From Acetobacterium sp. (GTDB taxonomy: Bacteria; Bacillota; Clostridia; Eubacteriales; Eubacteriaceae): DNA of 64,000 bases. The first letter of the stretch is position 1, and each line of letters begins with the position of its first letter. Made by a program: the position numbers and the translations under genes. Location of the stretch: NCBI RefSeq assembly GCF_036508315.1, contig NZ_DATCHP010000025.1:95427-159426 (forward strand), given 5' to 3'. This document shows, piece by piece, positions 1 through 64,000 of this stretch. The notes under the pieces were generated by a model, which saw nothing but the letters and a program-made list of their open reading frames with translations, ran no database searches and was not told the DNA's origin.

Positions 1-2090
1 TGTTCTTCACTCCATATTTCCTTAAGAAGGTCAATCTTCAGCTTTGCCCGATTATGATGTCTTTCAGAAAAACTTGGCATTTTCTTATGCCCGGCTGCCT
101 CTAACTCTTTTGCATAAATCAAATCAAGAATATGATAGGTCGTTTTTCCACCTTCAACAAACAGGTCTTTACACATAGCACAATAAACAAGCATATCTTC
201 TGTGCTTTCATTAATCCGATCCTTTACAAAATCGTTTGACTGTTCCTTATTTGCATAATACACCAAACCACCGTAACCACAACATTTCGTCCGTTCTTTA
301 GAATATCCAAATTCTTTTATCTGATAGCCCAATGATTCTGTAATATTTCTGATGCTTTCATGAATTTTCGAATTATGTCGGGTGGCACATGCATCATGAA
401 TATTCAATACCCGTCTTCCTGGTTTTATATTTGTTTCAGGCAAACCGTATTTATCAAAAATTTCCCATAAGGAAACTGTATTAATTTCAGGACAATATTT
501 TTCAAAAATATTAACGCAGCTTGAACAAGCCAATATAAAGGTGGGTTTTTCCATTTCTTCCCAGACATCCCTGATTTTTTGGACATTTTCCTGCATCAGG
601 TCCTGTCTCCCAGCCCAATCAGCAGGGGCTCCGCAACATCCGAGATACATACCGACATCGCCTGCACCAGGAACTTCCTTTATGGTACCCACTAAATATT
701 TATAAATATCTCCGATTACTTCAGAATGTGATGCTGAAAGCTGACATCCCGGATAAAATAGGTAACCGGTCTTTCCGGTTCCTCGATAAAGCCCTCGTGC
801 ATACTTTGAAAAGGATAAAACGGGATAGTAAAATAAGTCCTTTGATTGTTCTTTACTCGGTTGCTTCCTGACCATTGAAAAACGGTCACTATTACTGAAC
901 TGCATGTCTTTCAAAGCAAAATCATGGGTAGATATAGGCATTTTTTCTTTTGCCACCATGCTTTCCCTGGTTTCGTGAATCACATCTTTCATACTGATGT
1001 CTAAAAAGCATTCCTCTTTACAGAGTCCACACTCTGTACAGGAATTGATCATCTTATTAGCATAATGAGTCCCAAGAATAATTCTTTCGTTCTGATTGAT
1101 CTGCCTGATGTAGGCATCCGGAGAAATATTAAACCGCTGCATGTGACTGCAGGCTTTAATACATTCGTCACTCTGACATTTCAAGCATCTTTTTGCCTCA
1201 TCAATTGCTTCTTCATTTGTATAAATATCGGATTGCTTCTTTACCGTTTCAGCACATTCAACACCCCTCGTTTCCTGTTCTAGAAGTGATTTAAACACGC
1301 CTTCTCTTTCCCTTGAGGCGGTAAGAGAAACTTTAGTAATATATCGTTCAATGGATATTGCCGCTCTTCTCCCTGAGCCTATAGATGTAATAATCGATTC
1401 ATTATTTCCTAAAAGTCTGCCTCCGGCAAATACTGAAGATTCTTCAACCTGGAATGTATCAGGATTGATTTTAATTTCATTTTCCCAATCACCAGTGCCT
1501 AAATAAACAGCATCAAACTCTTTGGTTAATTTTTCTAACTCACTTTGATCGATGGTTGTGTCGAGGATTACTGCAATCTTTTGTTTTCCAAATATTTCAA
1601 GTTCCTCTTCTATTTCCTCTTTTTTAAAGGGGTTACCTTCAAAATCCCAAAGTCTTCCTCCCAATCGATTTGACTTTTCATATATGGTAACATTAAAACC
1701 CTTTCTATCAAGATCAATTGCGGCTGTGATACCGCTTAAGCCGCCACCAATAATAGCTACTTTCCCTTTGTTTTTAGGTAAAGGCAAGGTTCTTTTCGGG
1801 GGTGTGTATCCCTTATTAATCACAATCTTTTCAAGCTCAGATATCTGGATAGTACCTCCAAAATCTTTTCTCACGCAAACATCCTCGCAAGGGTGATCAC
1901 AAATCCTGCCGATGAGTTTTGCAAAAGGGATCCTTTTTTCCATGAGCTTATAAGCCTTTTTGAAATCACCTTTTTCTATTTCTTTAATAAATAATAACAC
2001 ATCTAAATGAACTGGACAACATGCATTGCATACGGGTGGTTCACTGTGAATACACCGATTTCCGGTCTCTAATAATTTGTCTAAATCCAC
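1..2090 (-). CDS. Partial multidomain flavo-iron-sulfur oxidoreductase: GltD-like FAD/NAD(P)-binding module, ferredoxin-type Cys motifs and HdrD/GlpC-type CCG Cys-rich domains. The C-terminus lies beyond the window edge.
   Basis: Absent from the ORF track because there is no stop inside the window. My hand translation of the reverse strand from GTG at 2090 (GGAGG at 2098-2102) stays open to position 1. It contains KVAIIGGGLSGITAAIDL (GxGxxG), CLKCQSDECIKAC, CTECGLCKEEC, FYPGCQL and KCCGYGG. The plus-strand ORFs here (1065-1283, 1552-1896) are short antisense shadows. Confidence 0.6.
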   Translation of the reverse strand, partial: MDLDKLLETGNRCIHSEPPVCNACCPVHLDVLLFIKEIEKGDFKKAYKLMEKRIPFAKLIGRICDHPCEDVCVRKDFGGTIQISELEKIVINKGYTPPKRTLPLPKNKGKVAIIGGGLSGITAAIDLDRKGFNVTIYEKSNRLGGRLWDFEGNPFKKEEIEEELEIFGKQKIAVILDTTIDQSELEKLTKEFDAVYLGTGDWENEIKINPDTFQVEESSVFAGGRLLGNNESIITSIGSGRRAAISIERYITKVSLTASREREGVFKSLLEQETRGVECAETVKKQSDIYTNEEAIDEAKRCLKCQSDECIKACSHMQRFNISPDAYIRQINQNERIILGTHYANKMINSCTECGLCKEECFLDISMKDVIHETRESMVAKEKMPISTHDFALKDMQFSNSDRFSMVRKQPSKEQSKDLFYYPVLSFSKYARGLYRGTGKTGYLFYPGCQLSASHSEVIGDIYKYLVGTIKEVPGAGDVGMYLGCCGAPADWAGRQDLMQENVQKIRDVWEEMEKPTFILACSSCVNIFEKYCPEINTVSLWEIFDKYGLPETNIKPGRRVLNIHDACATRHNSKIHESIRNITESLGYQIKEFGYSKERTKCCGYGGLVYYANKEQSNDFVKDRINESTEDMLVYCAMCKDLFVEGGKTTYHILDLIYAKELEAAGHKKMPSFSERHHNRAKLKIDLLKEIWSEE

Positions 2091-2108
2091 TTTCTTTGCC
2101 TCCTAATA

Positions 2109-2171
2109 TAAAAACAGAAATTGGGAGCTTGTTCGATTGCCTCAAATAAGCTTATTCCCAACTCCTGTTTT
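2109..2171 (-). terminator. Long imperfect hairpin followed by a U-run, between the molybdopterin-binding gene and the oxidoreductase gene. Possible partial terminator or attenuator.
   Basis: Arms aaaacagaaattggga (about 2110-2125) and tcccaactcctgtttt (about 2155-2170) pair at 14/16 positions. On the minus strand the stem is followed by tttttatatt and then directly by the GGAGG RBS of the next gene. Confidence 0.4.
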
Positions 2172-2230
2172 TGACATTTAATTAACTATTAAATTATTGT
2201 TATAATGCTTTCAATCCTGCTATATCAATT

Positions 2231-3262
2231 TTAATAAAGCCCGCCTTTACCAAATCCGCAATTAGGGAATGTACAGAGATCACACACCATACACAAACCC
2301 CCATGCCCAAGTCTGATGATATCCTCTTTCTTCAATTTCTCTCCGGCAACGATTCTCGGTATCACCAGGTCGAAAATCGTCCTTTTTGCATACATTACAC
2401 ATCCCGGTAAGCCAACTATTGGAATATCTTTCTTGTAAGCTAGCATGAACATCGCTCCAGGCAGTGTAGGAGCGCCATAAGTCACAACATCAGCTCCTGT
2501 ATTTCTAATGCCTAACGGTGTCACATCATCAGGATCTACTGACATACCACCGGTGCATGTAATAATTTCAGCACCTTCATCGATGAGTTGATTAATTGAT
2601 TTTGTAATCATGTCTTCATCATCCGTTGAAAAAATTTGCCCGATGACTTCGCATCCTAATTCGTCAAACTTTTCCCGAATAACCGGACCAAATTTATCTT
2701 CAATTCTTTTATGATAGACTTCACTTCCTGTGGTAACAATTCCAACTTTTAATTTTCTAAGTGAAAGAATTTGTGTTATCGGAAAATTTTTCTTGCACAG
2801 TCGTTCCATCTCATCAATTTTTAAACTATCCGTAATTAACGGGATAATCCGTGTTCCCCCGATGACTTTACCAGCTTTAATCAGTTGATCTGTATGTAAA
2901 GTTACTACCATTAGATCATCAATACTATTTATTTTATACAGGACTTCAAATTTTACTTTTAAAAGTCCTGAGTATTCAGCAATGAGATTGACCTTTCCCT
3001 CAGCTGGTTCAGAAAATAAAATTCCCGGACCGGCGACTGCGTTTGCCATTCTGGTCGCAGCATCATTTTCATGGATGTCCCCTTCTTTGTATTCTATGAT
3101 ACCGATATGCTCTTTTCCCATTGTTAAAAGCCTTGGTATATCTTCTTTTATAATCATGTGCCCTTTTTTAAATGCAGCGCATTTTGATTTTCCCGGAATT
3201 ATTTCCGTCATATCATGCGCTAACAGCATGCCTATGGATTCTTCAACAGGTATAAGTTTCAT
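2231..3262 (-). CDS. Molybdopterin-binding (MoeA/MogA-type MoCF-biosynthesis domain) protein with a C-terminal Cys cluster
   Basis: 343-aa ORF. It has the KVGIVTTGSEV and TCTGGMSVDPDD motifs typical of the MoCF_biosynth fold, and a C-terminal CMVCDLCTFPNCGFG. It sits downstream of the candidate Moco riboswitch. Confidence 0.7.
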   Translation of the reverse strand: MKLIPVEESIGMLLAHDMTEIIPGKSKCAAFKKGHMIIKEDIPRLLTMGKEHIGIIEYKEGDIHENDAATRMANAVAGPGILFSEPAEGKVNLIAEYSGLLKVKFEVLYKINSIDDLMVVTLHTDQLIKAGKVIGGTRIIPLITDSLKIDEMERLCKKNFPITQILSLRKLKVGIVTTGSEVYHKRIEDKFGPVIREKFDELGCEVIGQIFSTDDEDMITKSINQLIDEGAEIITCTGGMSVDPDDVTPLGIRNTGADVVTYGAPTLPGAMFMLAYKKDIPIVGLPGCVMYAKRTIFDLVIPRIVAGEKLKKEDIIRLGHGGLCMVCDLCTFPNCGFGKGGLY

Positions 3263-3424
3263 ACAGTATTTCTCCTCGAATAATTTGTCTTACAAATTTG
3301 TCTTTTATTAAGTCTGGAAGCTATAAATAGGTTACAGCATTGTGATTTGATAAAATGAAACCGTTTACCCTTTCTTAGCATTGTTTGAAAATTACACCTA
3401 AATGAACCAATGCTTGATAACATC

Positions 3425-3610
3425 AGAGCAAAATAAAAAGAAGGCCAAGTTGGCCTTCTTTAATACGATTTGAATCCAAACAGAGAAAACCCCGTTTTTA
3501 TAATCCAAGATGCATTAACTCCTTCCCAACATGGAGGCAATAACGTTTCCATTAAAACCCTATCGGCCTTCATCCATAGCAGTGCTTTAGGAAAAAAGGC
3601 TCGGAGCAAT
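3425..3610 (-). promoter_or_regulatory. Candidate molybdenum-cofactor (Moco) riboswitch with an intrinsic-terminator expression platform
   Basis: The minus-strand RNA reads ..gCUCCGAGCCuuuu..GGCCGAUAGGG..GGAAACG..UUGCCUCC..GGGAAGGAGu.. (plus-strand coordinates about 3510-3607). 5' CUCC and 3' GGAG can close P1. It is followed by the hairpin aagaaggccaacuuggccuucuu plus uuuuauuuu (3431-3461). It lies about 170 nt upstream of a Moco-related gene. Confidence 0.6.
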
Positions 3611-3735
3611 CTTTTATTAAGTTATGTATAATTTTCTTTATTATATACTAATCAATTAGGAATGTCTATATTTTTTATACTGGATTTTATTATTCATTTA
3701 AATTCTTTCAGCACCTATTAGAATTTAAGATTTTT

Positions 3736-4491
3736 TTAATATATCCATTCTTTTTTTTCGATTGCCTGAAGGGTATCACTTCCTAAATCGATTCGCATTG
3801 GATGTGTATAGATATTCATCCGCTCGCCACGAATAAACCCAACTAAAGTTATGCCCGATGCTTTTGCCCGTTCAATACTTAAGCTGGTTGGTGCTGACTT
3901 AGACAAAACAATTGGAATATTTGCTTTATCGGCTTTTGAAAGGATACTAGCGGAAATCCTCCCGCTTACAACCAGGATTTTGTTACTGCAATCAATATTT
4001 TTCAAAACGCAATAACCAATAATCTTATCCACTGCATTATGCCGTGCGACATCCTCAAGGATAATAAGTGGTTTCTCTTTATCAAAAATAGCCACACTGT
4101 GAACGCCACCTGTTTCTCTGAAAAGTGTTGATGCCGTTAGGTTAGTCTTCATGATTTGATAGATCGTTTGAATTTTAACAACCATTGATTCCGAAAGCGG
4201 TTTTCTTTCAATACCTTTAAAATGTTCAGTGAGCCGGATTTTTGCACTATTCATTTTTTCATTTATTACTAAAGCTAAAATATCATCCTTAGAATTCAAC
4301 ATATTACAGCTAATCAGATATCCTACTACCAGCTCTTCAAGGTTTCCAGGTGTACAAAAAAAGGATTGAAATTCTTTGCCATTGACATAGAGTATCAAAG
4401 GATACTCTGTCATAACAGTATCATCCGCAAAATCCGATTTTTCTCCAATGACTTTAATCACGACTTGTTTTAAAAAAGTATCCAAATTCAA
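3736..4491 (-). CDS. fdhD: Formate dehydrogenase accessory sulfurtransferase FdhD
   Basis: 251 aa. Contains RETGGVHSVAIF and a C-terminal GITLVGFIRGERMNIYT, both typical of FdhD. Neighbours are Moco genes. Confidence 0.85.
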   Translation of the reverse strand: MNLDTFLKQVVIKVIGEKSDFADDTVMTEYPLILYVNGKEFQSFFCTPGNLEELVVGYLISCNMLNSKDDILALVINEKMNSAKIRLTEHFKGIERKPLSESMVVKIQTIYQIMKTNLTASTLFRETGGVHSVAIFDKEKPLIILEDVARHNAVDKIIGYCVLKNIDCSNKILVVSGRISASILSKADKANIPIVLSKSAPTSLSIERAKASGITLVGFIRGERMNIYTHPMRIDLGSDTLQAIEKKEWIY

Positions 4492-4682
4492 CCAACTCTC
4501 CTTTTTATTAGGATCATTATACTATTTTCTGTCCATCATGTTTTAATTTAAGCTGTTCTATAAAAAGAATTTCTTTTTCAATCATACGCATTGCTATTGA
4601 CACAATCACTTTTTATTCCTTATAATAAGAGATGATCCATCTTGTTATTTGTGAAATTATCTTTACCGAAAGAGGCTACCTG

Positions 4683-5261
4683 ATGAAACCAAATGAACTT
4701 TCCTACATTATCCTTGCTGGAGGCAAAAGCAGGCGCATGGGAGTTAACAAAGCTGATCTTGATTTCTACGGTCGCACATTTCTTGAAACCCAGATTACCA
4801 AAGCACGAGCTATGGGATTTACAGATATAATCGTTTCCGGCTATCCCTTTGAAATCCTATCGATCACACCGGTGATGGATGAATTTAAAGAACGAGGACC
4901 TCTGGGTGGATTGTATTCCAGCTTTATAGCTGCTAAAAACAAATTTTGTTTCGTTATCTGTGTGGATGTGCCCCAGATTGTTGAAAGCACCGTTCTCTCA
5001 TTAATCGACTTTCATGAGAAAGAAGGAAAAGAAATCACCTTACTTAGTCAAAATGGTAAAATCGAACCTTTGATTGGCGTTTATCCCGCCAGCAGTTATA
5101 AAAAGATCTATCCCATAATCAAGAATGGTACCGCCGCAGTTTTTCGTCTTATTGATGAATATGATTATACTATTTTTCGTGTTGAAAATGATAAAAGCGT
5201 TATGGCAAACATCAATACCCCTGAAGATTATCAAAATATATTTGAAAAGAGTAAGAAATAA
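4683..5261 (+). CDS. mobA: Molybdenum cofactor guanylyltransferase MobA
   Basis: ILAGGKSRRMGVNKA N-terminal motif. The likely start is the ATG at 4683 after gaaagagg; the ORF track starts at 4632. A hairpin overlaps the stop (about 5248-5276). Confidence 0.85.
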   Translation: MKPNELSYIILAGGKSRRMGVNKADLDFYGRTFLETQITKARAMGFTDIIVSGYPFEILSITPVMDEFKERGPLGGLYSSFIAAKNKFCFVICVDVPQIVESTVLSLIDFHEKEGKEITLLSQNGKIEPLIGVYPASSYKKIYPIIKNGTAAVFRLIDEYDYTIFRVENDKSVMANINTPEDYQNIFEKSKK

Positions 5262-5349
5262 TTCTTACTCTCTTATATAAGACTGTGAAAATGAATAGAA
5301 ATAATGATACGTCACCGATTAATTCGATTGGGTCAGTCATTTTATTGCT

Positions 5350-5535
5350 TTAGAAACAGCCAAGCTGACAACTCATGATTTTTATTCCATGTTCATTACA
5401 TAGTTTCCCGACTTCGGTGAGACTTATTTTTAACTCCGCTGCTATTTTAGAAGCATCAGAACATGCCAGGCATTTCTTATCGTTTTTCATGATACAGTAT
5501 TCTTCAATAAGTTCGAAAAAATTATCTTTACCCAC
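5350..5535 (-). CDS. Small Cys-containing protein of unknown function inside the Moco gene cluster
   Basis: 61-aa ORF on the same strand as mobB and moeA. It has CLAC near the N-terminus and ends in SCQLGCF. I do not recognise a family with confidence. Confidence 0.4.
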   Translation of the reverse strand: MGKDNFFELIEEYCIMKNDKKCLACSDASKIAAELKISLTEVGKLCNEHGIKIMSCQLGCF

Positions 5536-5680
5536 TTTATTCTCCTCTCATTTCTAATTATTTTTTTTATTTATCTCAGTTTGATTATTGCACAGTTTGA
5601 TTCTAATAAGCTTAAACGCAACTCTTTAGTTTAATAATTCCTCAATCTTTTTCAAAGATAACCCGGCCTGGTTGTGGTTG

Positions 5681-6175
5681 TCAATTCCTGGAAACCCATT
5701 TGTATATGAACTGTGCAATTAAATGAATGTCATTCAAACCAAAGACAGGTACTTCTGGGATAGAAAGTGGAAGATCGCTCACGATGGCAATCAGGGTGTC
5801 TGGTTGGCAAATACTGGTTTGTGAATTTTCTGATCTTATAATTTCAATCTTTGGATAGGGGGAATGCTTAAATCCTTCTAAAAGAATGAGGTCAGCTTCA
5901 GGAAAAGACTCTGAAACCATAACTTCATCACACTCTGGCAATTCCTTAACCAGCATATACTTACTATCGGAAAGCACAGCGGTACCATAGGCACCTGCGG
6001 CTTTGTGCCGAAAAGAATCTGAATTTTCACTATCCGCGGTAAAACCATGCCCGTCATGCTTGATGGTTGCAATTTTCAGACCCTGTTTAACAAGTTCGGG
6101 GATGAGTTTCGTCATCAGTGTGGTTTTTCCTGAATTTTTCACACCGCTTATGGCCAGCATTTTAGGATTTTTCAT
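5681..6175 (-). CDS. mobB: Molybdopterin-guanine dinucleotide biosynthesis adaptor MobB
   Basis: 164 aa with the P-loop GVKNSGKTTL, the IKHDGHGF motif and typical MobB length. Confidence 0.85.
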   Translation of the reverse strand: MKNPKMLAISGVKNSGKTTLMTKLIPELVKQGLKIATIKHDGHGFTADSENSDSFRHKAAGAYGTAVLSDSKYMLVKELPECDEVMVSESFPEADLILLEGFKHSPYPKIEIIRSENSQTSICQPDTLIAIVSDLPLSIPEVPVFGLNDIHLIAQFIYKWVSRN

Positions 6176-6356
6176 TTTTTAATTCCTCACTTTTACTAAC
6201 TGTTTTTTTAATAATCTTCAGACTCGTTTATCCACTTTTGAATTACATTGATTTTTTTTTGCTTTTTCAATCCTATTGATGTTGCTAAAATATGCTATGG
6301 TTTCTGACATAATCTTCTCCATTCCGGGGTTTTCATGACATATAAGTTTGATGTTT

Positions 6357-7565
6357 TTATAATACCAATATCTTAACCGTGTCACCTTTTTCATATCCAC
6401 TTTTTCCCGGTTCAATCTCTAGCAGACAGTTGCAGTCTTTCATAGAGGCAATCATCCCGGTCGTATTTCCGCCTTCTGGCAGTCTTACCCTGCCATTATG
6501 ATAAATTGCTCTGATAAACCTTTTGCATTTGCTCTTTTTGCAAAAGTCATTCTCAATTATTGCTGTGTCAGCCGTCATAAGCAATGAGTTATCTCTGGCC
6601 ATTTTCCCGAGCATTGGCCTGGCTAAAAGTTCAAAGGCCGTGAGCGCTCCAAAAGGGCTTCCTGACAAACTCAGTATCGGTTTATTTTCATAGGTTGAAA
6701 ACATTGCCGGCGTTCCCGGTTTTATCTTAACTTTCCAGAACTTCCGATCAGCACCAAGCTTTGGCAGCACCTCATGAAAAATATCTTTTTCTCCCAGTGA
6801 GACCCCGCCGGTTGTAATGACTAAATCAGCTGCTACCAGTGCCTGCTGAAGCTTTTCTGTGACAATGCTGACATCATCACCGGCTAGTTGCAAGTAGACT
6901 GGATTGATTGAAAGTTCTTTGAGCCTACCTCCAATTAAAAACAGATTACTGTTAAAAATTTTACCTTTCACTAATACTTCGCCGGGATGTATTAGTTCAT
7001 CACCGGTAACAATCAACGCTACTTTTGGCATCTGATAGACCTTTACGGTTGGATAGCCCATACTAGATAAAAGTGCGAGGTGAACAAAGTTTAATTTTTC
7101 ACCTTCAGAGACTAGTTTAGTTCCCTTTTTAAAATCATCACCTCTATAACTGTAGTTCTGATACGCCTTCAGCGGTTCATAAATTTCCACCAGATTCTCT
7201 CCGTAATTTGTGGATTCCTGCTTAATGACACAATTAGCCCCTGTGGGGATCATCGCCCCGGTCATAATACGAATGGCCTCATGAGGTTTCAAAATTATAT
7301 CGCAACACTCTCCTGCAAAAATCTTGCCAACAACCTTTAACTCTACTGGTTTTTCACGGCTGGCTCCCATAGAATCCTCAGCAATCAGCGCGTATCCATC
7401 CATCGGTGATCGGTCAAATGGCGGGTTGTCAATCGGCGCAAGAACATCCTGGGCCGCTATTCTTGACAGTGCTTCTAAAATACTTTTTATTTCAGTGGTT
7501 TGAACAGGTTGACTATTTTCAAGTAATATTTCAATTGCCTGTGATAATTCTATTTCTTCTAACAT
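6357..7565 (-). CDS. moeA: Molybdopterin molybdenumtransferase MoeA
   Basis: 402 aa with PPFDRSPMDGYA and TTGGVSLGEKD motifs and the full MoeA domain order. Confidence 0.9.
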   Translation of the reverse strand: MLEEIELSQAIEILLENSQPVQTTEIKSILEALSRIAAQDVLAPIDNPPFDRSPMDGYALIAEDSMGASREKPVELKVVGKIFAGECCDIILKPHEAIRIMTGAMIPTGANCVIKQESTNYGENLVEIYEPLKAYQNYSYRGDDFKKGTKLVSEGEKLNFVHLALLSSMGYPTVKVYQMPKVALIVTGDELIHPGEVLVKGKIFNSNLFLIGGRLKELSINPVYLQLAGDDVSIVTEKLQQALVAADLVITTGGVSLGEKDIFHEVLPKLGADRKFWKVKIKPGTPAMFSTYENKPILSLSGSPFGALTAFELLARPMLGKMARDNSLLMTADTAIIENDFCKKSKCKRFIRAIYHNGRVRLPEGGNTTGMIASMKDCNCLLEIEPGKSGYEKGDTVKILVL

Positions 7566-7661
7566 AATGGCACGCCCTCTTTGATGTTTTTATTTTTGTC
7601 TTGTTTCTTTTTGCTCTTGCTCCTATAATGGTAATATCAGCTTAAGAAGGTTGAAATTAAT

Positions 7662-8006
7662 ATGAAAGGAGACAGCAAAATGGAATATAGCACATTATCA
7701 AAAGAAAAATGTTCTTTGAAAGAATTTAATATCCTTGGAAATCTCGAAATGAACAATTATTCAGATATGTTGTTTCTCACAAGTTATGGTTATATCATTG
7801 GAAAGCCTTTTAACAGCGAAGAAGAAGTAGAGAAAGACCCTGCAATATATAGCCATATTATCTTAAGTGATGTTGTTATTGTCAGAGATACGCAAGTAAC
7901 CAATTTTAACGGTCCCATATTTTTATTATACATCGACCAAATTATTGCAACGACTCCAATTGATCGCAAGTCTTTTTTAAATCAGATGCAACATCCTATA
8001 GACTGA
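7662..8006 (+). CDS. Hypothetical protein
   Basis: 114-aa ORF. The second ATG at 7680 is preceded by aaGGAGa and is the more likely start. No recognisable motifs. Confidence 0.4.
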   Translation: MKGDSKMEYSTLSKEKCSLKEFNILGNLEMNNYSDMLFLTSYGYIIGKPFNSEEEVEKDPAIYSHIILSDVVIVRDTQVTNFNGPIFLLYIDQIIATTPIDRKSFLNQMQHPID

Positions 8007-8068
8007 CAAGCTTATCTGATAGTTCAGTTATTTCTTTGGCTGTTTTTGCCATCCGAAAACAAAGACAG

Positions 8069-8725
8069 TCAAATTTTTTCCCCTTTGATTAAAATAGCTA
8101 GAATACTCTTGAAAATAGTGTCGATGTCCTCTTCACCTTTTATCCGATGCAGAACCCCTAACTCCTTATAATAATTAATAATCGGTTCGGTCATTTTATG
8201 ATAGACAGCAAGCCTTTCCAGGACTACATGTTCTTCATCATCGGCTCTGTGAACTAATTCACTTCCGCAGAATTGGCATAAATTCCCAACTTTTGATGGA
8301 TGATATTTAATATTATAACTCTCCCCGCATTTTGGGCAGACTCTTCTTCCGGCAATTCTGTCAATTATAATATTCTCAGGAACATCAATTAAAAAAACGT
8401 AATCAATATGTTCTCCTTTTGCATTTAAGAATAAATCAAGTTCCCTGGTCTGATTTCCATCTCTTGGAAATCCATCCAATAAAAATCCATTTTTGCAGTC
8501 ATCTTTTTTTAACCGGTCTTCAACCAGAGCGTCTGTAAGATCATCCGGGACTAACTTTCCATTTTTGATGTATTCGTTTACCTGCAAGCCTAATGCCGTA
8601 CCTTCTTTTATATTTGAACGAAATAGATCTCCCGTTGAAATATGTGGTATTTTAAAATAATTACAAATTAATTCAGCCTGTGTACCTTTTCCAACGCCAG
8701 GTGCTCCTAATAATATGATTTTCAA
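8069..8725 (-). CDS. adk: Adenylate kinase (Zn-lid type)
   Basis: MKIILLGAPGVGKGTQ P-loop, and a lid with CPKCG...CQFCG (four Cys). Confidence 0.95.
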   Translation of the reverse strand: MKIILLGAPGVGKGTQAELICNYFKIPHISTGDLFRSNIKEGTALGLQVNEYIKNGKLVPDDLTDALVEDRLKKDDCKNGFLLDGFPRDGNQTRELDLFLNAKGEHIDYVFLIDVPENIIIDRIAGRRVCPKCGESYNIKYHPSKVGNLCQFCGSELVHRADDEEHVVLERLAVYHKMTEPIINYYKELGVLHRIKGEEDIDTIFKSILAILIKGEKI

Positions 8726-9026
8726 AAGACCCTCCTCTAAATTAAGATAGTGCTATCAACCTAAAATTTTTCTTTCTCTGTTGTAAATTTTAACATAAAT
8801 GATGTCGAATTTACACCCATTTTTTTTAAATTATATAAACTAATCTGTTTAATATAACGATTCAAAATTTATTTGACCACCGATCATTATTTAAACAATT
8901 ATAGTGTACCGATGAGCAGTTGTACACTATATTTGTTTATTTGTATGTAAACTTGGGTATACTTTAAATTAAACAGAGAATTTTGCAATTCGTTTTTTTA
9001 TCTTAATAGAGGAAAGAGGTTTATTT

Positions 9027-9305
9027 ATGAAAATCGTCCAAAAAACAAGGGAAAATCTAAAAAAATGTTTATGTATGAAGTGTCCCAGCTACGTTTTTGC
9101 CTGTAAAATAAAGTCCATGCCAGGTAATGTGATTTTAAGGGTTGGAGATATGGAAAATAAAATCCATGCTGAAGCACTGTTTTGCGCCTATGAACCAAGT
9201 AATTGTATTGATGAACTAAGAGGCTGTCTCTGCGAAGATTGCGAAGTGCTATTGGATAATGACCTTGAAAACGGATTTTATTGTAAAGTGGATGGTGGCA
9301 AATAA
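9027..9305 (+). CDS. Cys-rich small protein, DUF2769-like
   Basis: 92 aa with CLCMKCPSY and CLCEDCE motifs. RBS gaggaaagagg lies upstream. The family assignment is from memory. Confidence 0.5.
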   Translation: MKIVQKTRENLKKCLCMKCPSYVFACKIKSMPGNVILRVGDMENKIHAEALFCAYEPSNCIDELRGCLCEDCEVLLDNDLENGFYCKVDGGK

Positions 9306-9531
9306 ATAATAGTTATTGTCTGCAATTATTTTTTGAACATAATTCTAACTTAATTACAAGTTATTGTCCAGAGTTGTACATAAAACTGTCATTGAATAAT
9401 GACAATTCTATTTTTTCAACTTTTTCAGTCCATCCGTATATTTTCTTAAATAGTCTTCGAGCGTTATCTTTGTGCAAAGCTCCTCTATTAATTTATATGG
9501 TATGTTTTTCATATTATTCTAATCAATATCT

Positions 9532-11739
9532 TTAATCAATTTTAAGCAGTCTGGCATTAATGGACACAATGATTGTGCTTAATGACATAAAAACTGCGCC
9601 TAATGCCGGACTGATAACAATGCCCTGATAATACAAGACCCCTGCTGCCAGCGGCAGCGCAATGATATTATAGGCGGTTGCCCAAATTAAGTTTTGTCGC
9701 ATTTTTCGATAGGTTGCCTTTGAAAGATTTAAAATAGTTACCACATCCAGTGGGTTATTTCTGACAAGAATAACATCTGCTGTTTCAATGGCAACATCTG
9801 TACCTGCGCCGATTGCAATTCCTAAATCAGCTCTGGCCAGTGATGGTGCGTCATTGACCCCATCACCAGTCATCGCGACGATCTTACCGCCTTTAATAAG
9901 CTCATCAATTTTCGAAGCTTTTTCCTGGGGCAATACTTCAGCAATCACCTGATCGATTTTTAAACGATTCCCTACATAGGATGCAACTCTCTGATTATCC
10001 CCGGTTAACAGTATGGTTTCAATATTCATGGATTTCAATGCATCAATGGCTTCCCTGGCAGTATCTCTGATGATGTCTGATAATGCAAGATAACCGAGAA
10101 GCGTATTTCTTTCTAACACGAAGACAACAGTTTTGCCTTCCCTGGCAAGTTTTTCATATTTTTTTTCATCAAAGGCTATTTTTTCTGACCGCAAATAACC
10201 GGGACTCACAATCATGATGTCTTTGCCATCCACATTGGCTTTTAATCCTTTTCCTGTGAGATTCTGATAATCTTTGACTTCCTTCATCTTTAGCTTTAAT
10301 TTTTTTCCTTCCTTAACAATACCTTTTGCAATGGGATGCTCTGAGTTTGATTCCATAGAATATGCAATAGAAAGAAGTTCCTCCTGAGATATTCCGACAG
10401 CAATAATATCGGTTATTCCAAATTCGCCTTCTGTTAATGTTCCTGTTTTGTCAAACACCACTGCGTTTAATTTTCGAGCATTTTCAAATGCAGCCCGATC
10501 TCTGATTAATAGACCTCTTTTGGCTCCGATACTGGTTGAAACCGCTGTAACGAGAGGTATTGCCAGTCCTAATGCATGTGGACAGGATATAACGATGACA
10601 GTAACGGCTCTTTCAATTGCAAAGTTTAAATCCTGTGTCAGGATCATCCATGCCGAGAAAGTCAGTGTTCCAGCTACTACAGCGATGTAGAATAACCATT
10701 TGGCTGCTTGATCCGCTAACCGCTGCGTATTTGATTTTGAAGCCTGGGCTTCACGGACAAGCTTGATAACCTGGGATAAAAAGGTATCCTCTCCAACCCG
10801 GTAAACTTTAAACTTTAAAATTCCCTCACCATTAATAGATCCTCCGATTATTTCATCTCCATTTTCTTTCTCTACCGGAACTGACTCCCCAGTGACCATG
10901 GATTCATTCACTGCAGACCTGCCATCATAGACCAGACCATCAATGGGAATTTTTTCCCCTGGCTTTACAAGAACCGTATCCCCTGCTTTTAAATGCTTTA
11001 CCGGCAGTTCTATGGTCTCACCATTATCCTGAATCACATGTGCCACTTCCGGCATAAGCTTAATCAGTTCATCCAGAGCTTTTGATGCTCCCATCACAGA
11101 TTTCATTTCTATCCAGTGACCTAAAAGCATCACGACGATTAAAGTTGCTAACTCCCAGAAAAAGTCATTGCCTCTGATAACAAATACCGTAAGCGTACTG
11201 TAAACATAGGCAACCGTTATGGAAAGGGTTATTAATGTCATCATTGCCGGGGATTTTTTCTTAAGCTCATCCACTGCGCCTGTAATAAAGGGTTTTCCTC
11301 CATATATAAAGAGTATGGTGGAAAGACCAAACAGCAGATAGGAATCCCCGGTAAACCGCCAGTCAACACCCATAAACATCTGAATCATTGGTGATAAAAG
11401 TAATATGGGAACCATAATAATTAATGATACGAAAAATCTTCTTTTGAAATCCTTCACCATCATTTCATGATGATCATGATGTCCCGTATGTTCCATATTC
11501 ATTTGACTTTGGTCATGTCCCTGATGGTTGTGCCCTTCCTGGGTCAATTCCTGATTGACATGATGTTCATTATGGTTGTGACTCATTAGTTCATGACTCT
11601 TATCCTGATTGACTTGATGTTCACTATGATCATGCTTCATTTTCTCGTGATCCTGATGATCTCCATGCTCGACATTCATCAAATCTCCATCAGATGAAGC
11701 ATTCTTTGGGTTTTGGGTTTTAAGTTCTTTATTCATCAT
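9532..11739 (-). CDS. copB: Heavy-metal P1B-type ATPase, CPH motif with a His-rich N-terminus (CopB-like copper exporter)
   Basis: 735 aa. The N-terminal ~90 aa is His-rich with repeated HxHxEHxVNQ units. TM motif SCPHALG; DKTGTLT, TGES and GDGVNDAP motifs are present. Confidence 0.85.
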   Translation of the reverse strand: MMNKELKTQNPKNASSDGDLMNVEHGDHQDHEKMKHDHSEHQVNQDKSHELMSHNHNEHHVNQELTQEGHNHQGHDQSQMNMEHTGHHDHHEMMVKDFKRRFFVSLIIMVPILLLSPMIQMFMGVDWRFTGDSYLLFGLSTILFIYGGKPFITGAVDELKKKSPAMMTLITLSITVAYVYSTLTVFVIRGNDFFWELATLIVVMLLGHWIEMKSVMGASKALDELIKLMPEVAHVIQDNGETIELPVKHLKAGDTVLVKPGEKIPIDGLVYDGRSAVNESMVTGESVPVEKENGDEIIGGSINGEGILKFKVYRVGEDTFLSQVIKLVREAQASKSNTQRLADQAAKWLFYIAVVAGTLTFSAWMILTQDLNFAIERAVTVIVISCPHALGLAIPLVTAVSTSIGAKRGLLIRDRAAFENARKLNAVVFDKTGTLTEGEFGITDIIAVGISQEELLSIAYSMESNSEHPIAKGIVKEGKKLKLKMKEVKDYQNLTGKGLKANVDGKDIMIVSPGYLRSEKIAFDEKKYEKLAREGKTVVFVLERNTLLGYLALSDIIRDTAREAIDALKSMNIETILLTGDNQRVASYVGNRLKIDQVIAEVLPQEKASKIDELIKGGKIVAMTGDGVNDAPSLARADLGIAIGAGTDVAIETADVILVRNNPLDVVTILNLSKATYRKMRQNLIWATAYNIIALPLAAGVLYYQGIVISPALGAVFMSLSTIIVSINARLLKID

Positions 11740-11764
11740 GTTCGCAACCTTTCTTTATCTGCTT

Positions 11765-11793
11765 ATATTACATTCGCTCATGTTATATGTCAA
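11765..11793 (-). promoter_or_regulatory. Sigma-70-type promoter of copB
   Basis: The minus strand reads TTGACA (11793-11788), a 17-nt spacer tataacatgagcgaatg, then TAATAT (11770-11765). It lies about 25 nt upstream of the copB ATG. Confidence 0.6.
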
Positions 11794-11926
11794 AAATGGG
11801 AAGGTATTTTCATGTTTCTTACAATATCTATATTTCTTTCTGATTGATTATATATAAATTTTTACCCGATTAGTATTATTTGAAACACGCATGTAATAAA
11901 CAAACTTCTGTTTTTAATTTATTTTT

Positions 11927-12814
11927 CTAAAGTATGATTGATACCAGTAATCCAAAAGCTACAGCTAAATGATATTTTACTCCGACCTTACCAATAAGAC
12001 CCATAGTCCTGCCTTTTGTATAACTGTTTTTATCATAAGACAAAAAATCAAATATGGATTTGTAAGGGAAAAATATAAAAACAGTTACTAATACAACAAT
12101 AGGATAGATATGGACTAAAAACAAGACAAATGTTAATACCAATAGCATTATTACATTAAAAATCCAAAGTCTCTCAGTATTTTTGACTCCTAATAAAATA
12201 GGTAGTGTTTTTCTTCCAACTTCTCTATCCTCTTCGATATCACTTAAATTATTAGACAGCAATATCGTGGCAATAAATAGTGCTGTAGGAATTGCAACTA
12301 AAACTGTATTTAAATTAACAACACCAGACTGTATATAAATCACTGTTGTTGTTATGCCAATCCCCATGGTTACTCCAGCTACGATTTCACCAATTGGAGT
12401 ATATGAAATAGGGAAAGGTCCGGATGCATATGAAATCGAAACAATATCTCCAATAATTGCAATGAGAATAATATAGTAACTTGTTTGTCCAGCAATAAAA
12501 ATACCAATCATTAAAGCGATAAGTTGAAATAAAAATATTATAAACAACACTTGTTTGGGAGTAATCTCTCCGCTTACTAAAGCTTTTTCATCACCACTTT
12601 TTTTGCTGTCCGCTCCACGTTTAAAATCAAAGTAATCATTGATCATATTAGTGGCACTTTGAATAAGTATCATAGCTACTATTAACAATATAAGATAAAT
12701 AACATTAAACTTTCCAAAAGCATACTTTGAATAAATTGAGCCTAGAATTACAGGAACAGTTCCTGCAACAAGGGTTTTTATATCCATAAGCTTTATGATT
12801 GACTTGAAACTCAT
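11927..12814 (-). CDS. menA: 1,4-dihydroxy-2-naphthoate polyprenyltransferase (UbiA family)
   Basis: 295 aa, polytopic, with NDYFDFKRGAD and a second Asp-rich DIEEDRE motif. It is the last gene of the men block. Confidence 0.85.
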   Translation of the reverse strand: MSFKSIIKLMDIKTLVAGTVPVILGSIYSKYAFGKFNVIYLILLIVAMILIQSATNMINDYFDFKRGADSKKSGDEKALVSGEITPKQVLFIIFLFQLIALMIGIFIAGQTSYYIILIAIIGDIVSISYASGPFPISYTPIGEIVAGVTMGIGITTTVIYIQSGVVNLNTVLVAIPTALFIATILLSNNLSDIEEDREVGRKTLPILLGVKNTERLWIFNVIMLLVLTFVLFLVHIYPIVVLVTVFIFFPYKSIFDFLSYDKNSYTKGRTMGLIGKVGVKYHLAVAFGLLVSIIL

Positions 12815-12838
12815 TCTTTACCTCTCCTCAGCAAAAGA

Positions 12839-13228
12839 CTAATCTCTATTTGACTTAATAATAGCATTTGTAATTGTCATATATGAAATTAAGGCATTAT
12901 TTTCATCAAACATCTCAACACTCCAAACATGAGATGTTTTCCCTCTATGTAATAGCTTGCCTTTTGCTAAAATGTAACCTTCTATTTTTTTAGGTTTCAT
13001 ATGGTTTGCAGTAATCGTTTGGCCCACTGCCACTTGATCTTTATTTATCTTTTGAAGTGAAGAATAGCCTGTTATAGTTTCTCCAAAGGCAATTGTTGCA
13101 CCTCCATGTAAAAAGCCGAAGGTCTGATTATGAAATTGCGTTAAATTCATTTTAGCTTCAAGTTCGCTTTCATAAACATAAATGTATTCTATATTTAAGC
13201 CCTCTATTAAATTCATGCTACTCACCAC
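12839..13228 (-). CDS. Hotdog-fold (PaaI-type) thioesterase, probable DHNA-CoA hydrolase
   Basis: 129 aa with FLHGGATIAFGET. It sits between menC and menA. The alternative start M5 is at 13216. Confidence 0.65.
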   Translation of the reverse strand: MVSSMNLIEGLNIEYIYVYESELEAKMNLTQFHNQTFGFLHGGATIAFGETITGYSSLQKINKDQVAVGQTITANHMKPKKIEGYILAKGKLLHRGKTSHVWSVEMFDENNALISYMTITNAIIKSNRD

Positions 13229-14327
13229 CTATTTTAATATAGTCTATTGTATACTTTTCTAATGCTGCCTCATCAATCTCGACGCCTAACCCAAAGCCTT
13301 TAGGTACTTTAATTATACCATTTTGTGCAATAATTTCCGGTTTAATGATATCTTTTTTAAAGTAACGCTTTGATGATGAAAGGTCACCAGGGATATAATT
13401 ATCATTTAAGCTGGCTAAATGAACATGCAATATTTTAGAAATGCCACTTTCAACCATGCTTCCAATCCAATACTTAATATTATTTTGCCTGCATAGGTCA
13501 ATCATTTGCTTAGCATAGTAAATTCCGCCAACACGACCTACTTTTATATTCAACACCTTAAGTGCTTTTAACGAAATTGCAGTTTTCAAGTCATTAATTG
13601 TTTGAATGCTTTCATCCAGACATATTGGCGTACAAAGCTCTTTTTGAAGTTTTTGATATCCCAAAAAATTTTCTGTATTCAGCGGTTCTTCTATACATAG
13701 CAAATTAAATTCATCTAACTCTTTTATTTCATTAATTTGATCAAACTGATAACTTCTGTTGGCATCTGCCAGCAGTTGAATATTAGGATAATTTTCTCTG
13801 ATAGCCTTTAACTTTATGAAGGCATCCTGGGGTTTAATCTTTATTTTAAAGCGAATATATCCTTCCTTTTGATAATCTTCAATTTGTTTTATAATAACTT
13901 TAATATCCAAATCACCAAGCACAACACCTGCATATATCTCCTCATTGGTTTCTTCATTAAATACACATTTCATAATGGGTAGCTTGTTTCTCCTGGAATA
14001 TAAATCTACCAAAGCATTTTCGAGGCCCGCCAGAGCCATTGGGTATTCCATATCTAAATTTTTATGCAAATCAAAAGGATGCTCCATATCTTTATGAATG
14101 ACATCTTTAATATATTTATTTATTAATACCTGCTTAGAAGCTCCTAATGTTTCATGGGTATAAAAAGGTTCATTAAAAGAAACAACTTCACCATAACCCT
14201 TATTTTTAAGTTCATCCTCAACTTTAATTACAATTGTTTCACGACACTTTATAGCAGCTTGTGATGTTTTGAAATCGAAATTCAAAGGCATTTTAATATG
14301 AAAAAGTTCAATTTGTTGAATTTGCAT
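13218..14327 (-). CDS. menC: o-Succinylbenzoate synthase (enolase superfamily)
   Basis: 369 aa with the FKIKIKP, LLADANRSY, CIEEP and CLDES metal-ligand pattern. men operon context. Confidence 0.8.
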   Translation of the reverse strand: MQIQQIELFHIKMPLNFDFKTSQAAIKCRETIVIKVEDELKNKGYGEVVSFNEPFYTHETLGASKQVLINKYIKDVIHKDMEHPFDLHKNLDMEYPMALAGLENALVDLYSRRNKLPIMKCVFNEETNEEIYAGVVLGDLDIKVIIKQIEDYQKEGYIRFKIKIKPQDAFIKLKAIRENYPNIQLLADANRSYQFDQINEIKELDEFNLLCIEEPLNTENFLGYQKLQKELCTPICLDESIQTINDLKTAISLKALKVLNIKVGRVGGIYYAKQMIDLCRQNNIKYWIGSMVESGISKILHVHLASLNDNYIPGDLSSSKRYFKKDIIKPEIIAQNGIIKVPKGFGLGVEIDEAALEKYTIDYIKIGGE

Positions 14328-14338
14328 TTACGCACCCC

Positions 14339-15679
14339 TTATAAATCCCTTTTCAGTATTTTCCCTACTGAATTTTTAGGAAGTTCTTTCATATGAATAA
14401 TTTTTTTTGGGATCTTATATTTTGCTAATTTATTTGAAAGATATTCAAATATTTCATATTCATTTAAGGTGGAAACCACATAAATTATAGGAACCTGTCC
14501 CCACTTTTCATCTTTAAGACCTACCACTGCACATTCATTTATCTTCGGGTGCGCATATAGAATATTTTCAATTTCTTTCGGATAAATATTTTCGCCGCCA
14601 GATATAATGATGTTTTTACGGCGAGCAATTATATTTAAAAAACCATCTTCATCTAAATATCCCACATCTTCTGTATTAAAATAACCGTCTATGTTTTCTT
14701 CACCTATATATCCATCCATTAACATAGGACTTTTAATTAAAATTTCACCTATTCCTTTTTCATCAGAGTTTTCAATACGGATATCTACATTTTCCAGTGG
14801 TATTCCTACAGAATCAATTTTTTCCGGATATTCTAATACAGAAAAAGTAGTAGACTGGCTTGTTGTCTCTGTCATTCCATAGGTTTTATATATTGGGATA
14901 TTTCTCATGATGCTTTTTTCTACTAAAGCTTTGGGAATAAATTCACCGCCTACCAATACTACCCGTAATTTATGTTTATCTATTCTCTCAACAATCCTAT
15001 TTAACATGGTTGGCACAATGGATATTATATTTACAATCCCCCTTTCTATTAAGCTTAAAATTTGTTCTTCATCAAATTTTTCCAATATAGTAACTTGAGT
15101 CCCGTTGTATAAGCTTCGCAATAAGATCGTTAATCCACTAATATGATACATGGGTAACACCAAAAGCCACTTATCCGTCAATGTTACCCCAATGCTTTTC
15201 TGTGATGCCTTTACATGTGCAGAGAACTGTTTCCATCTAAGAGGAACCGATTTGAATTCCCCAGTAGTAGCACTTGTATTCATGATAACAGCAATGCTTT
15301 CGGCATCAAACTCTTCTATTAATTTTATATCTTCCTTTTCACTTTTGTAGACTTCATTAAAGGATATAAATTTATTGTCATGGGAAAATACTACATTAAT
15401 TTTTATTAAATTCAATTGACTTCTTATTTCTTGCTCTGTCAAATGAGTATTTAACATCAGCACTTCTTTACCCGAAAATTGGAGGGCTAAAAAAAAGAGC
15501 GCCATGTCAACTGAGTTATTAGAATAAACAGCAACTCTTCTCTCAGTTTTTACATAGGATGACAATTTTCCAGCTAATTCCGTTACACGTTCATAAACTT
15601 CACAAAAAGTTAAATCATTAATAAACTTTTTATTGGAGCTTTCACTTTTATGTTTTTTAAGCCAATTCATATCTCTCAC
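14339..15679 (-). CDS. menE: o-Succinylbenzoate-CoA ligase
   Basis: 446 aa with the adenylation motifs NTSATTGEFKSV and YKTYGMTE and a C-terminal GKILKR. Confidence 0.85.
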   Translation of the reverse strand: MRDMNWLKKHKSESSNKKFINDLTFCEVYERVTELAGKLSSYVKTERRVAVYSNNSVDMALFFLALQFSGKEVLMLNTHLTEQEIRSQLNLIKINVVFSHDNKFISFNEVYKSEKEDIKLIEEFDAESIAVIMNTSATTGEFKSVPLRWKQFSAHVKASQKSIGVTLTDKWLLVLPMYHISGLTILLRSLYNGTQVTILEKFDEEQILSLIERGIVNIISIVPTMLNRIVERIDKHKLRVVLVGGEFIPKALVEKSIMRNIPIYKTYGMTETTSQSTTFSVLEYPEKIDSVGIPLENVDIRIENSDEKGIGEILIKSPMLMDGYIGEENIDGYFNTEDVGYLDEDGFLNIIARRKNIIISGGENIYPKEIENILYAHPKINECAVVGLKDEKWGQVPIIYVVSTLNEYEIFEYLSNKLAKYKIPKKIIHMKELPKNSVGKILKRDL

Positions 15680-15693
15680 CTTTGCCAGTTCAT

Positions 15694-16536
15694 TTATGGG
15701 AATTTAGGAAATTTTTTAAAATCAGGGTCTCGTTTTTCTTTAAATGCATCTCGGCCTTCTTTTGCCTCCTCTGTAGTATAAAATAATAAAGTAGCATCCC
15801 CTGCTAATTGCTGCAATCCAGCTAGTCCATCTGTATCTGCATTAAATGATGCTTTTAAGAAACGCAGTGCAGTTGGCGAATGCTGCATTATTTCTTTTGC
15901 CCATTTTACTGTTTCTTGTTCTAACTCATCAAAGGGAACCACTGTATTCACAAGTCCCATATCCAAAGCTTCCTTAGCAGTATATTGACGGCATAAATAC
16001 CAAATTTCCCGTGCTTTTTTATGACCGACAATTCTTGCTAAATACCCTGCTCCATATCCACCGTCAAAAGATCCCACTTTGGGTCCGGTTTGCCCAAATT
16101 TAGCGTTTTCAGAAGCGATTGATAAATCACATACTATATGCAACACATGTCCACCACCAATTGCATATCCATTGACCATTGCAATCACTGGTTTTGGAAT
16201 GATTCTGATTAAATGTTGCAAGTCTAAAACATTTAATCGCGGAATATTGTCATCACCAACATATCCTCCATTCCCACGCACTTTCTGATCCCCTCCTGAG
16301 CAAAAGGCTTCCATGTCTACACCCTGTCCATGATTAGCCCCAGTTAAAATAACCACACCTATTTCACTGTCTTCACGAGCCATAGTAAACCCGTGAATTA
16401 ATTCCATAACGGTTTTAGGCCGAAAGGCATTACGTATTTCAGGTCGGTTAATTGTGATTTTTGCAATTCCATCATAAGTTTCATATTTAATGTCTTCATA
16501 ATTACGGTTTGAATCTTTCCAATCAAATTTATTCAT
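15694..16536 (-). CDS. menB: 1,4-dihydroxy-2-naphthoyl-CoA synthase
   Basis: 280 aa, crotonase fold. [21 protein letters not shown] and [14 protein letters not shown] are typical of MenB. Confidence 0.95.
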
Positions 16537-16557
16537 ATTTTCACTCCTCTAAATTAG

Positions 16558-17349
16558 TTATAAAAATTCATTTAAAACTTTCACAAATGAACTGGCATCT
16601 TCAATATGGGTATTATGCCCACATCCATTTATTACAACATGTTTAATATTTCTATTCAACTCTTCAAAATTCTTACCGACTGCTTCGTATTTTTTATCGT
16701 ATTCTCCACCGATATATAATATAGGCATATATAATTTAATTATTTTGTTTTTCAAGCATGGAAATTTTCCCTGGCCGGTGCCTTTCAATGTATTTGAGAG
16801 TGCAAGGGTACTATTAGCTAATCTTCTTTTTTTTATTTCATTAATAACAGCTTCAGGCAATTTTCTTTGCGTTTTAAAAATACTTAAATCACTCCAATAT
16901 TGAGTAAACCATTCAATGCCATTTTCCTCTATACTTTTTGCTAAGTTCAAATCATTTCTGCGACGTTTTAATCGATTTAAAAATCCATTTTCGCCATAAG
17001 AAGCACTTTCTAAAATCAGCTTATCAATTTCCTTTGGATAGGTCAAAGCATATGCTAAAGCAATTCGACCACCCATAGAATAACCTAACATTGAATATCT
17101 CTTTAAACCTAATTCATAAATGAGCTTATTTAAATGCTTAAGCATTATATTTAAGGAATAGTATTTAGGGTCGATGGGTTTATCACTTTTGCCATGTCCA
17201 ATAAGATCTATTAATATTAATTGATACCCATGTAATTCAAGAAATTCCCAGGTGCTGAGATTTTCAGAAAAACCATGTAAACAAATAAGTGATTTCCCCC
17301 GACCCTTTACTTCAATATGATATTTAATATTTTCAATTTCGATAAACAT
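16558..17349 (-). CDS. menH: SHCHC synthase (alpha/beta hydrolase)
   Basis: 263 aa with the nucleophile elbow GYSMGG and a C-terminal GHNTH. It lies between menD and menB. Confidence 0.8.
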   Translation of the reverse strand: MFIEIENIKYHIEVKGRGKSLICLHGFSENLSTWEFLELHGYQLILIDLIGHGKSDKPIDPKYYSLNIMLKHLNKLIYELGLKRYSMLGYSMGGRIALAYALTYPKEIDKLILESASYGENGFLNRLKRRRNDLNLAKSIEENGIEWFTQYWSDLSIFKTQRKLPEAVINEIKKRRLANSTLALSNTLKGTGQGKFPCLKNKIIKLYMPILYIGGEYDKKYEAVGKNFEELNRNIKHVVINGCGHNTHIEDASSFVKVLNEFL

Positions 17350-17358
17350 GCTGTCACC

Positions 17359-19008
17359 CTACAATGTTGTGTATTTATCATGCAGTATTTTACTCAACTC
17401 TGAATCAATTTTTACCTCAATCAGCTTAACCCCTTCCAAAGTCAGCGCTTCATTGAAAGAGTCTTCAAAGGACTTATAGTCTTTTGCTTCATAATATATT
17501 GTATTATATAAAGTATTCACTCCCTCGAAGTTTATTCGCTGAGGGGTTAAAAATAATTTTTCAAAATGATTTTCCTTACTTTGGGGTAAATACCTGAAAA
17601 TACCTCCCCCATCATTATTCAACAACAGAATAATCAAATTCAGTTTATGTGTTTTTCCAATTAACAATCCATTTAAATCGTGATAAAATGCTAAATCACC
17701 GGTTACCAGAGTCGTTGGATTATTTGATGTGGATATTCCCAGTGCTGTAGAAACAGTACCGTCAATTCCATTTGCGCCTCTATTGCATAATACCTTTATA
17801 TTTTGATTGCGGGCTTCAAAAAAGTAATCCATATCACGAATTGACATACTGTTTGCTACAACTAATCTACTTTTTTCAGGCAGGATACTTTGCAGCTTTT
17901 GAATTAATTTTCCTTCAAATAAGCACTCTTCATTCATTGCACTCTTCAATCGTTCACGCATTTTTTTTTGATAGTTTAACCACTTGTCTAAATATCCTCT
18001 GCTGCTATTTTCTATACAAATAGATTCGGCAAATAATTTCGGTGAGGCCTGGATATATGTTTTCGTTGACAATGATGGGTTGCAATATTGAAAACTTTCC
18101 CCCACTTGTATATATAAAGCCTCCTGATGCAGGGTCAAAAACTGCCGCAACCGTTTCGAAACAGGCAATTGTCCAAAGTGAATAATAAATTCAGGCTCCA
18201 ATTCTCTTTTAATATCATCATTTTTTAAAAAAGCATCATAGCTATCAATGATAATATCGTTTGAGTAATTCCGCAGGTTAGAGAGTGGATCAGCGAGTAT
18301 TGGTACTTTTAACCGTTCTCCTAATTCTACTGCTTCTTTATGATAATTTGAATATGCATCTCCACCGCATATTATAATCCCATTCTTATTTTTAAAAATA
18401 GAGGCAGCAAAGGAAATCTGATTTTCTCCTTTGCTGTATTCAAATTTATTTTTTCCACGTCCTATGGTAAAATCGAGCTTACTCAAATCCGGAATTAAAG
18501 GGTCCCGAAGTGGTACATTAATGTGTATGACCCCATATTCTTTTGACATAGCGCTTGCAAATGCTTTTTGCATCACCACACGTACATATCGGCACATATT
18601 TTCATTTTCTTCAGGAAGTGCCAATTCTTCATAATATTTTGTGAAGTTATCAAATATTTTATTTTGATCAATTGTCTGTGGTGCGCCAACATTACGGAGT
18701 TCAGGCGGTCGATCGGCGGTTAAAACAATTAATGGTATTCCTGAATACTTTGCTTCCACAATTGCCGGCAAATAATTTGCCACAGCCGAACCTGAGGTGC
18801 AAACCAATACCACCGGTCGGGCCTGTTCTTTTGCTATGCCAAGTGCAAAAAAACCTGCAGAACGCTCATCAACATTTACAAAAATTTTAAAATCATGTTC
18901 ACAAAATAATATGGATAAGGGTGTCGATCGTGAACCTGGACTAATTACAACTTCACGCACTCCTAATTGATGTAGTTCGTCAACCAACGCTGCAATATAA
19001 TTTGTCAT
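17359..19008 (-). CDS. menD: SEPHCHC synthase (ThDP-dependent)
   Basis: 549 aa with the ThDP motif [12 protein letters not shown]...NNDGGGIF and an N-terminal SPGSRSTPL. Confidence 0.9.
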
Positions 19009-19024
19009 TCATTTTTCCTCTTCA

Positions 19025-20203
19025 CTATAAACTTTCAATTATAGTCTTTAATTTATTTTTTGTTTCAATGTATTCAATTTCACAATTTGATTTATCCACA
19101 ATGCCACAGCCTGCATAGGCATATGCAATATTTTTCTCTATTAGAGCAGATCTTATTCCTACTACAAATATACCATCCCCATTTTCATCTGTTATGCCAA
19201 TAGGTGCCCCAAACAAACCTCTTTCATGTTTTTCATATCTTTTAATTAAGTCCAGAGCTTTATCCACCGGATTTCCACCTAAAGCAGGTGTCGGATGAAG
19301 CCGTTTTACCCAATGCAGTAAAGTACTTTTTTTGTCGTTTCCATGAATCCGTGTTTGAATATGGTGTAAATTTTTAAGTGTCAAAATTTTAGTTTCATCA
19401 ACTATCAATTCCTCTGTAAATTTCTTCATAACATCGACTATTGAATCAATAACAATTTGATGTTCATTTCGATTTTTAGTATCCCTTAACAACGCTTCCT
19501 TCTGTAATTCATCATTTTCATTACTTCGTAAAATAGTGCCGGCAAGTGCATAGCTCAAAATTTTATTTTTTTCCTTTTGAACCAAAATCTCTGGGGTTGC
19601 ACCTAAAAATGTTTTACCTTCTTTAAAATAACTAAATACAAAGCTATTTATGTTGTGTTTCAAAAGCTTCTGTAATACACTTTCTACATTTATTAAAGTG
19701 TCACATTGAATTTTAACTTCTCTTGAAATAACAACTTTATTTATCTCTTTTCCTGATATTGCATTATTAGCCCCAGAAAACATTTGCGTCCATGTTTCAT
19801 AATCGTCTATTCCATAGTTGTAAGAATGGTCGCAAACTCCCACTTCACTGTTTTTTATTTCAACAAAATCTTTAAAGTAATAAAATATCTGTTTCCCATC
19901 TTTTTGAACAAGATAATATTCAAAAGCAATATTTTCATTTCCAAAATTCACCCATTTTTCATCTTTGATGGAATCAAAGAATGTCATTGATGAAAAAATA
20001 TATAAATAATCCTTTACACTTTCATCCAAAGAAAAAGTTTTTAAACGTTTAGCACCAATAATAAACTCTTTTATTATTGGATTATAAAATAAAAACCGTT
20101 CTTCATTTTTAAAATGCTTCCAGAACGAAAGTGGATTATCCAATTTAATTTTTTTTTCATGATATTTCAAATTATATCTCCCTAAAACAAGCACTTGTAC
20201 CAT
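19025..20203 (-). CDS. menF: Isochorismate synthase
   Basis: 392 aa with the chorismate-binding motifs LHPTPALGG, ERGLFGAPIG and AGCGIV. Confidence 0.85.
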   Translation of the reverse strand: MVQVLVLGRYNLKYHEKKIKLDNPLSFWKHFKNEERFLFYNPIIKEFIIGAKRLKTFSLDESVKDYLYIFSSMTFFDSIKDEKWVNFGNENIAFEYYLVQKDGKQIFYYFKDFVEIKNSEVGVCDHSYNYGIDDYETWTQMFSGANNAISGKEINKVVISREVKIQCDTLINVESVLQKLLKHNINSFVFSYFKEGKTFLGATPEILVQKEKNKILSYALAGTILRSNENDELQKEALLRDTKNRNEHQIVIDSIVDVMKKFTEELIVDETKILTLKNLHHIQTRIHGNDKKSTLLHWVKRLHPTPALGGNPVDKALDLIKRYEKHERGLFGAPIGITDENGDGIFVVGIRSALIEKNIAYAYAGCGIVDKSNCEIEYIETKNKLKTIIESL

Positions 20204-20426
20204 CGCATTGTCTTTAAACTATGATAAATAATATGTCCTGCTATAGCTATAATAAATAAAGTTGTTGATATCTTAACCCACATATACTTCGTCATCCCTT
20301 TCTTAACATAAATTAAATTAACACTCTCAAATATTTATAAAAGCTTATTTTATAAATATTTTTTTTATACTATATCAATTTAAAGGGTATGCAATATACC
20401 ACACACCCTTTAAGCTTATTTAAATA

Positions 20427-20720
20427 TTAAGCTAACCTGAATTGTATTCCGAAACCTCCACGAGGATAGTTCCAATCGATATTATCATGAGGGCATGCAA
20501 TTCGACAAGCGCCACATTCCAGGCAGCCTTCAAATCCTACTGTGATCTTGTCATCTTTATGTTCATAAACCCTTGCAGGGCAGAGTTCGGTGCAGGGTTT
20601 ATCTTTGCAATCAGCACATACAGCCTGATCTTTGATAATTAAATGGGATATTGTGTCAGCATTATAGGTGTTCAAAAACAATTTATCATCAATATTAACT
20701 TTGTTTTTTATATCACCCAT
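20427..20720 (-). CDS. fixX: Ferredoxin-like protein FixX
   Basis: 97 aa with CPARVY and CLECGACRIACP motifs. Its start overlaps the fixC stop. Confidence 0.85.
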   Translation of the reverse strand: MGDIKNKVNIDDKLFLNTYNADTISHLIIKDQAVCADCKDKPCTELCPARVYEHKDDKITVGFEGCLECGACRIACPHDNIDWNYPRGGFGIQFRLA

Positions 20721-22015
20721 TATTTCACTTCCTTTAACATTTTGAATATATCTAAAGCAGCAGTTAGTTTTGTTCTGCCCTTAGTCATGTGTTTTGTAAT
20801 TAATTTTTGTTTTTCAGATTTGGATACACCATCTACTGTTAACATTTCGCTGACGGATTTATTCACTGCCGGCATATAATGATTAAAGTAGGCACCATTA
20901 TTCTCCAGTGTGGAGGAAGCGTTTTTATATTTTTTCAGATCCTTTGTGATGTAACTATTATTAATTAGATCACAATAATGAGAAAGGGTACGCTCAGTGA
21001 ATTCTCCAATACCTTTAGCTCGAATAATGGTTTCAGCAGCAAAACGTCCTGAGGTCATCCCCATATTCGAACCTTCTCTATGAATACCATTAACAAACTG
21101 AGCCGCATCACCGATAACTATCACTCCATTGTCCACTAATTTAGGAATGCTTTTATAACCACCTTCCGGAATTAAGTGGGCATAATATTCGCAGGGCTGA
21201 CTTCCTTTAATTATGGGCTTAATGATAGGGTGATTCTTTATATACTCCAACAGTTCATAAGGTTTTATGTGTTTTTCATACATTTGTGAGAGTAATGCAC
21301 CGCATCCAATAGATAAATGATCTTTATTTGTATAGATAAAGGCTGTACCTACCATTCCTAATGTCCCATCACCAAAGATTTCAATGGTTGCTCCCATGCC
21401 TTTTTCAAGGTTAAACCTTTCTTCAATTCTTTCAGAAGGTAACTTAAGTTCTTCCATTACACAAAGAGCCACCTCATCCTTGCGCCATTCTTTATGGAAA
21501 CCCAGACTTTTACCCAGTAATGAATTTACGCCGTCAGCAAGAACAACTACATCTGCAAATATATCTCCATCAGGTCTGTCCGTGCGAACACCAACAACTT
21601 TATTATTTTCCAAAATGCATTCTTTTACTACTGTTTCGTTAATAATTAGTGTTCCAACTTCAACACATTTTTTTGCAAACCATTGATCAAATTTACCTCT
21701 GAAGACTGTAAAGTTATTATATGGAGCTTTAGACCATTCCATGCCTTTATAACCGGTCTTCGTAACCGATTCTTTACCCATTATCCATAAATTTTGTTCA
21801 ACAATGGGACGCTCTATAGGGGCATCTTTCCAAAATTCAGGGATAATTTGTTCCATCATATGACGGTACAGTACTCCACCCATAACATTTTTTGAACCAG
21901 GATGCTGTCCCTTTTCAATTACAATAACCTTAAGGCCAGCTTTTGACATGATATAAGCTGCCGAGAGTCCAGCTACTCCAGCTCCAACAATAATAGCATC
22001 AAATTTTTCACTCAA
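20720..22015 (-). CDS. fixC: FAD-dependent ETF:quinone-type oxidoreductase FixC
   Basis: 431 aa with DAIIVGAGVAGLSAA. It overlaps both neighbours. Confidence 0.85.
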   Translation of the reverse strand: MSEKFDAIIVGAGVAGLSAAYIMSKAGLKVIVIEKGQHPGSKNVMGGVLYRHMMEQIIPEFWKDAPIERPIVEQNLWIMGKESVTKTGYKGMEWSKAPYNNFTVFRGKFDQWFAKKCVEVGTLIINETVVKECILENNKVVGVRTDRPDGDIFADVVVLADGVNSLLGKSLGFHKEWRKDEVALCVMEELKLPSERIEERFNLEKGMGATIEIFGDGTLGMVGTAFIYTNKDHLSIGCGALLSQMYEKHIKPYELLEYIKNHPIIKPIIKGSQPCEYYAHLIPEGGYKSIPKLVDNGVIVIGDAAQFVNGIHREGSNMGMTSGRFAAETIIRAKGIGEFTERTLSHYCDLINNSYITKDLKKYKNASSTLENNGAYFNHYMPAVNKSVSEMLTVDGVSKSEKQKLITKHMTKGRTKLTAALDIFKMLKEVK

Positions 22016-23081
22016 CGGTTACCACTCCCTTTATATCACAATTTATATTTTTAAGATTTAAATTTTTTATTTCAGATAAAGATTGCTTAAAAGCTTCAAT
22101 TAATTTTGGCAATATTGTAAGTGCATCTCCCACAATGCTGTAGGTGGCAATTTTCATCATAGGACACTGTGGATCTGTATTTATTGCAATGATTGTTTCA
22201 GACCCCTGGAGTCCAACGATATGTTGTATTGCACCAGAAATTCCTATAGCAAAATATAGCTTTGGAGATACTGTCTGGCCTGTCTGACCGACTTGACGTT
22301 TCGGATCAATTAAATTTTTTTCAATAGCTCCACGGCTTCCACCAACGACACCTCCAAGTACGGTAGCAAGCTCTTTTAGTAACTTAACCCCGTGCTCATT
22401 TTGGATGCCACGGCCTCCGCTAACGACAATTTTAGCATCTTCAAGCTTAACATCTTCTGCTTGATCTTTAACTATTTTAAGAACTATAGTTCTTAAAGAA
22501 TCTTCTTCAATGGCAAACTTTTCTCTTAAGACTATGCCAGTCCTATTTGATTCAGGAATGGGCATTTTCATGACCTTTGGGCGGACAGTAGCCATTTGAG
22601 GTCTATGGTCTTTACACACAATGGTAGCCATAATATTGCCACCAAAGGCAGGTCTGCTGGCAAGTAATATTTTTTTCTCTAAATCAATATCGAGAGCTGT
22701 GCAATCAGCAGTCAGTCCAGTCTTTAGAGTAGTTGCAACTGCACCAGCAAGATCTCTGCCAGTGGTAGTTGCTCCCATTAATAATATCTCTGGTTTATAT
22801 TTTTCTACAAGATAGCAAAAAGCTTTCATATAGGTTTCAGCTCTGTAAAAATGAAATACTGGATCATCAATAACATAAACTTTATCAGCTCCATACTCCA
22901 GAAGTGTAGGAATAATAGCTTCTACTTTGTCTCCTAAAAGAACTGTTGACACTTGTACTTCTAAGCTGGAAGCAAGTTTTTTTGCTTCACCAATTAGCTC
23001 GAGAGTAACGTTGGCTAGTTTTCCTTCTTGCTGTTCTACAAAAACCCATACACCGGAATAGTCTTTATCTATATTTGCCAC
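22008..23081 (-). CDS. etfA: Electron transfer flavoprotein alpha subunit (FixB/EtfA)
   Basis: 357 aa with VSGGRG and GISGAIQH motifs. Confidence 0.9.
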   Translation of the reverse strand: MANIDKDYSGVWVFVEQQEGKLANVTLELIGEAKKLASSLEVQVSTVLLGDKVEAIIPTLLEYGADKVYVIDDPVFHFYRAETYMKAFCYLVEKYKPEILLMGATTTGRDLAGAVATTLKTGLTADCTALDIDLEKKILLASRPAFGGNIMATIVCKDHRPQMATVRPKVMKMPIPESNRTGIVLREKFAIEEDSLRTIVLKIVKDQAEDVKLEDAKIVVSGGRGIQNEHGVKLLKELATVLGGVVGGSRGAIEKNLIDPKRQVGQTGQTVSPKLYFAIGISGAIQHIVGLQGSETIIAINTDPQCPMMKIATYSIVGDALTILPKLIEAFKQSLSEIKNLNLKNINCDIKGVVTVE

Positions 23082-23878
23082 TGAAGTATTCCTCCTTTAA
23101 GTTTGTCAACCAGGGTTTTTACTACTTTGTCTTCACTGCCTTCAAGCAACTCTCCGCCAGCTCTTTGTGCTGGTGGGAAAATACGACGCACAGAAGTTGG
23201 AGATCCCTTTAATCCTAATTGGCTTAAATCAGACTCAAAATCATTAATTCCCCAGGCAATAGGCTTATAACGGGCTGCTTTGATCATATTTGTCAAGGGT
23301 GAAAAGCTTAACTCATTAATATCTTTTTCAACCGTTATCAAACATGGGAGTTTTGATTGTACAACTTCATAGCCATTATCAATTTTTCTATGAAGCACAA
23401 CAACATTTCTTTCCAGGTCAAAGCTTTCAATATCTTCAACATAAGTTAACTGAGGCATGCCCAAACGACATGCAATGCCTGGACCAACCTGGGCGGTATC
23501 TCCATCTATTGCCTGTTTGCCACAAAATACTAAATCAATTGGGTCCTTATCCATTACTTTCTTTATACCCATAGCAAGGATATAGCTGGTAGATAATGTA
23601 TCGGATCCTGCAAAGGCACGGTCTGATAGTAGGTATCCTTCATCGGCACCCATTTCAATGCATTTTTTAATAACTTCCTGTGCTTGAGGAGGTCCCATTG
23701 AGATAATAGAAACTTTTCCCCCCATTTGCTTCTTTATTTGAACTGCTTCTTCAACAGCATGAGCGTCAAAAGGATTAATAATGGTAGGAGCAGTCGATCT
23801 GTCCATAGTATTAGTTATAGGATCCATTTTAATTTCAGTAGTATCAGGTACTTGTTTTACACAAACTAAAATATGCAT
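23069..23878 (-). CDS. etfB: Electron transfer flavoprotein beta subunit (FixA/EtfB)
   Basis: 269 aa with N-terminal MHILVCVKQVPD and the DLVFCGKQAIDGDTAQVG motif. Confidence 0.9.
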   Translation of the reverse strand: MHILVCVKQVPDTTEIKMDPITNTMDRSTAPTIINPFDAHAVEEAVQIKKQMGGKVSIISMGPPQAQEVIKKCIEMGADEGYLLSDRAFAGSDTLSTSYILAMGIKKVMDKDPIDLVFCGKQAIDGDTAQVGPGIACRLGMPQLTYVEDIESFDLERNVVVLHRKIDNGYEVVQSKLPCLITVEKDINELSFSPLTNMIKAARYKPIAWGINDFESDLSQLGLKGSPTSVRRIFPPAQRAGGELLEGSEDKVVKTLVDKLKGGILQWQI

Positions 23879-23938
23879 ATAATTATAACTCCTTTTTAAT
23901 TGCAGCTTGCCTAATATAGCAAAACTGACTATTTATTT

Positions 23939-24646
23939 TTATAAGGGTTTAGTTCCGAAATGTAGTGAAGCTACTCCACAAGTTAGGGATTTAAACCCTG
24001 AATTTTCAAAACCAATATTTTTAAATTCGCGTCGTAGTTGACGTTTTGTCATAAAGCCGTTTACCGAATCACGCAGATAATAATAAGCTGCTTTATCCTG
24101 GGTACCTAGGTAGCCAATGACTGGTAATACAAAATTGAAGTATAAATTATATATATTTCTCAAAATAGGTATTTCAGGCTTAGATAATTCTAAGCAAACT
24201 GCTTTACCCCCTGGTTTTAAAACTCTATACATTTCAGAAATAGCTTTTCTTTTATCAGGTATATTTCGTAAACCAAAGGCTATTGTTATACTATGGAAGG
24301 TATTATCTTCGAATGGAAGCTCCATAGCATCTCCTTGTATCAAGTCATATTTGTATTTATCCAATGATTTATTAAGTTTTTTATTTCCAACATTAATCAT
24401 TTCTCTATTGAAATCCAGACCTATAACTGGTGTGTTTTCACCAACCGCTTTACATTCAAGTTCTATCATTTTACCTGTACCGCAGCACAAGTCTAATACT
24501 TTATCATTTTCTTTAATGTTACATAGTTTTACAGCTTTTTTTCTCCATAGCTTATCAATATTCAGTGATAGTATTGTATTTAATTGATCATAGTTATTAG
24601 CAATTGATGAAAACACACTTTGCACATCTGTGGTGATTTCTCTCAT
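23939..24646 (-). CDS. menG: Demethylmenaquinone methyltransferase (UbiE/MenG)
   Basis: 235 aa with the SAM motif VLDLCCGTG and the ITIAFGLRN motif. Confidence 0.85.
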   Translation of the reverse strand: MREITTDVQSVFSSIANNYDQLNTILSLNIDKLWRKKAVKLCNIKENDKVLDLCCGTGKMIELECKAVGENTPVIGLDFNREMINVGNKKLNKSLDKYKYDLIQGDAMELPFEDNTFHSITIAFGLRNIPDKRKAISEMYRVLKPGGKAVCLELSKPEIPILRNIYNLYFNFVLPVIGYLGTQDKAAYYYLRDSVNGFMTKRQLRREFKNIGFENSGFKSLTCGVASLHFGTKPL

Positions 24647-24648
24647 TA

Positions 24649-24789
24649 TTATAAACCTCCTGACATCAAAGAAAATATTAGAAAACTGTTAATTGGTAAA
24701 ATTGCTCCCAGGTTTACTGTAATTGCCGGACCTATGAAAGAGAAAGGTCTTACAGCTCTTAGATATCTCTTGCCTTTTTCTTTAAACAT
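24649..24789 (-). other. 46-aa micro-ORF resembling the N-terminus of a UbiA-family prenyltransferase. It may be a relic or a small membrane protein.
   Basis: Hand translation: MFKEKGKRYLRAVRPFSFIGPAITVNLGAILPINSFLIFSLMSGGL. It has a strong RBS (aaaaAGGAGAatattt-ATG). It ends 2 nt before the menG ATG and contains the menG RBS. It is below the ORF-track size cut-off. Confidence 0.3.
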
Positions 24790-24813
24790 AAATATTCTCC
24801 TTTTTTATATTTA

Positions 24814-26208
24814 CTACATCCGCATTGCCATTGGAAGAGAAAATAATAGTATATTTGCTACTGCAAGTAATATCATTAGAATTGTGTAAACCACTGTGGT
24901 TCCTAAAACTGTTGATTTAATTTGACTGCTCCTGGCAAGTCTATAAGCAGTATATATTGAACCTACCGTACCAATTGTAATTATTATATACTGAAGCATT
25001 TGAATAGTTGGACTAGAGACTAATGCTGTTGAAGCTCCATTAGATGATATCCCGAAAAGTTCCATGAAAGTGTAACCCACTGATTTACCTTCTGCCAGCA
25101 AATGAAACAGGTTATGAGCGATGTGGCCTGCTAAGTCTAACGGTATAATAGCGTATCCAAATCTAGCAAAATTTTCTTTAACGGAAGTTTTATTAAATTT
25201 TTTAGCAATAAGTCCTGTTAAGAGGAGTAATGCAACAGGAATGGCCATGGCTATGAGGAAAGTAACCGTAAAGGTTATATAATAGTTTGTAGTTCCCAGG
25301 ATATTTTCAAGAGAATTTAATATTTCGTCCCATATTTCCAGCATAGTTATGTTTTGAACAAATACAATACCCATGATTACGATGGCTAAAAATGCAACTT
25401 CTATTTTCGGTTTTTTGATATTCCATAATTCTTTGGTAGGAATTCGAGTACTGATTGTTATAGAGTCGTTTGGACAATTTTTCACACAATTACCGCATAA
25501 GTTACATTCTGCACTATCATCCATTGTTCTGGGAAATTCAAACATCGGGCATCCGGGAACTTCACTTGTGCCTTTGTAACAAGAAGCTGTTGTACATTTT
25601 TTACATATTTCCGGGGTTCCGCGCAGTTCCACCATACCTGCTCTGGAATAATTGCCAGATAATCCACCAAGGAAACATAAATATCTGCACCATGTCCTTC
25701 TCTCAAAGAGTGCTCCGGAAAATATTACAGCAGTTGTAATCATAAAAAGTAAAACGCCTGAGCCACGAGGGTTCTCAACGATACCCCAGACATGGTCACT
25801 CCATGTGATCATAAGAAAGGTTATATCAATAATCCAGATACCATATTTTTTCAGAAATTTTGGTACAGGTTTGTTGTTACCAACAAACTTCTGAACCACA
25901 TCATTTAGGTATCCAAAAGGGCATACAATACACCAAAACCTTCCGAAAAGCAGTAGAAGAATAGGGAGTAGCGGCCACCATAACACCCAGGTTCCTGCCG
26001 TTCCGAAGTTATCATGAGCTTCTCCGGGTCCAATGATTAGCTCTAAGACGATAAAGGCAAAAATTAAAGCTATTGGTATCTGAAATACTGCCGGATACGT
26101 TTTACTTTTAATAAAATTTTTAAACTTCTTATTTTTTAATAAGTCGTTTTCTTTTTTCACTGGTGAAGGAGGTAAATCCTGTTTTAAAGGTATTTTAATC
26201 TCTGCCAT
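24814..26208 (-). CDS. Polytopic membrane 4Fe-4S polyferredoxin of the CcoG/FixG-NapH-MauN type
   Basis: 464 aa. Contains GRFWCIVCPFG and RTWCRYLCFLGG membrane Cys motifs plus the ferredoxin motif CNLCGNCVKNCP. There are multiple TM segments on both sides. Confidence 0.7.
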   Translation of the reverse strand: MAEIKIPLKQDLPPSPVKKENDLLKNKKFKNFIKSKTYPAVFQIPIALIFAFIVLELIIGPGEAHDNFGTAGTWVLWWPLLPILLLLFGRFWCIVCPFGYLNDVVQKFVGNNKPVPKFLKKYGIWIIDITFLMITWSDHVWGIVENPRGSGVLLFMITTAVIFSGALFERRTWCRYLCFLGGLSGNYSRAGMVELRGTPEICKKCTTASCYKGTSEVPGCPMFEFPRTMDDSAECNLCGNCVKNCPNDSITISTRIPTKELWNIKKPKIEVAFLAIVIMGIVFVQNITMLEIWDEILNSLENILGTTNYYITFTVTFLIAMAIPVALLLLTGLIAKKFNKTSVKENFARFGYAIIPLDLAGHIAHNLFHLLAEGKSVGYTFMELFGISSNGASTALVSSPTIQMLQYIIITIGTVGSIYTAYRLARSSQIKSTVLGTTVVYTILMILLAVANILLFSLPMAMRM

Positions 26209-26234
26209 AAGTGCGTTTCCTTACTTTCCAAGCT

Positions 26235-26765
26235 TTAAGCTTTAGTAGATTTTTTCTTTTTTGTAATAGCAGCTATAACGATAACCAATATAATTACTGC
26301 CAAAAATCCACCGATTATAAGAAAATTAGGGCCTGCGCTTTGTACTTTAACATCAAGATCCGTTGTTTTTGCCTGTCCTAGTACATTATAGGTAGATGTA
26401 ATGATCCACTGACCATTTTTGTTGAAGTCTACCATGCCTGTATAAACGCCTTTTTGGGAACCTTCTTTTAAATCTATCATCATGGGTTTATCTTCTTTCA
26501 TACCTCCCATATCAGTAGATGTGTCCATGGCTGCAGTCAGTTTTAAATTAGGATTATCTAAAGGCTTTCCACTGCTGTCAAGCAGGGAAATTGTAAATTC
26601 ATTGCTTCCTGGTTTAATTGTTTCATTTGCAAAGGTTATGGTAGTATTTACACCATCAGCCTGTTTATTTATTGGGGTACCAGTTGTCGCAGCAAATGCT
26701 AAAGTTGAAAAAGATAAAGCGAATACTAAGGTAAATACAAGGCTTTTAATTAATTTGAATTTCAT
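26235..26765 (-). CDS. Secreted, C-terminally anchored FixH/YtkA-like domain protein
   Basis: 176 aa with a signal peptide ending in AFA, a Met-rich beta-sandwich-like segment (DMGGMKEDKPMMIDL...GVYTGMVDF...GQW) and a C-terminal TM segment plus KKKK. Confidence 0.6.
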   Translation of the reverse strand: MKFKLIKSLVFTLVFALSFSTLAFAATTGTPINKQADGVNTTITFANETIKPGSNEFTISLLDSSGKPLDNPNLKLTAAMDTSTDMGGMKEDKPMMIDLKEGSQKGVYTGMVDFNKNGQWIITSTYNVLGQAKTTDLDVKVQSAGPNFLIIGGFLAVIILVIVIAAITKKKKSTKA

Positions 26766-26893
26766 GTTTATAAAGCTCCTTCATATTGAAAATATTTTTT
26801 GATCTTAAAACTATTTATTATGGAAATTTAGTATTAAACTTAAATTTATGCTAATTTATGCTTTGTGTATTGGGTTAGAGATTAACAATTTAA

Positions 26894-27793
26894 TTATGCG
26901 CTATTTACTTTTGCCTCGGAAAAACAAAGAACCAAATTTACAATACTTATTAAACTGAATTTGTATGCAGAATCTTCAAATGCGTCAAGTGCTGCTATTG
27001 CTCTGTTTCCATATAATTGAGCATCTTCTACCGTTATATTTAATTGATTATTAATATCTTTATCCATACAATCATCCATTATCTGATATGCCATTCCTAG
27101 ATTTAATCCATACTCTTCGATGCCCGCAAGTTGGTTTTTTGTTGCTCCAGCCAATGCTGCTGCAATTTTGCAACTAACAGACATAAATAATGCGGTTTTA
27201 CCTTTAATAATATTCAAATATATTTCACGGCTAGGCGACTTATTTTCTGCTTGAATTACTTCAGCGGCGCACATATATTCAGTTAACTCAACGATGATTT
27301 TATCAAATTCTTTTGGCAGTGAATTTGTGACTGTATTGAAAGCTAAAGAATAAACAACATCACCTACTAATACTGCTATTTTCTTACCATAAATTCTATT
27401 GATGGTTTTTTGACCACGCCGGAATAAATCACCATCAATTACATCATCATGTATTAAACTTGCGCTGTGCATGAGCTCAATGCCAGTAGCCATTTGGATT
27501 AACTGATCATTAGTACTCTTTGGGAGCTTATTATTTACAATGCCCGCCGAGAGCAAAGCTAATGTAGGTCGAAGTCTTTTCCCGGGATTTTTAAAAAAAT
27601 AACCTATAATTTCTTGCAGACAACTGGTTTCTAAATTTTCACATATTTTTTTCAGTTCCTTCTCGACAAGATTTAGATTTTTACTTATCGGACAATAAAT
27701 GTCTTCAAACTGCAATCTTCTCACCACCTTTCTATATTGTAAAATTAAGCAATACCTTACTTTAAAGTACTTGCTGTTGAAAATATTTCTCAA
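26894..27793 (-). CDS. Polyprenyl diphosphate synthase (trans-IPPS, long-chain)
   Basis: Contains LIHDDVIDGD and YQIMDDCMD Asp-rich motifs. The true start is probably the TTG at 27715, preceded by AAAGGTGGTGA, so the N-terminal ~26 aa of the ORF-track version are doubtful. Confidence 0.8.
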   Translation of the reverse strand: MRNIFNSKYFKVRYCLILQYRKVVRRLQFEDIYCPISKNLNLVEKELKKICENLETSCLQEIIGYFFKNPGKRLRPTLALLSAGIVNNKLPKSTNDQLIQMATGIELMHSASLIHDDVIDGDLFRRGQKTINRIYGKKIAVLVGDVVYSLAFNTVTNSLPKEFDKIIVELTEYMCAAEVIQAENKSPSREIYLNIIKGKTALFMSVSCKIAAALAGATKNQLAGIEEYGLNLGMAYQIMDDCMDKDINNQLNITVEDAQLYGNRAIAALDAFEDSAYKFSLISIVNLVLCFSEAKVNSA

Positions 27794-27898
27794 GTACAGT
27801 GGTGATTATATTAAAATGTTATGAAGAAATTATGTAGAAAGCAGATTATTTAAAATAACTTAGCTTTTTAATAAAATAAACTCAATACCTTCCTATAA

Positions 27899-28399
27899 AA
27901 ATCATTAGATTTTGGAAGTGGAACAGGGACTTTGCTAATGATGTTGGCAACCCTTTATCCCAATAACGAACTGCAAGGTGTAGACATTGATGAAAATGTT
28001 CTGAAAATCGCACAAAAAAAAATCATTAAAAATGATATGTGTGTGCATTTAAAAAAATTTAACAGAACTAATTTACCCTATGAAGACAATTATTTCAGCA
28101 AAATTTTATCCAGCTTAGTAATACATCATATTTCTTCTGAAAATAAGTTGATAATATTTGACGAGCTGATAAGAGTATTAAAACCAGGTGGAGAAATATT
28201 TATTTTGGATTATGGAAAGTAAAAGAGACTATATTCGAAAATAATTGTACATGTTTTTCGAAAATCAGAGCCAATAGATGATAATATTAATGGTCTGATG
28301 CCAGATATATTAAAGAAAGCAAAATTTCATAGCGTGACTATAAATAGTTATTATAAAACCTTGGTTGGAGATCTCACAATATATCACAGGAAAAAGTGA
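27899..28399 (+). pseudogene. Class I SAM-dependent methyltransferase pseudogene (5'-truncated, with an in-frame TAA)
   Basis: The reading frame opens only 3 codons before the SAM motif LDFGSGTG, which normally sits about 40 aa in. An in-frame TAA at 28220-28222 splits ..ILDYGK from KRLYSKIIVHVFRKSEPIDDNINGLMPDILKKAKFHSVTINSYYKTLVGDLTIYHRKK. Confidence 0.7.
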
Positions 28400-28535
28400 T
28401 TAAAGAAACGAAGAACCTTTTTCTAAAATCTTTCACCATTCTTTTCGCAACCTTTCTTTCTTTATTTACTAATATTATATTCGCTCATGTTATATGTCAA
28501 AAATAGGACAGTGTTCTCATGTTTCTTACTATTTC
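28397..28535 (-). pseudogene. Orphan copy of the copB-type promoter and leader plus the first ~14 codons of a paralogous P-type ATPase
   Basis: About 100 bp at roughly 85% identity (by eye) to 11739-11835. It includes TTGACA (28500-28495), the 17-nt spacer and TAATAT (28477-28472). The ATG at 28439 encodes MVKDFRKRFFVSLI, compare copB MVKDFKRRFFVSLI. Homology stops at about 28398, where the methyltransferase pseudogene ends. Confidence 0.75.
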
Positions 28536-28767
28536 TATAATTCTTAATAATTCATGTTGGGTGAGATTTTAGTGTTCACATCATATTGCTGACTAAGACT
28601 ATCTATTATTTCCTTTGTTCGTTTCTCTTGCTGAATTGTAAGATAATTGGTAAATTCTTTTCAATTAAACTATTGGATTAAAAGCTGATTGGTGCCACAG
28701 TAAGTAACTTGACCAAGGCAATGGTCAGCGATAATTTCGTTCTTAAACTATGTTTCATAGCGGTCTC

Positions 28768-29325
28768 CTAATCCATAATTAATTGAATGTCTTTATTTAA
28801 AGAATCTTCATCAACGGCTCCCTGATACTTTGTTACAATTTTTCCATCAGCGTTGATAAAGTAAGTGGTCGGTATGGATGTTACTTCATATGCAGTGGCT
28901 GCTTCCTGGTTTGTATCAAAATATACAGGAAAATCAAATCCTTGATCACCTACATATTGAAGCCCGGTTTCTGTGGTTTCCTGTTCACCATCAACGAGAT
29001 CAACCATTAAAAATACGACCTCATCTTTTTTATCCCCATATATTTTATTAAAGTGAGGCATTTCGCTTTTGCAAGGTGGACACCATGAAGCCCAAAAGTT
29101 TAGTACGATTGGTTTCCCGAAAAAATCAGAGAGTTTAGCGGGATTTCCTGCTTCGTCTATGACTGTGAAGTCCGGTGCCGCCCTTAATACATTTTTCTGT
29201 GATAAACCAATTGTATTTGTATTCAATTTATTTGTATTAGATAGATAGGTATATCCCCAAAATACTGTTCCTAAGAATACTGCAAAGGCGATGATTCCTA
29301 TCAAAGTTTTGATCTTGATATTCAT
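28768..29325 (-). CDS. Membrane-anchored TlpA/ResA-family thiol-disulfide oxidoreductase
   Basis: 185 aa with an N-terminal TM segment and WASWCPPCKSEMP (thioredoxin CxxC). Confidence 0.85.
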   Translation of the reverse strand: MNIKIKTLIGIIAFAVFLGTVFWGYTYLSNTNKLNTNTIGLSQKNVLRAAPDFTVIDEAGNPAKLSDFFGKPIVLNFWASWCPPCKSEMPHFNKIYGDKKDEVVFLMVDLVDGEQETTETGLQYVGDQGFDFPVYFDTNQEAATAYEVTSIPTTYFINADGKIVTKYQGAVDEDSLNKDIQLIMD

Positions 29326-29335
29326 TGACTTCTCC

Positions 29336-30007
29336 TTATATTGTAAGTATTGAAAGAAAATATCCCATTAAACCAGTAGCCATCAGAATACCGATTATCA
29401 CAAGAAACACCCCTGAAATAAAATTGATGATGCGATAATTCCGTTTTATAAAATTGAATGTTGAGGTTAAACGTTCAATTAATAGTGCACTTATGATAAA
29501 TGGAAGACCCAGGCCAAAGGAGAATGAAAAAAGCATTAATATTCCTTTTAAAGCATCACCACCGGAAACTGCTAACATAAGCGCTGATCCTAAAAATGCA
29601 CTTACACAGGGAGTCCAACCAATAGAAAACACGATTCCAAATATAAGGGATGATAAGAAGCCAACTTTAAAATGTTCCTGTTTAAAATGGTGGTTCATCT
29701 TTAGAAAAGGAAGATGCAATACCCCCATAAAATTTAAACCAAAAAGTATGACAATAATTCCGGTAATTAAATGTAAACTGTTTTTATATTGGATTAATAC
29801 ACTCCCGATACCACCTGCAAACGCACCCAATAAAACAAAAATAAGTGTAAAACCGAGTACAAAGCCGAGCGCATTTGTACTCGCATTCGACTTATTTTCC
29901 TTGTTGGTTTGTCCCGCAAAATATAAGATATAAACAGGTAGCATGGGCAGTAAGCAAGGAGAAATAAAGGTGATAATACCTTCAAGAAACGATATGAAAT
30001 AGTCCAT
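29336..30007 (-). CDS. ccdA: Cytochrome c biogenesis-type thiol:disulfide transporter CcdA (DsbD core)
   Basis: 223 aa, six TM segments, with SPCLLPMLP and WTPCV motifs. Confidence 0.85.
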   Translation of the reverse strand: MDYFISFLEGIITFISPCLLPMLPVYILYFAGQTNKENKSNASTNALGFVLGFTLIFVLLGAFAGGIGSVLIQYKNSLHLITGIIVILFGLNFMGVLHLPFLKMNHHFKQEHFKVGFLSSLIFGIVFSIGWTPCVSAFLGSALMLAVSGGDALKGILMLFSFSFGLGLPFIISALLIERLTSTFNFIKRNYRIINFISGVFLVIIGILMATGLMGYFLSILTI

Positions 30008-30019
30008 TTGAATATCCTT

Positions 30020-30133
30020 TTAATAACCTAAACGAAAGCAGTTATCACAATAGCCATATTTGGCCGCTTTGACTTTTGCCAAATTTCTCTTTATTTCAAT
30101 AACAATCCCAAATTCTTCCAGTTTCATATTCAT
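30020..30133 (-). CDS. 37-aa ORF upstream of ccdA, RseC-like N-terminal pattern (low confidence)
   Basis: Hand translation: MNMKLEEFGIVIEIKRNLAKVKAAKYGYCDNCFRLGY. AAGGTGG lies upstream. It stops 12 nt before the ccdA ATG. Confidence 0.25.
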   Translation of the reverse strand: MNMKLEEFGIVIEIKRNLAKVKAAKYGYCDNCFRLGY

Positions 30134-30222
30134 TTCCACCTTTGAAAAATATCAATCATAACTGATTGATATACCGATTACTATTTCACATCCATAATGG
30201 TCACGTGTTATATGAGCGAATA

Positions 30223-30441
30223 TTATTGGATCTGACCTAATAGATCGTATCCTTCTTCTTCGATTACAGCCTTAAAGGTCCCAAATGTTAACTTACCAGA
30301 ATCATATTCGATTTAAACCGTTTTTCTGGGAAGATCAACCGTTACACTTTCAACACCATCCAGTTCGCCAACTGCATTTTTCACAGCTTTTTCACAGTGA
30401 GCACACGACATTCCTTCTACATTTAGAATTATTTTTTTCGT
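30223..30441 (-). pseudogene. copZ-like HMA copper chaperone pseudogene (no start codon, in-frame TAA)
   Basis: The reverse strand reads ..TKKIILNVEGMSCAHCEKAVKNAVGELDGVESVTVDLPRKTV*IEYDSGKLTFGTFKAVIEEEGYDL. No ATG/GTG/TTG is present where the intact paralog (35912-36127) starts. Confidence 0.75.
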
Positions 30442-30469
30442 TTTTTCTCCTCTAATAATTTAAAATTAT

Positions 30470-30915
30470 TTATTTAAGGCTTAAAACTTTTAATCTGAGT
30501 GCGTTGGTGAGAACCGATACAGTATTCAGTGACATGGCAGCAGCCGCAAAAATCGGATTTAACAATGGACCGCCAAAAAGATAAAGGAGTCCGGCCGCGA
30601 TGGGAATCCCGGCAACGTTATAACCAAATGCCCAGACAAGATTTAGTTTAATATTACGAATGGTGCTTTTACTGAGTTTTATTGCCGTTGGAACATCCAT
30701 AAGATCACTTCTCATCAGTACAATGTCCGCTGATTCCATGGCGACATCTGAACCCTTTTCAGCTGAAGCCGCATTTTGGAGCAGCCAATTTTCTTCAATC
30801 CCAGAAATTGTGATAATATCCGTTACTTCTGGCTTGACTTCGGTAATAGTACCTGTTTTATCAAAAACGATAGTGTTGATTTTATGGGTGGTTTCTAAAG
30901 CTTCTCCCCCTTTAG
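30470..30915 (-). pseudogene. CopA-type P1B ATPase pseudogene (5' truncation plus a large internal deletion)
   Basis: One frame reads [54 protein letters not shown] and is joined directly to [15 protein letters not shown]...(last two TM segments). The N-domain, hinge and all upstream TM and HMA parts are missing. Confidence 0.8.
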
Positions 30916-31000
30916 TGTCTTGTTTGAATTTGCATTTTTTTTAGATTTTTTATTGATTTATTGGAGCTGAACCTGTATTGATGAAATATTCATTGATATT

Positions 31001-31503
31001 TTATTGGTTTATATCGTCGACAACGGTAATCGTGCTTCCCACCATTCCCATCCAGCAGGAATAGACAATTTTACCTGACGCAGTCGGTGTGAATTCAACT
31101 ACATTTTCTCCGACATTGAATTTTTGTTCCACGCCATAGCTTTTAATGAGCATTTTATTATTGCACCTACTCAGGTCACCATCATTTGCAGTAATTGTCC
31201 ATTTAACGGGTATGCCCGTTTGTACGACAATTGGAGCATAACCACGATTGAAAGTTGTCGCCACTGTTTGAACACCATCGCTCACTGTCGCCTTTGCCGC
31301 GCCATTTGAACTGGCAGCGAAACTGCTGGTGCTCTGCTGCGTTTTTGTATTTTGAGCATTACTGCTTGACTGGGTTTGTGACGGTTTCGAATTAACTGCA
31401 CTCCCCCCGATGTCCCAAAAATTCTGCTGCAACTGGAAAATACCACGATCCCGATGACGATTATTGCTAAAACGCTTCCTACTAAATAAAATGATTTTTT
31501 CAT
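31001..31503 (-). pseudogene. Membrane-anchored cupredoxin-like protein, frameshifted
   Basis: The TM anchor MKKSFYLVGSVLAIIVIGIVVFSS (frame of 31282-31503) and the C-terminal domain ..GIPVKWTITANDGDLSRCNN..VEFTPTASGKIVYSCWMGMVGSTITVVD (frame of 31001-31519) are in different frames. The switch is near 31430-31450. Confidence 0.65.
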
Positions 31504-31546
31504 TACTGGCCGTCATCATTTTACTGGTGATCTATTTGCTGAGTAA

Positions 31547-31834
31547 TCAACTAAGTGCTCCCAAGCCAAACATGAGTGGCACCGTTCCCAAACTAAATAC
31601 CAGCATTGCTCCCGCACGCTTCACATGATAATCCATCTTCTCAATGGTTTCAACAATGGTTGACAGCTTTACACGGTTCGCATCATATATAAAAATGACC
31701 TGTGAACGTGTATAACTTGCAGTGACACTGATTACACCATTAAGCTTCTTTAGTTTGTTCTCAATTCGATTTTCACAGTTAACACATGTCATCCCGCTAA
31801 CTGAAAATGTCTTTGTTATTGGTTTTTCTTCCAT
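31547..31834 (-). pseudogene. HMA domain fused to only the last TM segment of a TauE/SafE-like permease (internal deletion)
   Basis: MEEKPITKTFSVSGMTCVNCENRIENKL.. (HMA, GMTCxxC) is followed directly by GAMLVFSLGTVPLMFGLGALS and a stop. The expected ~250-aa membrane domain is absent. That architecture expectation is from memory. Confidence 0.5.
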
Positions 31835-32006
31835 TGGTCATTCTCCTTGTCACTTCTTGTCTAAGAGTATAATAGCAGCAACTTTTGTAGAACTTATGGA
31901 GATGAAAACCATTGAAAATAATCTTCAAAAAATAAATCAACGCATCAATTATTCTAATACGTTAACTTTATTTCTAATGATGATTGTTTCTATTGATACC
32001 CTATTA

Positions 32007-33272
32007 CTAATTAATATTCTTGATTGTACTTTCAATTTTCATGAACACATCAACCAACATATTGTCAAATTGAGTACCGCTGTTTTTTTGTATCTCTGCA
32101 ACTGCTGCATCATGGCTAAATCGCTTTCGATATGGCCGGTCCGTCGTCATCGCATCATAGGTATCTGCAATCGCAATGATCCGGGAACCCAGTGGAATTT
32201 CCTCACCTTTGATCCCACATGGATAACCATTGCCTGAAAATCTTTCGTGATGATGTCGAATAATCGGTAACGCTTCAGCAAGAAAACCAACATTACTGAG
32301 AATGTTTATCCCGATATCTGGATGCTTTTTAATTACCTCATATTCTTCATCCGTCAGTTTACCATTCTTATTCAAAATATGATCGGGTATTCCTATTTTT
32401 CCGATGTCATGGAAGAGCCCGGCATATTCAAGAATTTTCAGATTTTCTGCTGTCATATTAAGCTCTCTGCTTAAAAGCATCGAGATTTTTGATACTCTTT
32501 CAGAATGACCAGCGGTATCCGGATCTCTTGCATCAACAGCATTGGACAAAGCAAATACTGTGTTTAGATAGGCATCATCCAGCTTTTTTAGAGATAATTC
32601 TATTTCAGACTTTTGATTAATAAGTTCCTTATTTTGATTCAGAAGCGTTTGTGATGTTTTATAAAGTATGCCAACCAGCAATAAAAAAAGAATAATAAAT
32701 CCACCAAAGACTGTTAATGCTATCACTTGTACGATCATATTCGCATGTTCACTGATATTTTTTTCAAGGATTTGTAAAACAGCGACGCCCTCAATTTTAC
32801 CGTCATATAGTATGGGTTCATAAACGTTTATGACAAGCTTACCTGTATTCTCTTCTTCAACATTATTGAGCCGATAAGCATCCGAAACGACGAAGGGTAC
32901 CTCACTCTTTAATATTTTTTCAAGATCTTTATTGTTCAGCTGTTCCCTTGTAAAATCAGAATTATCTGACATGATCTCTGTCTTCTCCTGATTGATGAGT
33001 ATGATTGATTGAATGTCATATAAATCCATGGTTTCAATGATATTTGACTTAATTTGAGATGCCTTATCATTGGATATATTATCAGTAAAGTCTGATTTTT
33101 CCAGATTGTTTTTAATCACTGTATTGATTGTAACTTTAGCCACTTCTTCTAAATTTCCCAGTTTATCATTTTTAATATGTTGATATATAGCCAGGGAAAG
33201 TACAATCCCAATCAAGACAAATGCGAACATACTGTATAAGGCAAAAATCTTTATTAATGGATATCTTTTCAT
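32007..33272 (-). CDS. Membrane sensor HD-GYP domain protein (c-di-GMP phosphodiesterase type)
   Basis: 421 aa: TM, extracytoplasmic region, TM, coiled coil, then HD-GYP (LFHDIGKIGIP, HHERFSGNGYP). Confidence 0.85.
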   Translation of the reverse strand: MKRYPLIKIFALYSMFAFVLIGIVLSLAIYQHIKNDKLGNLEEVAKVTINTVIKNNLEKSDFTDNISNDKASQIKSNIIETMDLYDIQSIILINQEKTEIMSDNSDFTREQLNNKDLEKILKSEVPFVVSDAYRLNNVEEENTGKLVINVYEPILYDGKIEGVAVLQILEKNISEHANMIVQVIALTVFGGFIILFLLLVGILYKTSQTLLNQNKELINQKSEIELSLKKLDDAYLNTVFALSNAVDARDPDTAGHSERVSKISMLLSRELNMTAENLKILEYAGLFHDIGKIGIPDHILNKNGKLTDEEYEVIKKHPDIGINILSNVGFLAEALPIIRHHHERFSGNGYPCGIKGEEIPLGSRIIAIADTYDAMTTDRPYRKRFSHDAAVAEIQKNSGTQFDNMLVDVFMKIESTIKNIN

Positions 33273-33547
33273 AAATACTACCTTTCAGAAATACTTTTTC
33301 AATCATATCATTGCTATCTGTTATGATCGAATTGTCATTATATCTATCTTATCGGCTAAATCAAGATGAAAATTATCTTTTTTATCTTATTATGAAATTC
33401 TGATCCTCTCAATCACTACCAAATAGGTATTCCATTGGTGACAGAATTCGAAAAAATTATACCAAAATAAAAAAGAAATTCTAAATCTCCATAAATTCTC
33501 CACAACCATCACGTATAATTCAATCACAGATAAAATACATTTAGGAG

Positions 33548-33844
33548 ATGATTATTGTGAATTGCAGTAAAAACGATGATAAAAAGGATAACTTGAAAAA
33601 AAATAAAAAGAGTCATATGTCGCACATGACGATGATGGCCATATGTTGTGGCGCACCAATCTTAATATTAGTCATTATAACTTTGCTCGGATACCAAGGC
33701 GCTTTGTTTACAATTTTTCCTTTCATCTGCCCGATTATGATGGTACTAATGATGCCTATGATGTTAAAGGGTGGAGATAAAGGTAAACCGGAACCAACAG
33801 AGCTAACAGAAGAAAAATCTTCAAATCAAAACCTTCTGTCTTAA
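33548..33844 (+). CDS. Met/Cys-rich small membrane protein, DUF2933-like
   Basis: 98 aa with HMSHMTMMAICCGAP, FICPIMMVLMMPMML. The start may be the GTG at 33557, which has better spacing from GGAG. Confidence 0.5.
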   Translation: MIIVNCSKNDDKKDNLKKNKKSHMSHMTMMAICCGAPILILVIITLLGYQGALFTIFPFICPIMMVLMMPMMLKGGDKGKPEPTELTEEKSSNQNLLS

Positions 33845-34042
33845 CAATTTTTCTTTCTGTTCTTCAGCCGATAGACACATACGTCCCTTTTGCATGTGTC
33901 TATTTTTTGTTATTATCAAATTTTCTAAGATATATTATTCAAATTTTTAATACTATTTTTAAAAAATAATGGATTTCTACATAATTTCTCTACAAGTCTA
34001 TTATACGATAGATAACAACAAATACTTACAGAGGAGAACTAA

Positions 34043-34222
34043 ATGGGAACAATCGTGTTAATTTTAATATTTATCGGACTCATGTTTGTAATGTCTAAAT
34101 TCGGTGTTGGATGTTGTGGTGCCCATTTTGGTCATAACCATCATAGTAGCACAAAAAATATTGAAGGTTCTGGAAAAGAACAAATTTCTAAGCATGATTT
34201 TGAAGAATTTTTTAAACTTTGA
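34043..34222 (+). CDS. 59-aa membrane peptide with a GCCGAHFGHNHH metal-ligand-like motif
   Basis: Not in the ORF track (59 aa, shorter than any ORF listed there). Hand translation: MGTIVLILIFIGLMFVMSKFGVGCCGAHFGHNHHSSTKNIEGSGKEQISKHDFEEFFKL. RBS cagAGGAGaactaa-ATG. Confidence 0.5.
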   Translation: MGTIVLILIFIGLMFVMSKFGVGCCGAHFGHNHHSSTKNIEGSGKEQISKHDFEEFFKL

Positions 34223-34289
34223 ATGATATTCATTTAATACTATTCTGTCATTTAGCGGTAATTTGAATGTCTGTTTAAAAGACACAAAA

Positions 34290-34378
34290 AAAGGGTAGTG
34301 CCGATACTGCCCTTTTTTTCGATTATACTCTTCTTCATCGATTTCACCACGAGCATATCGCTCATGCAAAATTTTCAA
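34290..34378 (-). pseudogene. SHOCT-domain gene remnant
   Basis: It encodes ..KILHERYARGEIDEEEYNRKKG and is nearly identical at the DNA level to 36770-36840 (..ILNERYARGEIDEEEYNRKKAELRKL). There is no upstream membrane part. Confidence 0.55.
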
Positions 34379-34770
34379 AACATTATTCCCTTTTCACAAA
34401 CAAAAAAACGACTTTTAAGCCGGTTTTCAATATTCGTACTGGAGCTAACGGGGGGAATCAAACCTCGTCCGGCTAATTATAAATCAGACATTTTTCCTAT
34501 ATCTAAATCCTTCTTGATGTTGTTGGGTCTTTATTAAAACAGTTTCTATTATTTTTCAACTGCATAATATTAAATATTAATCTTCCTTTTCTATCTCCAT
34601 ATTTATTATTACCATCCCATAATAGTGTAATTTAATTTATTATCTTCGGTAAAAAGAGATCTTTTTTATTAAATACCAGATAATTTCGATAAAAATCTAA
34701 CTTATGGTTAATAATTTCTGTATAGAATAATGACGACCAAGTCCCAAACGCAACGCAGTTGTTATCAATA

Positions 34771-35082
34771 CTAATCCCGCTTTTTCAGGCTGATCCCCTC
34801 AACCAGAATCGTTGCTCCAATTAGATTTTTTTTGAATGTGAAATGTAGCATTGACGCTGTTACCTTGGTTTTTTTGCTAATGTATAATGTAACAGCATTC
34901 TGTTGATAAATATCAAATAAATCCGGGTGATCCGGCTTTGCAAGGGTAACCTCAGAAATTTCGAAAGTTGGGCAACATCCACCACCAGTGGTACTGATAT
35001 TGAGTGTTAAAACGCTTTTTCTTTTTTTATTCATGTAATCAAGAACTTTTTGGTCAATTTTGATTGTAAATGATTTATTCAT
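34771..35082 (-). CDS. CC/Se-motif family protein (Cys-Cys version)
   Basis: 103 aa with the central motif TTGGGCCPTFE. The family name is recalled from memory, so confidence is moderate. Confidence 0.5.
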   Translation of the reverse strand: MNKSFTIKIDQKVLDYMNKKRKSVLTLNISTTGGGCCPTFEISEVTLAKPDHPDLFDIYQQNAVTLYISKKTKVTASMLHFTFKKNLIGATILVEGISLKKRD

Positions 35083-35252
35083 ATCTTCATCTCCTATTCA
35101 CTTTGGGTATTTCACTGCTTCATTTAGCTAACTTTTACGAAAGATAGCAAATCTGTTATTATAACAAACCGTTTATCCGCGAATGCTACATAGTCTACCT
35201 TCTGGAGGAATGATGAATTCATTCCCCCAGAAACCCCCATAACCTCTTGATT

Positions 35253-35865
35253 TCATGCTATTTCGGCAGGGTTACAATAGAACAACTTACCTTCGTTTAA
35301 ATGGCTTTCTACCTCAAACGACCCCTCATGCGCTGTTACAATAGACTTAACAATGGCAAAACCAATACCCGATCCCCCGGTTTTACGGTTACGTGATTTA
35401 TCTGCACGATAAAAGCGCTCAAAAACAAAGGGAAGCTCTTCCTCTGGAATACCGATGCCACTATCTTTAATGCCTAACCTTATAATCGCCATCTGATATC
35501 TGTTTAGTAACACTGACGGTTTCTAATATAAGTCGGCTGAGTCGTTTGGCCAAAAAAGCGCCAATCACAACCGAAAAAGCAAGAGAAAAGATACCAATTC
35601 CGAGAAAGATCATGTTGAGTGCATTTAAAAACTGAAAATCATTCTCACTGAGAAAATAAGGCCCAAAATAGCTGATGTTTACCGTACCGATAGTTTTGTT
35701 ATCTTTTGTGATATCAATGGTTTTAGAAGTAAACTTACCTACTCCGTTCGGATATTTCATCATCATTCTTTGAAAGATATCGTTCATCATCTGGGAACAC
35801 AAAACTGTATCACGTGCTTCAGCATCCCATATGCTTCGATTTTCCATATCATCAACGACAAGCAC
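35253..35865 (-). pseudogene. Two-component system scar: response-regulator start fused to a sensor-kinase periplasmic/HAMP part, then frameshifted onto the HATPase G1-G2 region
   Basis: ORF 35467-35865 begins (R)KKVLVVDDMEN, which is receiver-like. It runs straight into a sensor domain, a TM segment and a HAMP start (ISDGDYKVR). ORF 35253-35513, in another frame, carries only IKDSGIGIPEEELPFVFERFYRADKSR..GGSGIGFAIVKSIV. The H-box and N-box are absent. Confidence 0.7.
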
Positions 35866-35911
35866 TTTTTTACGTTATTGTTCAACTTTTAAGTGCCCCA
35901 TATATCATCTG

Positions 35912-36127
35912 CTAAACTACTTTAAAATCCTCTTCTTCAATTGCGAGTTTAAACTTGTCAGGAGATACCTTGTCAGGATCATACTCAATTACAACCGTTT
36001 TTCCAGTCAAATCAACATTGACACTTGCTACGCCATCCAGCTCACCAACAGCATTTTTCACTGCCTTTTCACAGTGAGAACAAGACATACCTTCAACATT
36101 CAGTGTTATTTTTTCCATTTCTTTCAC
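35912..36127 (-). CDS. copZ: Copper chaperone CopZ (HMA domain)
   Basis: 71 aa with LNVEGMSCSHCEKAVKNAV. RBS gagAGGTGaaagaa-ATG. Confidence 0.85.
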   Translation of the reverse strand: MKEMEKITLNVEGMSCSHCEKAVKNAVGELDGVASVNVDLTGKTVVIEYDPDKVSPDKFKLAIEEEDFKVV

Positions 36128-36749
36128 CTCTCAAAATTTATTTATAGGGTTTAAACGCTTTTAAACTAAGTGCATTGAGCAGGATACTATCGATATCTGC
36201 CTGTCAATTCCTGTCATTGGTTATGATAACAGTTAGTTTTGTAGAACTTATGGAGATATAGAACATCTTCTAGCTCCTCTATTTTCATTTTTAGAACATT
36301 GAAACGTTTTCATAATACTATTTTAGTACTTTTGCAATGAAACAACTTCTTAGATAATCTTAGATCTGATCTTAATGGCAACCTTGTTACGTAAAACCAG
36401 GACATCGAAGCTGTCAGGATATTTGCAGCTTTCTCAATTTACTCATAATATTTATTCAGATGTTACAACTGTTTATGTGATATATTTGGAGCTCATAACC
36501 GTAACTCAGTTATTTTTGCCCTTTGATTGGAAAATCCCTGGTTACATAGAAAGGGCAGTGCTTTTAAGCACTGCCTGAGGTTGGAGAAAAGATGTTAAAA
36601 AATATCAGTAAATCTATTTCATGTCAATTATTTTATCCGGTTGTTTGCCTCTTGGCATACAACCGGATAAACAATTGTCTAAGAAATTCGAGTTTGTTAA
36701 CAGTCTGTGAGGCAGCCTTTTGAGACATTGCCTTGATTACATCTGTTGC

Positions 36750-36992
36750 CTAAAGCTTTCTCAGCTCAGCTTTTTTTCTATTATACTCTTCTTCATCAAT
36801 TTCACCACGGGCATATCGCTCATTCAGAATTGCGAAAGCATTGTCAATTGAACGTGATCCGTCTTTAGCGTTTGTGCTCGTAAAGTGATGAATAATGAAA
36901 TAAACAGCAATGATAACCAACACTAATAATAAAAACAGGCCGAACATCATAACACCGCCGAATCCGCCACCATATCCTATTCCATACATCAT
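36750..36992 (-). CDS. Small membrane protein with a C-terminal SHOCT domain
   Basis: The likely start is the ATG at 36992 after AAGGAGGAattcatt. It has a Gly-rich N-terminus, one TM segment, then ILNERYARGEIDEEEYNRKKAELRKL. Confidence 0.65.
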   Translation of the reverse strand: MMYGIGYGGGFGGVMMFGLFLLLVLVIIAVYFIIHHFTSTNAKDGSRSIDNAFAILNERYARGEIDEEEYNRKKAELRKL

Positions 36993-37060
36993 AATGAATT
37001 CCTCCTTTATTTTTATATCATATTCCAAAATAATCCATTATCTCTAAAGATAACTTTGTT

Positions 37061-37738
37061 TCAAGATCTGATGTTTTTTGTCATTCTGTCAAATTCTTCC
37101 TTTGTAATTTCCCCATTGGCAACCCTTCTGGCCAATATTTCAGAGGTCGTGTCCTGGACTGCTGTTTTCTTTTTTGATCTGAGAACTGCAAAAACGATTA
37201 ATGCAATAATAGCGATTAACAACAGGAGAACAAAACCAGTCATAATACCGCCATATGCCAGATAACTAAATATACCTGATATACTCCATCTTGAATCGGT
37301 GCCTGAATTATTGCGGTTTATATTATCATCATTCCACCCACGAGCAGGGTTTGAATTATTATACATCATGCCTCCGCTCATGATATTCATCATGCCGTTC
37401 GGATAATCCGAGAGATAGTTGAGCCCAACATTAATATGAAAGGTTTTAAGCGATTCTGACCCATCCCCACCCAGTCTGTTATCCATTTGGTCGTGCATGG
37501 CTGTATTGCCAATCATTGCCTCCATCACAGAGTCACCCAATTCTTCAAGCTTTGCCTGGCTGACTTTGCTTACATCAATCTGATCTGAACTACTGATTCC
37601 CTGTTCTGCTCTGATTTCTGCTAATATGGTATCCACACTTTTTAGTTGCATTTCGTCTGCAAGGGAAACTCCGGCAAGAACAAAGCTGGTAAATATTGAT
37701 AAGATTAGAATTAAAATAATTTTCTTCATCTTTCTCAT
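37061..37738 (-). CDS. Secreted/membrane protein with a Met-rich ectodomain, a TM segment and a C-terminal SHOCT domain
   Basis: The likely start is M20 at 37738, after aaAGGAAGtg. It has a signal peptide ending in SLA, a Met-rich region (MMNIMSGGMMYNN), a TM segment, and ILARRVANGEITKEEFDRMTKNI. Confidence 0.6.
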   Translation of the reverse strand: MRKMKKIILILILSIFTSFVLAGVSLADEMQLKSVDTILAEIRAEQGISSSDQIDVSKVSQAKLEELGDSVMEAMIGNTAMHDQMDNRLGGDGSESLKTFHINVGLNYLSDYPNGMMNIMSGGMMYNNSNPARGWNDDNINRNNSGTDSRWSISGIFSYLAYGGIMTGFVLLLLIAIIALIVFAVLRSKKKTAVQDTTSEILARRVANGEITKEEFDRMTKNIRS

Positions 37739-38127
37739 CACTTCCTTTCTTCTGATATTACTTTTATACCCTAAGCGAATTATCTCAAACACCATTTCAG
37801 GAAAATAAGATCAATCCTTAATTTTTTTTAATTTTTACAACTGTTCCGATTTTTACAATATTACTTGATGCAAAGCGTGTAATATTAGATTTAGCAAGGA
37901 CAAAGTCGTCTGGGTTACAGTGATCAAAAACATGATTGAAGATTTTTATGAACTGGCCAATACCATCCCTGAAAATACGTGCATCTTTTAAAAGAGTCAG
38001 AATATAAAAAACGAATCATTGTAATTTAATTTACAAACCGAAAGCGAAGGTGCTCTGCGCCGATTATCAGTGTTTTATGCTAATTGGTTCGCTGGCAGGA
38101 GTCTTTAGCAACTTATCTCGAGCAGCA

Positions 38128-38170
38128 TCAGCCGTTAAGGTATTAAACCTTAACGGCTGATTTTTTTTTT
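38128..38170 (+). terminator. Strong intrinsic terminator in the gltB upstream region
   Basis: The 13-bp stem tcagccgttaagg / ccttaacggctga has a 7-nt loop and is followed by ten T residues. I see no intact plus-strand gene upstream of it. Confidence 0.7.
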
Positions 38171-38303
38171 CATATTAAAATCTTTTAAAATAGGTTATAA
38201 TAAAGTGAATGTACAAAAATCATTATTTCAATTAATACTGTTTGAATGTTTTATAGGTTGTATGGTACAGTTTGTTACAAAAAAATGGAAATCAGCATCG
38301 AGA

Positions 38304-38333
38304 AATCGTGTTAATTTATTAAATAACACGATT
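38304..38333 (+). promoter_or_regulatory. Perfect 10-bp inverted repeat about 45 nt upstream of the gltB start (candidate operator)
   Basis: AATCGTGTTA (38304-38313) and TAACACGATT (38324-38333), separated by an AT-only 10-nt spacer. The half-sites contain TGTTA and TAACA. Confidence 0.4.
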
Positions 38334-38375
38334 ATTTTGATGATTTCAAGAAATATTTTTCTGAGGAAGGTTAAG

Positions 38376-41300
38376 ATGAGTATGAAAAAAAGCTATTTAC
38401 CCCCTAAGCAGGGACTTTATGATCCGGATTTTGAACATGATGCCTGTGGTATCGGAGCGGTTGTGCATATTAAAGGGAAAAAATCCCATGATATTCTGCA
38501 ACAGGCATTAACAATTCTCGTGAATTTGCAACACCGTGGCGGAAGAGGTTTCGAAACAAACACAGGCGATGGCGCTGGTATTCTGATCCAAATTCCCCAT
38601 CGCTTTTTTGAAAAAGTTTCGCTAACAGAAGGCTTCACCTTGCCTCAATCAGGTGATTATGGATTAGGTATGCTATTTCTTCCTACTGATCCCGATGAAA
38701 GAAAAAAATGCGAACAAATATTGGAAAAAATTATTCAGGAAGAAGCTCAAAGCCTGATAGGTTGGCGAGACGTTCCCATCGATTTAGGTGATCTGGGAAA
38801 GGCAGCCATTGCCAGCATGCCTTTTATTAAGCAGGTTTTCATTAAAAAAAATCCGGAAATAAAAGATGCCATGGCCTTTGAACGCAAGCTCTACACCATT
38901 CGTAAACGAACGGAAAAGAGCATGAAAGAATTGGGCCTATCATTTTATGCTGCCAGTTTTTCTTCAAGAACCGTTGTTTATAAGGGGATGTTAACCGAAG
39001 ACCAGGTCGGCGAATTTTATACGGACTTACAGGATAAAGACGTCGATACTGCCATTGCCATGGTCCATTCCCGTTTTAGCACCAATACCTTTCCAAGCTG
39101 GGAACGGGCTCATCCAAACCGGTATTCCATCCATAATGGTGAAATAAACACACTACAGGGCAATGTCAATTGGATGTATGCCAGACAATCCATGCTGCAA
39201 AGCGAACTTTTCGGGAATGAACTGGAAAAAACATTTCCGGTTGTCGATACCGATGGCAGTGATTCCGCTGTTTTTGACAATTGTCTTGAATTTTTAAGTT
39301 TAACCGGCAGATCCCTGGCTCACAGTGCCATGATGATGATACCGGAACCCTGGTCCAAGCACCAAACCATGAGTGCTGAAAAAAAGGCTTTCTACAACTA
39401 TCATTCAAGAATGCTTGAACCCTGGGATGGTCCTGCTGCGATGGCTTTTACAGATGGCATTCGATTGGGGGCGGTCCTTGACCGAAATGGATTGCGTCCT
39501 TCCCGTTATTACGTAACAAAGGATGATATGGTTATTTTGTCATCAGAAGTTGGGGTTTTAGATATCCCCCCTGAAAATATTCTCATTAAAGAACGTATAA
39601 AACCAGGAAGAATGCTGATGATCGATACCGAAAAAGGTGAGATCATCAATGATGAAGACCTCAAGCATGAGGTTGCTTCCCAGGAACCCTATGAAGAATG
39701 GATCCAGAAACACAATTTGACTTTAGATATGTTTCCTGAACCAAAAATCACAGAAAACCCCGAAAAAGAAAGTTTAATTAAACGTCAAAAATCTTTTGGC
39801 TATACCTACGAAGATTTAAAATCATTGATTATACCCATGGCAAAGGATGGTGTCGATCCCATTGGTGCCATGGGCAACGATAGCCCCTTAGCTGTTTTGT
39901 CAGATAAGTCTCAGCTGCTTTTTAATTACTTTAAGCAAATGTTTGCCCAGGTCACCAATCCACCCATCGATGCCCTCCGGGAAGAACTGATCACCGGAAC
40001 AGAGGTCTATCTTGGCGGAGAAGGTAATTTAATCGATCCAAAACCTGAAAGCTGTCATCAGATTAGCTTGCATACGCCCATTTTAAGCAATGATGACTTG
40101 GAAAAAATCCGGGAGCTGAATGACCCCCTTATTAAAACAGTCACTTTATCAACTTTGTTTGATAATAATTCCGGTGGTGATGGATTAAACCAGGCCATGG
40201 AAACTCTGTTTGCCTTGGCGGATGAGGCTATTGAAAATGGAACAACGATTATTGTGCTTTCAGATCGCGGTGTTAATGAGAATAAAATGCCGATTCCATC
40301 GGCATTGGCAATTTCAGGACTCCATCAACATTTAATTCGCAATCTCACCCGAACGAAAATCAGCCTTATTGTGGAATCCGGGGAACCCCGGGAAGTCCAC
40401 CATTTTGCAGTATTAATCGGTTATGGTGCCACCGCCATCAATCCATACCTGGCTTTTGAAACCATCGAGAATCTCATTGAAAAAGGTTTGTTAACAGATG
40501 TTGATTCTAAAACAGCCATTAAGACATATATTAAAACCGTTACTAAAGGGGTTATCAAGGTACTCTCCAAAATGGGAATTTCAACGATTCTGAGTTATCA
40601 CGGTGCCCAGATTTTTGAAGCCGTTGGTATTAATTCAGAAGTCATTGATCGTTTTTTCACAAGAACCCCATCAAGAATTGAGGGCATCGGACTTTCTGAA
40701 ATTGCCAGAGAATCCCAAATGCGTCACGATGAAGCCTATAACAATCCCTTCTCCGACAATGAAACCCTTGATTCCGGCGGAAATTTCCAGTGGCGATCAG
40801 AAGGCGAATTCCATACCTATAATCCTGATACTGTATATAAACTGCAGACGGCTTGTCGAACCAATGATTATCAGCTTTATCAGGAGTACACACAATTGAT
40901 TAATGAACAAAGCCAAAAAATGTGCACCTTAAGAGGCCTGATGGACTTTAAAGAACGTGAACCAATTTCCATCGATGACGTTGAATCCGTTGAAAATATT
41001 TGCACCCGGTTTAAAACCGGTGCCATGTCCTATGGATCCCTCGGCAGTGAAGCCCATGAGAGCATGGCCATTGCCATGAATCGAATCGGCGGAAAAAGCA
41101 ATACCGGCGAAGGCGGCGAAGATCCGGAAAGAAATGTCCCATTACACAATGGGGATTCCCGTTGCAGCGCTATCAAACAAGTGGCTTCCGGACGTTTTGG
41201 CGTGACCAGTCATTATCTGTCCACCGCCCAGGAAATTCAGATAAAAATGGCTCAAGGAGCCAAACCCGGAGAAGGCGGACAACTCCCGGGTCGTAAAGTA

Positions 41301-42965
41301 TACCCCTGGATTGCAAAAACCCGATTTTCCACCCCGGGAGTTGGACTGATTTCGCCTCCACCTCATCATGATATTTATTCCATTGAAGATTTGGCGGAAC
41401 TGATCCATGACTTAAAAAATGCCAATCGTGAAGCCCGAATCAATGTTAAATTGGTTTCAGAAGTTGGTGTCGGCACCATTGCCGCCGGCGTTGCCAAAGG
41501 CAAGGCGGATGTTATCTTAATCAGTGGTTATGATGGCGGAACCGGTGCTTCGCCAAGAACCAGTATTCGTCATGCCGGACTTCCCTGGGAACTTGGCCTG
41601 GCCGAAACCCATCAAACCCTGGTACTTAACAATTTAAGAACCCGGGTGGTTCTTGAAACAGATGGTAAATTGTTAACCGGCAAAGATTTGGCGGTTGCGG
41701 CTCTATTAGGCGCCGAAGAATACGGATTTGCAACGGCCCCGCTTGTTATTCTAGGCTGTCTCATGATGCGGGTATGTAATTTGGATACCTGTCCTGTGGG
41801 GATTGCCACCCAAAATCCTGAACTCAGGAAATGCTTTACCGGGGATCCCGGGCATGTGGTGAATTTCATGAAATTCATTGCCCAGGACCTCAGAGAAATT
41901 ATGGCGGAACTGGGATTTAGAACAGTGAATGAAATGATTGGCCGATCGGACAAGCTTGAAATGCACAAATCCATTACTCATTGGAAAGCAAAAGGTCTTG
42001 ATCTTTCAAGTATTCTGTATCAACCCAGTGTACCAAAAGATGGGGGTTTATACTGTCAAATAAAGCAAAACCATCAATTAGAAAAATCTTTGGATCTATC
42101 CGAATTATTAACTCAATGTGAGCCAGCGTTAGAACGCGGTGAAAAAGTCACTGTTTCCGCAAAAATCAAAAATACCAATCGTGTTGTTGGAACAATTATC
42201 GGTAATGAAGTCAGCAAACGTTTCGGAGAAAACGGATTACCGGAAGATACCATTGAATTGAATTTTACGGGTTCTGCCGGACAAAGTCTCGGTGCCTTTA
42301 TTCCAAAAGGAATCACCATTAAACTGGAAGGTGATTCCAATGATTATTTCGGAAAAGGATTATCCGGAGGAAAGCTCATTATTTATCCCCCCAGAGAATC
42401 AACGTTTATTCCGGAAAAAAACATTATCATTGGGAATGTCGCCCTTTACGGAGCCACCGAGGGAGAAGCCTATATCAGAGGCGCTGCCGGGGAACGGTTT
42501 TGTGTTCGAAACAGTGGGGCAACAGCCGTGGTTGAATCCGTTGGTGATCATGGATGCGAATACATGACTGGCGGTAAGGTTGTTATCCTCGGAAAAACCG
42601 GCCGTAACTTTGCTGCCGGCATGTCAGGCGGCGTCGCCTATGTCTTGGATCATGAGGATTGCTTTGGTGATACCTGTAATTCTGATATGGTTAACCTGGT
42701 TGAAATTACCGATGAGGCCGAGTTATCCGAACTTAAAAATTTAATTCAAAAGCATACGGACTATACCAAGAGTACCTTGGGACAATCAATTTTAGATGAT
42801 TTTGATGTGCAGTCAAAGAAATTTGTAAAAGTTTTACCGAGGGATTATAAACGTATGTTAGATGCTATTAAACGTGTTGAAGCCCAAGGGCTCACCGGCG
42901 AAGAAGCATTAATGGCGGCCTTTCAAGCAAACAACAATGATTTATCACGCGTTAGCGGAAATTAG
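38376..42965 (+). CDS. gltB: Glutamate synthase large subunit
   Basis: Starts at the ATG 38376 after [35 protein letters not shown] carries the Ntn Cys. FMN, 3Fe-4S and GXGXG domains are all present. The upstream 57 codons of the ORF-track version look non-coding. Confidence 0.95.
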
Positions 42966-42982
42966 TGAGGAAGTAAAAGAAT

Positions 42983-44464
42983 ATGGGAAAATCAACAGGA
43001 TTTTTAGAATATAAACGAGAAGTGCCGAAAGATCGTGCACCTCTCGAGCGCATAAAAGATTGGAAAGAATTCCATTTGGAGCTCCCTGAGGCTAAACAAC
43101 AAATCCAGGGGGCACGTTGCATGGATTGCGGTATCCCCTATTGTCACTCAGGGATTATGATTGCCGGTGCAGCCTCTGGCTGCCCAATCCATAATTTAAT
43201 TCCAGAATGGAATGATCTTATTTATAAGGGTTTATGGAAAGAAGCTTTAGCAAGACTGCTTAAAACAAATAATTTTCCGGAATTCACCGGAAGGGTTTGC
43301 CCTGCTCCCTGTGAAGGATCATGTACTGTCGGACTAAACCAACCTCAGGTCACCATTAAAACAAATGAATGTGCCATCATTGATCGCGGGTTTAAAGAAG
43401 GATGGATAAAACCGAATCCACCTAAAAATCGTACCGGTAAAAAAATCGCCATTGTCGGTTCCGGTCCAGCCGGTCTTGCCTGTGCGGATGAACTAAATAA
43501 AGCAGGGCATTCGGTTACTGTCTACGAACGGGAAAATCGCATTGGCGGGCTTCTCATGTATGGCATCCCGAATATGAAACTCGATAAAATTGAAGTGGTT
43601 CAACGCCGCATTGATTTTATGAACGCCGAAGGCATTGACTTTTTAACTGATATTGAGGTTGGAAAAGACCTTGCCATTGAAACCATTCAATCCGAATATG
43701 ATGCCATTGTTTTATGTGGCGGTGCTACAAAACCAAGAGACTTGCCTGTTGAGGGAAGATCTCTGGACGGCGTTTATTTTGCCATTGATTTTTTAAGTGA
43801 AAATACAAAAAGTTTATTGGATTCTGATTTAAAAGATGGAAAATATATTTCAGCCAAAAATAAAGATGTTATTGTTATTGGCGGCGGTGACACTGGAACA
43901 GATTGTGTTGCAACCTCCATACGCCATGGTTGTAAAAATGTGATTCAGCTGGAAATTATGCCGAAGGCACCTCTTGACCGAGCTGAAAATAATCCCTGGC
44001 CTCAGTGGCCCAAAACTTATAAATTGGATTACGGACAAGAAGAAGCACAGGCTTTGTATGGGGACGATCCCAGACATTACTCGATCACAACAAAAAAAAT
44101 TGTTGGAAATTCAGATGGCACAGTCAAAGAGATTCATACCGTTGAAATTGAATGGACTCAGGATAGTACTGGGAAAATGATCATGAGTGAAATTCCGGGA
44201 AGCGATAAAATATTAACCGCGGATCTGGTCTTACTGGCCATGGGATTTCTTGGACCAGATGATCAATTAATTGACCAATTGGGATTAGAACGGGACAATC
44301 GCTCAAATGTAAAAGCTGAAGTTGGATTCTACCAAACCAGCATTGAAAAAATATTTACAGCCGGTGACATGCGCAGAGGCCAAAGTCTCGTTGTGTGGGC
44401 TATTAATGAAGGCCGTGGCGCAGCAAGAGCTTGTCATGAGTATTTAATGGATTTACCTAAATAA
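42983..44464 (+). CDS. gltD: Glutamate synthase small subunit (NAD(P)H)
   Basis: 493 aa with [30 protein letters not shown] and [11 protein letters not shown]. Confidence 0.95.
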
Positions 44465-44509
44465 AATTAACCATAACTGTAGATAGAATTTGCAAATAAA
44501 ACATTTTAA

Positions 44510-44547
44510 CCCTTCTGGAACAAGACTAATCCAGAAGGGGGTTTTTT
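44510..44547 (+). terminator. Intrinsic terminator after gltD
   Basis: cccttctgg / ccagaaggg stem followed by ggtttttt. Confidence 0.75.
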
Positions 44548-44581
44548 AGTAAAAAGTTAGAAATGTAAGTGAGGAATTATT

Positions 44582-45238
44582 ATGGGCAAGCTGCTTATTA
44601 TTAAAACAGGGGCTTCTGATCAATCAATTATAAAAAAATGTGGGGATTGTGATGTTCGTATTGCCAGATGTGCCGGTATTCCCTATGAAGATATAAAAGT
44701 CTTAGACGTACAGGGAAAAATAAATCTCATTTCATTGGATGATGTATCTTCAATTATTATTACCGGTTCCCCATCCATGGTAACAAGCTTTGAACCCTGG
44801 AGTATTTCAACATCAAAATGGATAAAAAATATTGCCAGGAAGAAAAACATCCCTATTTTAGGCATTTGCTATGGGCATCAACTTTTAGCTTTGACCTTTG
44901 GCGGAGCTGTCGGTTATCATGATTTAGGTGAAGAAAAAGGTGAAGTTGAGATTCAATTAACAGAGGCAGGAAAAAAAGACCCGCTACTCAGCGTTTTACC
45001 TGATCACTTTAAAGCCTATGCTGCACATTTTCAGTCGGTAACCAGACTCCCTAAAGATGCCATCGTTCTTGCTAAAAACGATTTTGAACCTTTCCATGCA
45101 GTTGCCTATGGCCCAAAAATATGGGGAGTCCAGTTTCATCCCGAGTGCAACGATCAATTTCTTTGCGAATCCACTTGTGAATATTCATATGGAGTCATTT
45201 TAATTAGACGATTTCTTGAACTTGCGGAGCAAGCTTAA
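44582..45238 (+). CDS. Class I glutamine amidotransferase-like protein
   Basis: 218 aa with the GICYGHQLL nucleophile elbow and VQFHPE. Confidence 0.75.
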   Translation: MGKLLIIKTGASDQSIIKKCGDCDVRIARCAGIPYEDIKVLDVQGKINLISLDDVSSIIITGSPSMVTSFEPWSISTSKWIKNIARKKNIPILGICYGHQLLALTFGGAVGYHDLGEEKGEVEIQLTEAGKKDPLLSVLPDHFKAYAAHFQSVTRLPKDAIVLAKNDFEPFHAVAYGPKIWGVQFHPECNDQFLCESTCEYSYGVILIRRFLELAEQA

Positions 45239-45309
45239 AAAAGTTTCAAGTTACTTTGCTAAAAACATTCATTTGAAAATTGATGTATATATAATTTAAT
45301 CTGTTTATT

Positions 45310-46346
45310 TTATTGTGCAATTTCATCAACGATTGTTAAAAATCGCTTTTCGTAAAATTCCAATGCCTTTGCCTGTTCTATTTTTACTTGGTTACTGATG
45401 GTTTCATAATTGTCAAATAACAATTCCACAATGCGTTTATCCAATAATTTTTTGTCTGTTTGACTTTTTAAAATCTTATGAATGGCATCTTTATCCATGC
45501 CTTTTCGATAGGGTCTATCTTCCGATATTGCAGTAAATATATCTGCAACCGTTATTATTCTGGAACCAGTGCCAATTTCTTCAGCTTTACAGTGAAACGG
45601 ATAACCGCTTCCATCTAATTTTTCATGATGATAAGCCGCCCACTCTGCAATGCGTTGCAATCCACCAATTGAATATATGGTATTGTATGTATAATAGGTA
45701 TGGCATCTTATAACGCCATACTCTTCAACTGTTAATTTTTCAGGTTTCTCAAGAATACTGTTTGGGATGATTAATTTTCCGATATCATGAAAATTTCCTG
45801 CGATTCGCATTGACTTGACATCCAACTCTGCCATTCCAAATAATTCAGATAACACAACCGCACATTCTGATACCCCTGAAGTATGGGTAGCCGTAAATCT
45901 TGACTTGAAATCGATGAGATCTCGATATAGGTTAGAAATGAGTGATATATCTTCCAATCCTATTTGTACATCAGTAAATGGTCCATTATTTAATAATAAT
46001 AAATATAATTGCGATGATGATTTCTTACGGTCTTAGAAATCTTTTTTAACCAGGGTATCTGTTCTAATAACAGCTCTCCCTTTATGGTATGACGATCATA
46101 ATTTGATTCTGCAAAACTATGAATTGACAATTTTTCCTCAACTGTTACTGCTCCAATATCATGTAATAATGCTGCAGTAAAAATGTTTTCAATCATCTCC
46201 GGTTCTAAATTAGCTCTTTGTGCAACCGCAAGTGCAATGAATGCTGTGCGATGTTGGTGCTGAGCGGTTAAAGGATTTGCCAAATCGATTACTTCGGATA
46301 AAGATAATAGCAAATTATTCAAGTTTACCGATAATTGTCTTTTCAA
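45310..46346 (-). pseudogene. Tandem HD / HD-GYP protein split by a frameshift (ORFs 45990-46346 and 45310-45957)
   Basis: The upstream ORF carries the first HD domain (LLHDIGAV...VRNHH) and ends in an AT-rich run. Reading one frame over from the HH codons gives QLYLLLLNNGPFTDVQIG-LEDISLISN.., which continues into the second ORF (NFHDIGKLIIP, HHEKLDGSGYP). Confidence 0.55.
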
Positions 46347-46392
46347 AAAATCATCTCCCTTTTAAGCAATTGTTTCCACTGGTGCAATAAAG

Positions 46393-46596
46393 TTAATCCA
46401 TGCATCTTTCACAGGTCATTGCATCGTAAGTGTCAGCAACAGTGATTATCCTCGATTCAAGCAGTATATTTTCGCCCTTAAGTCCATTAGGATATCCGCC
46501 GCCATCCCATCTTTCATGTTGCCCTGGGTGAAGCTGCTGGCAGCGAGGGGTGCTAACCCTTTTAGGGTGTTTTTGACCATCTCTCATAATCGGCAT
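46393..46596 (-). pseudogene. Orphan C-terminal HD-GYP fragment
   Basis: It encodes only ..[35 protein letters not shown]... No HD motif or N-terminal part lies upstream. Confidence 0.65.
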
Positions 46597-46731
46597 ATCT
46601 GAGTCAAGTAAAGATGCACAATTACTCCTTTGCCCGTATTTTCAATTAGTTTCGCATTCTATCACAGATCATTTTTTGTATCAATCCGTTGAGACAATGG
46701 AAGCAGCTTTTTAATCCATGCGGTTATTTTC

Positions 46732-48729
46732 TCATGTTGAAGCAACAGCCACCCGATCTTTTCCTTCATTTTTCGCACGATATAGAGCGATGTCAGCGCT
46801 TTTTAAGAGCGCATCACAGGTCAATCCGTGCTCTGGAAAAGCGGCAACTCCTAAGGAGAGTGTACATTTACTCAGTTGCTTATCCCAGTAAGATATTTGA
46901 AGTTCCTTGACATTCTGGCGCAGTTCCTCTGCACGCTGACGGCTGTCCTCCAGTGTCGCCTCAGGGAGCACAAAGACAAATTCGTCCCCACCGTAACGGG
47001 AAACAATATCGCCTTCACGAGTGTGTTTTACAAGAAAGTCTCCCAGCGCATGGAGCAAGGCATCCCCTCCACCATGTCCAAACGTATCATTAAACTCCTT
47101 GAAATGATCAATATCAAACATAATCAGCCCAACCGGACCTTTCTTTCGCTCAGCCCGGCTCAGCTCTCTTACCAAGTTTTCTTCCATATAGCGCCGGTTA
47201 TACAGGCCGGTGAGCGGATCGATGATAGACTGCTGGCGCAATATCTCCCTGAGTTTCAGGTTTGTCACGGCGAGTGCTATATAGTTAGATACTTCTTCCG
47301 CCAAATGCTGCTGGTGTTCAATAAAGAATGATACATCTTCATTTTTTATTGACATGCGATGAAGATGTAACAAACCCATTGCCTCACCCTGTGTTATCAT
47401 GGGAACGCAGTAACAAATAGCGATATGGGGATTTGTTATATGATTGCAGAGCATTTCATTACCGAAGGGTTCTATGACCAGATGTGGCCTCCTGCTCCTG
47501 AGTGCCCGACAGTCACTTTTCTCAAAAAACCGCTCGCTAAACACTGATTCACCCCAACGGATGACCTCCTCAACCAAATTGTTGGAGGGGCAAACCAGAC
47601 AGAGAGCACCCTGCATATCTGGAAATATTCTTTGGTTAAACTGCGCACTTAACGCGTATATCTCATCCAGACACTGAGCGCCCTGAAGCAGTTCACCCAT
47701 CTCGTTGAGCAGGCTAATCTCGCTGTTCCATATCTCCAGTTTTTTTACCGAGCCGGCAAGTTTCTCATTCGCTTCGTGAAGCTCCTTATCCGCCTGCTTG
47801 CGTTTCGTAATATCCAATATGGATGCTACGCTTTTCATAGTGCCCGGAATCATGGCAATCGTAATATACACATCTAACAATCTCCCCTGTATGTCAACAG
47901 CTCGAAATTCATAATTTATTGGTGCCATATCCAAATTTGCTCGGCGTAAACGGTGATTCTTCATGATTATCTTCTGATCATCTTTATACACAAATTCGAT
48001 AATTTTTTTCTTGCCTTCGATCTCCTCCTTACTGCATCCAAAAATCCTGCAGTACTCCGCATTGACCATAGAAATGGTCATATCTTCCTCAATAATGATT
48101 GTCGCCGATCCGGTGGTTTCAAAGACGGAACGGTATTTTTTCTCACTCTCTTTTAATTCAATACTAGTCTGATGTAACAAATCATACGCCCTGCTGAGAC
48201 TGGTGTATCCCAATATCTCATTTTTTAACAATAAAGCTACGTAGTTAAAAAATGTTTGCAAATGCTCCTGCAGTTCAGAGACGCTTATTTGCATATTTTC
48301 CATCTTTAAAACGCCAATCATATCTTTGCCGACCTGGAGTGGAAATACCCATGTATAAGCTTTTGTGAATTCTGCGGTCATCATCCTGGTATCGCTGAAA
48401 TCATGTTCATGTTCCATAGACTTGCCGGTTTCAAATACCTTTTTTACCAGAGGATCATCGATGCTGTCGAACTGAGCTTTTTTACCGAATGTATCAGCAT
48501 AGTGATATTTATGATCAATCATGTAATAGATCATAATATTGATACCGCCAATATTACTCAGTAAAATCATCAACATATTTTCGATGGTGGCTTCAAGGCC
48601 CGGCGCAGTACTTAATTGATCGATCAGATGGGTGATCAATTGAAGATTTGATTTTTCCTTCGCCAAGAGCTTAAGACGTTTTTCCATGGAAGTGAATGCT
48701 TCTTTTGATATGGAAATCATTTCAGTCAT
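46732..48729 (-). CDS. Cytoplasmic GAF-PAS-GAF diguanylate cyclase (GGDEF)
   Basis: The start ATG at 48729 (GGAGGatcgctg upstream) overlaps the DUF1638 stop (TGATG). 665 aa. PAS region around SVFETTGSATIII; active-site RYGGDEFVFVL; I-site-like RQRAEE. The longer ORF-track N-terminus overlaps the upstream gene and is rejected. Confidence 0.85.
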   Translation of the reverse strand: MTEMISISKEAFTSMEKRLKLLAKEKSNLQLITHLIDQLSTAPGLEATIENMLMILLSNIGGINIMIYYMIDHKYHYADTFGKKAQFDSIDDPLVKKVFETGKSMEHEHDFSDTRMMTAEFTKAYTWVFPLQVGKDMIGVLKMENMQISVSELQEHLQTFFNYVALLLKNEILGYTSLSRAYDLLHQTSIELKESEKKYRSVFETTGSATIIIEEDMTISMVNAEYCRIFGCSKEEIEGKKKIIEFVYKDDQKIIMKNHRLRRANLDMAPINYEFRAVDIQGRLLDVYITIAMIPGTMKSVASILDITKRKQADKELHEANEKLAGSVKKLEIWNSEISLLNEMGELLQGAQCLDEIYALSAQFNQRIFPDMQGALCLVCPSNNLVEEVIRWGESVFSERFFEKSDCRALRSRRPHLVIEPFGNEMLCNHITNPHIAICYCVPMITQGEAMGLLHLHRMSIKNEDVSFFIEHQQHLAEEVSNYIALAVTNLKLREILRQQSIIDPLTGLYNRRYMEENLVRELSRAERKKGPVGLIMFDIDHFKEFNDTFGHGGGDALLHALGDFLVKHTREGDIVSRYGGDEFVFVLPEATLEDSRQRAEELRQNVKELQISYWDKQLSKCTLSLGVAAFPEHGLTCDALLKSADIALYRAKNEGKDRVAVAST

Positions 48730-49319
48730 CAGCGATCCTCCGTCTTCCGATAAAAGGTGTTTAGCAATACTGATTCGAGATGTTCTAACGATACAGAGTT
48801 CCATCGAAGCGGCAGATCGACCTCTTTGGCAACATCCATCGCCTGCAGTTCGAATTCCCCGGAGCAGGGGGTCTTGATTCCTAAAATATATTTTCGGTCT
48901 TCGTGGAAAATATCCTTGATCATTTGTTGGTTGTTTCCAAACGTTTTCCGTATGGTTTGTTCCCAATGCAGGGCCCAGTCTTCAAAGAGGAAAAACGCAC
49001 CGTTGTTCAGTTCTTCCATATACCGCTCTGTCCCCAGCAGCATTTCCACGCAATTCTGACCGGGAGTCCTGAAGGTATGATGATCCTGCAATATTTTGTC
49101 CATAAGGGGATGACATTCGCCGTAAAAAACAACTGTATTTCGGTCTGAATACTGTTGCAGAACGGCTGTCAGGCCCTTTGACAGCGCCTTAAAATTAACA
49201 TGAAGTGATGAATTGATAAAAACAGTATCTACCGCCCAATCGTTTTTGGAAATTATATAGTTGATCTCGTTTTTTAAGATACCGCAACCTACCAGCAGAA
49301 GCTTGTCAGTATTCTCCAT
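48729..49319 (-). CDS. DUF1638 domain protein
   Basis: 196 aa with LLVGCGILKNEI and VFYGECHPLMD. The family is recalled as being linked to corrinoid methyltransferase loci. Confidence 0.6.
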   Translation of the reverse strand: MENTDKLLLVGCGILKNEINYIISKNDWAVDTVFINSSLHVNFKALSKGLTAVLQQYSDRNTVVFYGECHPLMDKILQDHHTFRTPGQNCVEMLLGTERYMEELNNGAFFLFEDWALHWEQTIRKTFGNNQQMIKDIFHEDRKYILGIKTPCSGEFELQAMDVAKEVDLPLRWNSVSLEHLESVLLNTFYRKTEDR

Positions 49320-50347
49320 TATAACTTACCGAACTCATATGCCGCCTCTAGCATCGCCCTGATATTCTGTTCCGGGATGGAATAGGGCATGAGCTGGGTT
49401 CCGAAAAAGAATTTTCCGCCCTGCCGACCTGCATCGATGATCCGTTTGACCTCATTCCTGATTTCTTCTTTTGACCAATCGATCAGTTTGATATCATTAA
49501 AGCTTCCTCCGCACAAAGCTCTGCCTGTAATTATTTTTTTACCTTCGGTGATATCGTCCATAGCGCTAAACAAACAGGCGCCAATACCGGTTCTTTCCAG
49601 CACCATTTCTATTACGGAATTCATCCGGGCTCCGCTGCAATTATATACTAATCCCTGGGTACCTCCAGGTTGCAAATCCTTTTCCATCCAGTTCAGGGAA
49701 AGTTCTTTTATCAATTTCATGGGAAGAAAATCGGTGGAACCAAATGGGTTGACATATACAAAAACGTCAGCACCCGCGTTTCGATAGGCGCTTGTTTCCT
49801 TGCGGAAAAATTCGGAGCACTTGGTTAGCAGCTCATCCCGTACTTCCACCGGACCCATCAGCAGCAGTTCCATCCACTTTTCTATTCCCATAAGAAGAGT
49901 CGGGAGTGTCATAGAGGCCGATAAAAAAGCAACTATGGGATATCTTCCGCCGGCCTCCTTCTTCAGTATGCGCAAACATTTCAGCTCTTCCTGAAACGCC
50001 GGGTGACTTGATATATCATCAGGAATCTGAAGCTTATGTATGTCATCATAGGTCTTCAAAATCATTTGTCCTACATTGGGAGGACCGTCCTGGGCAAAAA
50101 CAATTTCTTTGCATCCGAGTAATTCAGCTTCTTTACCGAAGTAAAAAAGACTCAAGAGATTATCATAGCCGTATTTTTCGCGCATTTTCAGCTGTGCCTC
50201 TGCAACGTACTCACCGTTGGAATAATACTCCTGCAGCGTCATCCCCAGTTCTTTGGCGCCCTGGTCACTCATGAAGCAGAATACCGGAATGCGGTCACAG
50301 GGAGTACCACTCATCGCGGCAATCAGTCTATCCATTCCAGTTATCAT
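49319..50347 (-). CDS. URO-D/MtaA-family (methylcobamide methyltransferase-like) protein lacking the HxC...C zinc motif
   Basis: The start ATG at 50347 overlaps the corrinoid gene stop (ATGA). 342 aa with MDRLIAAMSGTPCDRIPVF, a typical family N-terminus. It has VYNCSG where the paralog 60934-61926 has LHICGY. Confidence 0.7.
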   Translation of the reverse strand: MITGMDRLIAAMSGTPCDRIPVFCFMSDQGAKELGMTLQEYYSNGEYVAEAQLKMREKYGYDNLLSLFYFGKEAELLGCKEIVFAQDGPPNVGQMILKTYDDIHKLQIPDDISSHPAFQEELKCLRILKKEAGGRYPIVAFLSASMTLPTLLMGIEKWMELLLMGPVEVRDELLTKCSEFFRKETSAYRNAGADVFVYVNPFGSTDFLPMKLIKELSLNWMEKDLQPGGTQGLVYNCSGARMNSVIEMVLERTGIGACLFSAMDDITEGKKIITGRALCGGSFNDIKLIDWSKEEIRNEVKRIIDAGRQGGKFFFGTQLMPYSIPEQNIRAMLEAAYEFGKL

Positions 50348-51009
50348 TTTTGCACCTCCTTTATTAAATCCTTGATGATCTGGCTGCTCGTAATTGCGTT
50401 CTCGGTCCATGCATCTGCCTGTACTACTTTATATAACTCGTGATCATACCGATAAGGAGCGCCACCCACAATGATCTTGATTTGTTCCTCAAGACCTCTC
50501 TCCTTAAGGATTTGTCTGACCTTAAGGCAACCATTCTCTCCTCTGGCAGTATGCACCATCATGGACGATATCCCAATTAGCTGGGCTTTGTTGGCAACCG
50601 CTTCATCAACAAAACGTTCCGGCGGTACACTCAGTCCCAGGTCAATCACATCAATCATCATAGCTTTCAGGCAACCTATCACGATCCTTTTCCCCAGCCC
50701 ATGAAAATCCCCTGATGAAGTACCTATTACAACGCAGCCAACAACTTTCGGAGCTTGTTTAAAAAGAGGTATCATTTCTTCGGTAACCGCTGCAGCTATT
50801 TGAGCTGTAAAAAACATCTGCGACAGACAAGTACTATCATCCTCACTAATAGATTGAATCGCCTTTTCTAATATGGGGATCACAATCTCGAATACGACAT
50901 CTTCGGCGGCTACGCCATTATCGATAGCTTTATGAACTATTTCTAAGACCCGATTCTGATCGGTGTCATAAACCGCTTCTTGAAACTCCTCTAAGACTTT
51001 CTGTAACAT
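50344..51009 (-). CDS. Corrinoid (cobalamin)-binding protein, MtaC/MtbC-like
   Basis: 221 aa: an N-terminal helical cap plus a Rossmann B12 domain with GDFHGLG (DxHxxG), ISSMM and IIVGGAP. Confidence 0.85.
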   Translation of the reverse strand: MLQKVLEEFQEAVYDTDQNRVLEIVHKAIDNGVAAEDVVFEIVIPILEKAIQSISEDDSTCLSQMFFTAQIAAAVTEEMIPLFKQAPKVVGCVVIGTSSGDFHGLGKRIVIGCLKAMMIDVIDLGLSVPPERFVDEAVANKAQLIGISSMMVHTARGENGCLKVRQILKERGLEEQIKIIVGGAPYRYDHELYKVVQADAWTENAITSSQIIKDLIKEVQK

Positions 51010-51237
51010 GTCATTGCTCCTTTCCTCGTCTGAATCATCAGTTCTTGTGAAAAAGGTATTAGGTTAATATATTACGTTTTTTCAAGCTACTAAAGTAGAC
51101 TTCAAGAATTAAGCTATAGAACTGTGGCAGTGGTCATTGCGTTAACTTAAAAATTAGTATTGGATATATTCATTATATATTTATGGTATATACTATGCAA
51201 TATAAATTACAAGAAATACTTGGCTGCTGGAACCCAC

Positions 51238-52902
51238 TCAATCTTCTTTCATTTCTGAGGAATAGATCTTATATCCATTTCCACCCTGACGCTTGGCTTC
51301 ATACATCGCAGAATCAGCCTTATTAATCAGCATGTCTGCCTCAAATCCATGCTCAGGGAATAGACTGATGCCGATACTGGCTCCAATCAGTAATTGGTTT
51401 TCCTTATAGGTAAACGCGGTGCTCAATGTTTTCAAAACATCACCTGCAAATTTTTCAGCATTGACAATGTCTTTTAAATTTCTGAGTATGATTATGAATT
51501 CATCTCCTCCCATTCGACTGATGGTATCCGTTGACCTGATAATACTTTTTAATCTCACTGCCACCATTTTAAGAATAAGATCTCCGGCTTCATGGCCATA
51601 ATGATCATTCACACTCTTAAAATGATCCAAATCTATAAAAAGAACTGCAAATTTTTCATTTTTATCATCCAGTAAGCTCTCAAGATCTTCCAACATTTTT
51701 TTTCGATTAAAAAGTTCTGTCAGCGCATCATAATAGATAAAATGACGTATCTGATCTTCCGCAAGCAGTCTTTCCACAATCTCATTTTTAAGTTTCAGAT
51801 TTGTTTCTTCCAATTTCAATGTATATTTTTCTTGTATTTCAGCTATCATTTTTCTTTCAGAAACATCATGCAATAGAGCAAGTATCCCTAATATATCTTT
51901 ATATTCATCCTGTATAACGGTAGCTGATAATTCACAGACAAGCGCCTCTTTATGTCCCCGGTGTAAATCAACTTCAATACTCGTCACATTTCCTGTCTGC
52001 ATGATCGAATTAAAATTATAATTTCTGAAATTGATGATGGTATCCAATGAATTTTCCTTTAAGTCCTTATCATAAAAGCCCGTTATACTGAGCGCCGCTT
52101 TATTACAATTTTTCACAAGGAAATCTTCTCCTAATATGAAAATCGGTTCATTGACCGCTTCAAAAAGATATTCCGATACCAGTTCCCAAGAAATTGACAT
52201 CATTTTATATTTATTAATGGCGTACCAAATGCCACCCATTCCAACAGTGAGTGTTATGATCCCAGACGGGAAAATCATAATGCCCATTGGCGGCAAAAAC
52301 AAATCTGTGGTTAGTGCCAAAGCAACACTGATTAAGCTGGTGATTAAAATAATTTTTATCTGTTTTTTAATCCGATTCTTATGAGCCTTTCTCATTTTGA
52401 AATATATAATGACAATACTTATTGCCATTATAAGTACATTATATATACTAAAAACAGTACCAATCGGTGTCATCGTATATAAATTATCTACAAAGCCGTA
52501 AACTTCATGACTGACTACCTGTGAGGGTTCAAACATTAAATTACTGATGAAAAATATGGTTGAAATGATATATAATGCATATCGCATTTTTGAGGTGGCG
52601 TTTTTTTGATTTGCATCATTAAGTGAAAGTGCAAAGGATAACCATAGTGCATTAAAAAAACACCAACCTAATGCAGAAATGATTCTCCAGCTGTTTGCAA
52701 TTTCTACATTGGGAGAAATTAACATGAATGCATAGCCGATCGCCCAAAAGCTCGTAGAAATGCATATAACAAAAAATATTGTGTTGCTTTTTGATCTATT
52801 TTCTCTCTTTAAATTAGATATGCCCATCAATAAGTAAAAGATAAAACATATGCATAATATTGTAAACAACATTGTTTGAATAGTATCCCATCCCAGCATC
52901 AC
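51238..52902 (-). CDS. Membrane (7TM-type N-terminus)-PAS-GGDEF diguanylate cyclase
   Basis: 554 aa: about seven TM segments, a PAS region, a coiled coil, then RMGGDEFIIIL. Confidence 0.85.
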   Translation of the reverse strand: MMLGWDTIQTMLFTILCICFIFYLLMGISNLKRENRSKSNTIFFVICISTSFWAIGYAFMLISPNVEIANSWRIISALGWCFFNALWLSFALSLNDANQKNATSKMRYALYIISTIFFISNLMFEPSQVVSHEVYGFVDNLYTMTPIGTVFSIYNVLIMAISIVIIYFKMRKAHKNRIKKQIKIILITSLISVALALTTDLFLPPMGIMIFPSGIITLTVGMGGIWYAINKYKMMSISWELVSEYLFEAVNEPIFILGEDFLVKNCNKAALSITGFYDKDLKENSLDTIINFRNYNFNSIMQTGNVTSIEVDLHRGHKEALVCELSATVIQDEYKDILGILALLHDVSERKMIAEIQEKYTLKLEETNLKLKNEIVERLLAEDQIRHFIYYDALTELFNRKKMLEDLESLLDDKNEKFAVLFIDLDHFKSVNDHYGHEAGDLILKMVAVRLKSIIRSTDTISRMGGDEFIIILRNLKDIVNAEKFAGDVLKTLSTAFTYKENQLLIGASIGISLFPEHGFEADMLINKADSAMYEAKRQGGNGYKIYSSEMKED

Positions 52903-53092
52903 TGATTCCCCTTATCATTATAATTTGGATTCCACAGTCCTACAATTTCGTTTCTTAACTTCACTAATGGTCACCTCTAACGGCTTTATGCAGAGATTTA
53001 TGGCTTTTCCATAATCATTGCTTTCTTCCTCTATTAAATATCGACAGATTATCACTAATTATGATTACCAAATATCGATATTTCTAAATAAG

Positions 53093-54565
53093 CTACAGGG
53101 AAGAAATATTGGAAGAATTAGCTTTACCGCGAAATAATCTTAACGCGGTTAAAATTGCCCCAATGAGGCAAATAGCAGCTGCCGTTATATAAACAATTCC
53201 CATACCGTAAATAAATGCATCATTTCTGCCGACCACATAATCTGTTACATGAACTCCAATTTTATAACTCATTCTGTCATACAAAAGACCTGTAGCCAAA
53301 GCAATTCCACAAACCATCCCCAAATTTCTCACAAGAGCATTGACACTTCCCGCAATACCTAACTTATTTTTTGGTACAGTGGACATGACCAGAGAATTAT
53401 TCGGTGATTGAAACAGGCCGTTTCCCAAAGACATAACCCCAATAAAAAGCACCATGCTCATGATCGAAGAAGTCTCATTTAGAGTTGACATTAATATCAG
53501 CCCAAGACTTGTAAGCATTAGCCCCAAAAAAGTCAAAAACTCACCACCTATTTTATCTGACAGATGTCCACTGAATGGTGACACCACAGACAAAATAAGT
53601 GGATAGACCATAAGTATTAAACCAGTGAATCCCGGTGAAAATTTCATGACATCCTGGAGATAAAAGGGCTGAATGATCATTGAACAGAAGATAGCTGCAA
53701 AGGAAATAAATCCGCAAAAGATGCTGAGTGAAAATAATTTATTTTTAAAAATTCCCAACTCTAATAAGGGATCTTTACGCTTCTTTTCCACCATAATAAA
53801 TCCAATGAAGGAAAATATTGATATTAAAAAGCTTAACATGATAATTGGCTGGGTAAATCCAACCTCCTGACCTTTGCTCAGGGCACCAAATAGAGGAACG
53901 ATCACAAAAACAAATAACAATGCTCCTAATCCATCCATTTTTTCATCTGGGGTTTCATGCCCATTGGGAAGTATCTTCAAACTAAAAAATAAAGTGATCA
54001 TACCAATTGGTATATTAATTAAAAATATGTATTCCCAGCTGGCTGCCTCTACTATAAATCCTCCAAGGGGTGGGCCGACTAAGGCTCCAAGAGCCACAAA
54101 GGTTCCTATAATCCCTAATGCTTTTCCTCTTTCACCTACTGGGAATACATCTGCGATAATTCCCTGACTGTTGGCCATAACGCATGAGCCACCAACTGCC
54201 TGTATTACTCTGGATAAAACTAAAACTGTAAGCGAACTTGTCAATCCACAGAATAATGAACCAAGTGTAAATAAGGCTATTCCAAACTTAAACACCTTTC
54301 CTTTACCAATGATATCCCCTAATCTTCCAAAAAATAATATCGTTGCTGAAATGACAATCAAATAGCTTGTTATTACCAATTGAATGCCGGCTGTTGTTAC
54401 ATTAAGTGATTTAGCCATGACCGGTAAAGCAACATTTACAATATTACTATCTAAAACCGCCATAAAAACCACCATTGAAACGATAATTAAAATCGTCCAT
54501 TTATTTTTATTATTGCTATTATTCATTGAATTCATTTTCCCTGCTCTTTTTCCCGACTTATTCAT
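53093..54565 (-). CDS. MFS transporter, DHA2 (14-TMS, EmrB/QacA-like)
   Basis: 490 aa with LDSNIVNVALP, GRLGDIIGKGKVF (motif A-like) and 14 predicted hydrophobic spans. Confidence 0.8.
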   Translation of the reverse strand: MNKSGKRAGKMNSMNNSNNKNKWTILIIVSMVVFMAVLDSNIVNVALPVMAKSLNVTTAGIQLVITSYLIVISATILFFGRLGDIIGKGKVFKFGIALFTLGSLFCGLTSSLTVLVLSRVIQAVGGSCVMANSQGIIADVFPVGERGKALGIIGTFVALGALVGPPLGGFIVEAASWEYIFLINIPIGMITLFFSLKILPNGHETPDEKMDGLGALLFVFVIVPLFGALSKGQEVGFTQPIIMLSFLISIFSFIGFIMVEKKRKDPLLELGIFKNKLFSLSIFCGFISFAAIFCSMIIQPFYLQDVMKFSPGFTGLILMVYPLILSVVSPFSGHLSDKIGGEFLTFLGLMLTSLGLILMSTLNETSSIMSMVLFIGVMSLGNGLFQSPNNSLVMSTVPKNKLGIAGSVNALVRNLGMVCGIALATGLLYDRMSYKIGVHVTDYVVGRNDAFIYGMGIVYITAAAICLIGAILTALRLFRGKANSSNISSL

Positions 54566-54869
54566 AGATTTTCATTATGAACTTCAAATGCCAAGTGTTC
54601 TCCTGCTTGATGGCTTATAAAGAAGAACTTTTAATATCGTAACACATTTGAATAAGATCGTATAGAAATACTTCATAAAAAACGTTGCAAAATATGAGAA
54701 TTGCGATCGGATCCATTACCATTGATTCTTGTATGCAAATTTCTTTCTGCTGAGCATATGATATAGAATTCCGACTTAGCATTCTAGCTTTCAGCCATAA
54801 AAAAAAGGCTTATCAAAGCCATTTTTAAGTGTTTTTATGAAACTGTCAAAGGAAGATCAAATCTTCTGC

Positions 54870-55454
54870 TTAATTATTGTCTGGTACAATCTTATTAACC
54901 CAGGAGACAAATGAATCCATGAAAATTTGTAAAATTTTCTGTGTATTTTCATCAATAAGATCACCCTTTTCATCAAAGAGTATCGCCGCATTTCCAACAT
55001 AAGCTTCCGGTTGCTGCATTGTTGGAACGTTCAGGAATACCATTGATTGCCTGAGGTGGTGGTTCGCCCCAAAACCACTTAATCTTCCCGGTGACGTACT
55101 CACGATGGCACCAGGTTTACCATCCCATATGCTTTCTCCATATGGTCTTGATCCCACATCCAAAGCGTTCTTGAGCAACCCTGGAACTGATCTGTTATAC
55201 TCTGGTGTTACAAAAAGAAACCCATCAAATTTTTTCATGAGCTTTCTGAAAGTTGTCCATGCTGCAGGCGGTTTGCCTTCGTCATCAAGATCCTGGTTGT
55301 AAATTAAAAGATCACCTAACTTAACCTCTTCCATCTCAAAGGATGCGGTCTCCATTTTCATTAATGCCCTGGCAGTTTTCCTACTAAATGCCTCTTTTCG
55401 AAGGCTCCCGACGATTACTGCAATTTTCTTTTTTTTCACTAAGTCATCCTCCAC
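54870..55454 (-). CDS. NAD(P)H-dependent FMN reductase family protein
   Basis: 194 aa with IAVIVGSLRKEAFSRK and FVTPEYNRSVPG. Confidence 0.8.
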   Translation of the reverse strand: MEDDLVKKKKIAVIVGSLRKEAFSRKTARALMKMETASFEMEEVKLGDLLIYNQDLDDEGKPPAAWTTFRKLMKKFDGFLFVTPEYNRSVPGLLKNALDVGSRPYGESIWDGKPGAIVSTSPGRLSGFGANHHLRQSMVFLNVPTMQQPEAYVGNAAILFDEKGDLIDENTQKILQIFMDSFVSWVNKIVPDNN

Positions 55455-55723
55455 TGTTTTGTTTTGTTTTATTAAAACTGATCTACTTTTATTACATACC
55501 CTTTAACCTACTCTTATAACACTTAATCATCTATTATTTTACTGCTAACGATTTCAGTTAACAGTAATTGTCCAAAATAAAATAAACTGCCATACAATCT
55601 GTTTAGATTGTATGGCAGTGCCAGATAAATAATGTCTTTGAAACTGGGCTTTGTCAGCAGTCTGTGCTACTCATTGCAAAATATGCTGAAGTTCAATTTC
55701 ATTGCCTGGTTCAATAATTTTAT

Positions 55724-56803
55724 CTATCTAGTATAGCCTACCCACTGAGACTTTCTGTCTTCGGGCATTCCAATTTTATCAAGTGCTTCTGCAGCTCTTC
55801 TTTGAACATCCTTATCGCTATCCTTTAAAGAACCACACAATTGATCTACTGAAGGTTTACCTATTCTGATCAGTGCTTCCGCTACTCTTTCACGAACATC
55901 ATAATCGCAATCCTTCAAAGCTTCACACAGCGGGTCAACTGCACGGGCATCTCCTATTTTTCCCAATGCCCTTGCTGCTCCTGAACGAATATAATAGTCA
56001 CCTTCGCTTAAAGCTGTACACAGTGTATCCACTGCATCTTTTCCCAAAGAAATAATCTCATTCCAATTTCCCTTAGCCATCATATACCAGATCTTAACTA
56101 TTTCATCCGTCGGTATTTCTATTTTATCAAGTGCTTCTGCCGATTCTTTACGAACATAATAATCGGGATCCTTCAAAGCTGCACACAGCGGTTTTACTGC
56201 CGAGGCATCACCTATTTCACCAAGGGCGTTTGCAGCCCAATATCGAACATCATCGTCCCTATCTTTCAAAGCAACGCACAGCGGCTCAACTGCACGAGCA
56301 TCACCTATCATACCCAGCGCATAGGCTGCCAAATAACGAACATTCCCATCACTATCTTTTAAAGCTGCAAACAGGGATTCCACTGATGCTTTGCCTATTT
56401 TGACCAGTGCTTCTGCCGCTCCTTCGCGAACATATTTATCACTGTCTTTTAAAGCTTCACATAACCATACTACGGCTCGGGCGTTACCTATTAATCCCAG
56501 TGCTTTTGCCGCACCTGCGCGGACTCCACCGTCACACTCCTTCAAAGCAGCGCTCAGTTGGTCTAATGCACGGGCATCACCTGTTAAACCCAGTGCATAG
56601 GTTGCCAGATAACGAACATTTTCATCCCTATTCTTTAATGCTGCAAACAACGGTTCTAACGAAGGTTCACCTATTTCACCCAATGCCTCTGCTGATTCTT
56701 TACGAATGTTATTATCCTTCTCATATGAAAGAGCCTTCACCAACCCTTTCACATTCTTCTTACCTTTTAGTTTTACTACATTTGGAGGTCCGAATAAACT
56801 CAT
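55724..56803 (-). CDS. HEAT-repeat (PBS-lyase-type) protein
   Basis: 359 aa made of about 10 units of ~31 aa: D..VR..AA.ALG.IGDARAV.PLC.ALKD. Confidence 0.8.
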
Positions 56804-56954
56804 AAATACAACTCCTTTTATCTAAATATTTGAATTGTGATCAACAATTATTCTTTACTCATGTCTGATCAAATATAAACTGTTATTATCCTACCACATT
56901 TGGAAGAGATCGTACAGAGACTCTTTATAAAACGATTCATCGATTAATAAAATA

Positions 56955-57017
56955 TTGACGGAAAGGAAAAGATATGTTAATATATACTATACATATATGA
57001 TTAGTATATATTAACAT
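56955..57017 (+). promoter_or_regulatory. Consensus-like promoter overlapped by a 44-bp near-perfect palindrome (candidate operator)
   Basis: TTGACG (56955-56960), a 17-nt spacer, then TAATAT (56978-56983). The arms atgttaatatatacta (56974-56989) and tagtatatattaacat (57002-57017) are perfectly complementary. The centre contains the palindromic catatatg. Confidence 0.6.
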
Positions 57018-57085
57018 GAAGAAGCTCTTCAGTCCTATAAGATAAGAAGGACATTCGAAAAATTTTAAAGAAGGAGGAAGAAATT

Positions 57086-57238
57086 ATGGCGGCAATTTTT
57101 ATTAATCAGTGGAAAACCAATTCTTTTCGAACTTTCAGCTCATTTTCTTTTTCAGACAATAAAAAAGCACGCACTCGTAAAATATGCATACCAAATGGTT
57201 TTATAAAGGATAGCCTTAATTTCATTGATTTGATATGA
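57086..57238 (+). CDS. 50-aa ORF translationally coupled to the DUF2325 gene
   Basis: Strong RBS AAGGAGGAAGaaatt-ATG. Hand translation: MAAIFINQWKTNSFRTFSSFSFSDNKKARTRKICIPNGFIKDSLNFIDLI. Its stop overlaps the next start (ATGA at 57235-57238). Confidence 0.45.
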   Translation: MAAIFINQWKTNSFRTFSSFSFSDNKKARTRKICIPNGFIKDSLNFIDLI

Positions 57239-57606
57239 GTATTGTAATTATTGGAGGCCATGATAGAATGGTTTGTACGTACAAAGAAATCTGTAAAAAA
57301 TATCATTGCAAAGTAAAGATTTTCACACAAATGCCCGGAGATATGAAGAATATGATTGGAAGTCCAGACCTCCTCGTTCTTTTTACAAATACTGTTTCAC
57401 ATAAGATGGTTCACAGTGCATTGAAAAGCTGCGAAAAAACAGGGGCGAAAATTATACGCTCACATCGAAGCAGTTCCTGCGCCTTAGATAATATTTTATT
57501 AAACTATTGTTCTGGAGAGAATTGTATGGAATGTCTGAATAATAATAAAATCGATAGTTCTGTAAATAGTGGTCATCAAAAATCTTATCAAAATTCTCAC
57601 CACTAG
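57235..57606 (+). CDS. DUF2325 domain protein
   Basis: 123 aa with MSIVIIGGHDRM...DLLVLFTNTVSHKM, which matches my memory of DUF2325. Confidence 0.6.
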   Translation: MSIVIIGGHDRMVCTYKEICKKYHCKVKIFTQMPGDMKNMIGSPDLLVLFTNTVSHKMVHSALKSCEKTGAKIIRSHRSSSCALDNILLNYCSGENCMECLNNNKIDSSVNSGHQKSYQNSHH

Positions 57607-57632
57607 ATAATTCTTCGACTTTAATTTTCAGT

Positions 57633-57695
57633 AAAAAAAAACGGTTTATCTTTGGGTCAAGTTTTTCTTGACCTGTTAAAGATAAACCGTTTTTT
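57633..57695. terminator. Bidirectional intrinsic terminator between convergent genes
   Basis: The 15-bp outer stem aaacggtttatcttt / aaagataaaccgttt has an inner hairpin and is flanked by an A-run (57633-57640) and a T-run (57690-57695). Confidence 0.75.
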
Positions 57696-57759
57696 AATAT
57701 TCATTAAAAATGGTAGTGTTTATTCAAAATGGCAACAATTTATTGATCTGATATTTAAG

Positions 57760-58512
57760 CTAGATAACATAATCTCTGTCCGGCAAAATCCTATACAGGA
57801 ATTGTCTGGTTCTTTCTTCACTGGGCCAAGTGAAAATCTCTTTTGGCGGCCCCTGCTCGACAATAACCCCGCCGTCCATGAACACGATATGATTTGCCAC
57901 CTCTTGAGCAAATGACATTTCATGGGTTACAACGACCATGGTGGCGCCTTCCTTTGCAAGCTGCTTCATTACGTCAAGGACTTCACCAATTAACTCCGGA
58001 TCAAGAGCGGAAGTTGGCTCATCAAATAAAATCACATCAGGATTTACAGCAATGGCTCTCGCAATACCGACACGCTGTTGTTGTCCACCGGACAGCTTGG
58101 ATGGATAAAAATCATAGCGATCCGAAAGCCCCACTTTTTTCAAGGATTGCTTTGCAATTTCAATGGCTTCATTTTTCGGAATTTTTCTTGCTATAATAAG
58201 GCCTTCTGTAACATTTTCCAGGACGGTTTTATTGTTGAATAAATTATAGTTTTGAAACACAAATGCCGTTCTTTTTCTGATTTTTGAAATATCCCCAGCG
58301 CTTGCACTTGGGATATTTACTTGAAGATTATCAAAAATAATCTCGCCCTGGTCTGCCCGTTCCAGGAAGTTAATACAGCGAAGCAGCGTGGTTTTTCCAG
58401 AGCCACTAGGCCCCAGAATGACCACAACATCGCCTTTATCTACTTTGATACTGACACCTTTTAGTACTTCATTGTCATGAAAAGCTTTATGTATATTTTT
58501 AATCTCCAGCAT
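57760..58512 (-). CDS. Amino-acid ABC transporter ATP-binding protein
   Basis: Walker [10 protein letters not shown], signature LSGGQQQR, Walker [13 protein letters not shown] prefer the start at 58512 (AGGAGAtgcaggt-ATG). The ORF-track start at 58539 has no RBS. Confidence 0.9.
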
Positions 58513-58531
58513 ACCTGCATCTCCTGATTCA

Positions 58532-59242
58532 TTAAGCATTTTTTAGTGATTTATAGGATCCAAAGTGTTTTTCAACCAGTGCGAACAGCAGTTGAGTGAT
58601 TGAGCATATAATAATATAAATTAAAAAGATATCAATATAGGATTCAATGTAATTATATCCAAAAGCAGCCTGAATTTTTGCAATGGCTGTGATATCCTTA
58701 ACGGTCATCATGAAAACCAGAGAGGTTCCCTTGATCAGGTTGATCGTAAGATTGCAGATATTAGGAAGCGCCACAACCAACGCCTGGGGAATCACAATCC
58801 TTCTGTATGCCTGGACTGTAGACATCCCAATCGCATGTGCCGCTTCCAACTGCCCAACATTAACCGTAAGCAGTGCAGAACGAAAAACTTCCGACAGCCC
58901 GGCACTGGTATTGATTGAAAAAACAATATAGGCATAAATAATTGGGTTAACATCAAATACATTGAAGTCCCATCCCAACCCCTTTACAATCATATTAATA
59001 AGACTTGGAACCAGGCTGTAAATTATCAGGATCTGCAAAATCATCGGTGTTCCTCTGATCAAAGATACATACCCCGAAACAATCTGTTTGATGATGCTAA
59101 CTTTATAAATTTTAGAAATTGCCATAAAAAATGCAACCGGTGTCGCCACCAGCAAAGCGACAATGGTAATCTGCAGGGTTACTGAAATGCCACCCAAGGC
59201 TAGAAAAAACGTATCAATCATATAATTTACATCTAGTTCCAA
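58532..59242 (-). CDS. Amino-acid ABC transporter permease
   Basis: 236 aa, polytopic, with an EAA-like loop [24 protein letters not shown]. Confidence 0.85.
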
Positions 59243-59253
59243 TGTTCCACTCC

Positions 59254-59958
59254 TTATGCCATTACCCTTGCCTTGCCTTTTGACAAATGCTTTTCCAATA
59301 AATTAAATGATTTTTCGATGACAATTATCATACTCCAATAAATAACTGCCAAAGCAATATAGGTTTCTAACGCATAGGAACCATAATTTCTTGAAACGAT
59401 CAGAGCTCCCTCACCCATCATATCGATGAGTCCTATGGTGAAGGCCAGAGAGCCATCCTTCATCAGATTTATGAGCGCGTTACAAAAATTCGGTAACCCG
59501 ACAACCACCGCTTGGGGAAGGATTATTCGGTAAAATGCCTGGAACTCGCTCAACCCTATACTGATTGCCGCTTCTCGCTGCCCCTTATCAATGGATTCAT
59601 AAGCCGACCTCATAACTTCTGCCACGCTTGCTGCAAACAGAAGGGTAAAAGTGACAAGCACAAAAACGCCCTTGTAGATGGCGTTAATATTCACGCCCAT
59701 TGTAACCTTCAGTAATTCCGGAAGGCCATAAAACACTATAAACAAAAGCACGATGGGTGGTGTACAGCGCAGCGTTGCAATATAAAGATCTGCCAACAGT
59801 TTCGGAATTCGGCAACCTTTTATTTTGGCTCTCGCCAGGATAAAACCCAGCATAGAGCCAAAGAACATGGAGCCAACAATCATAAATAAGGTTACCGGCA
59901 GATAAGCAAGCAAATCAGGAATAACATTCACAATAAACCAAGGATCAAAAGGTCTCAT
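59254..59958 (-). CDS. Amino-acid ABC transporter permease
   Basis: 234 aa with the EAA-like loop REAAISIGLSEFQAFYRIILPQAV. Confidence 0.85.
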   Translation of the reverse strand: MRPFDPWFIVNVIPDLLAYLPVTLFMIVGSMFFGSMLGFILARAKIKGCRIPKLLADLYIATLRCTPPIVLLFIVFYGLPELLKVTMGVNINAIYKGVFVLVTFTLLFAASVAEVMRSAYESIDKGQREAAISIGLSEFQAFYRIILPQAVVVGLPNFCNALINLMKDGSLAFTIGLIDMMGEGALIVSRNYGSYALETYIALAVIYWSMIIVIEKSFNLLEKHLSKGKARVMA

Positions 59959-59986
59959 ACTGTCTGCCTCCTTTTCTGCCCATTAA

Positions 59987-60850
59987 CTATTTCTGAATGT
60001 ATTGGAAAATATCCTCGCCAAAGTATTCCTGAGACAGCTCCTTGATTTTTCCGCTTTCTCTCAACTGGACAATGGCACCATCATAGGCATCAGCCAATGC
60101 CTGATCGTTCTTGCCGAACAGCGGATACGTTGGAATTGCTTCATAAGGTACATAGGAGAGTTGATCAGCTAATGCATGATATGCGCCATCTTCTGCTTTT
60201 ACGCTCTTTTCAAAGGAAGGTTTAATATCAAAATAGGCATCGTATCTGCCTTCCAGTACCCATGTATAGGCATCTGAAATCGTAAAGGCCTCAGAAGCAA
60301 CCAAATTTATGGTTTTATCCGGATGATCGGCATTATATTTCTCAACAATGGCCCACTGTGCATTTTGAGGTGCAATCGGAACCAGCTTACCGCTGAACTT
60401 AGCAAAGGAATCCATATCTTTAATCTGGTCGGCATTTTCAGTCCTGAAAGTCAGGCCGATGATACTTGCTGCAATATAGTTCTTTGGAAAAATATATTTC
60501 TTCGCCCGTTCTTCCGTAAACCACGCGCCTTTAACCCCTACATTATATTTCCCTGAATCAATACCGATTAACAGGTCGTCATCGGATGTGGGGACAAATT
60601 CAAACTCATACTGGGGAAGCAATTCATCCACTGCCTTCAGCACCTGAACCTCAAATCCGTCAGATTCGCCCTTTTCATTAACAAAATCGTAGGGCTTATA
60701 TGTTTGTGTATGGGCAACGGTTACCTTGGTTACTTCGCTTCCAGCGGCGGCAGATGTATTTGGAGCAGACTTGGCTGCAGAGCAGCCGATTACCGTAGCT
60801 GCAATAGCCAAAACAGAGACAAACGCAATCAGTTTTTTAGTGTTATTCAT
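59987..60850 (-). CDS. Amino-acid ABC transporter substrate-binding lipoprotein (family 3)
   Basis: 287 aa with a lipobox (AATVIGCS), then a periplasmic-binding-protein-like sequence. Confidence 0.8.
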   Translation of the reverse strand: MNNTKKLIAFVSVLAIAATVIGCSAAKSAPNTSAAAGSEVTKVTVAHTQTYKPYDFVNEKGESDGFEVQVLKAVDELLPQYEFEFVPTSDDDLLIGIDSGKYNVGVKGAWFTEERAKKYIFPKNYIAASIIGLTFRTENADQIKDMDSFAKFSGKLVPIAPQNAQWAIVEKYNADHPDKTINLVASEAFTISDAYTWVLEGRYDAYFDIKPSFEKSVKAEDGAYHALADQLSYVPYEAIPTYPLFGKNDQALADAYDGAIVQLRESGKIKELSQEYFGEDIFQYIQK

Positions 60851-60933
60851 AATGTTCTCCTTGTGATTTTTGTTTAATTTTTTGAAATCTTGCCTTAATC
60901 CAGGCCTTTGATCTTGGTTAAGCAGCTGTTTTA

Positions 60934-61926
60934 TTACAGCCTTGCCGCAGTGTTTCGAGCCCAGTCCAGACGTTCCGGTTTAATATCGCCTGGCACAGTA
61001 CAATCAGCTCCAAGGATAATTCCGGTTTTGCCTGCTTGATTTAGCAGTTGTTCTGTGAAATCCTCAATCTCTGCTTTACTTCCGCTGTAGAGCAGGCCGG
61101 TTGCCCTGTTGTCAAATCCGCCAATAACCGCCTTGCCTCCGAAAAGCTCTTTACCTTCTTTCAAGCTGATATTTTCAATGGTTACCGCCCAGTTGATTAC
61201 CTTGGCATCATAGTCAACATACAGACTGATATCGTTTCGACTTCCTTCGTATCCACAGATATGGAGGATGTTATTTTCACTTACCTCGTTGGCGACCGCC
61301 AGCACATTCAGCTCACCTGGAGCAACCACTTCTTTGTAAATCTCTGGTGTAATACGCAGGTCCTGAACGTTTTGGACACTTAGATAAATGCCATCTGCTT
61401 TTCCTTCGGTTATGACTTTTCTCGAAAGTGTTGCCAAATCCTCCGCAATCACATTTAAGGCATGGGTGACTGCTTCTTTGTCCTCGACTATAAAGTCCGC
61501 CAGAATCTTATTGCCTTCATCTCCAAACAGTAGTTTAAAAAATGTAGCCGGTGCAAAAATGTTATAAAATGTGAGCACCTCAGAACCAAAAGCATCCGTT
61601 AATTCTTTTACCAGTTTGACCTGCTCAATGATCCATGGATGGTCCGGCCCAATGGGTTTGAGCTGTTTTAACTCCGCTGCGCTTTTGGCATGGATTAAAA
61701 TCGGGTTGGGATACTCAAAGAATCCATCGCTCATGAGTTTTACGAAATCCGGATTAAAATCCTTGAAAAACTTTTTATGGCCAGCTATATTCTTCTGAAT
61801 GATAGCTGGATCTTCCAGGCCCTTGGTAAATTCATGTTCCTGTGCAAAGTGAAACCAGAATCCAAAAGGAATTCTTTCTACCGGTTTATTATGAAACGCA
61901 TCTAATACAAGTTGTTTTTTTGGCAA
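60934..61926 (-). CDS. URO-D/MtaA-family zinc methyltransferase-like protein
   Basis: 330 aa with a TTG start after GAGGAGacagcaaa. It has N-terminal VERIPFGFW, and LHICGY (HxC) plus GADCTVPGD about 80 aa later, matching the MtaA Zn-ligand pattern. Confidence 0.7.
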   Translation of the reverse strand: MPKKQLVLDAFHNKPVERIPFGFWFHFAQEHEFTKGLEDPAIIQKNIAGHKKFFKDFNPDFVKLMSDGFFEYPNPILIHAKSAAELKQLKPIGPDHPWIIEQVKLVKELTDAFGSEVLTFYNIFAPATFFKLLFGDEGNKILADFIVEDKEAVTHALNVIAEDLATLSRKVITEGKADGIYLSVQNVQDLRITPEIYKEVVAPGELNVLAVANEVSENNILHICGYEGSRNDISLYVDYDAKVINWAVTIENISLKEGKELFGGKAVIGGFDNRATGLLYSGSKAEIEDFTEQLLNQAGKTGIILGADCTVPGDIKPERLDWARNTAARL

Positions 61927-62026
61927 TTTGCTGTCTCCTCATTTATATTTTGAAATTTGCATATTTTAAACAGTCGCCTCTGACCTCAGTAATGAAGTTT
62001 CTTAGCTTTTATTCCAACTTCCAATC

Positions 62027-62110
62027 GCTAGCCTATTAATCTGTTACACACACACTTACCGCAACAACTTTGAATATTTTGGCAATAACAATTTGTACTG
62101 TTCGATTTCA
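62027..62110 (-). CDS. 27-aa Cys-rich micro-ORF heading the URO-D/ABC operon
   Basis: Hand translation: MKSNSTNCYCQNIQSCCGKCVCNRLIG (7 Cys). RBS GGAGGGGattttc-ATG. It lies about 100 nt upstream of the URO-D gene on the same strand. Confidence 0.4.
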
Positions 62111-62560
62111 TGAAAATCCCCTCCTTTTCAATACATATAATTCATATGGGATTGATATATTATTGATACTTTAACATCTAAAAATACATTTGTCAATTGC
62201 TTTTTCTTAAACCTTTCTGAAAATGTTCTCATTGATTTTCAGAGGCAATCGATTGACAATAATTATTGCTTTTGTTATAATTACATAAACATATATGTTT
62301 AGTATGAATTAATTTTGTTGATAAAACAACAATGGGCCAATTTTGGAATATCGACTGAAAAGTCCGGATTTGGCAGTAATCAGTGCTAAACGCTATTCTC
62401 TAAAAAAGATTCGTTGATACTAAGGGCTTTAAATAGTACAATGTAATAGCTGGAAAAGAGCTGTTGCGCATATAATGGATTTTTACTTTATTTGCAGCAA
62501 CTCCAAATAAAAAACTAGGACAAACATCAAATCAAAATTTGATGTTTTCAAATAAGGAGA

Positions 62561-63706
62561 ATGAATATGGATTTTGACACCCTTTGCATACATGGAAGTA
62601 AGGAAAAATATGATACCACCGGGGCAGTGAGTGTTCCGATTTTTCAATCGGCTACCTTTGCCCATCCCGGGGTTGGTGAAAGCACAGGCTTTGATTATTC
62701 CAGACAACAGAATCCCACCCGGGAACATCTGGAAAAAACCATCGCTAAACTGGAAGGTGGCCTTGATGCCATAGCCTTTTCAACCGGTATGGCAGCCATT
62801 GGCACCGTCATGGAACTTTTCAGACCCGGGGATCATTTCATTGCTTCTGATGATCTTTATGGCGGTTCATATCGGCTATTTCATGAAATTTCGATGAAAA
62901 ACGGGCTTACCTTTGATTTTGTGAATACCTCGGATCTCTCTTTAATTGAGTCCTGTATTCAACCAAATACAAAAGCTGTCTTTATTGAAACTCCTACCAA
63001 TCCCATGATGCAGGTGACCGATATAGAAGCAGTAGCTAGACTAACGAAAAAGAATAATTTAGTCCTTATTGTTGATAACACCTTCTTGACCCCCTACTTC
63101 CAACAGCCCATTAAACTAGGAGCCGATATTGTTATTCATAGCGGTACCAAGTATTTGGGAGGTCATAATGATACGCTGGCGGGGTTTGCCGTTGTCAATG
63201 ACCAGGAAACCTCAGACCGCTTACGGTTTATTTATAAAACGACAGGTGCCTGTCTCTCGCCTTTTGACAGCTGGCTTTTGATTCGTGGCATTAAAACACT
63301 TGCAATTCGAATGGATAAGCAACAGGAAAATGCAGAAAAGATAGCAAATTGGATGAATACTCAAAAGAAAATAAAAGCTGTACATTATGTTGGGCTTTCT
63401 TCTCATCCCGATTATGCGATTTCCAAACGCCAGGGAAGCGGTTTCGGCGCAATGATTTCCTTTGAGGTTGATAGTGAGAAAACGGCTAAAGAGATTTTAG
63501 AACGTGTTACCTTGATACAGTATGCTGAAAGTTTAGGCGGCGTTGAAACCCTTATCACCTACCCCATGCTGCAAACCCATGGTGATATTCCAAAAGAAGA
63601 CCTGGATGCCAAAGGAATCAATGAATGTTTGCTGCGTCTGTCCGTTGGAATAGAAAGTGCCCAGGATTTAATCAATGAATTATCCAGGGTGCTAGAGGGA
63701 GAATAA
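62561..63706 (+). CDS. PLP-dependent Cys/Met-metabolism enzyme (cystathionine gamma-synthase/beta-lyase family)
   Basis: 381 aa with FQSATF, DNTFLTPY and HSGTKYLGGHND (the PLP Lys). Confidence 0.85.
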   Translation: MNMDFDTLCIHGSKEKYDTTGAVSVPIFQSATFAHPGVGESTGFDYSRQQNPTREHLEKTIAKLEGGLDAIAFSTGMAAIGTVMELFRPGDHFIASDDLYGGSYRLFHEISMKNGLTFDFVNTSDLSLIESCIQPNTKAVFIETPTNPMMQVTDIEAVARLTKKNNLVLIVDNTFLTPYFQQPIKLGADIVIHSGTKYLGGHNDTLAGFAVVNDQETSDRLRFIYKTTGACLSPFDSWLLIRGIKTLAIRMDKQQENAEKIANWMNTQKKIKAVHYVGLSSHPDYAISKRQGSGFGAMISFEVDSEKTAKEILERVTLIQYAESLGGVETLITYPMLQTHGDIPKEDLDAKGINECLLRLSVGIESAQDLINELSRVLEGE

Positions 63707-63709
63707 ACT

Positions 63710-64000
63710 TTGAAACATAATTTTAACGAAATAATTCAGCGGGATAATACAAATTCCCTGAAATACGATTTTGCACATCAATGTGGCAAGCCTGAAGGGC
63801 TTTTGCCCTTATGGGTTGCGGACATGGACTTTAGAACCCCTTCCCCTGTGGTGGATGCCCTTGTGGAAAAAAGCAGACATGGCATTTTTGGTTACTCTGA
63901 ATCCGCAGACGACTATTTTCTTATTTTGAAAGACTGGTTTAACACCTATTTTGACTGGAACATAAATCGCGATTGGCTAGTGAAAACCCCGGGGATTGTT
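63710..64000 (+). CDS. Partial MalY/PatB-type class I/II aminotransferase (C-S lyase); the 3' end is off the window
   Basis: TTG start at 63710 after GAGGGAGA. LKHNFNEIIQRDNTNSLKYDF...LPLWVADMDFRTP is a typical PatB/MalY N-terminus. Confidence 0.7.
   Translation, partial: MKHNFNEIIQRDNTNSLKYDFAHQCGKPEGLLPLWVADMDFRTPSPVVDALVEKSRHGIFGYSESADDYFLILKDWFNTYFDWNINRDWLVKTPGIV

Follow-up and report, generated by a model that had tools for sequence, protein, structure and literature searches.

Trigger enzymes and accessory co-sensing by histidine kinases are cases in which a signalling protein monitors the catalytic state of an enzyme or transporter from a neighbouring gene; to our knowledge, no corrinoid methyl-transfer system acts as such a co-sensor. 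AbDPcob is a B12-dependent GGDEF enzyme (PMC10979010), and photoglobin/B12 operons, in which stand-alone B12-binding proteins accompany kinases and GGDEF, HD-GYP, or SpoIIE outputs, were predicted computationally in a paper that mentions neither URO-D, methyltransferases, nor DUF1638 (PMC8717448). The sole genetic evidence on DUF1638 comes from the split B12 methionine synthase of Phaeobacter inhibens, which needs DUF1638 and a RamA-like activase (PMC5764234). In Ruegeria, DUF1638 and a RamA-like protein were induced on methylated osmolytes (PMC12478193).

In the window (the whole 64-kb stretch of DNA analyzed here), four genes on the same strand were found in the order corrinoid protein, URO-D-like protein, DUF1638, and diguanylate cyclase (Table 1). 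Adjacent genes overlapped at all junctions, and the overlapping stop and start codons claimed in an earlier note on this DNA were present exactly where claimed, as was the cyclase ribosome binding site (GGAGG) within the 3' end of DUF1638, 7 nt 5' of the cyclase ATG. AAGGAGG preceded the URO-D start and AGGAG the corrinoid start; upon sequence inspection, a clear Shine-Dalgarno sequence was absent from the DUF1638 gene. The cyclase start agreed with independent gene calls on metagenome contigs. The overlaps exceed chance, since they are conserved in relatives (54/56 related loci for corrinoid to URO-D and 50/61 for DUF1638 to its partner). The earlier note saw no promoter or terminator between the genes, and block-internal matches were indeed weak and not above the frequency in shuffled sequence (40 promoter-like matches versus 32.5 +/- 5.2 and 7 terminator-like matches versus 7.3 +/- 2.6). 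An Rfam search of the leader gave no family matches, cobalamin riboswitch included, and a promoter scan of the same region pinpointed none. The block had also been described as more GC-rich than its surroundings, which was borne out by GC (0.43 to 0.46) and GC3 (0.42 to 0.50) of the four genes compared to the remaining 40 genes of the window (0.375 +/- 0.041 and 0.32 +/- 0.065, respectively). GC3 of the cyclase gene (0.46) was elevated like that of the rest of the block, which indicates that the cyclase arrived together with it. Decayed HD-GYP genes lie directly downstream of the block.

Table 1. Features of the four-gene block and its leader (positions in the window)
Feature	Position	Strand	Support
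AT-rich intergenic leader, 228 nt, 5' of corrinoid gene, presumed operon promoter region	51010..51237	-	
Corrinoid (cobalamin-binding) protein gene, 221 aa	50344..51009	-	Pfam
His-on motif DFHGLG (DxHxxG), corrinoid protein residues 101-106	50692-50709	-	
Corrinoid/URO-D junction, ATGA	50344-50347	-	Read from sequence
URO-D-superfamily MtaA-like protein gene, 342 aa	49319..50347	-	Pfam
URO-D/DUF1638 junction, TAATG	49317-49321	-	Read from sequence
DUF1638 gene, 196 aa	48729..49319	-	Pfam PF07796
DUF1638/cyclase junction, TGATG	48727-48731	-	Read from sequence
Cyclase gene, 665 aa, start MTEMIS	46732..48729	-	
GAF_N, cyclase residues 1-190: long N-helix, GAF core, C-terminal linker helix	48160..48729	-	
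PAS domain, cyclase residues about 193-317	47779..48153	-	Pfam PAS 6e-7; TIGR00229 1.5e-18
Second, canonical GAF, cyclase residues 354-490	47260..47670	-	Pfam GAF 5e-10, GAF_3 1e-7
GGDEF output domain, residues 497-663, and stop codon	46732..47241	-	Pfam GGDEF 1.8e-48; TIGR00254 4e-53

Pfam and NCBIfam profile searches upheld the B12-binding, URO-D, DUF1638, PAS, GAF, and GGDEF calls; within the cyclase, the matches spanned residues 198 to 310 (PAS), 354 to 490 (GAF), and 502 to 659 (GGDEF). The corrinoid protein consists of a helical cap and a Rossmann B12-binding domain (Pfam B12-binding, 3e-19; B12-binding_2, 2.6e-5), and at least 97% of 72 homologues retained D101, H103, and G106 of its His-on motif. 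Its best PDB relatives were the methyltransferase corrinoid proteins 1Y80, 7XCN, and 3EZX; the photocobilin structures 8J2W (E = 1e-4) and 8J2Y matched weakly, via the B12-binding domain. CarH is marked by a Wx9EH motif, which is absent here, since the cap region contains no Trp. The URO-D-like protein matched Pfam URO-D over its full length (E = 8e-45), and MtaA (4AY7; 3e-14) was its sole PDB sequence match. In the alignment, the MtaA zinc ligands H240/C242/C319 correspond to Y/C/T; the Tyr at the H240 position and C24, C79, and C124 are each shared by at least 97% of the clade. The TIGR01463 score was 91.5 bits (cut-off, 235.4), and the protein fell below all NCBIfam methyltransferase cut-offs. 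"MtaA-like" is thus apt for the fold and nearest relative but not for membership, because the zinc ligands are missing; for this reason, and given the scores below cut-off, methyltransferase activity is not assured.

In DUF1638 (PF07796, E = 6e-26), C12, C69, H70, and C90 were invariant and C152 was conserved in at least 90% of sequences; its AF2 model (pLDDT 92.6) gave no convincing match in a PDB fold search. The N-terminal domain of the cyclase, GAF_N, was without match in Pfam and PDB sequence searches, whereas the top Foldseek matches of its AF2 model (pLDDT 83) were all GAF domains (3P01, E = 2.7e-7); the N-terminal GAF of the earlier note is therefore sustained by predicted fold and not by Pfam. 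No conserved Cys or His was found among GAF_N homologues, and the domain is without identifiable ligand. Among 1.84 billion proteins, 424 representative homologues were found, with the domain at residues 1 to 187 in nearly all. At the output end of the cyclase (REGD-IVSRY-GGDEF, residues 571 to 584), the GGDEF active-site motif and the RxxD I-site are intact. Median identity to relatives was higher in the trio (59% for the corrinoid protein, 63% for the URO-D-like protein, and 52% for DUF1638) than in GAF_N (47%).

Upon scanning 185,579 species genomes, the corrinoid/URO-D/DUF1638 trio was found, with order kept, in 80 loci from many phyla. Hosts were Bacteroidota, Geobacteraceae, Desulfobacterales, Gallionellaceae, Methylobacter/Methylomonas, Mariprofundus, an anammox bacterium, Treponemataceae, Omnitrophota, Acidobacteriota, and Actinomycetota. 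Aerobic methanotrophs and microaerophilic iron oxidisers are among them, so the trio is not, as had been supposed, a methyl-transfer module of anaerobes. According to record titles, many hosts originate from groundwater, sediments, and anaerobic reactors. GAF_N opened (at residue 1) the next gene after DUF1638 in 62/79 assessable species-level loci. In the other 17 loci, DUF1638 was followed by an ETR1_N-PAS kinase (9 loci), a PAS kinase (4 loci), or no sensor (4 loci), and the trio can thus also be combined with a different sensor or occur by itself; one clade member (L085) lay outside the trio context. In reverse look-ups, all four proteins picked by GAF_N similarity alone, including one from a subgroup just 27 to 29% identical to the GAF_N of the window, directly followed B12-binding, URO-D, and DUF1638 genes. 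The linkage is therefore not unique to this strain, which the earlier note had named as a refutation; it was also kept in the closest relative (L084, 74 to 77% identity). Moreover, DUF1638 was fused N-terminally to GAF_N in P0216, P0293, P0304, P0311, and P0314 (representatives at 50% identity) and, additionally, in L005.

Partner proteins were histidine kinases in 53/65 cases (23 hybrid), and 2 carried GGDEF, the cyclase of the window excluded; 72 representatives held 50 HATPase_c, 3 GGDEF, and 1 HD-GYP, and one partner had a SpoIIE output. In the smallest partners (L029, L040, L047, and L059), GAF_N was the sole sensor domain and directly adjoined HisKA. Modular outputs of this kind would be expected behind an input domain. 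The proposed hard-wiring of the module to a cytoplasmic GAF/PAS signalling enzyme is strongly supported by the conserved linkage and fusions, but the coupling element is GAF_N and not GGDEF; similarly, corrinoid and DUF1638 genes do recur beside signalling genes, but GGDEF is rare (3/72) and a histidine kinase is the usual output. c-di-GMP genes were frequent beside the cassette (27/54 loci of at least 15 kb). A RACo-type activase (Fer2 + Raco_middle + RACo_C_ter) adjoined the cassette in about 36/63 loci, which points to Co(I) chemistry and not mere B12 binding; none was found within the 64-kb window, which thus holds a form lacking RACo relative to the fuller cassette. In the conserved neighbourhood, only one methyltransferase-like gene was retained, and no substrate-specific MT1, pterin methyltransferase, transporter, or DNA-binding response regulator recurred. 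A ferrochelatase gene adjoins the cassette at L086.

The cassette thus comprises a RACo-type activase (in about half of relatives), a His-on corrinoid protein, a zinc-less URO-D-like enzyme, DUF1638, and a GAF_N signalling protein. Starting from the observed operon anatomy, domain identities, reciprocal cross-phylum synteny, variable outputs, and DUF1638-GAF_N fusions, we consider it probable that the four genes are one operon, a rare diguanylate cyclase version of a widespread signalling cassette in which the corrinoid module is the sensory input. The URO-D-like enzyme would shuttle a methyl group between a small molecule and the corrinoid cobalt, whose state, whether Co(I), Co(II), or CH3-Co(III), with matching cap-on or cap-off conformation, would report methyl donor or acceptor availability and oxidant load. 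The cofactor may be kept active, or restored to its active state, by DUF1638 and by RACo, which this organism would encode elsewhere. As a proposed adaptor between corrinoid module and sensor domain, DUF1638 would dock on GAF_N and relay the cobalt state, and GAF_N would switch the C-terminal output via its linker helix, in the window along PAS, GAF, and GGDEF, with c-di-GMP synthesis going up or down. Fusions and synteny suggest such a protein-protein mechanism for GAF_N; the direction of signalling is likewise putative, and so is the signal itself, for which B12, a methyl donor, redox state, and light are candidates. The cassette was not found described in open-access papers or bioRxiv, in line with the earlier suggestion of an undescribed system, and comparative genomics is strongly supportive. 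If this reading is true, an undescribed B12-based sensor recurs in dozens of unrelated bacteria.

Similar synteny would also be expected if a sensor were co-transcribed with enzymes under its regulation. In such a metabolic corrinoid methyltransferase operon, the trio would methylate or demethylate a growth substrate, or repair or load B12 for another enzyme, and the GAF_N protein would sense the substrate directly and regulate expression or lifestyle, the enzymes being no part of the sensor. Corrinoid protein, MtaA-like protein, RACo, and DUF1638 are standard parts of methyl-transfer metabolism. The Phaeobacter (PMC5764234) and Ruegeria (PMC12478193) findings on DUF1638 and RamA-like proteins also fit, and sensor genes frequently adjoin operons under their control. 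We nevertheless regard this as unlikely: with a single methyltransferase-like gene conserved, a complete donor-to-acceptor pathway is not encoded; no transporter or DNA-binding response regulator recurs nearby; and GGDEF, HD-GYP, and SpoIIE outputs are incapable of direct transcriptional autoregulation. The DUF1638-GAF_N fusions, the sensor gene overlap in 50/61 loci, and the near restriction of GAF_N to positions behind the trio also argue against it.

An enzymatically resettable B12 light sensor would be a special case of the favored cassette reading. In it, light would break the Co-C bond of methyl- or adenosyl-cobalamin bound to the corrinoid protein, re-reduction and re-alkylation in the dark would fall to RACo, DUF1638, and the URO-D-like enzyme, and GAF_N would read the alkylation state. 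A photoreceptor role is proven for B12-binding domains, the known B12-dependent diguanylate cyclase AbDPcob (PDB 8J2Y) is a photocobilin (PMC10979010), and B12-binding proteins that share operons with two-component genes were predicted to be photosensors (PMC8717448). Light as the signal is improbable, however, with methyltransferase corrinoid proteins and not CarH or photocobilin as nearest solved relatives and many hosts from groundwater, sediments, and anaerobic reactors. The Trp-free cap is, moreover, without the CarH motif, and globin and bilin domains are absent.

It is quite improbable that GAF_N binds, as its cofactor, a small molecule produced or modified by the trio. Such a product could be a tetrapyrrole, given the URO-D ancestry; a tetrapyrrole is the substrate of URO-D proper, bilins, heme, and nucleotides are known ligands of GAF domains, and a heme oxygenase gene beside a bacteriophytochrome provides a precedent. 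Loss of the thiol-activating zinc site of MtaA and the ferrochelatase gene at one locus would also fit. However, GAF_N has no conserved Cys or His that could ligate heme or bilin, the URO-D protein is closer to MtaA than to HemE, RACo and the His-on corrinoid protein indicate protein-bound Co(I) methyl chemistry, and a diffusible product would not predict a DUF1638-GAF_N fusion. Hardly credible is fortuitous adjacency of a laterally acquired methyltransferase fragment and a functionally unlinked cyclase gene in this strain: raised GC and GC3 and the decayed HD-GYP genes downstream would suit it, but the cyclase shares the raised GC3, and conserved synteny (62 loci, L084, and concordant reverse look-ups, 4/4) already contradicts it.

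Compared to described systems, the cassette resembles AbDPcob and CarH in that a cobalamin-binding domain (cap and Rossmann fold) governs, on our reading, a signalling output. Those proteins carry B12 domain and output on one polypeptide, work with AdoCbl (plus biliverdin in a globin-like domain), and require no enzymes. In the cassette, the corrinoid protein is a separate polypeptide of methyltransferase type, its companions are DUF1638, a URO-D-like enzyme, and frequently RACo, and GAF_N is part of the output protein, the globin domain and Wx9EH motif being absent. A photoglobin domain beside the B12 domain is also the hallmark of photoglobin operons, whereas the cassette is without globin. 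With MtaABC/MtbA-type systems of methanogens and bacterial betaine or O-demethylase systems with RamA/RACo, the cassette has in common the His-on corrinoid protein, the MtaA-like URO-D fold, and the ATP-dependent reductive activase. It differs in that MT1 (MtaB/MttB type) and pterin methyltransferase are absent from the conserved neighbourhood, the MtaA zinc ligands are missing, the trio is followed by a signalling protein (4/79 loci without sensor), and aerobic methanotrophs and iron oxidisers are found among the hosts. In Phaeobacter inhibens, the DUF1638 gene likewise adjoins that of a stand-alone B12-binding protein and is needed with the RamA-like activase, but that system serves biosynthesis, comprises homocysteine and pterin methyltransferase pieces, and lacks a sensor gene (PMC5764234), whereas in the cassette, DUF1638 precedes, or is fused to, GAF_N signalling proteins. 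The likeness to trigger enzymes and accessory-protein co-sensing would be a conceptual one.

The four genes of the operon have overlapping stop and start codons at every junction (ATGA at 50344-50347, TAATG at 49317-49321 and TGATG at 48727-48731), as an earlier note had described and as we re-read in the sequence, and the ribosome-binding site of the cyclase gene (GGAGG, 7 nt ahead of its start) indeed lies inside the DUF1638 gene. Two of the open reading frames (ORFs) have possible longer upstream starts; the shorter starts were used because they match the gene calls on three independent metagenome contigs with identical proteins as well as the N termini of homologues. Internal promoter-like and terminator-like matches were weak and occurred at chance frequency, in agreement with the claim that no such element separates the genes, and profile searches, a check that the note had proposed, upheld the domain calls of all four proteins with Pfam and NCBIfam. 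The block had also been described as GC richer than its surroundings, and its genes had a GC content of 0.43 to 0.46 and a GC3 of 0.42 to 0.50, compared with 0.375 ± 0.041 and 0.32 ± 0.065, respectively, in 40 other genes of the window (GC content, 0.37 overall) of this low-GC host. Since the cyclase gene has the same GC bias as the other three, the four genes probably arrived together in one acquired block. All four proteins were singletons at 90% clustering; one neighbouring protein had cluster mates at 90% identity, which carry the label of a Clostridium sp. MAG. No cobalamin riboswitch was found upstream of the operon in an Rfam search, in which the Moco riboswitch was the sole family detected in the window.

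Features of the operon and of its surroundings in the window
Feature	Position	Strand	Remarks
Corrinoid gene	50344-51009	-	ORF read directly
URO-D-like gene	49319-50347	-	ORF read directly
DUF1638 gene	48729-49319	-	ORF read directly
Cyclase gene (665-aa GGDEF protein)	46732-48729	-	ORF read directly
Second diguanylate cyclase, HisKA_7TM (N-terminal, membrane)-PAS-GGDEF	51238-52902	-	Directly upstream of operon
Three HD-GYP pieces	45310-46596	-	Directly downstream of cyclase
Membrane HD-GYP protein	32007-33272		Within stretch 32007-37795
Histidine kinase split into two ORFs	35253-35865
CopZ-like heavy-metal-binding protein	35912-36127
Moco (molybdenum/tungsten cofactor) riboswitch RF01055	3503-3618	-	62 bits; far from operon

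The operon sits in a region of the window that is rich in c-di-GMP genes. The second diguanylate cyclase gene has a GC content of 0.34, like the rest of the window, and thus lies outside the acquired block. The HD-GYP pieces consist of a 67-aa ORF matching positions 103 to 143 only of the HD_5 profile, a 118-aa ORF matching positions 3 to 109 and a 215-aa piece with a complete HD-GYP domain and without a receiver; they resemble c-di-GMP phosphodiesterase genes that have decayed or been rearranged, and insertion of the block may have left them as a scar. A promoter-like site (TTGATA-17-TAGAAT with TG) is present at 46684-46656. Farther away, the split histidine kinase is probably a pseudogene, and a SHOCT-like motif, 'ERYARGEIDEEEYNRKK', occurs in three small ORFs (34064-34378, 36750-37028 and the C terminus of 37061-37795).

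The conservation of this gene order was assessed across species. Homologues of DUF1638 number in the hundreds, at 50 to 60% identity and in unrelated lineages. An alignment of these homologues was used as the query in a scan that covered 185,579 species, each represented by one genome, and gave 181 relatives; the best 80 loci were taken with 10-kb flanks, and all ORFs of the retrieved loci (L numbers, also used for loci from look-ups) were searched with the window proteins. Hosts included Bacteroidota, Ignavibacteriota, Geobacteraceae, Desulfuromonadaceae, Desulfobacterales and Syntrophorhabdaceae; Gallionellaceae and other Nitrosomonadales, Methylobacter, Methylomonas, Methylovulum, Mariprofundus and an anammox bacterium; and Treponemataceae, Omnitrophota, Hydrogenedentes, Acidobacteriota, Actinomycetota and Verrucomicrobia. 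The order corrinoid-URO-D-DUF1638 (the trio) was common to the best 80 loci wherever the contig extended far enough. In 62 loci, the gene right after DUF1638, whose product we call the partner, started with a homologue of the first ~187 residues of the window cyclase (E = 1e-30 to 1e-62), and in all 62 this homologue began at residue 1 of the partner. We termed the corresponding domain (residues 1-190 of the window cyclase) GAF_N, and the trio with a GAF_N signalling protein the cassette. Median identities to the window proteins were 59% (corrinoid), 63% (URO-D), 52% (DUF1638) and 47% (GAF_N), and stop and start codons overlapped at the DUF1638-partner junction in 50 of 61 loci and at the corrinoid/URO-D junction in 54 of 56.

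The same association was recovered from the other direction, in that 4 of 4 proteins picked by GAF_N similarity alone directly follow B12-binding, URO-D and DUF1638 genes, one of them (P0148; P numbers denote representative GAF_N proteins) belonging to a subgroup 27 to 29% identical to the window GAF_N. On the contig nearest to the window (L084; 74 to 77% identity), GAF_N and the same PAS domain come after DUF1638. Recurring in the scanned loci, in these reverse look-ups and in the closest relative, the linkage is not confined to this strain; the note had named such confinement as a ground for refuting its inference. DUF1638 and GAF_N were moreover found fused: a single ORF in an Omnitrophota locus (L005) encodes DUF1638, GAF_N, HisKA and HATPase_c, and among the best 150 representatives, five (P0216, P0293, P0304, P0311 and P0314) have a GAF_N that starts near residue 200, all with DUF1638 in front. 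Clustering of flanking ORFs identified a fifth component, an activator of the RACo/RamA type (~535 aa; Fer2, Raco_middle and RACo_C_ter), a type that reduces corrinoid proteins at the expense of ATP. Its gene immediately precedes the corrinoid gene in about 36 of the 63 loci that extend far enough upstream; no RACo was detected in the 64-kb window by tblastn with the L008 protein (E ≤ 10). The flanking-ORF clusters contained no other conserved cassette neighbour and no MtaB/MttB-type methyltransferase, pterin-binding methyltransferase, transporter or DNA-binding regulator, and the remaining "conserved" clusters were discarded as shadow ORFs, lying antisense to the cassette genes or in alternative frames of them.

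GAF_N was absent from 17 of 79 assessable loci. Nine of these loci, mostly from Gallionellaceae (L014 [8298-14672], L020, L026, L038, L042, L045, L051, L052 and L056; Gallionellaceae/Nitrosomonadales), have the corrinoid and URO-D genes fused (563-aa protein), and DUF1638 succeeded in turn by an ETR1_N-PAS kinase, a receiver and a REC-PAS-PAS-GGDEF protein; the ethylene-receptor-like membrane domain ETR1_N was confirmed by Pfam for L014 only (2.9e-30) and judged in the other eight by the shared N-terminal sequence PHGYC(L/I)SWQP...IALAYFTIPL. Four further loci encode PAS-kinase-receiver proteins, followed by REC-HD-GYP in three of the four, and the last four have no sensor. A metagenome contig (L085) carries a clade member without the trio and then an SBP-PAS hybrid kinase. 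These exceptions indicate that the trio is nearly always found beside signalling genes and that GAF_N is not its sole possible partner. Around the cassette, c-di-GMP genes were common: of the 54 loci that span 15 kb or more, 27 had at least one, and the density of 3.7 per 100 kb is probably several-fold above that typical of such genomes. Some neighbours that may hint at context were seen at single loci and did not recur, namely, a ferrochelatase gene (L086, 7671-8624), an MCP and CheW pair just upstream (L088, 1436-3609) and a B12-binding radical SAM gene directly after the kinase (L089, 7450-8868). At L080 (9318-10597), from Candidatus Methylobacter oryzae, DUF1638 comes straight after the corrinoid gene, and the URO-D and GAF_N genes are absent.

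The corrinoid protein contains a B12-binding_2 helical cap (PF02607; 24.8 bits, cut-off 23) followed by a B12-binding Rossmann domain (PF02310; 69.5 bits, cut-off 32.1). The DxHxxG motif of the lower axial His (base-off/His-on) is present as DFHGLG at residues 101-106, and its D, H and G are kept in at least 97% of 72 homologues of its clade. The nearest solved relatives are corrinoid proteins of methyltransferases (1Y80, 7XCN MttC and 3EZX MtmC), followed by MetH. No named NCBIfam equivalog (MtgC, MtbC, MtaC or pyl_corrinoid) scored above its curated cut-off, the best scores being 93.3 versus 370 (MtgC_2), 91.9 versus 215.3 (TIGR02370) and 85.1 versus 350 (MtbC). With scores so far below all of these cut-offs, the protein is assigned to a distinct clade that includes none of the named corrinoid proteins.

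The URO-D-like protein has the TIM-barrel fold of that family over its full length (PF01208; 8e-45, residues 4-338), and its sole sequence match in the PDB was MtaA (4AY7; 3.2e-14). It was not taken for HemE proper, as no HemE structure matched at E ≤ 1e-3 though many are in the PDB, and there was no NCBIfam HemE match. The cut-offs of TIGR01463 and NF004889 were not reached either (91.5 versus 235.4 and 82.9 versus 244, respectively). The zinc ligands of MtaA, which we take to be His240, Cys242 and Cys319 (H-x-C ... C), align with Tyr, Cys and Thr of the window protein; across 73 clade members, the first position is Tyr in at least 97%, the second is Cys in only about 60 to 90%, and the third is Thr. 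The clade has conserved cysteines of its own (C24, C79 and C124). On the basis of Tyr-x-Cys ... Thr at the MtaA His-x-Cys ... Cys positions, the protein is placed in a distinct, predicted zinc-less clade of the MtaA branch, for which a putative methyltransferase activity is plausible, not assured.

DUF1638 matched PF07796 over the whole profile (positions 1-161 of 161; 91.7 bits, cut-off 27). Within the clade, C12, C69, H70 and C90 are invariant and C152 is conserved in at least 90% of members, a pattern that suggests a metal or Fe-S site. The AF2 model was confident (pLDDT, 92.6). The DUF1638 profile gave only noise against PDB sequences, and a fold search with the model gave generic alpha/beta proteins (best match, E = 1.4e-3, TM 0.40) and no convincing PDB counterpart. 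In Phaeobacter inhibens, the DUF1638 gene adjoins that of a stand-alone B12-binding protein and is genetically required, with a RamA-like activase, for methionine synthesis by a split B12-dependent methionine synthase, and DUF1638 and the activase co-occur across alpha-proteobacteria (PMC5764234); both are induced on methylated osmolytes in Ruegeria (PMC12478193). Functional data on DUF1638 are limited to these P. inhibens findings and the Ruegeria induction. The cassette would offer DUF1638 a testable role, which, if true, would be its first molecular one.

The window cyclase contains PAS (about 198-310), GAF (354-490) and GGDEF (502-659) domains by Pfam and NCBIfam. The GGDEF domain (PF00990; 1.8e-48) has an intact GG(D/E)EF active-site motif with an RxxD I-site five residues upstream (REGD-IVSRY-GGDEF, residues 571-584), and the protein is a predicted diguanylate cyclase. 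The N-terminal GAF domain in the architecture first proposed (GAF-PAS-GAF) held up by predicted fold and not by sequence: no Pfam family covered residues 1-190 in the window protein or in 72 relatives, save a sub-threshold GAF_2 match in L006, and the GAF_N profile retrieved nothing from PDB sequences. In the AF2 model (31 sequences; mean pLDDT, 82.9), an alpha/beta core is flanked by long N-terminal (9-39) and C-terminal (154-199) helices, and the top 30 or more Foldseek matches in the PDB were GAF domains (E = 2.7e-7 to 1e-4, TM 0.5-0.6), among them 3P01 (2.7e-7), NlhH, PDE5/2/6, PtsP, NifA and phytochrome GAFs. The residues R18, K26, G61, G62, N64, Y68, Y69, D92, W127, P130, L131, K142 and N170 do not vary or hardly do so, and of these R18, K26, D92, K142 and N170 lie at the surface. 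There is no conserved Cys or His in the GAF_N alignment, which argues against a covalently bound or metal-ligated tetrapyrrole and against a thiol methyl acceptor; methyl transfer onto GAF_N in the manner of Ada or of chemotaxis is unlikely for the same reason. A word-indexed homologue search returned 2 proteins with GAF_N alone and 29 with a 40-sequence alignment. The family size was taken from an exhaustive phmmer search, which detected GAF_N in 424 of 1.84 billion representative proteins (394 of them at E ≤ 1e-10), nearly always spanning residues 1-187. With about 400 representative clusters, GAF_N defines a GAF-like family that is new and outside Pfam coverage.

Outputs were surveyed by Pfam scans of 20 partners and profile searches of all 65. 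Histidine kinases accounted for 53 (23 of them hybrids with receiver domains) and GGDEF proteins for 2 (L018 and L044; the window protein is not counted), and the other 10 had PAS/GAF arrays only or were cut by contig ends. In the smallest partners (L029, L040, L047 and L059), GAF_N is the sole sensory domain and abuts HisKA directly. Among 72 GAF_N representatives, the outputs were HATPase_c in 50, a receiver in 17, GGDEF in 3, HD-GYP in 1 and PocR in 1, and another representative has SpoIIE with HATPase_c_2. A conserved N-terminal domain combined with outputs that can be exchanged is what marks a sensory input domain, as we predict GAF_N to be, and by this survey the window cyclase carries a rare output for a family in which kinases are the norm. 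Two GAF_N proteins stand in tandem after DUF1638 in L030, L044 and L076 (Geobacteraceae/Desulfuromonadaceae); since the L044 pair comprises one GGDEF-type protein and one kinase, one module may feed two outputs.

We consider it rather probable that the trio is, in general, the sensory input of the GAF_N protein; our confidence in any particular signal is much lower. More tentatively, and somewhat short of even confidence, we propose a so far unknown class of sensory input, in which a dedicated corrinoid methyl-transfer machine with no metabolic role (activase, corrinoid protein, zinc-less MtaA-like enzyme and DUF1638) would have its cobalt methylation or redox state read through a DUF1638-GAF_N contact and would thereby drive histidine kinases, c-di-GMP enzymes or partner-switching phosphatases. 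A RACo is needed only if the protein-bound corrinoid passes through Co(I), which suggests that methyl groups are transferred and B12 is not just passively bound. With one methyltransferase-like enzyme and no second, the module cannot channel methyl groups as a metabolic flux between a donor and an acceptor in the cell. Because such a module can equilibrate Co(I) and CH3-Co(III) but carry no flux, the sensed variable is proposed to be the cobalt state of the corrinoid protein: the equilibrium would be set by the level of some methyl donor or acceptor, and oxidants would trap the protein as Co(II). DUF1638, which several lineages have as a fusion with GAF_N, would form the physical link, and GAF_N would transmit through its C-terminal helix to whichever output follows, which in the window would run from GAF_N through PAS, GAF and GGDEF to c-di-GMP.

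A metabolic operon with a co-transcribed regulator would also place enzyme and signalling genes side by side and is the likeliest of the alternatives; with the single methyltransferase-like enzyme weighing against flux, we regard it as unlikely. An enzymatically reset light sensor, which would be a sub-case of our model, is less probable again. The corrinoid protein shares its B12-binding architecture with such photoreceptors; it did not group with those of the CarH/photocobilin type, as its cap (residues 1-90) has no Trp and hence no Wx9EH motif, which we take to be the AdoCbl-accommodating motif of the CarH cap, Pfam found no globin-like bilin domain in it, and 8J2W matched at 1e-4 only, through the Rossmann domain. 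That the trio is an operon for ligand synthesis, under which the DUF1638-GAF_N fusions would not be expected, is slightly more doubtful still. Chance adjacency, set beside the recurrence of the overlapping gene order across phyla, is very improbable.

Returning to the proposed methyl-transfer input, a demonstration that methyl-transfer state is sensed would establish a new kind of sensory input, and a sensor made up of an entire corrinoid enzyme system would open a new information route into two-component and c-di-GMP networks. If true, methyl donors, oxidants or light would be sensed by B12 chemistry in Clostridia, Geobacter, methanotrophs and iron oxidisers. Through the cassette, B12 methyl chemistry would also occur in aerobic methanotrophs and in microaerophilic iron oxidisers, which are unexpected hosts for such modules. 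Cultured hosts exist (Methylobacter tundripaludum, Methylomonas spp., a Mariprofundus sp. and Desulfonema limicola), and the smallest versions of the signalling protein, GAF_N plus kinase, are open to immediate experiment.

To our knowledge, B12-based sensing has so far been described only where a B12 domain, fused to its output, acts by direct photochemistry or by binding a ligand, and a full-text search of open-access papers and bioRxiv found no paper describing the cassette. Operons of photoglobin/B12 proteins with two-component genes have been predicted (PMC8717448); these are defined by their globin domain, and that paper makes no mention of URO-D or a methyltransferase. One diguanylate cyclase is known to be controlled by B12, the photocobilin AbDPcob, which differs in being a fused AdoCbl/biliverdin photoreceptor without accessory enzymes (PMC10979010). 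We place the present finding at the outer edge of a known range, that of two-component and c-di-GMP signalling whose sensory input depends on cobalamin or on an accessory enzyme.
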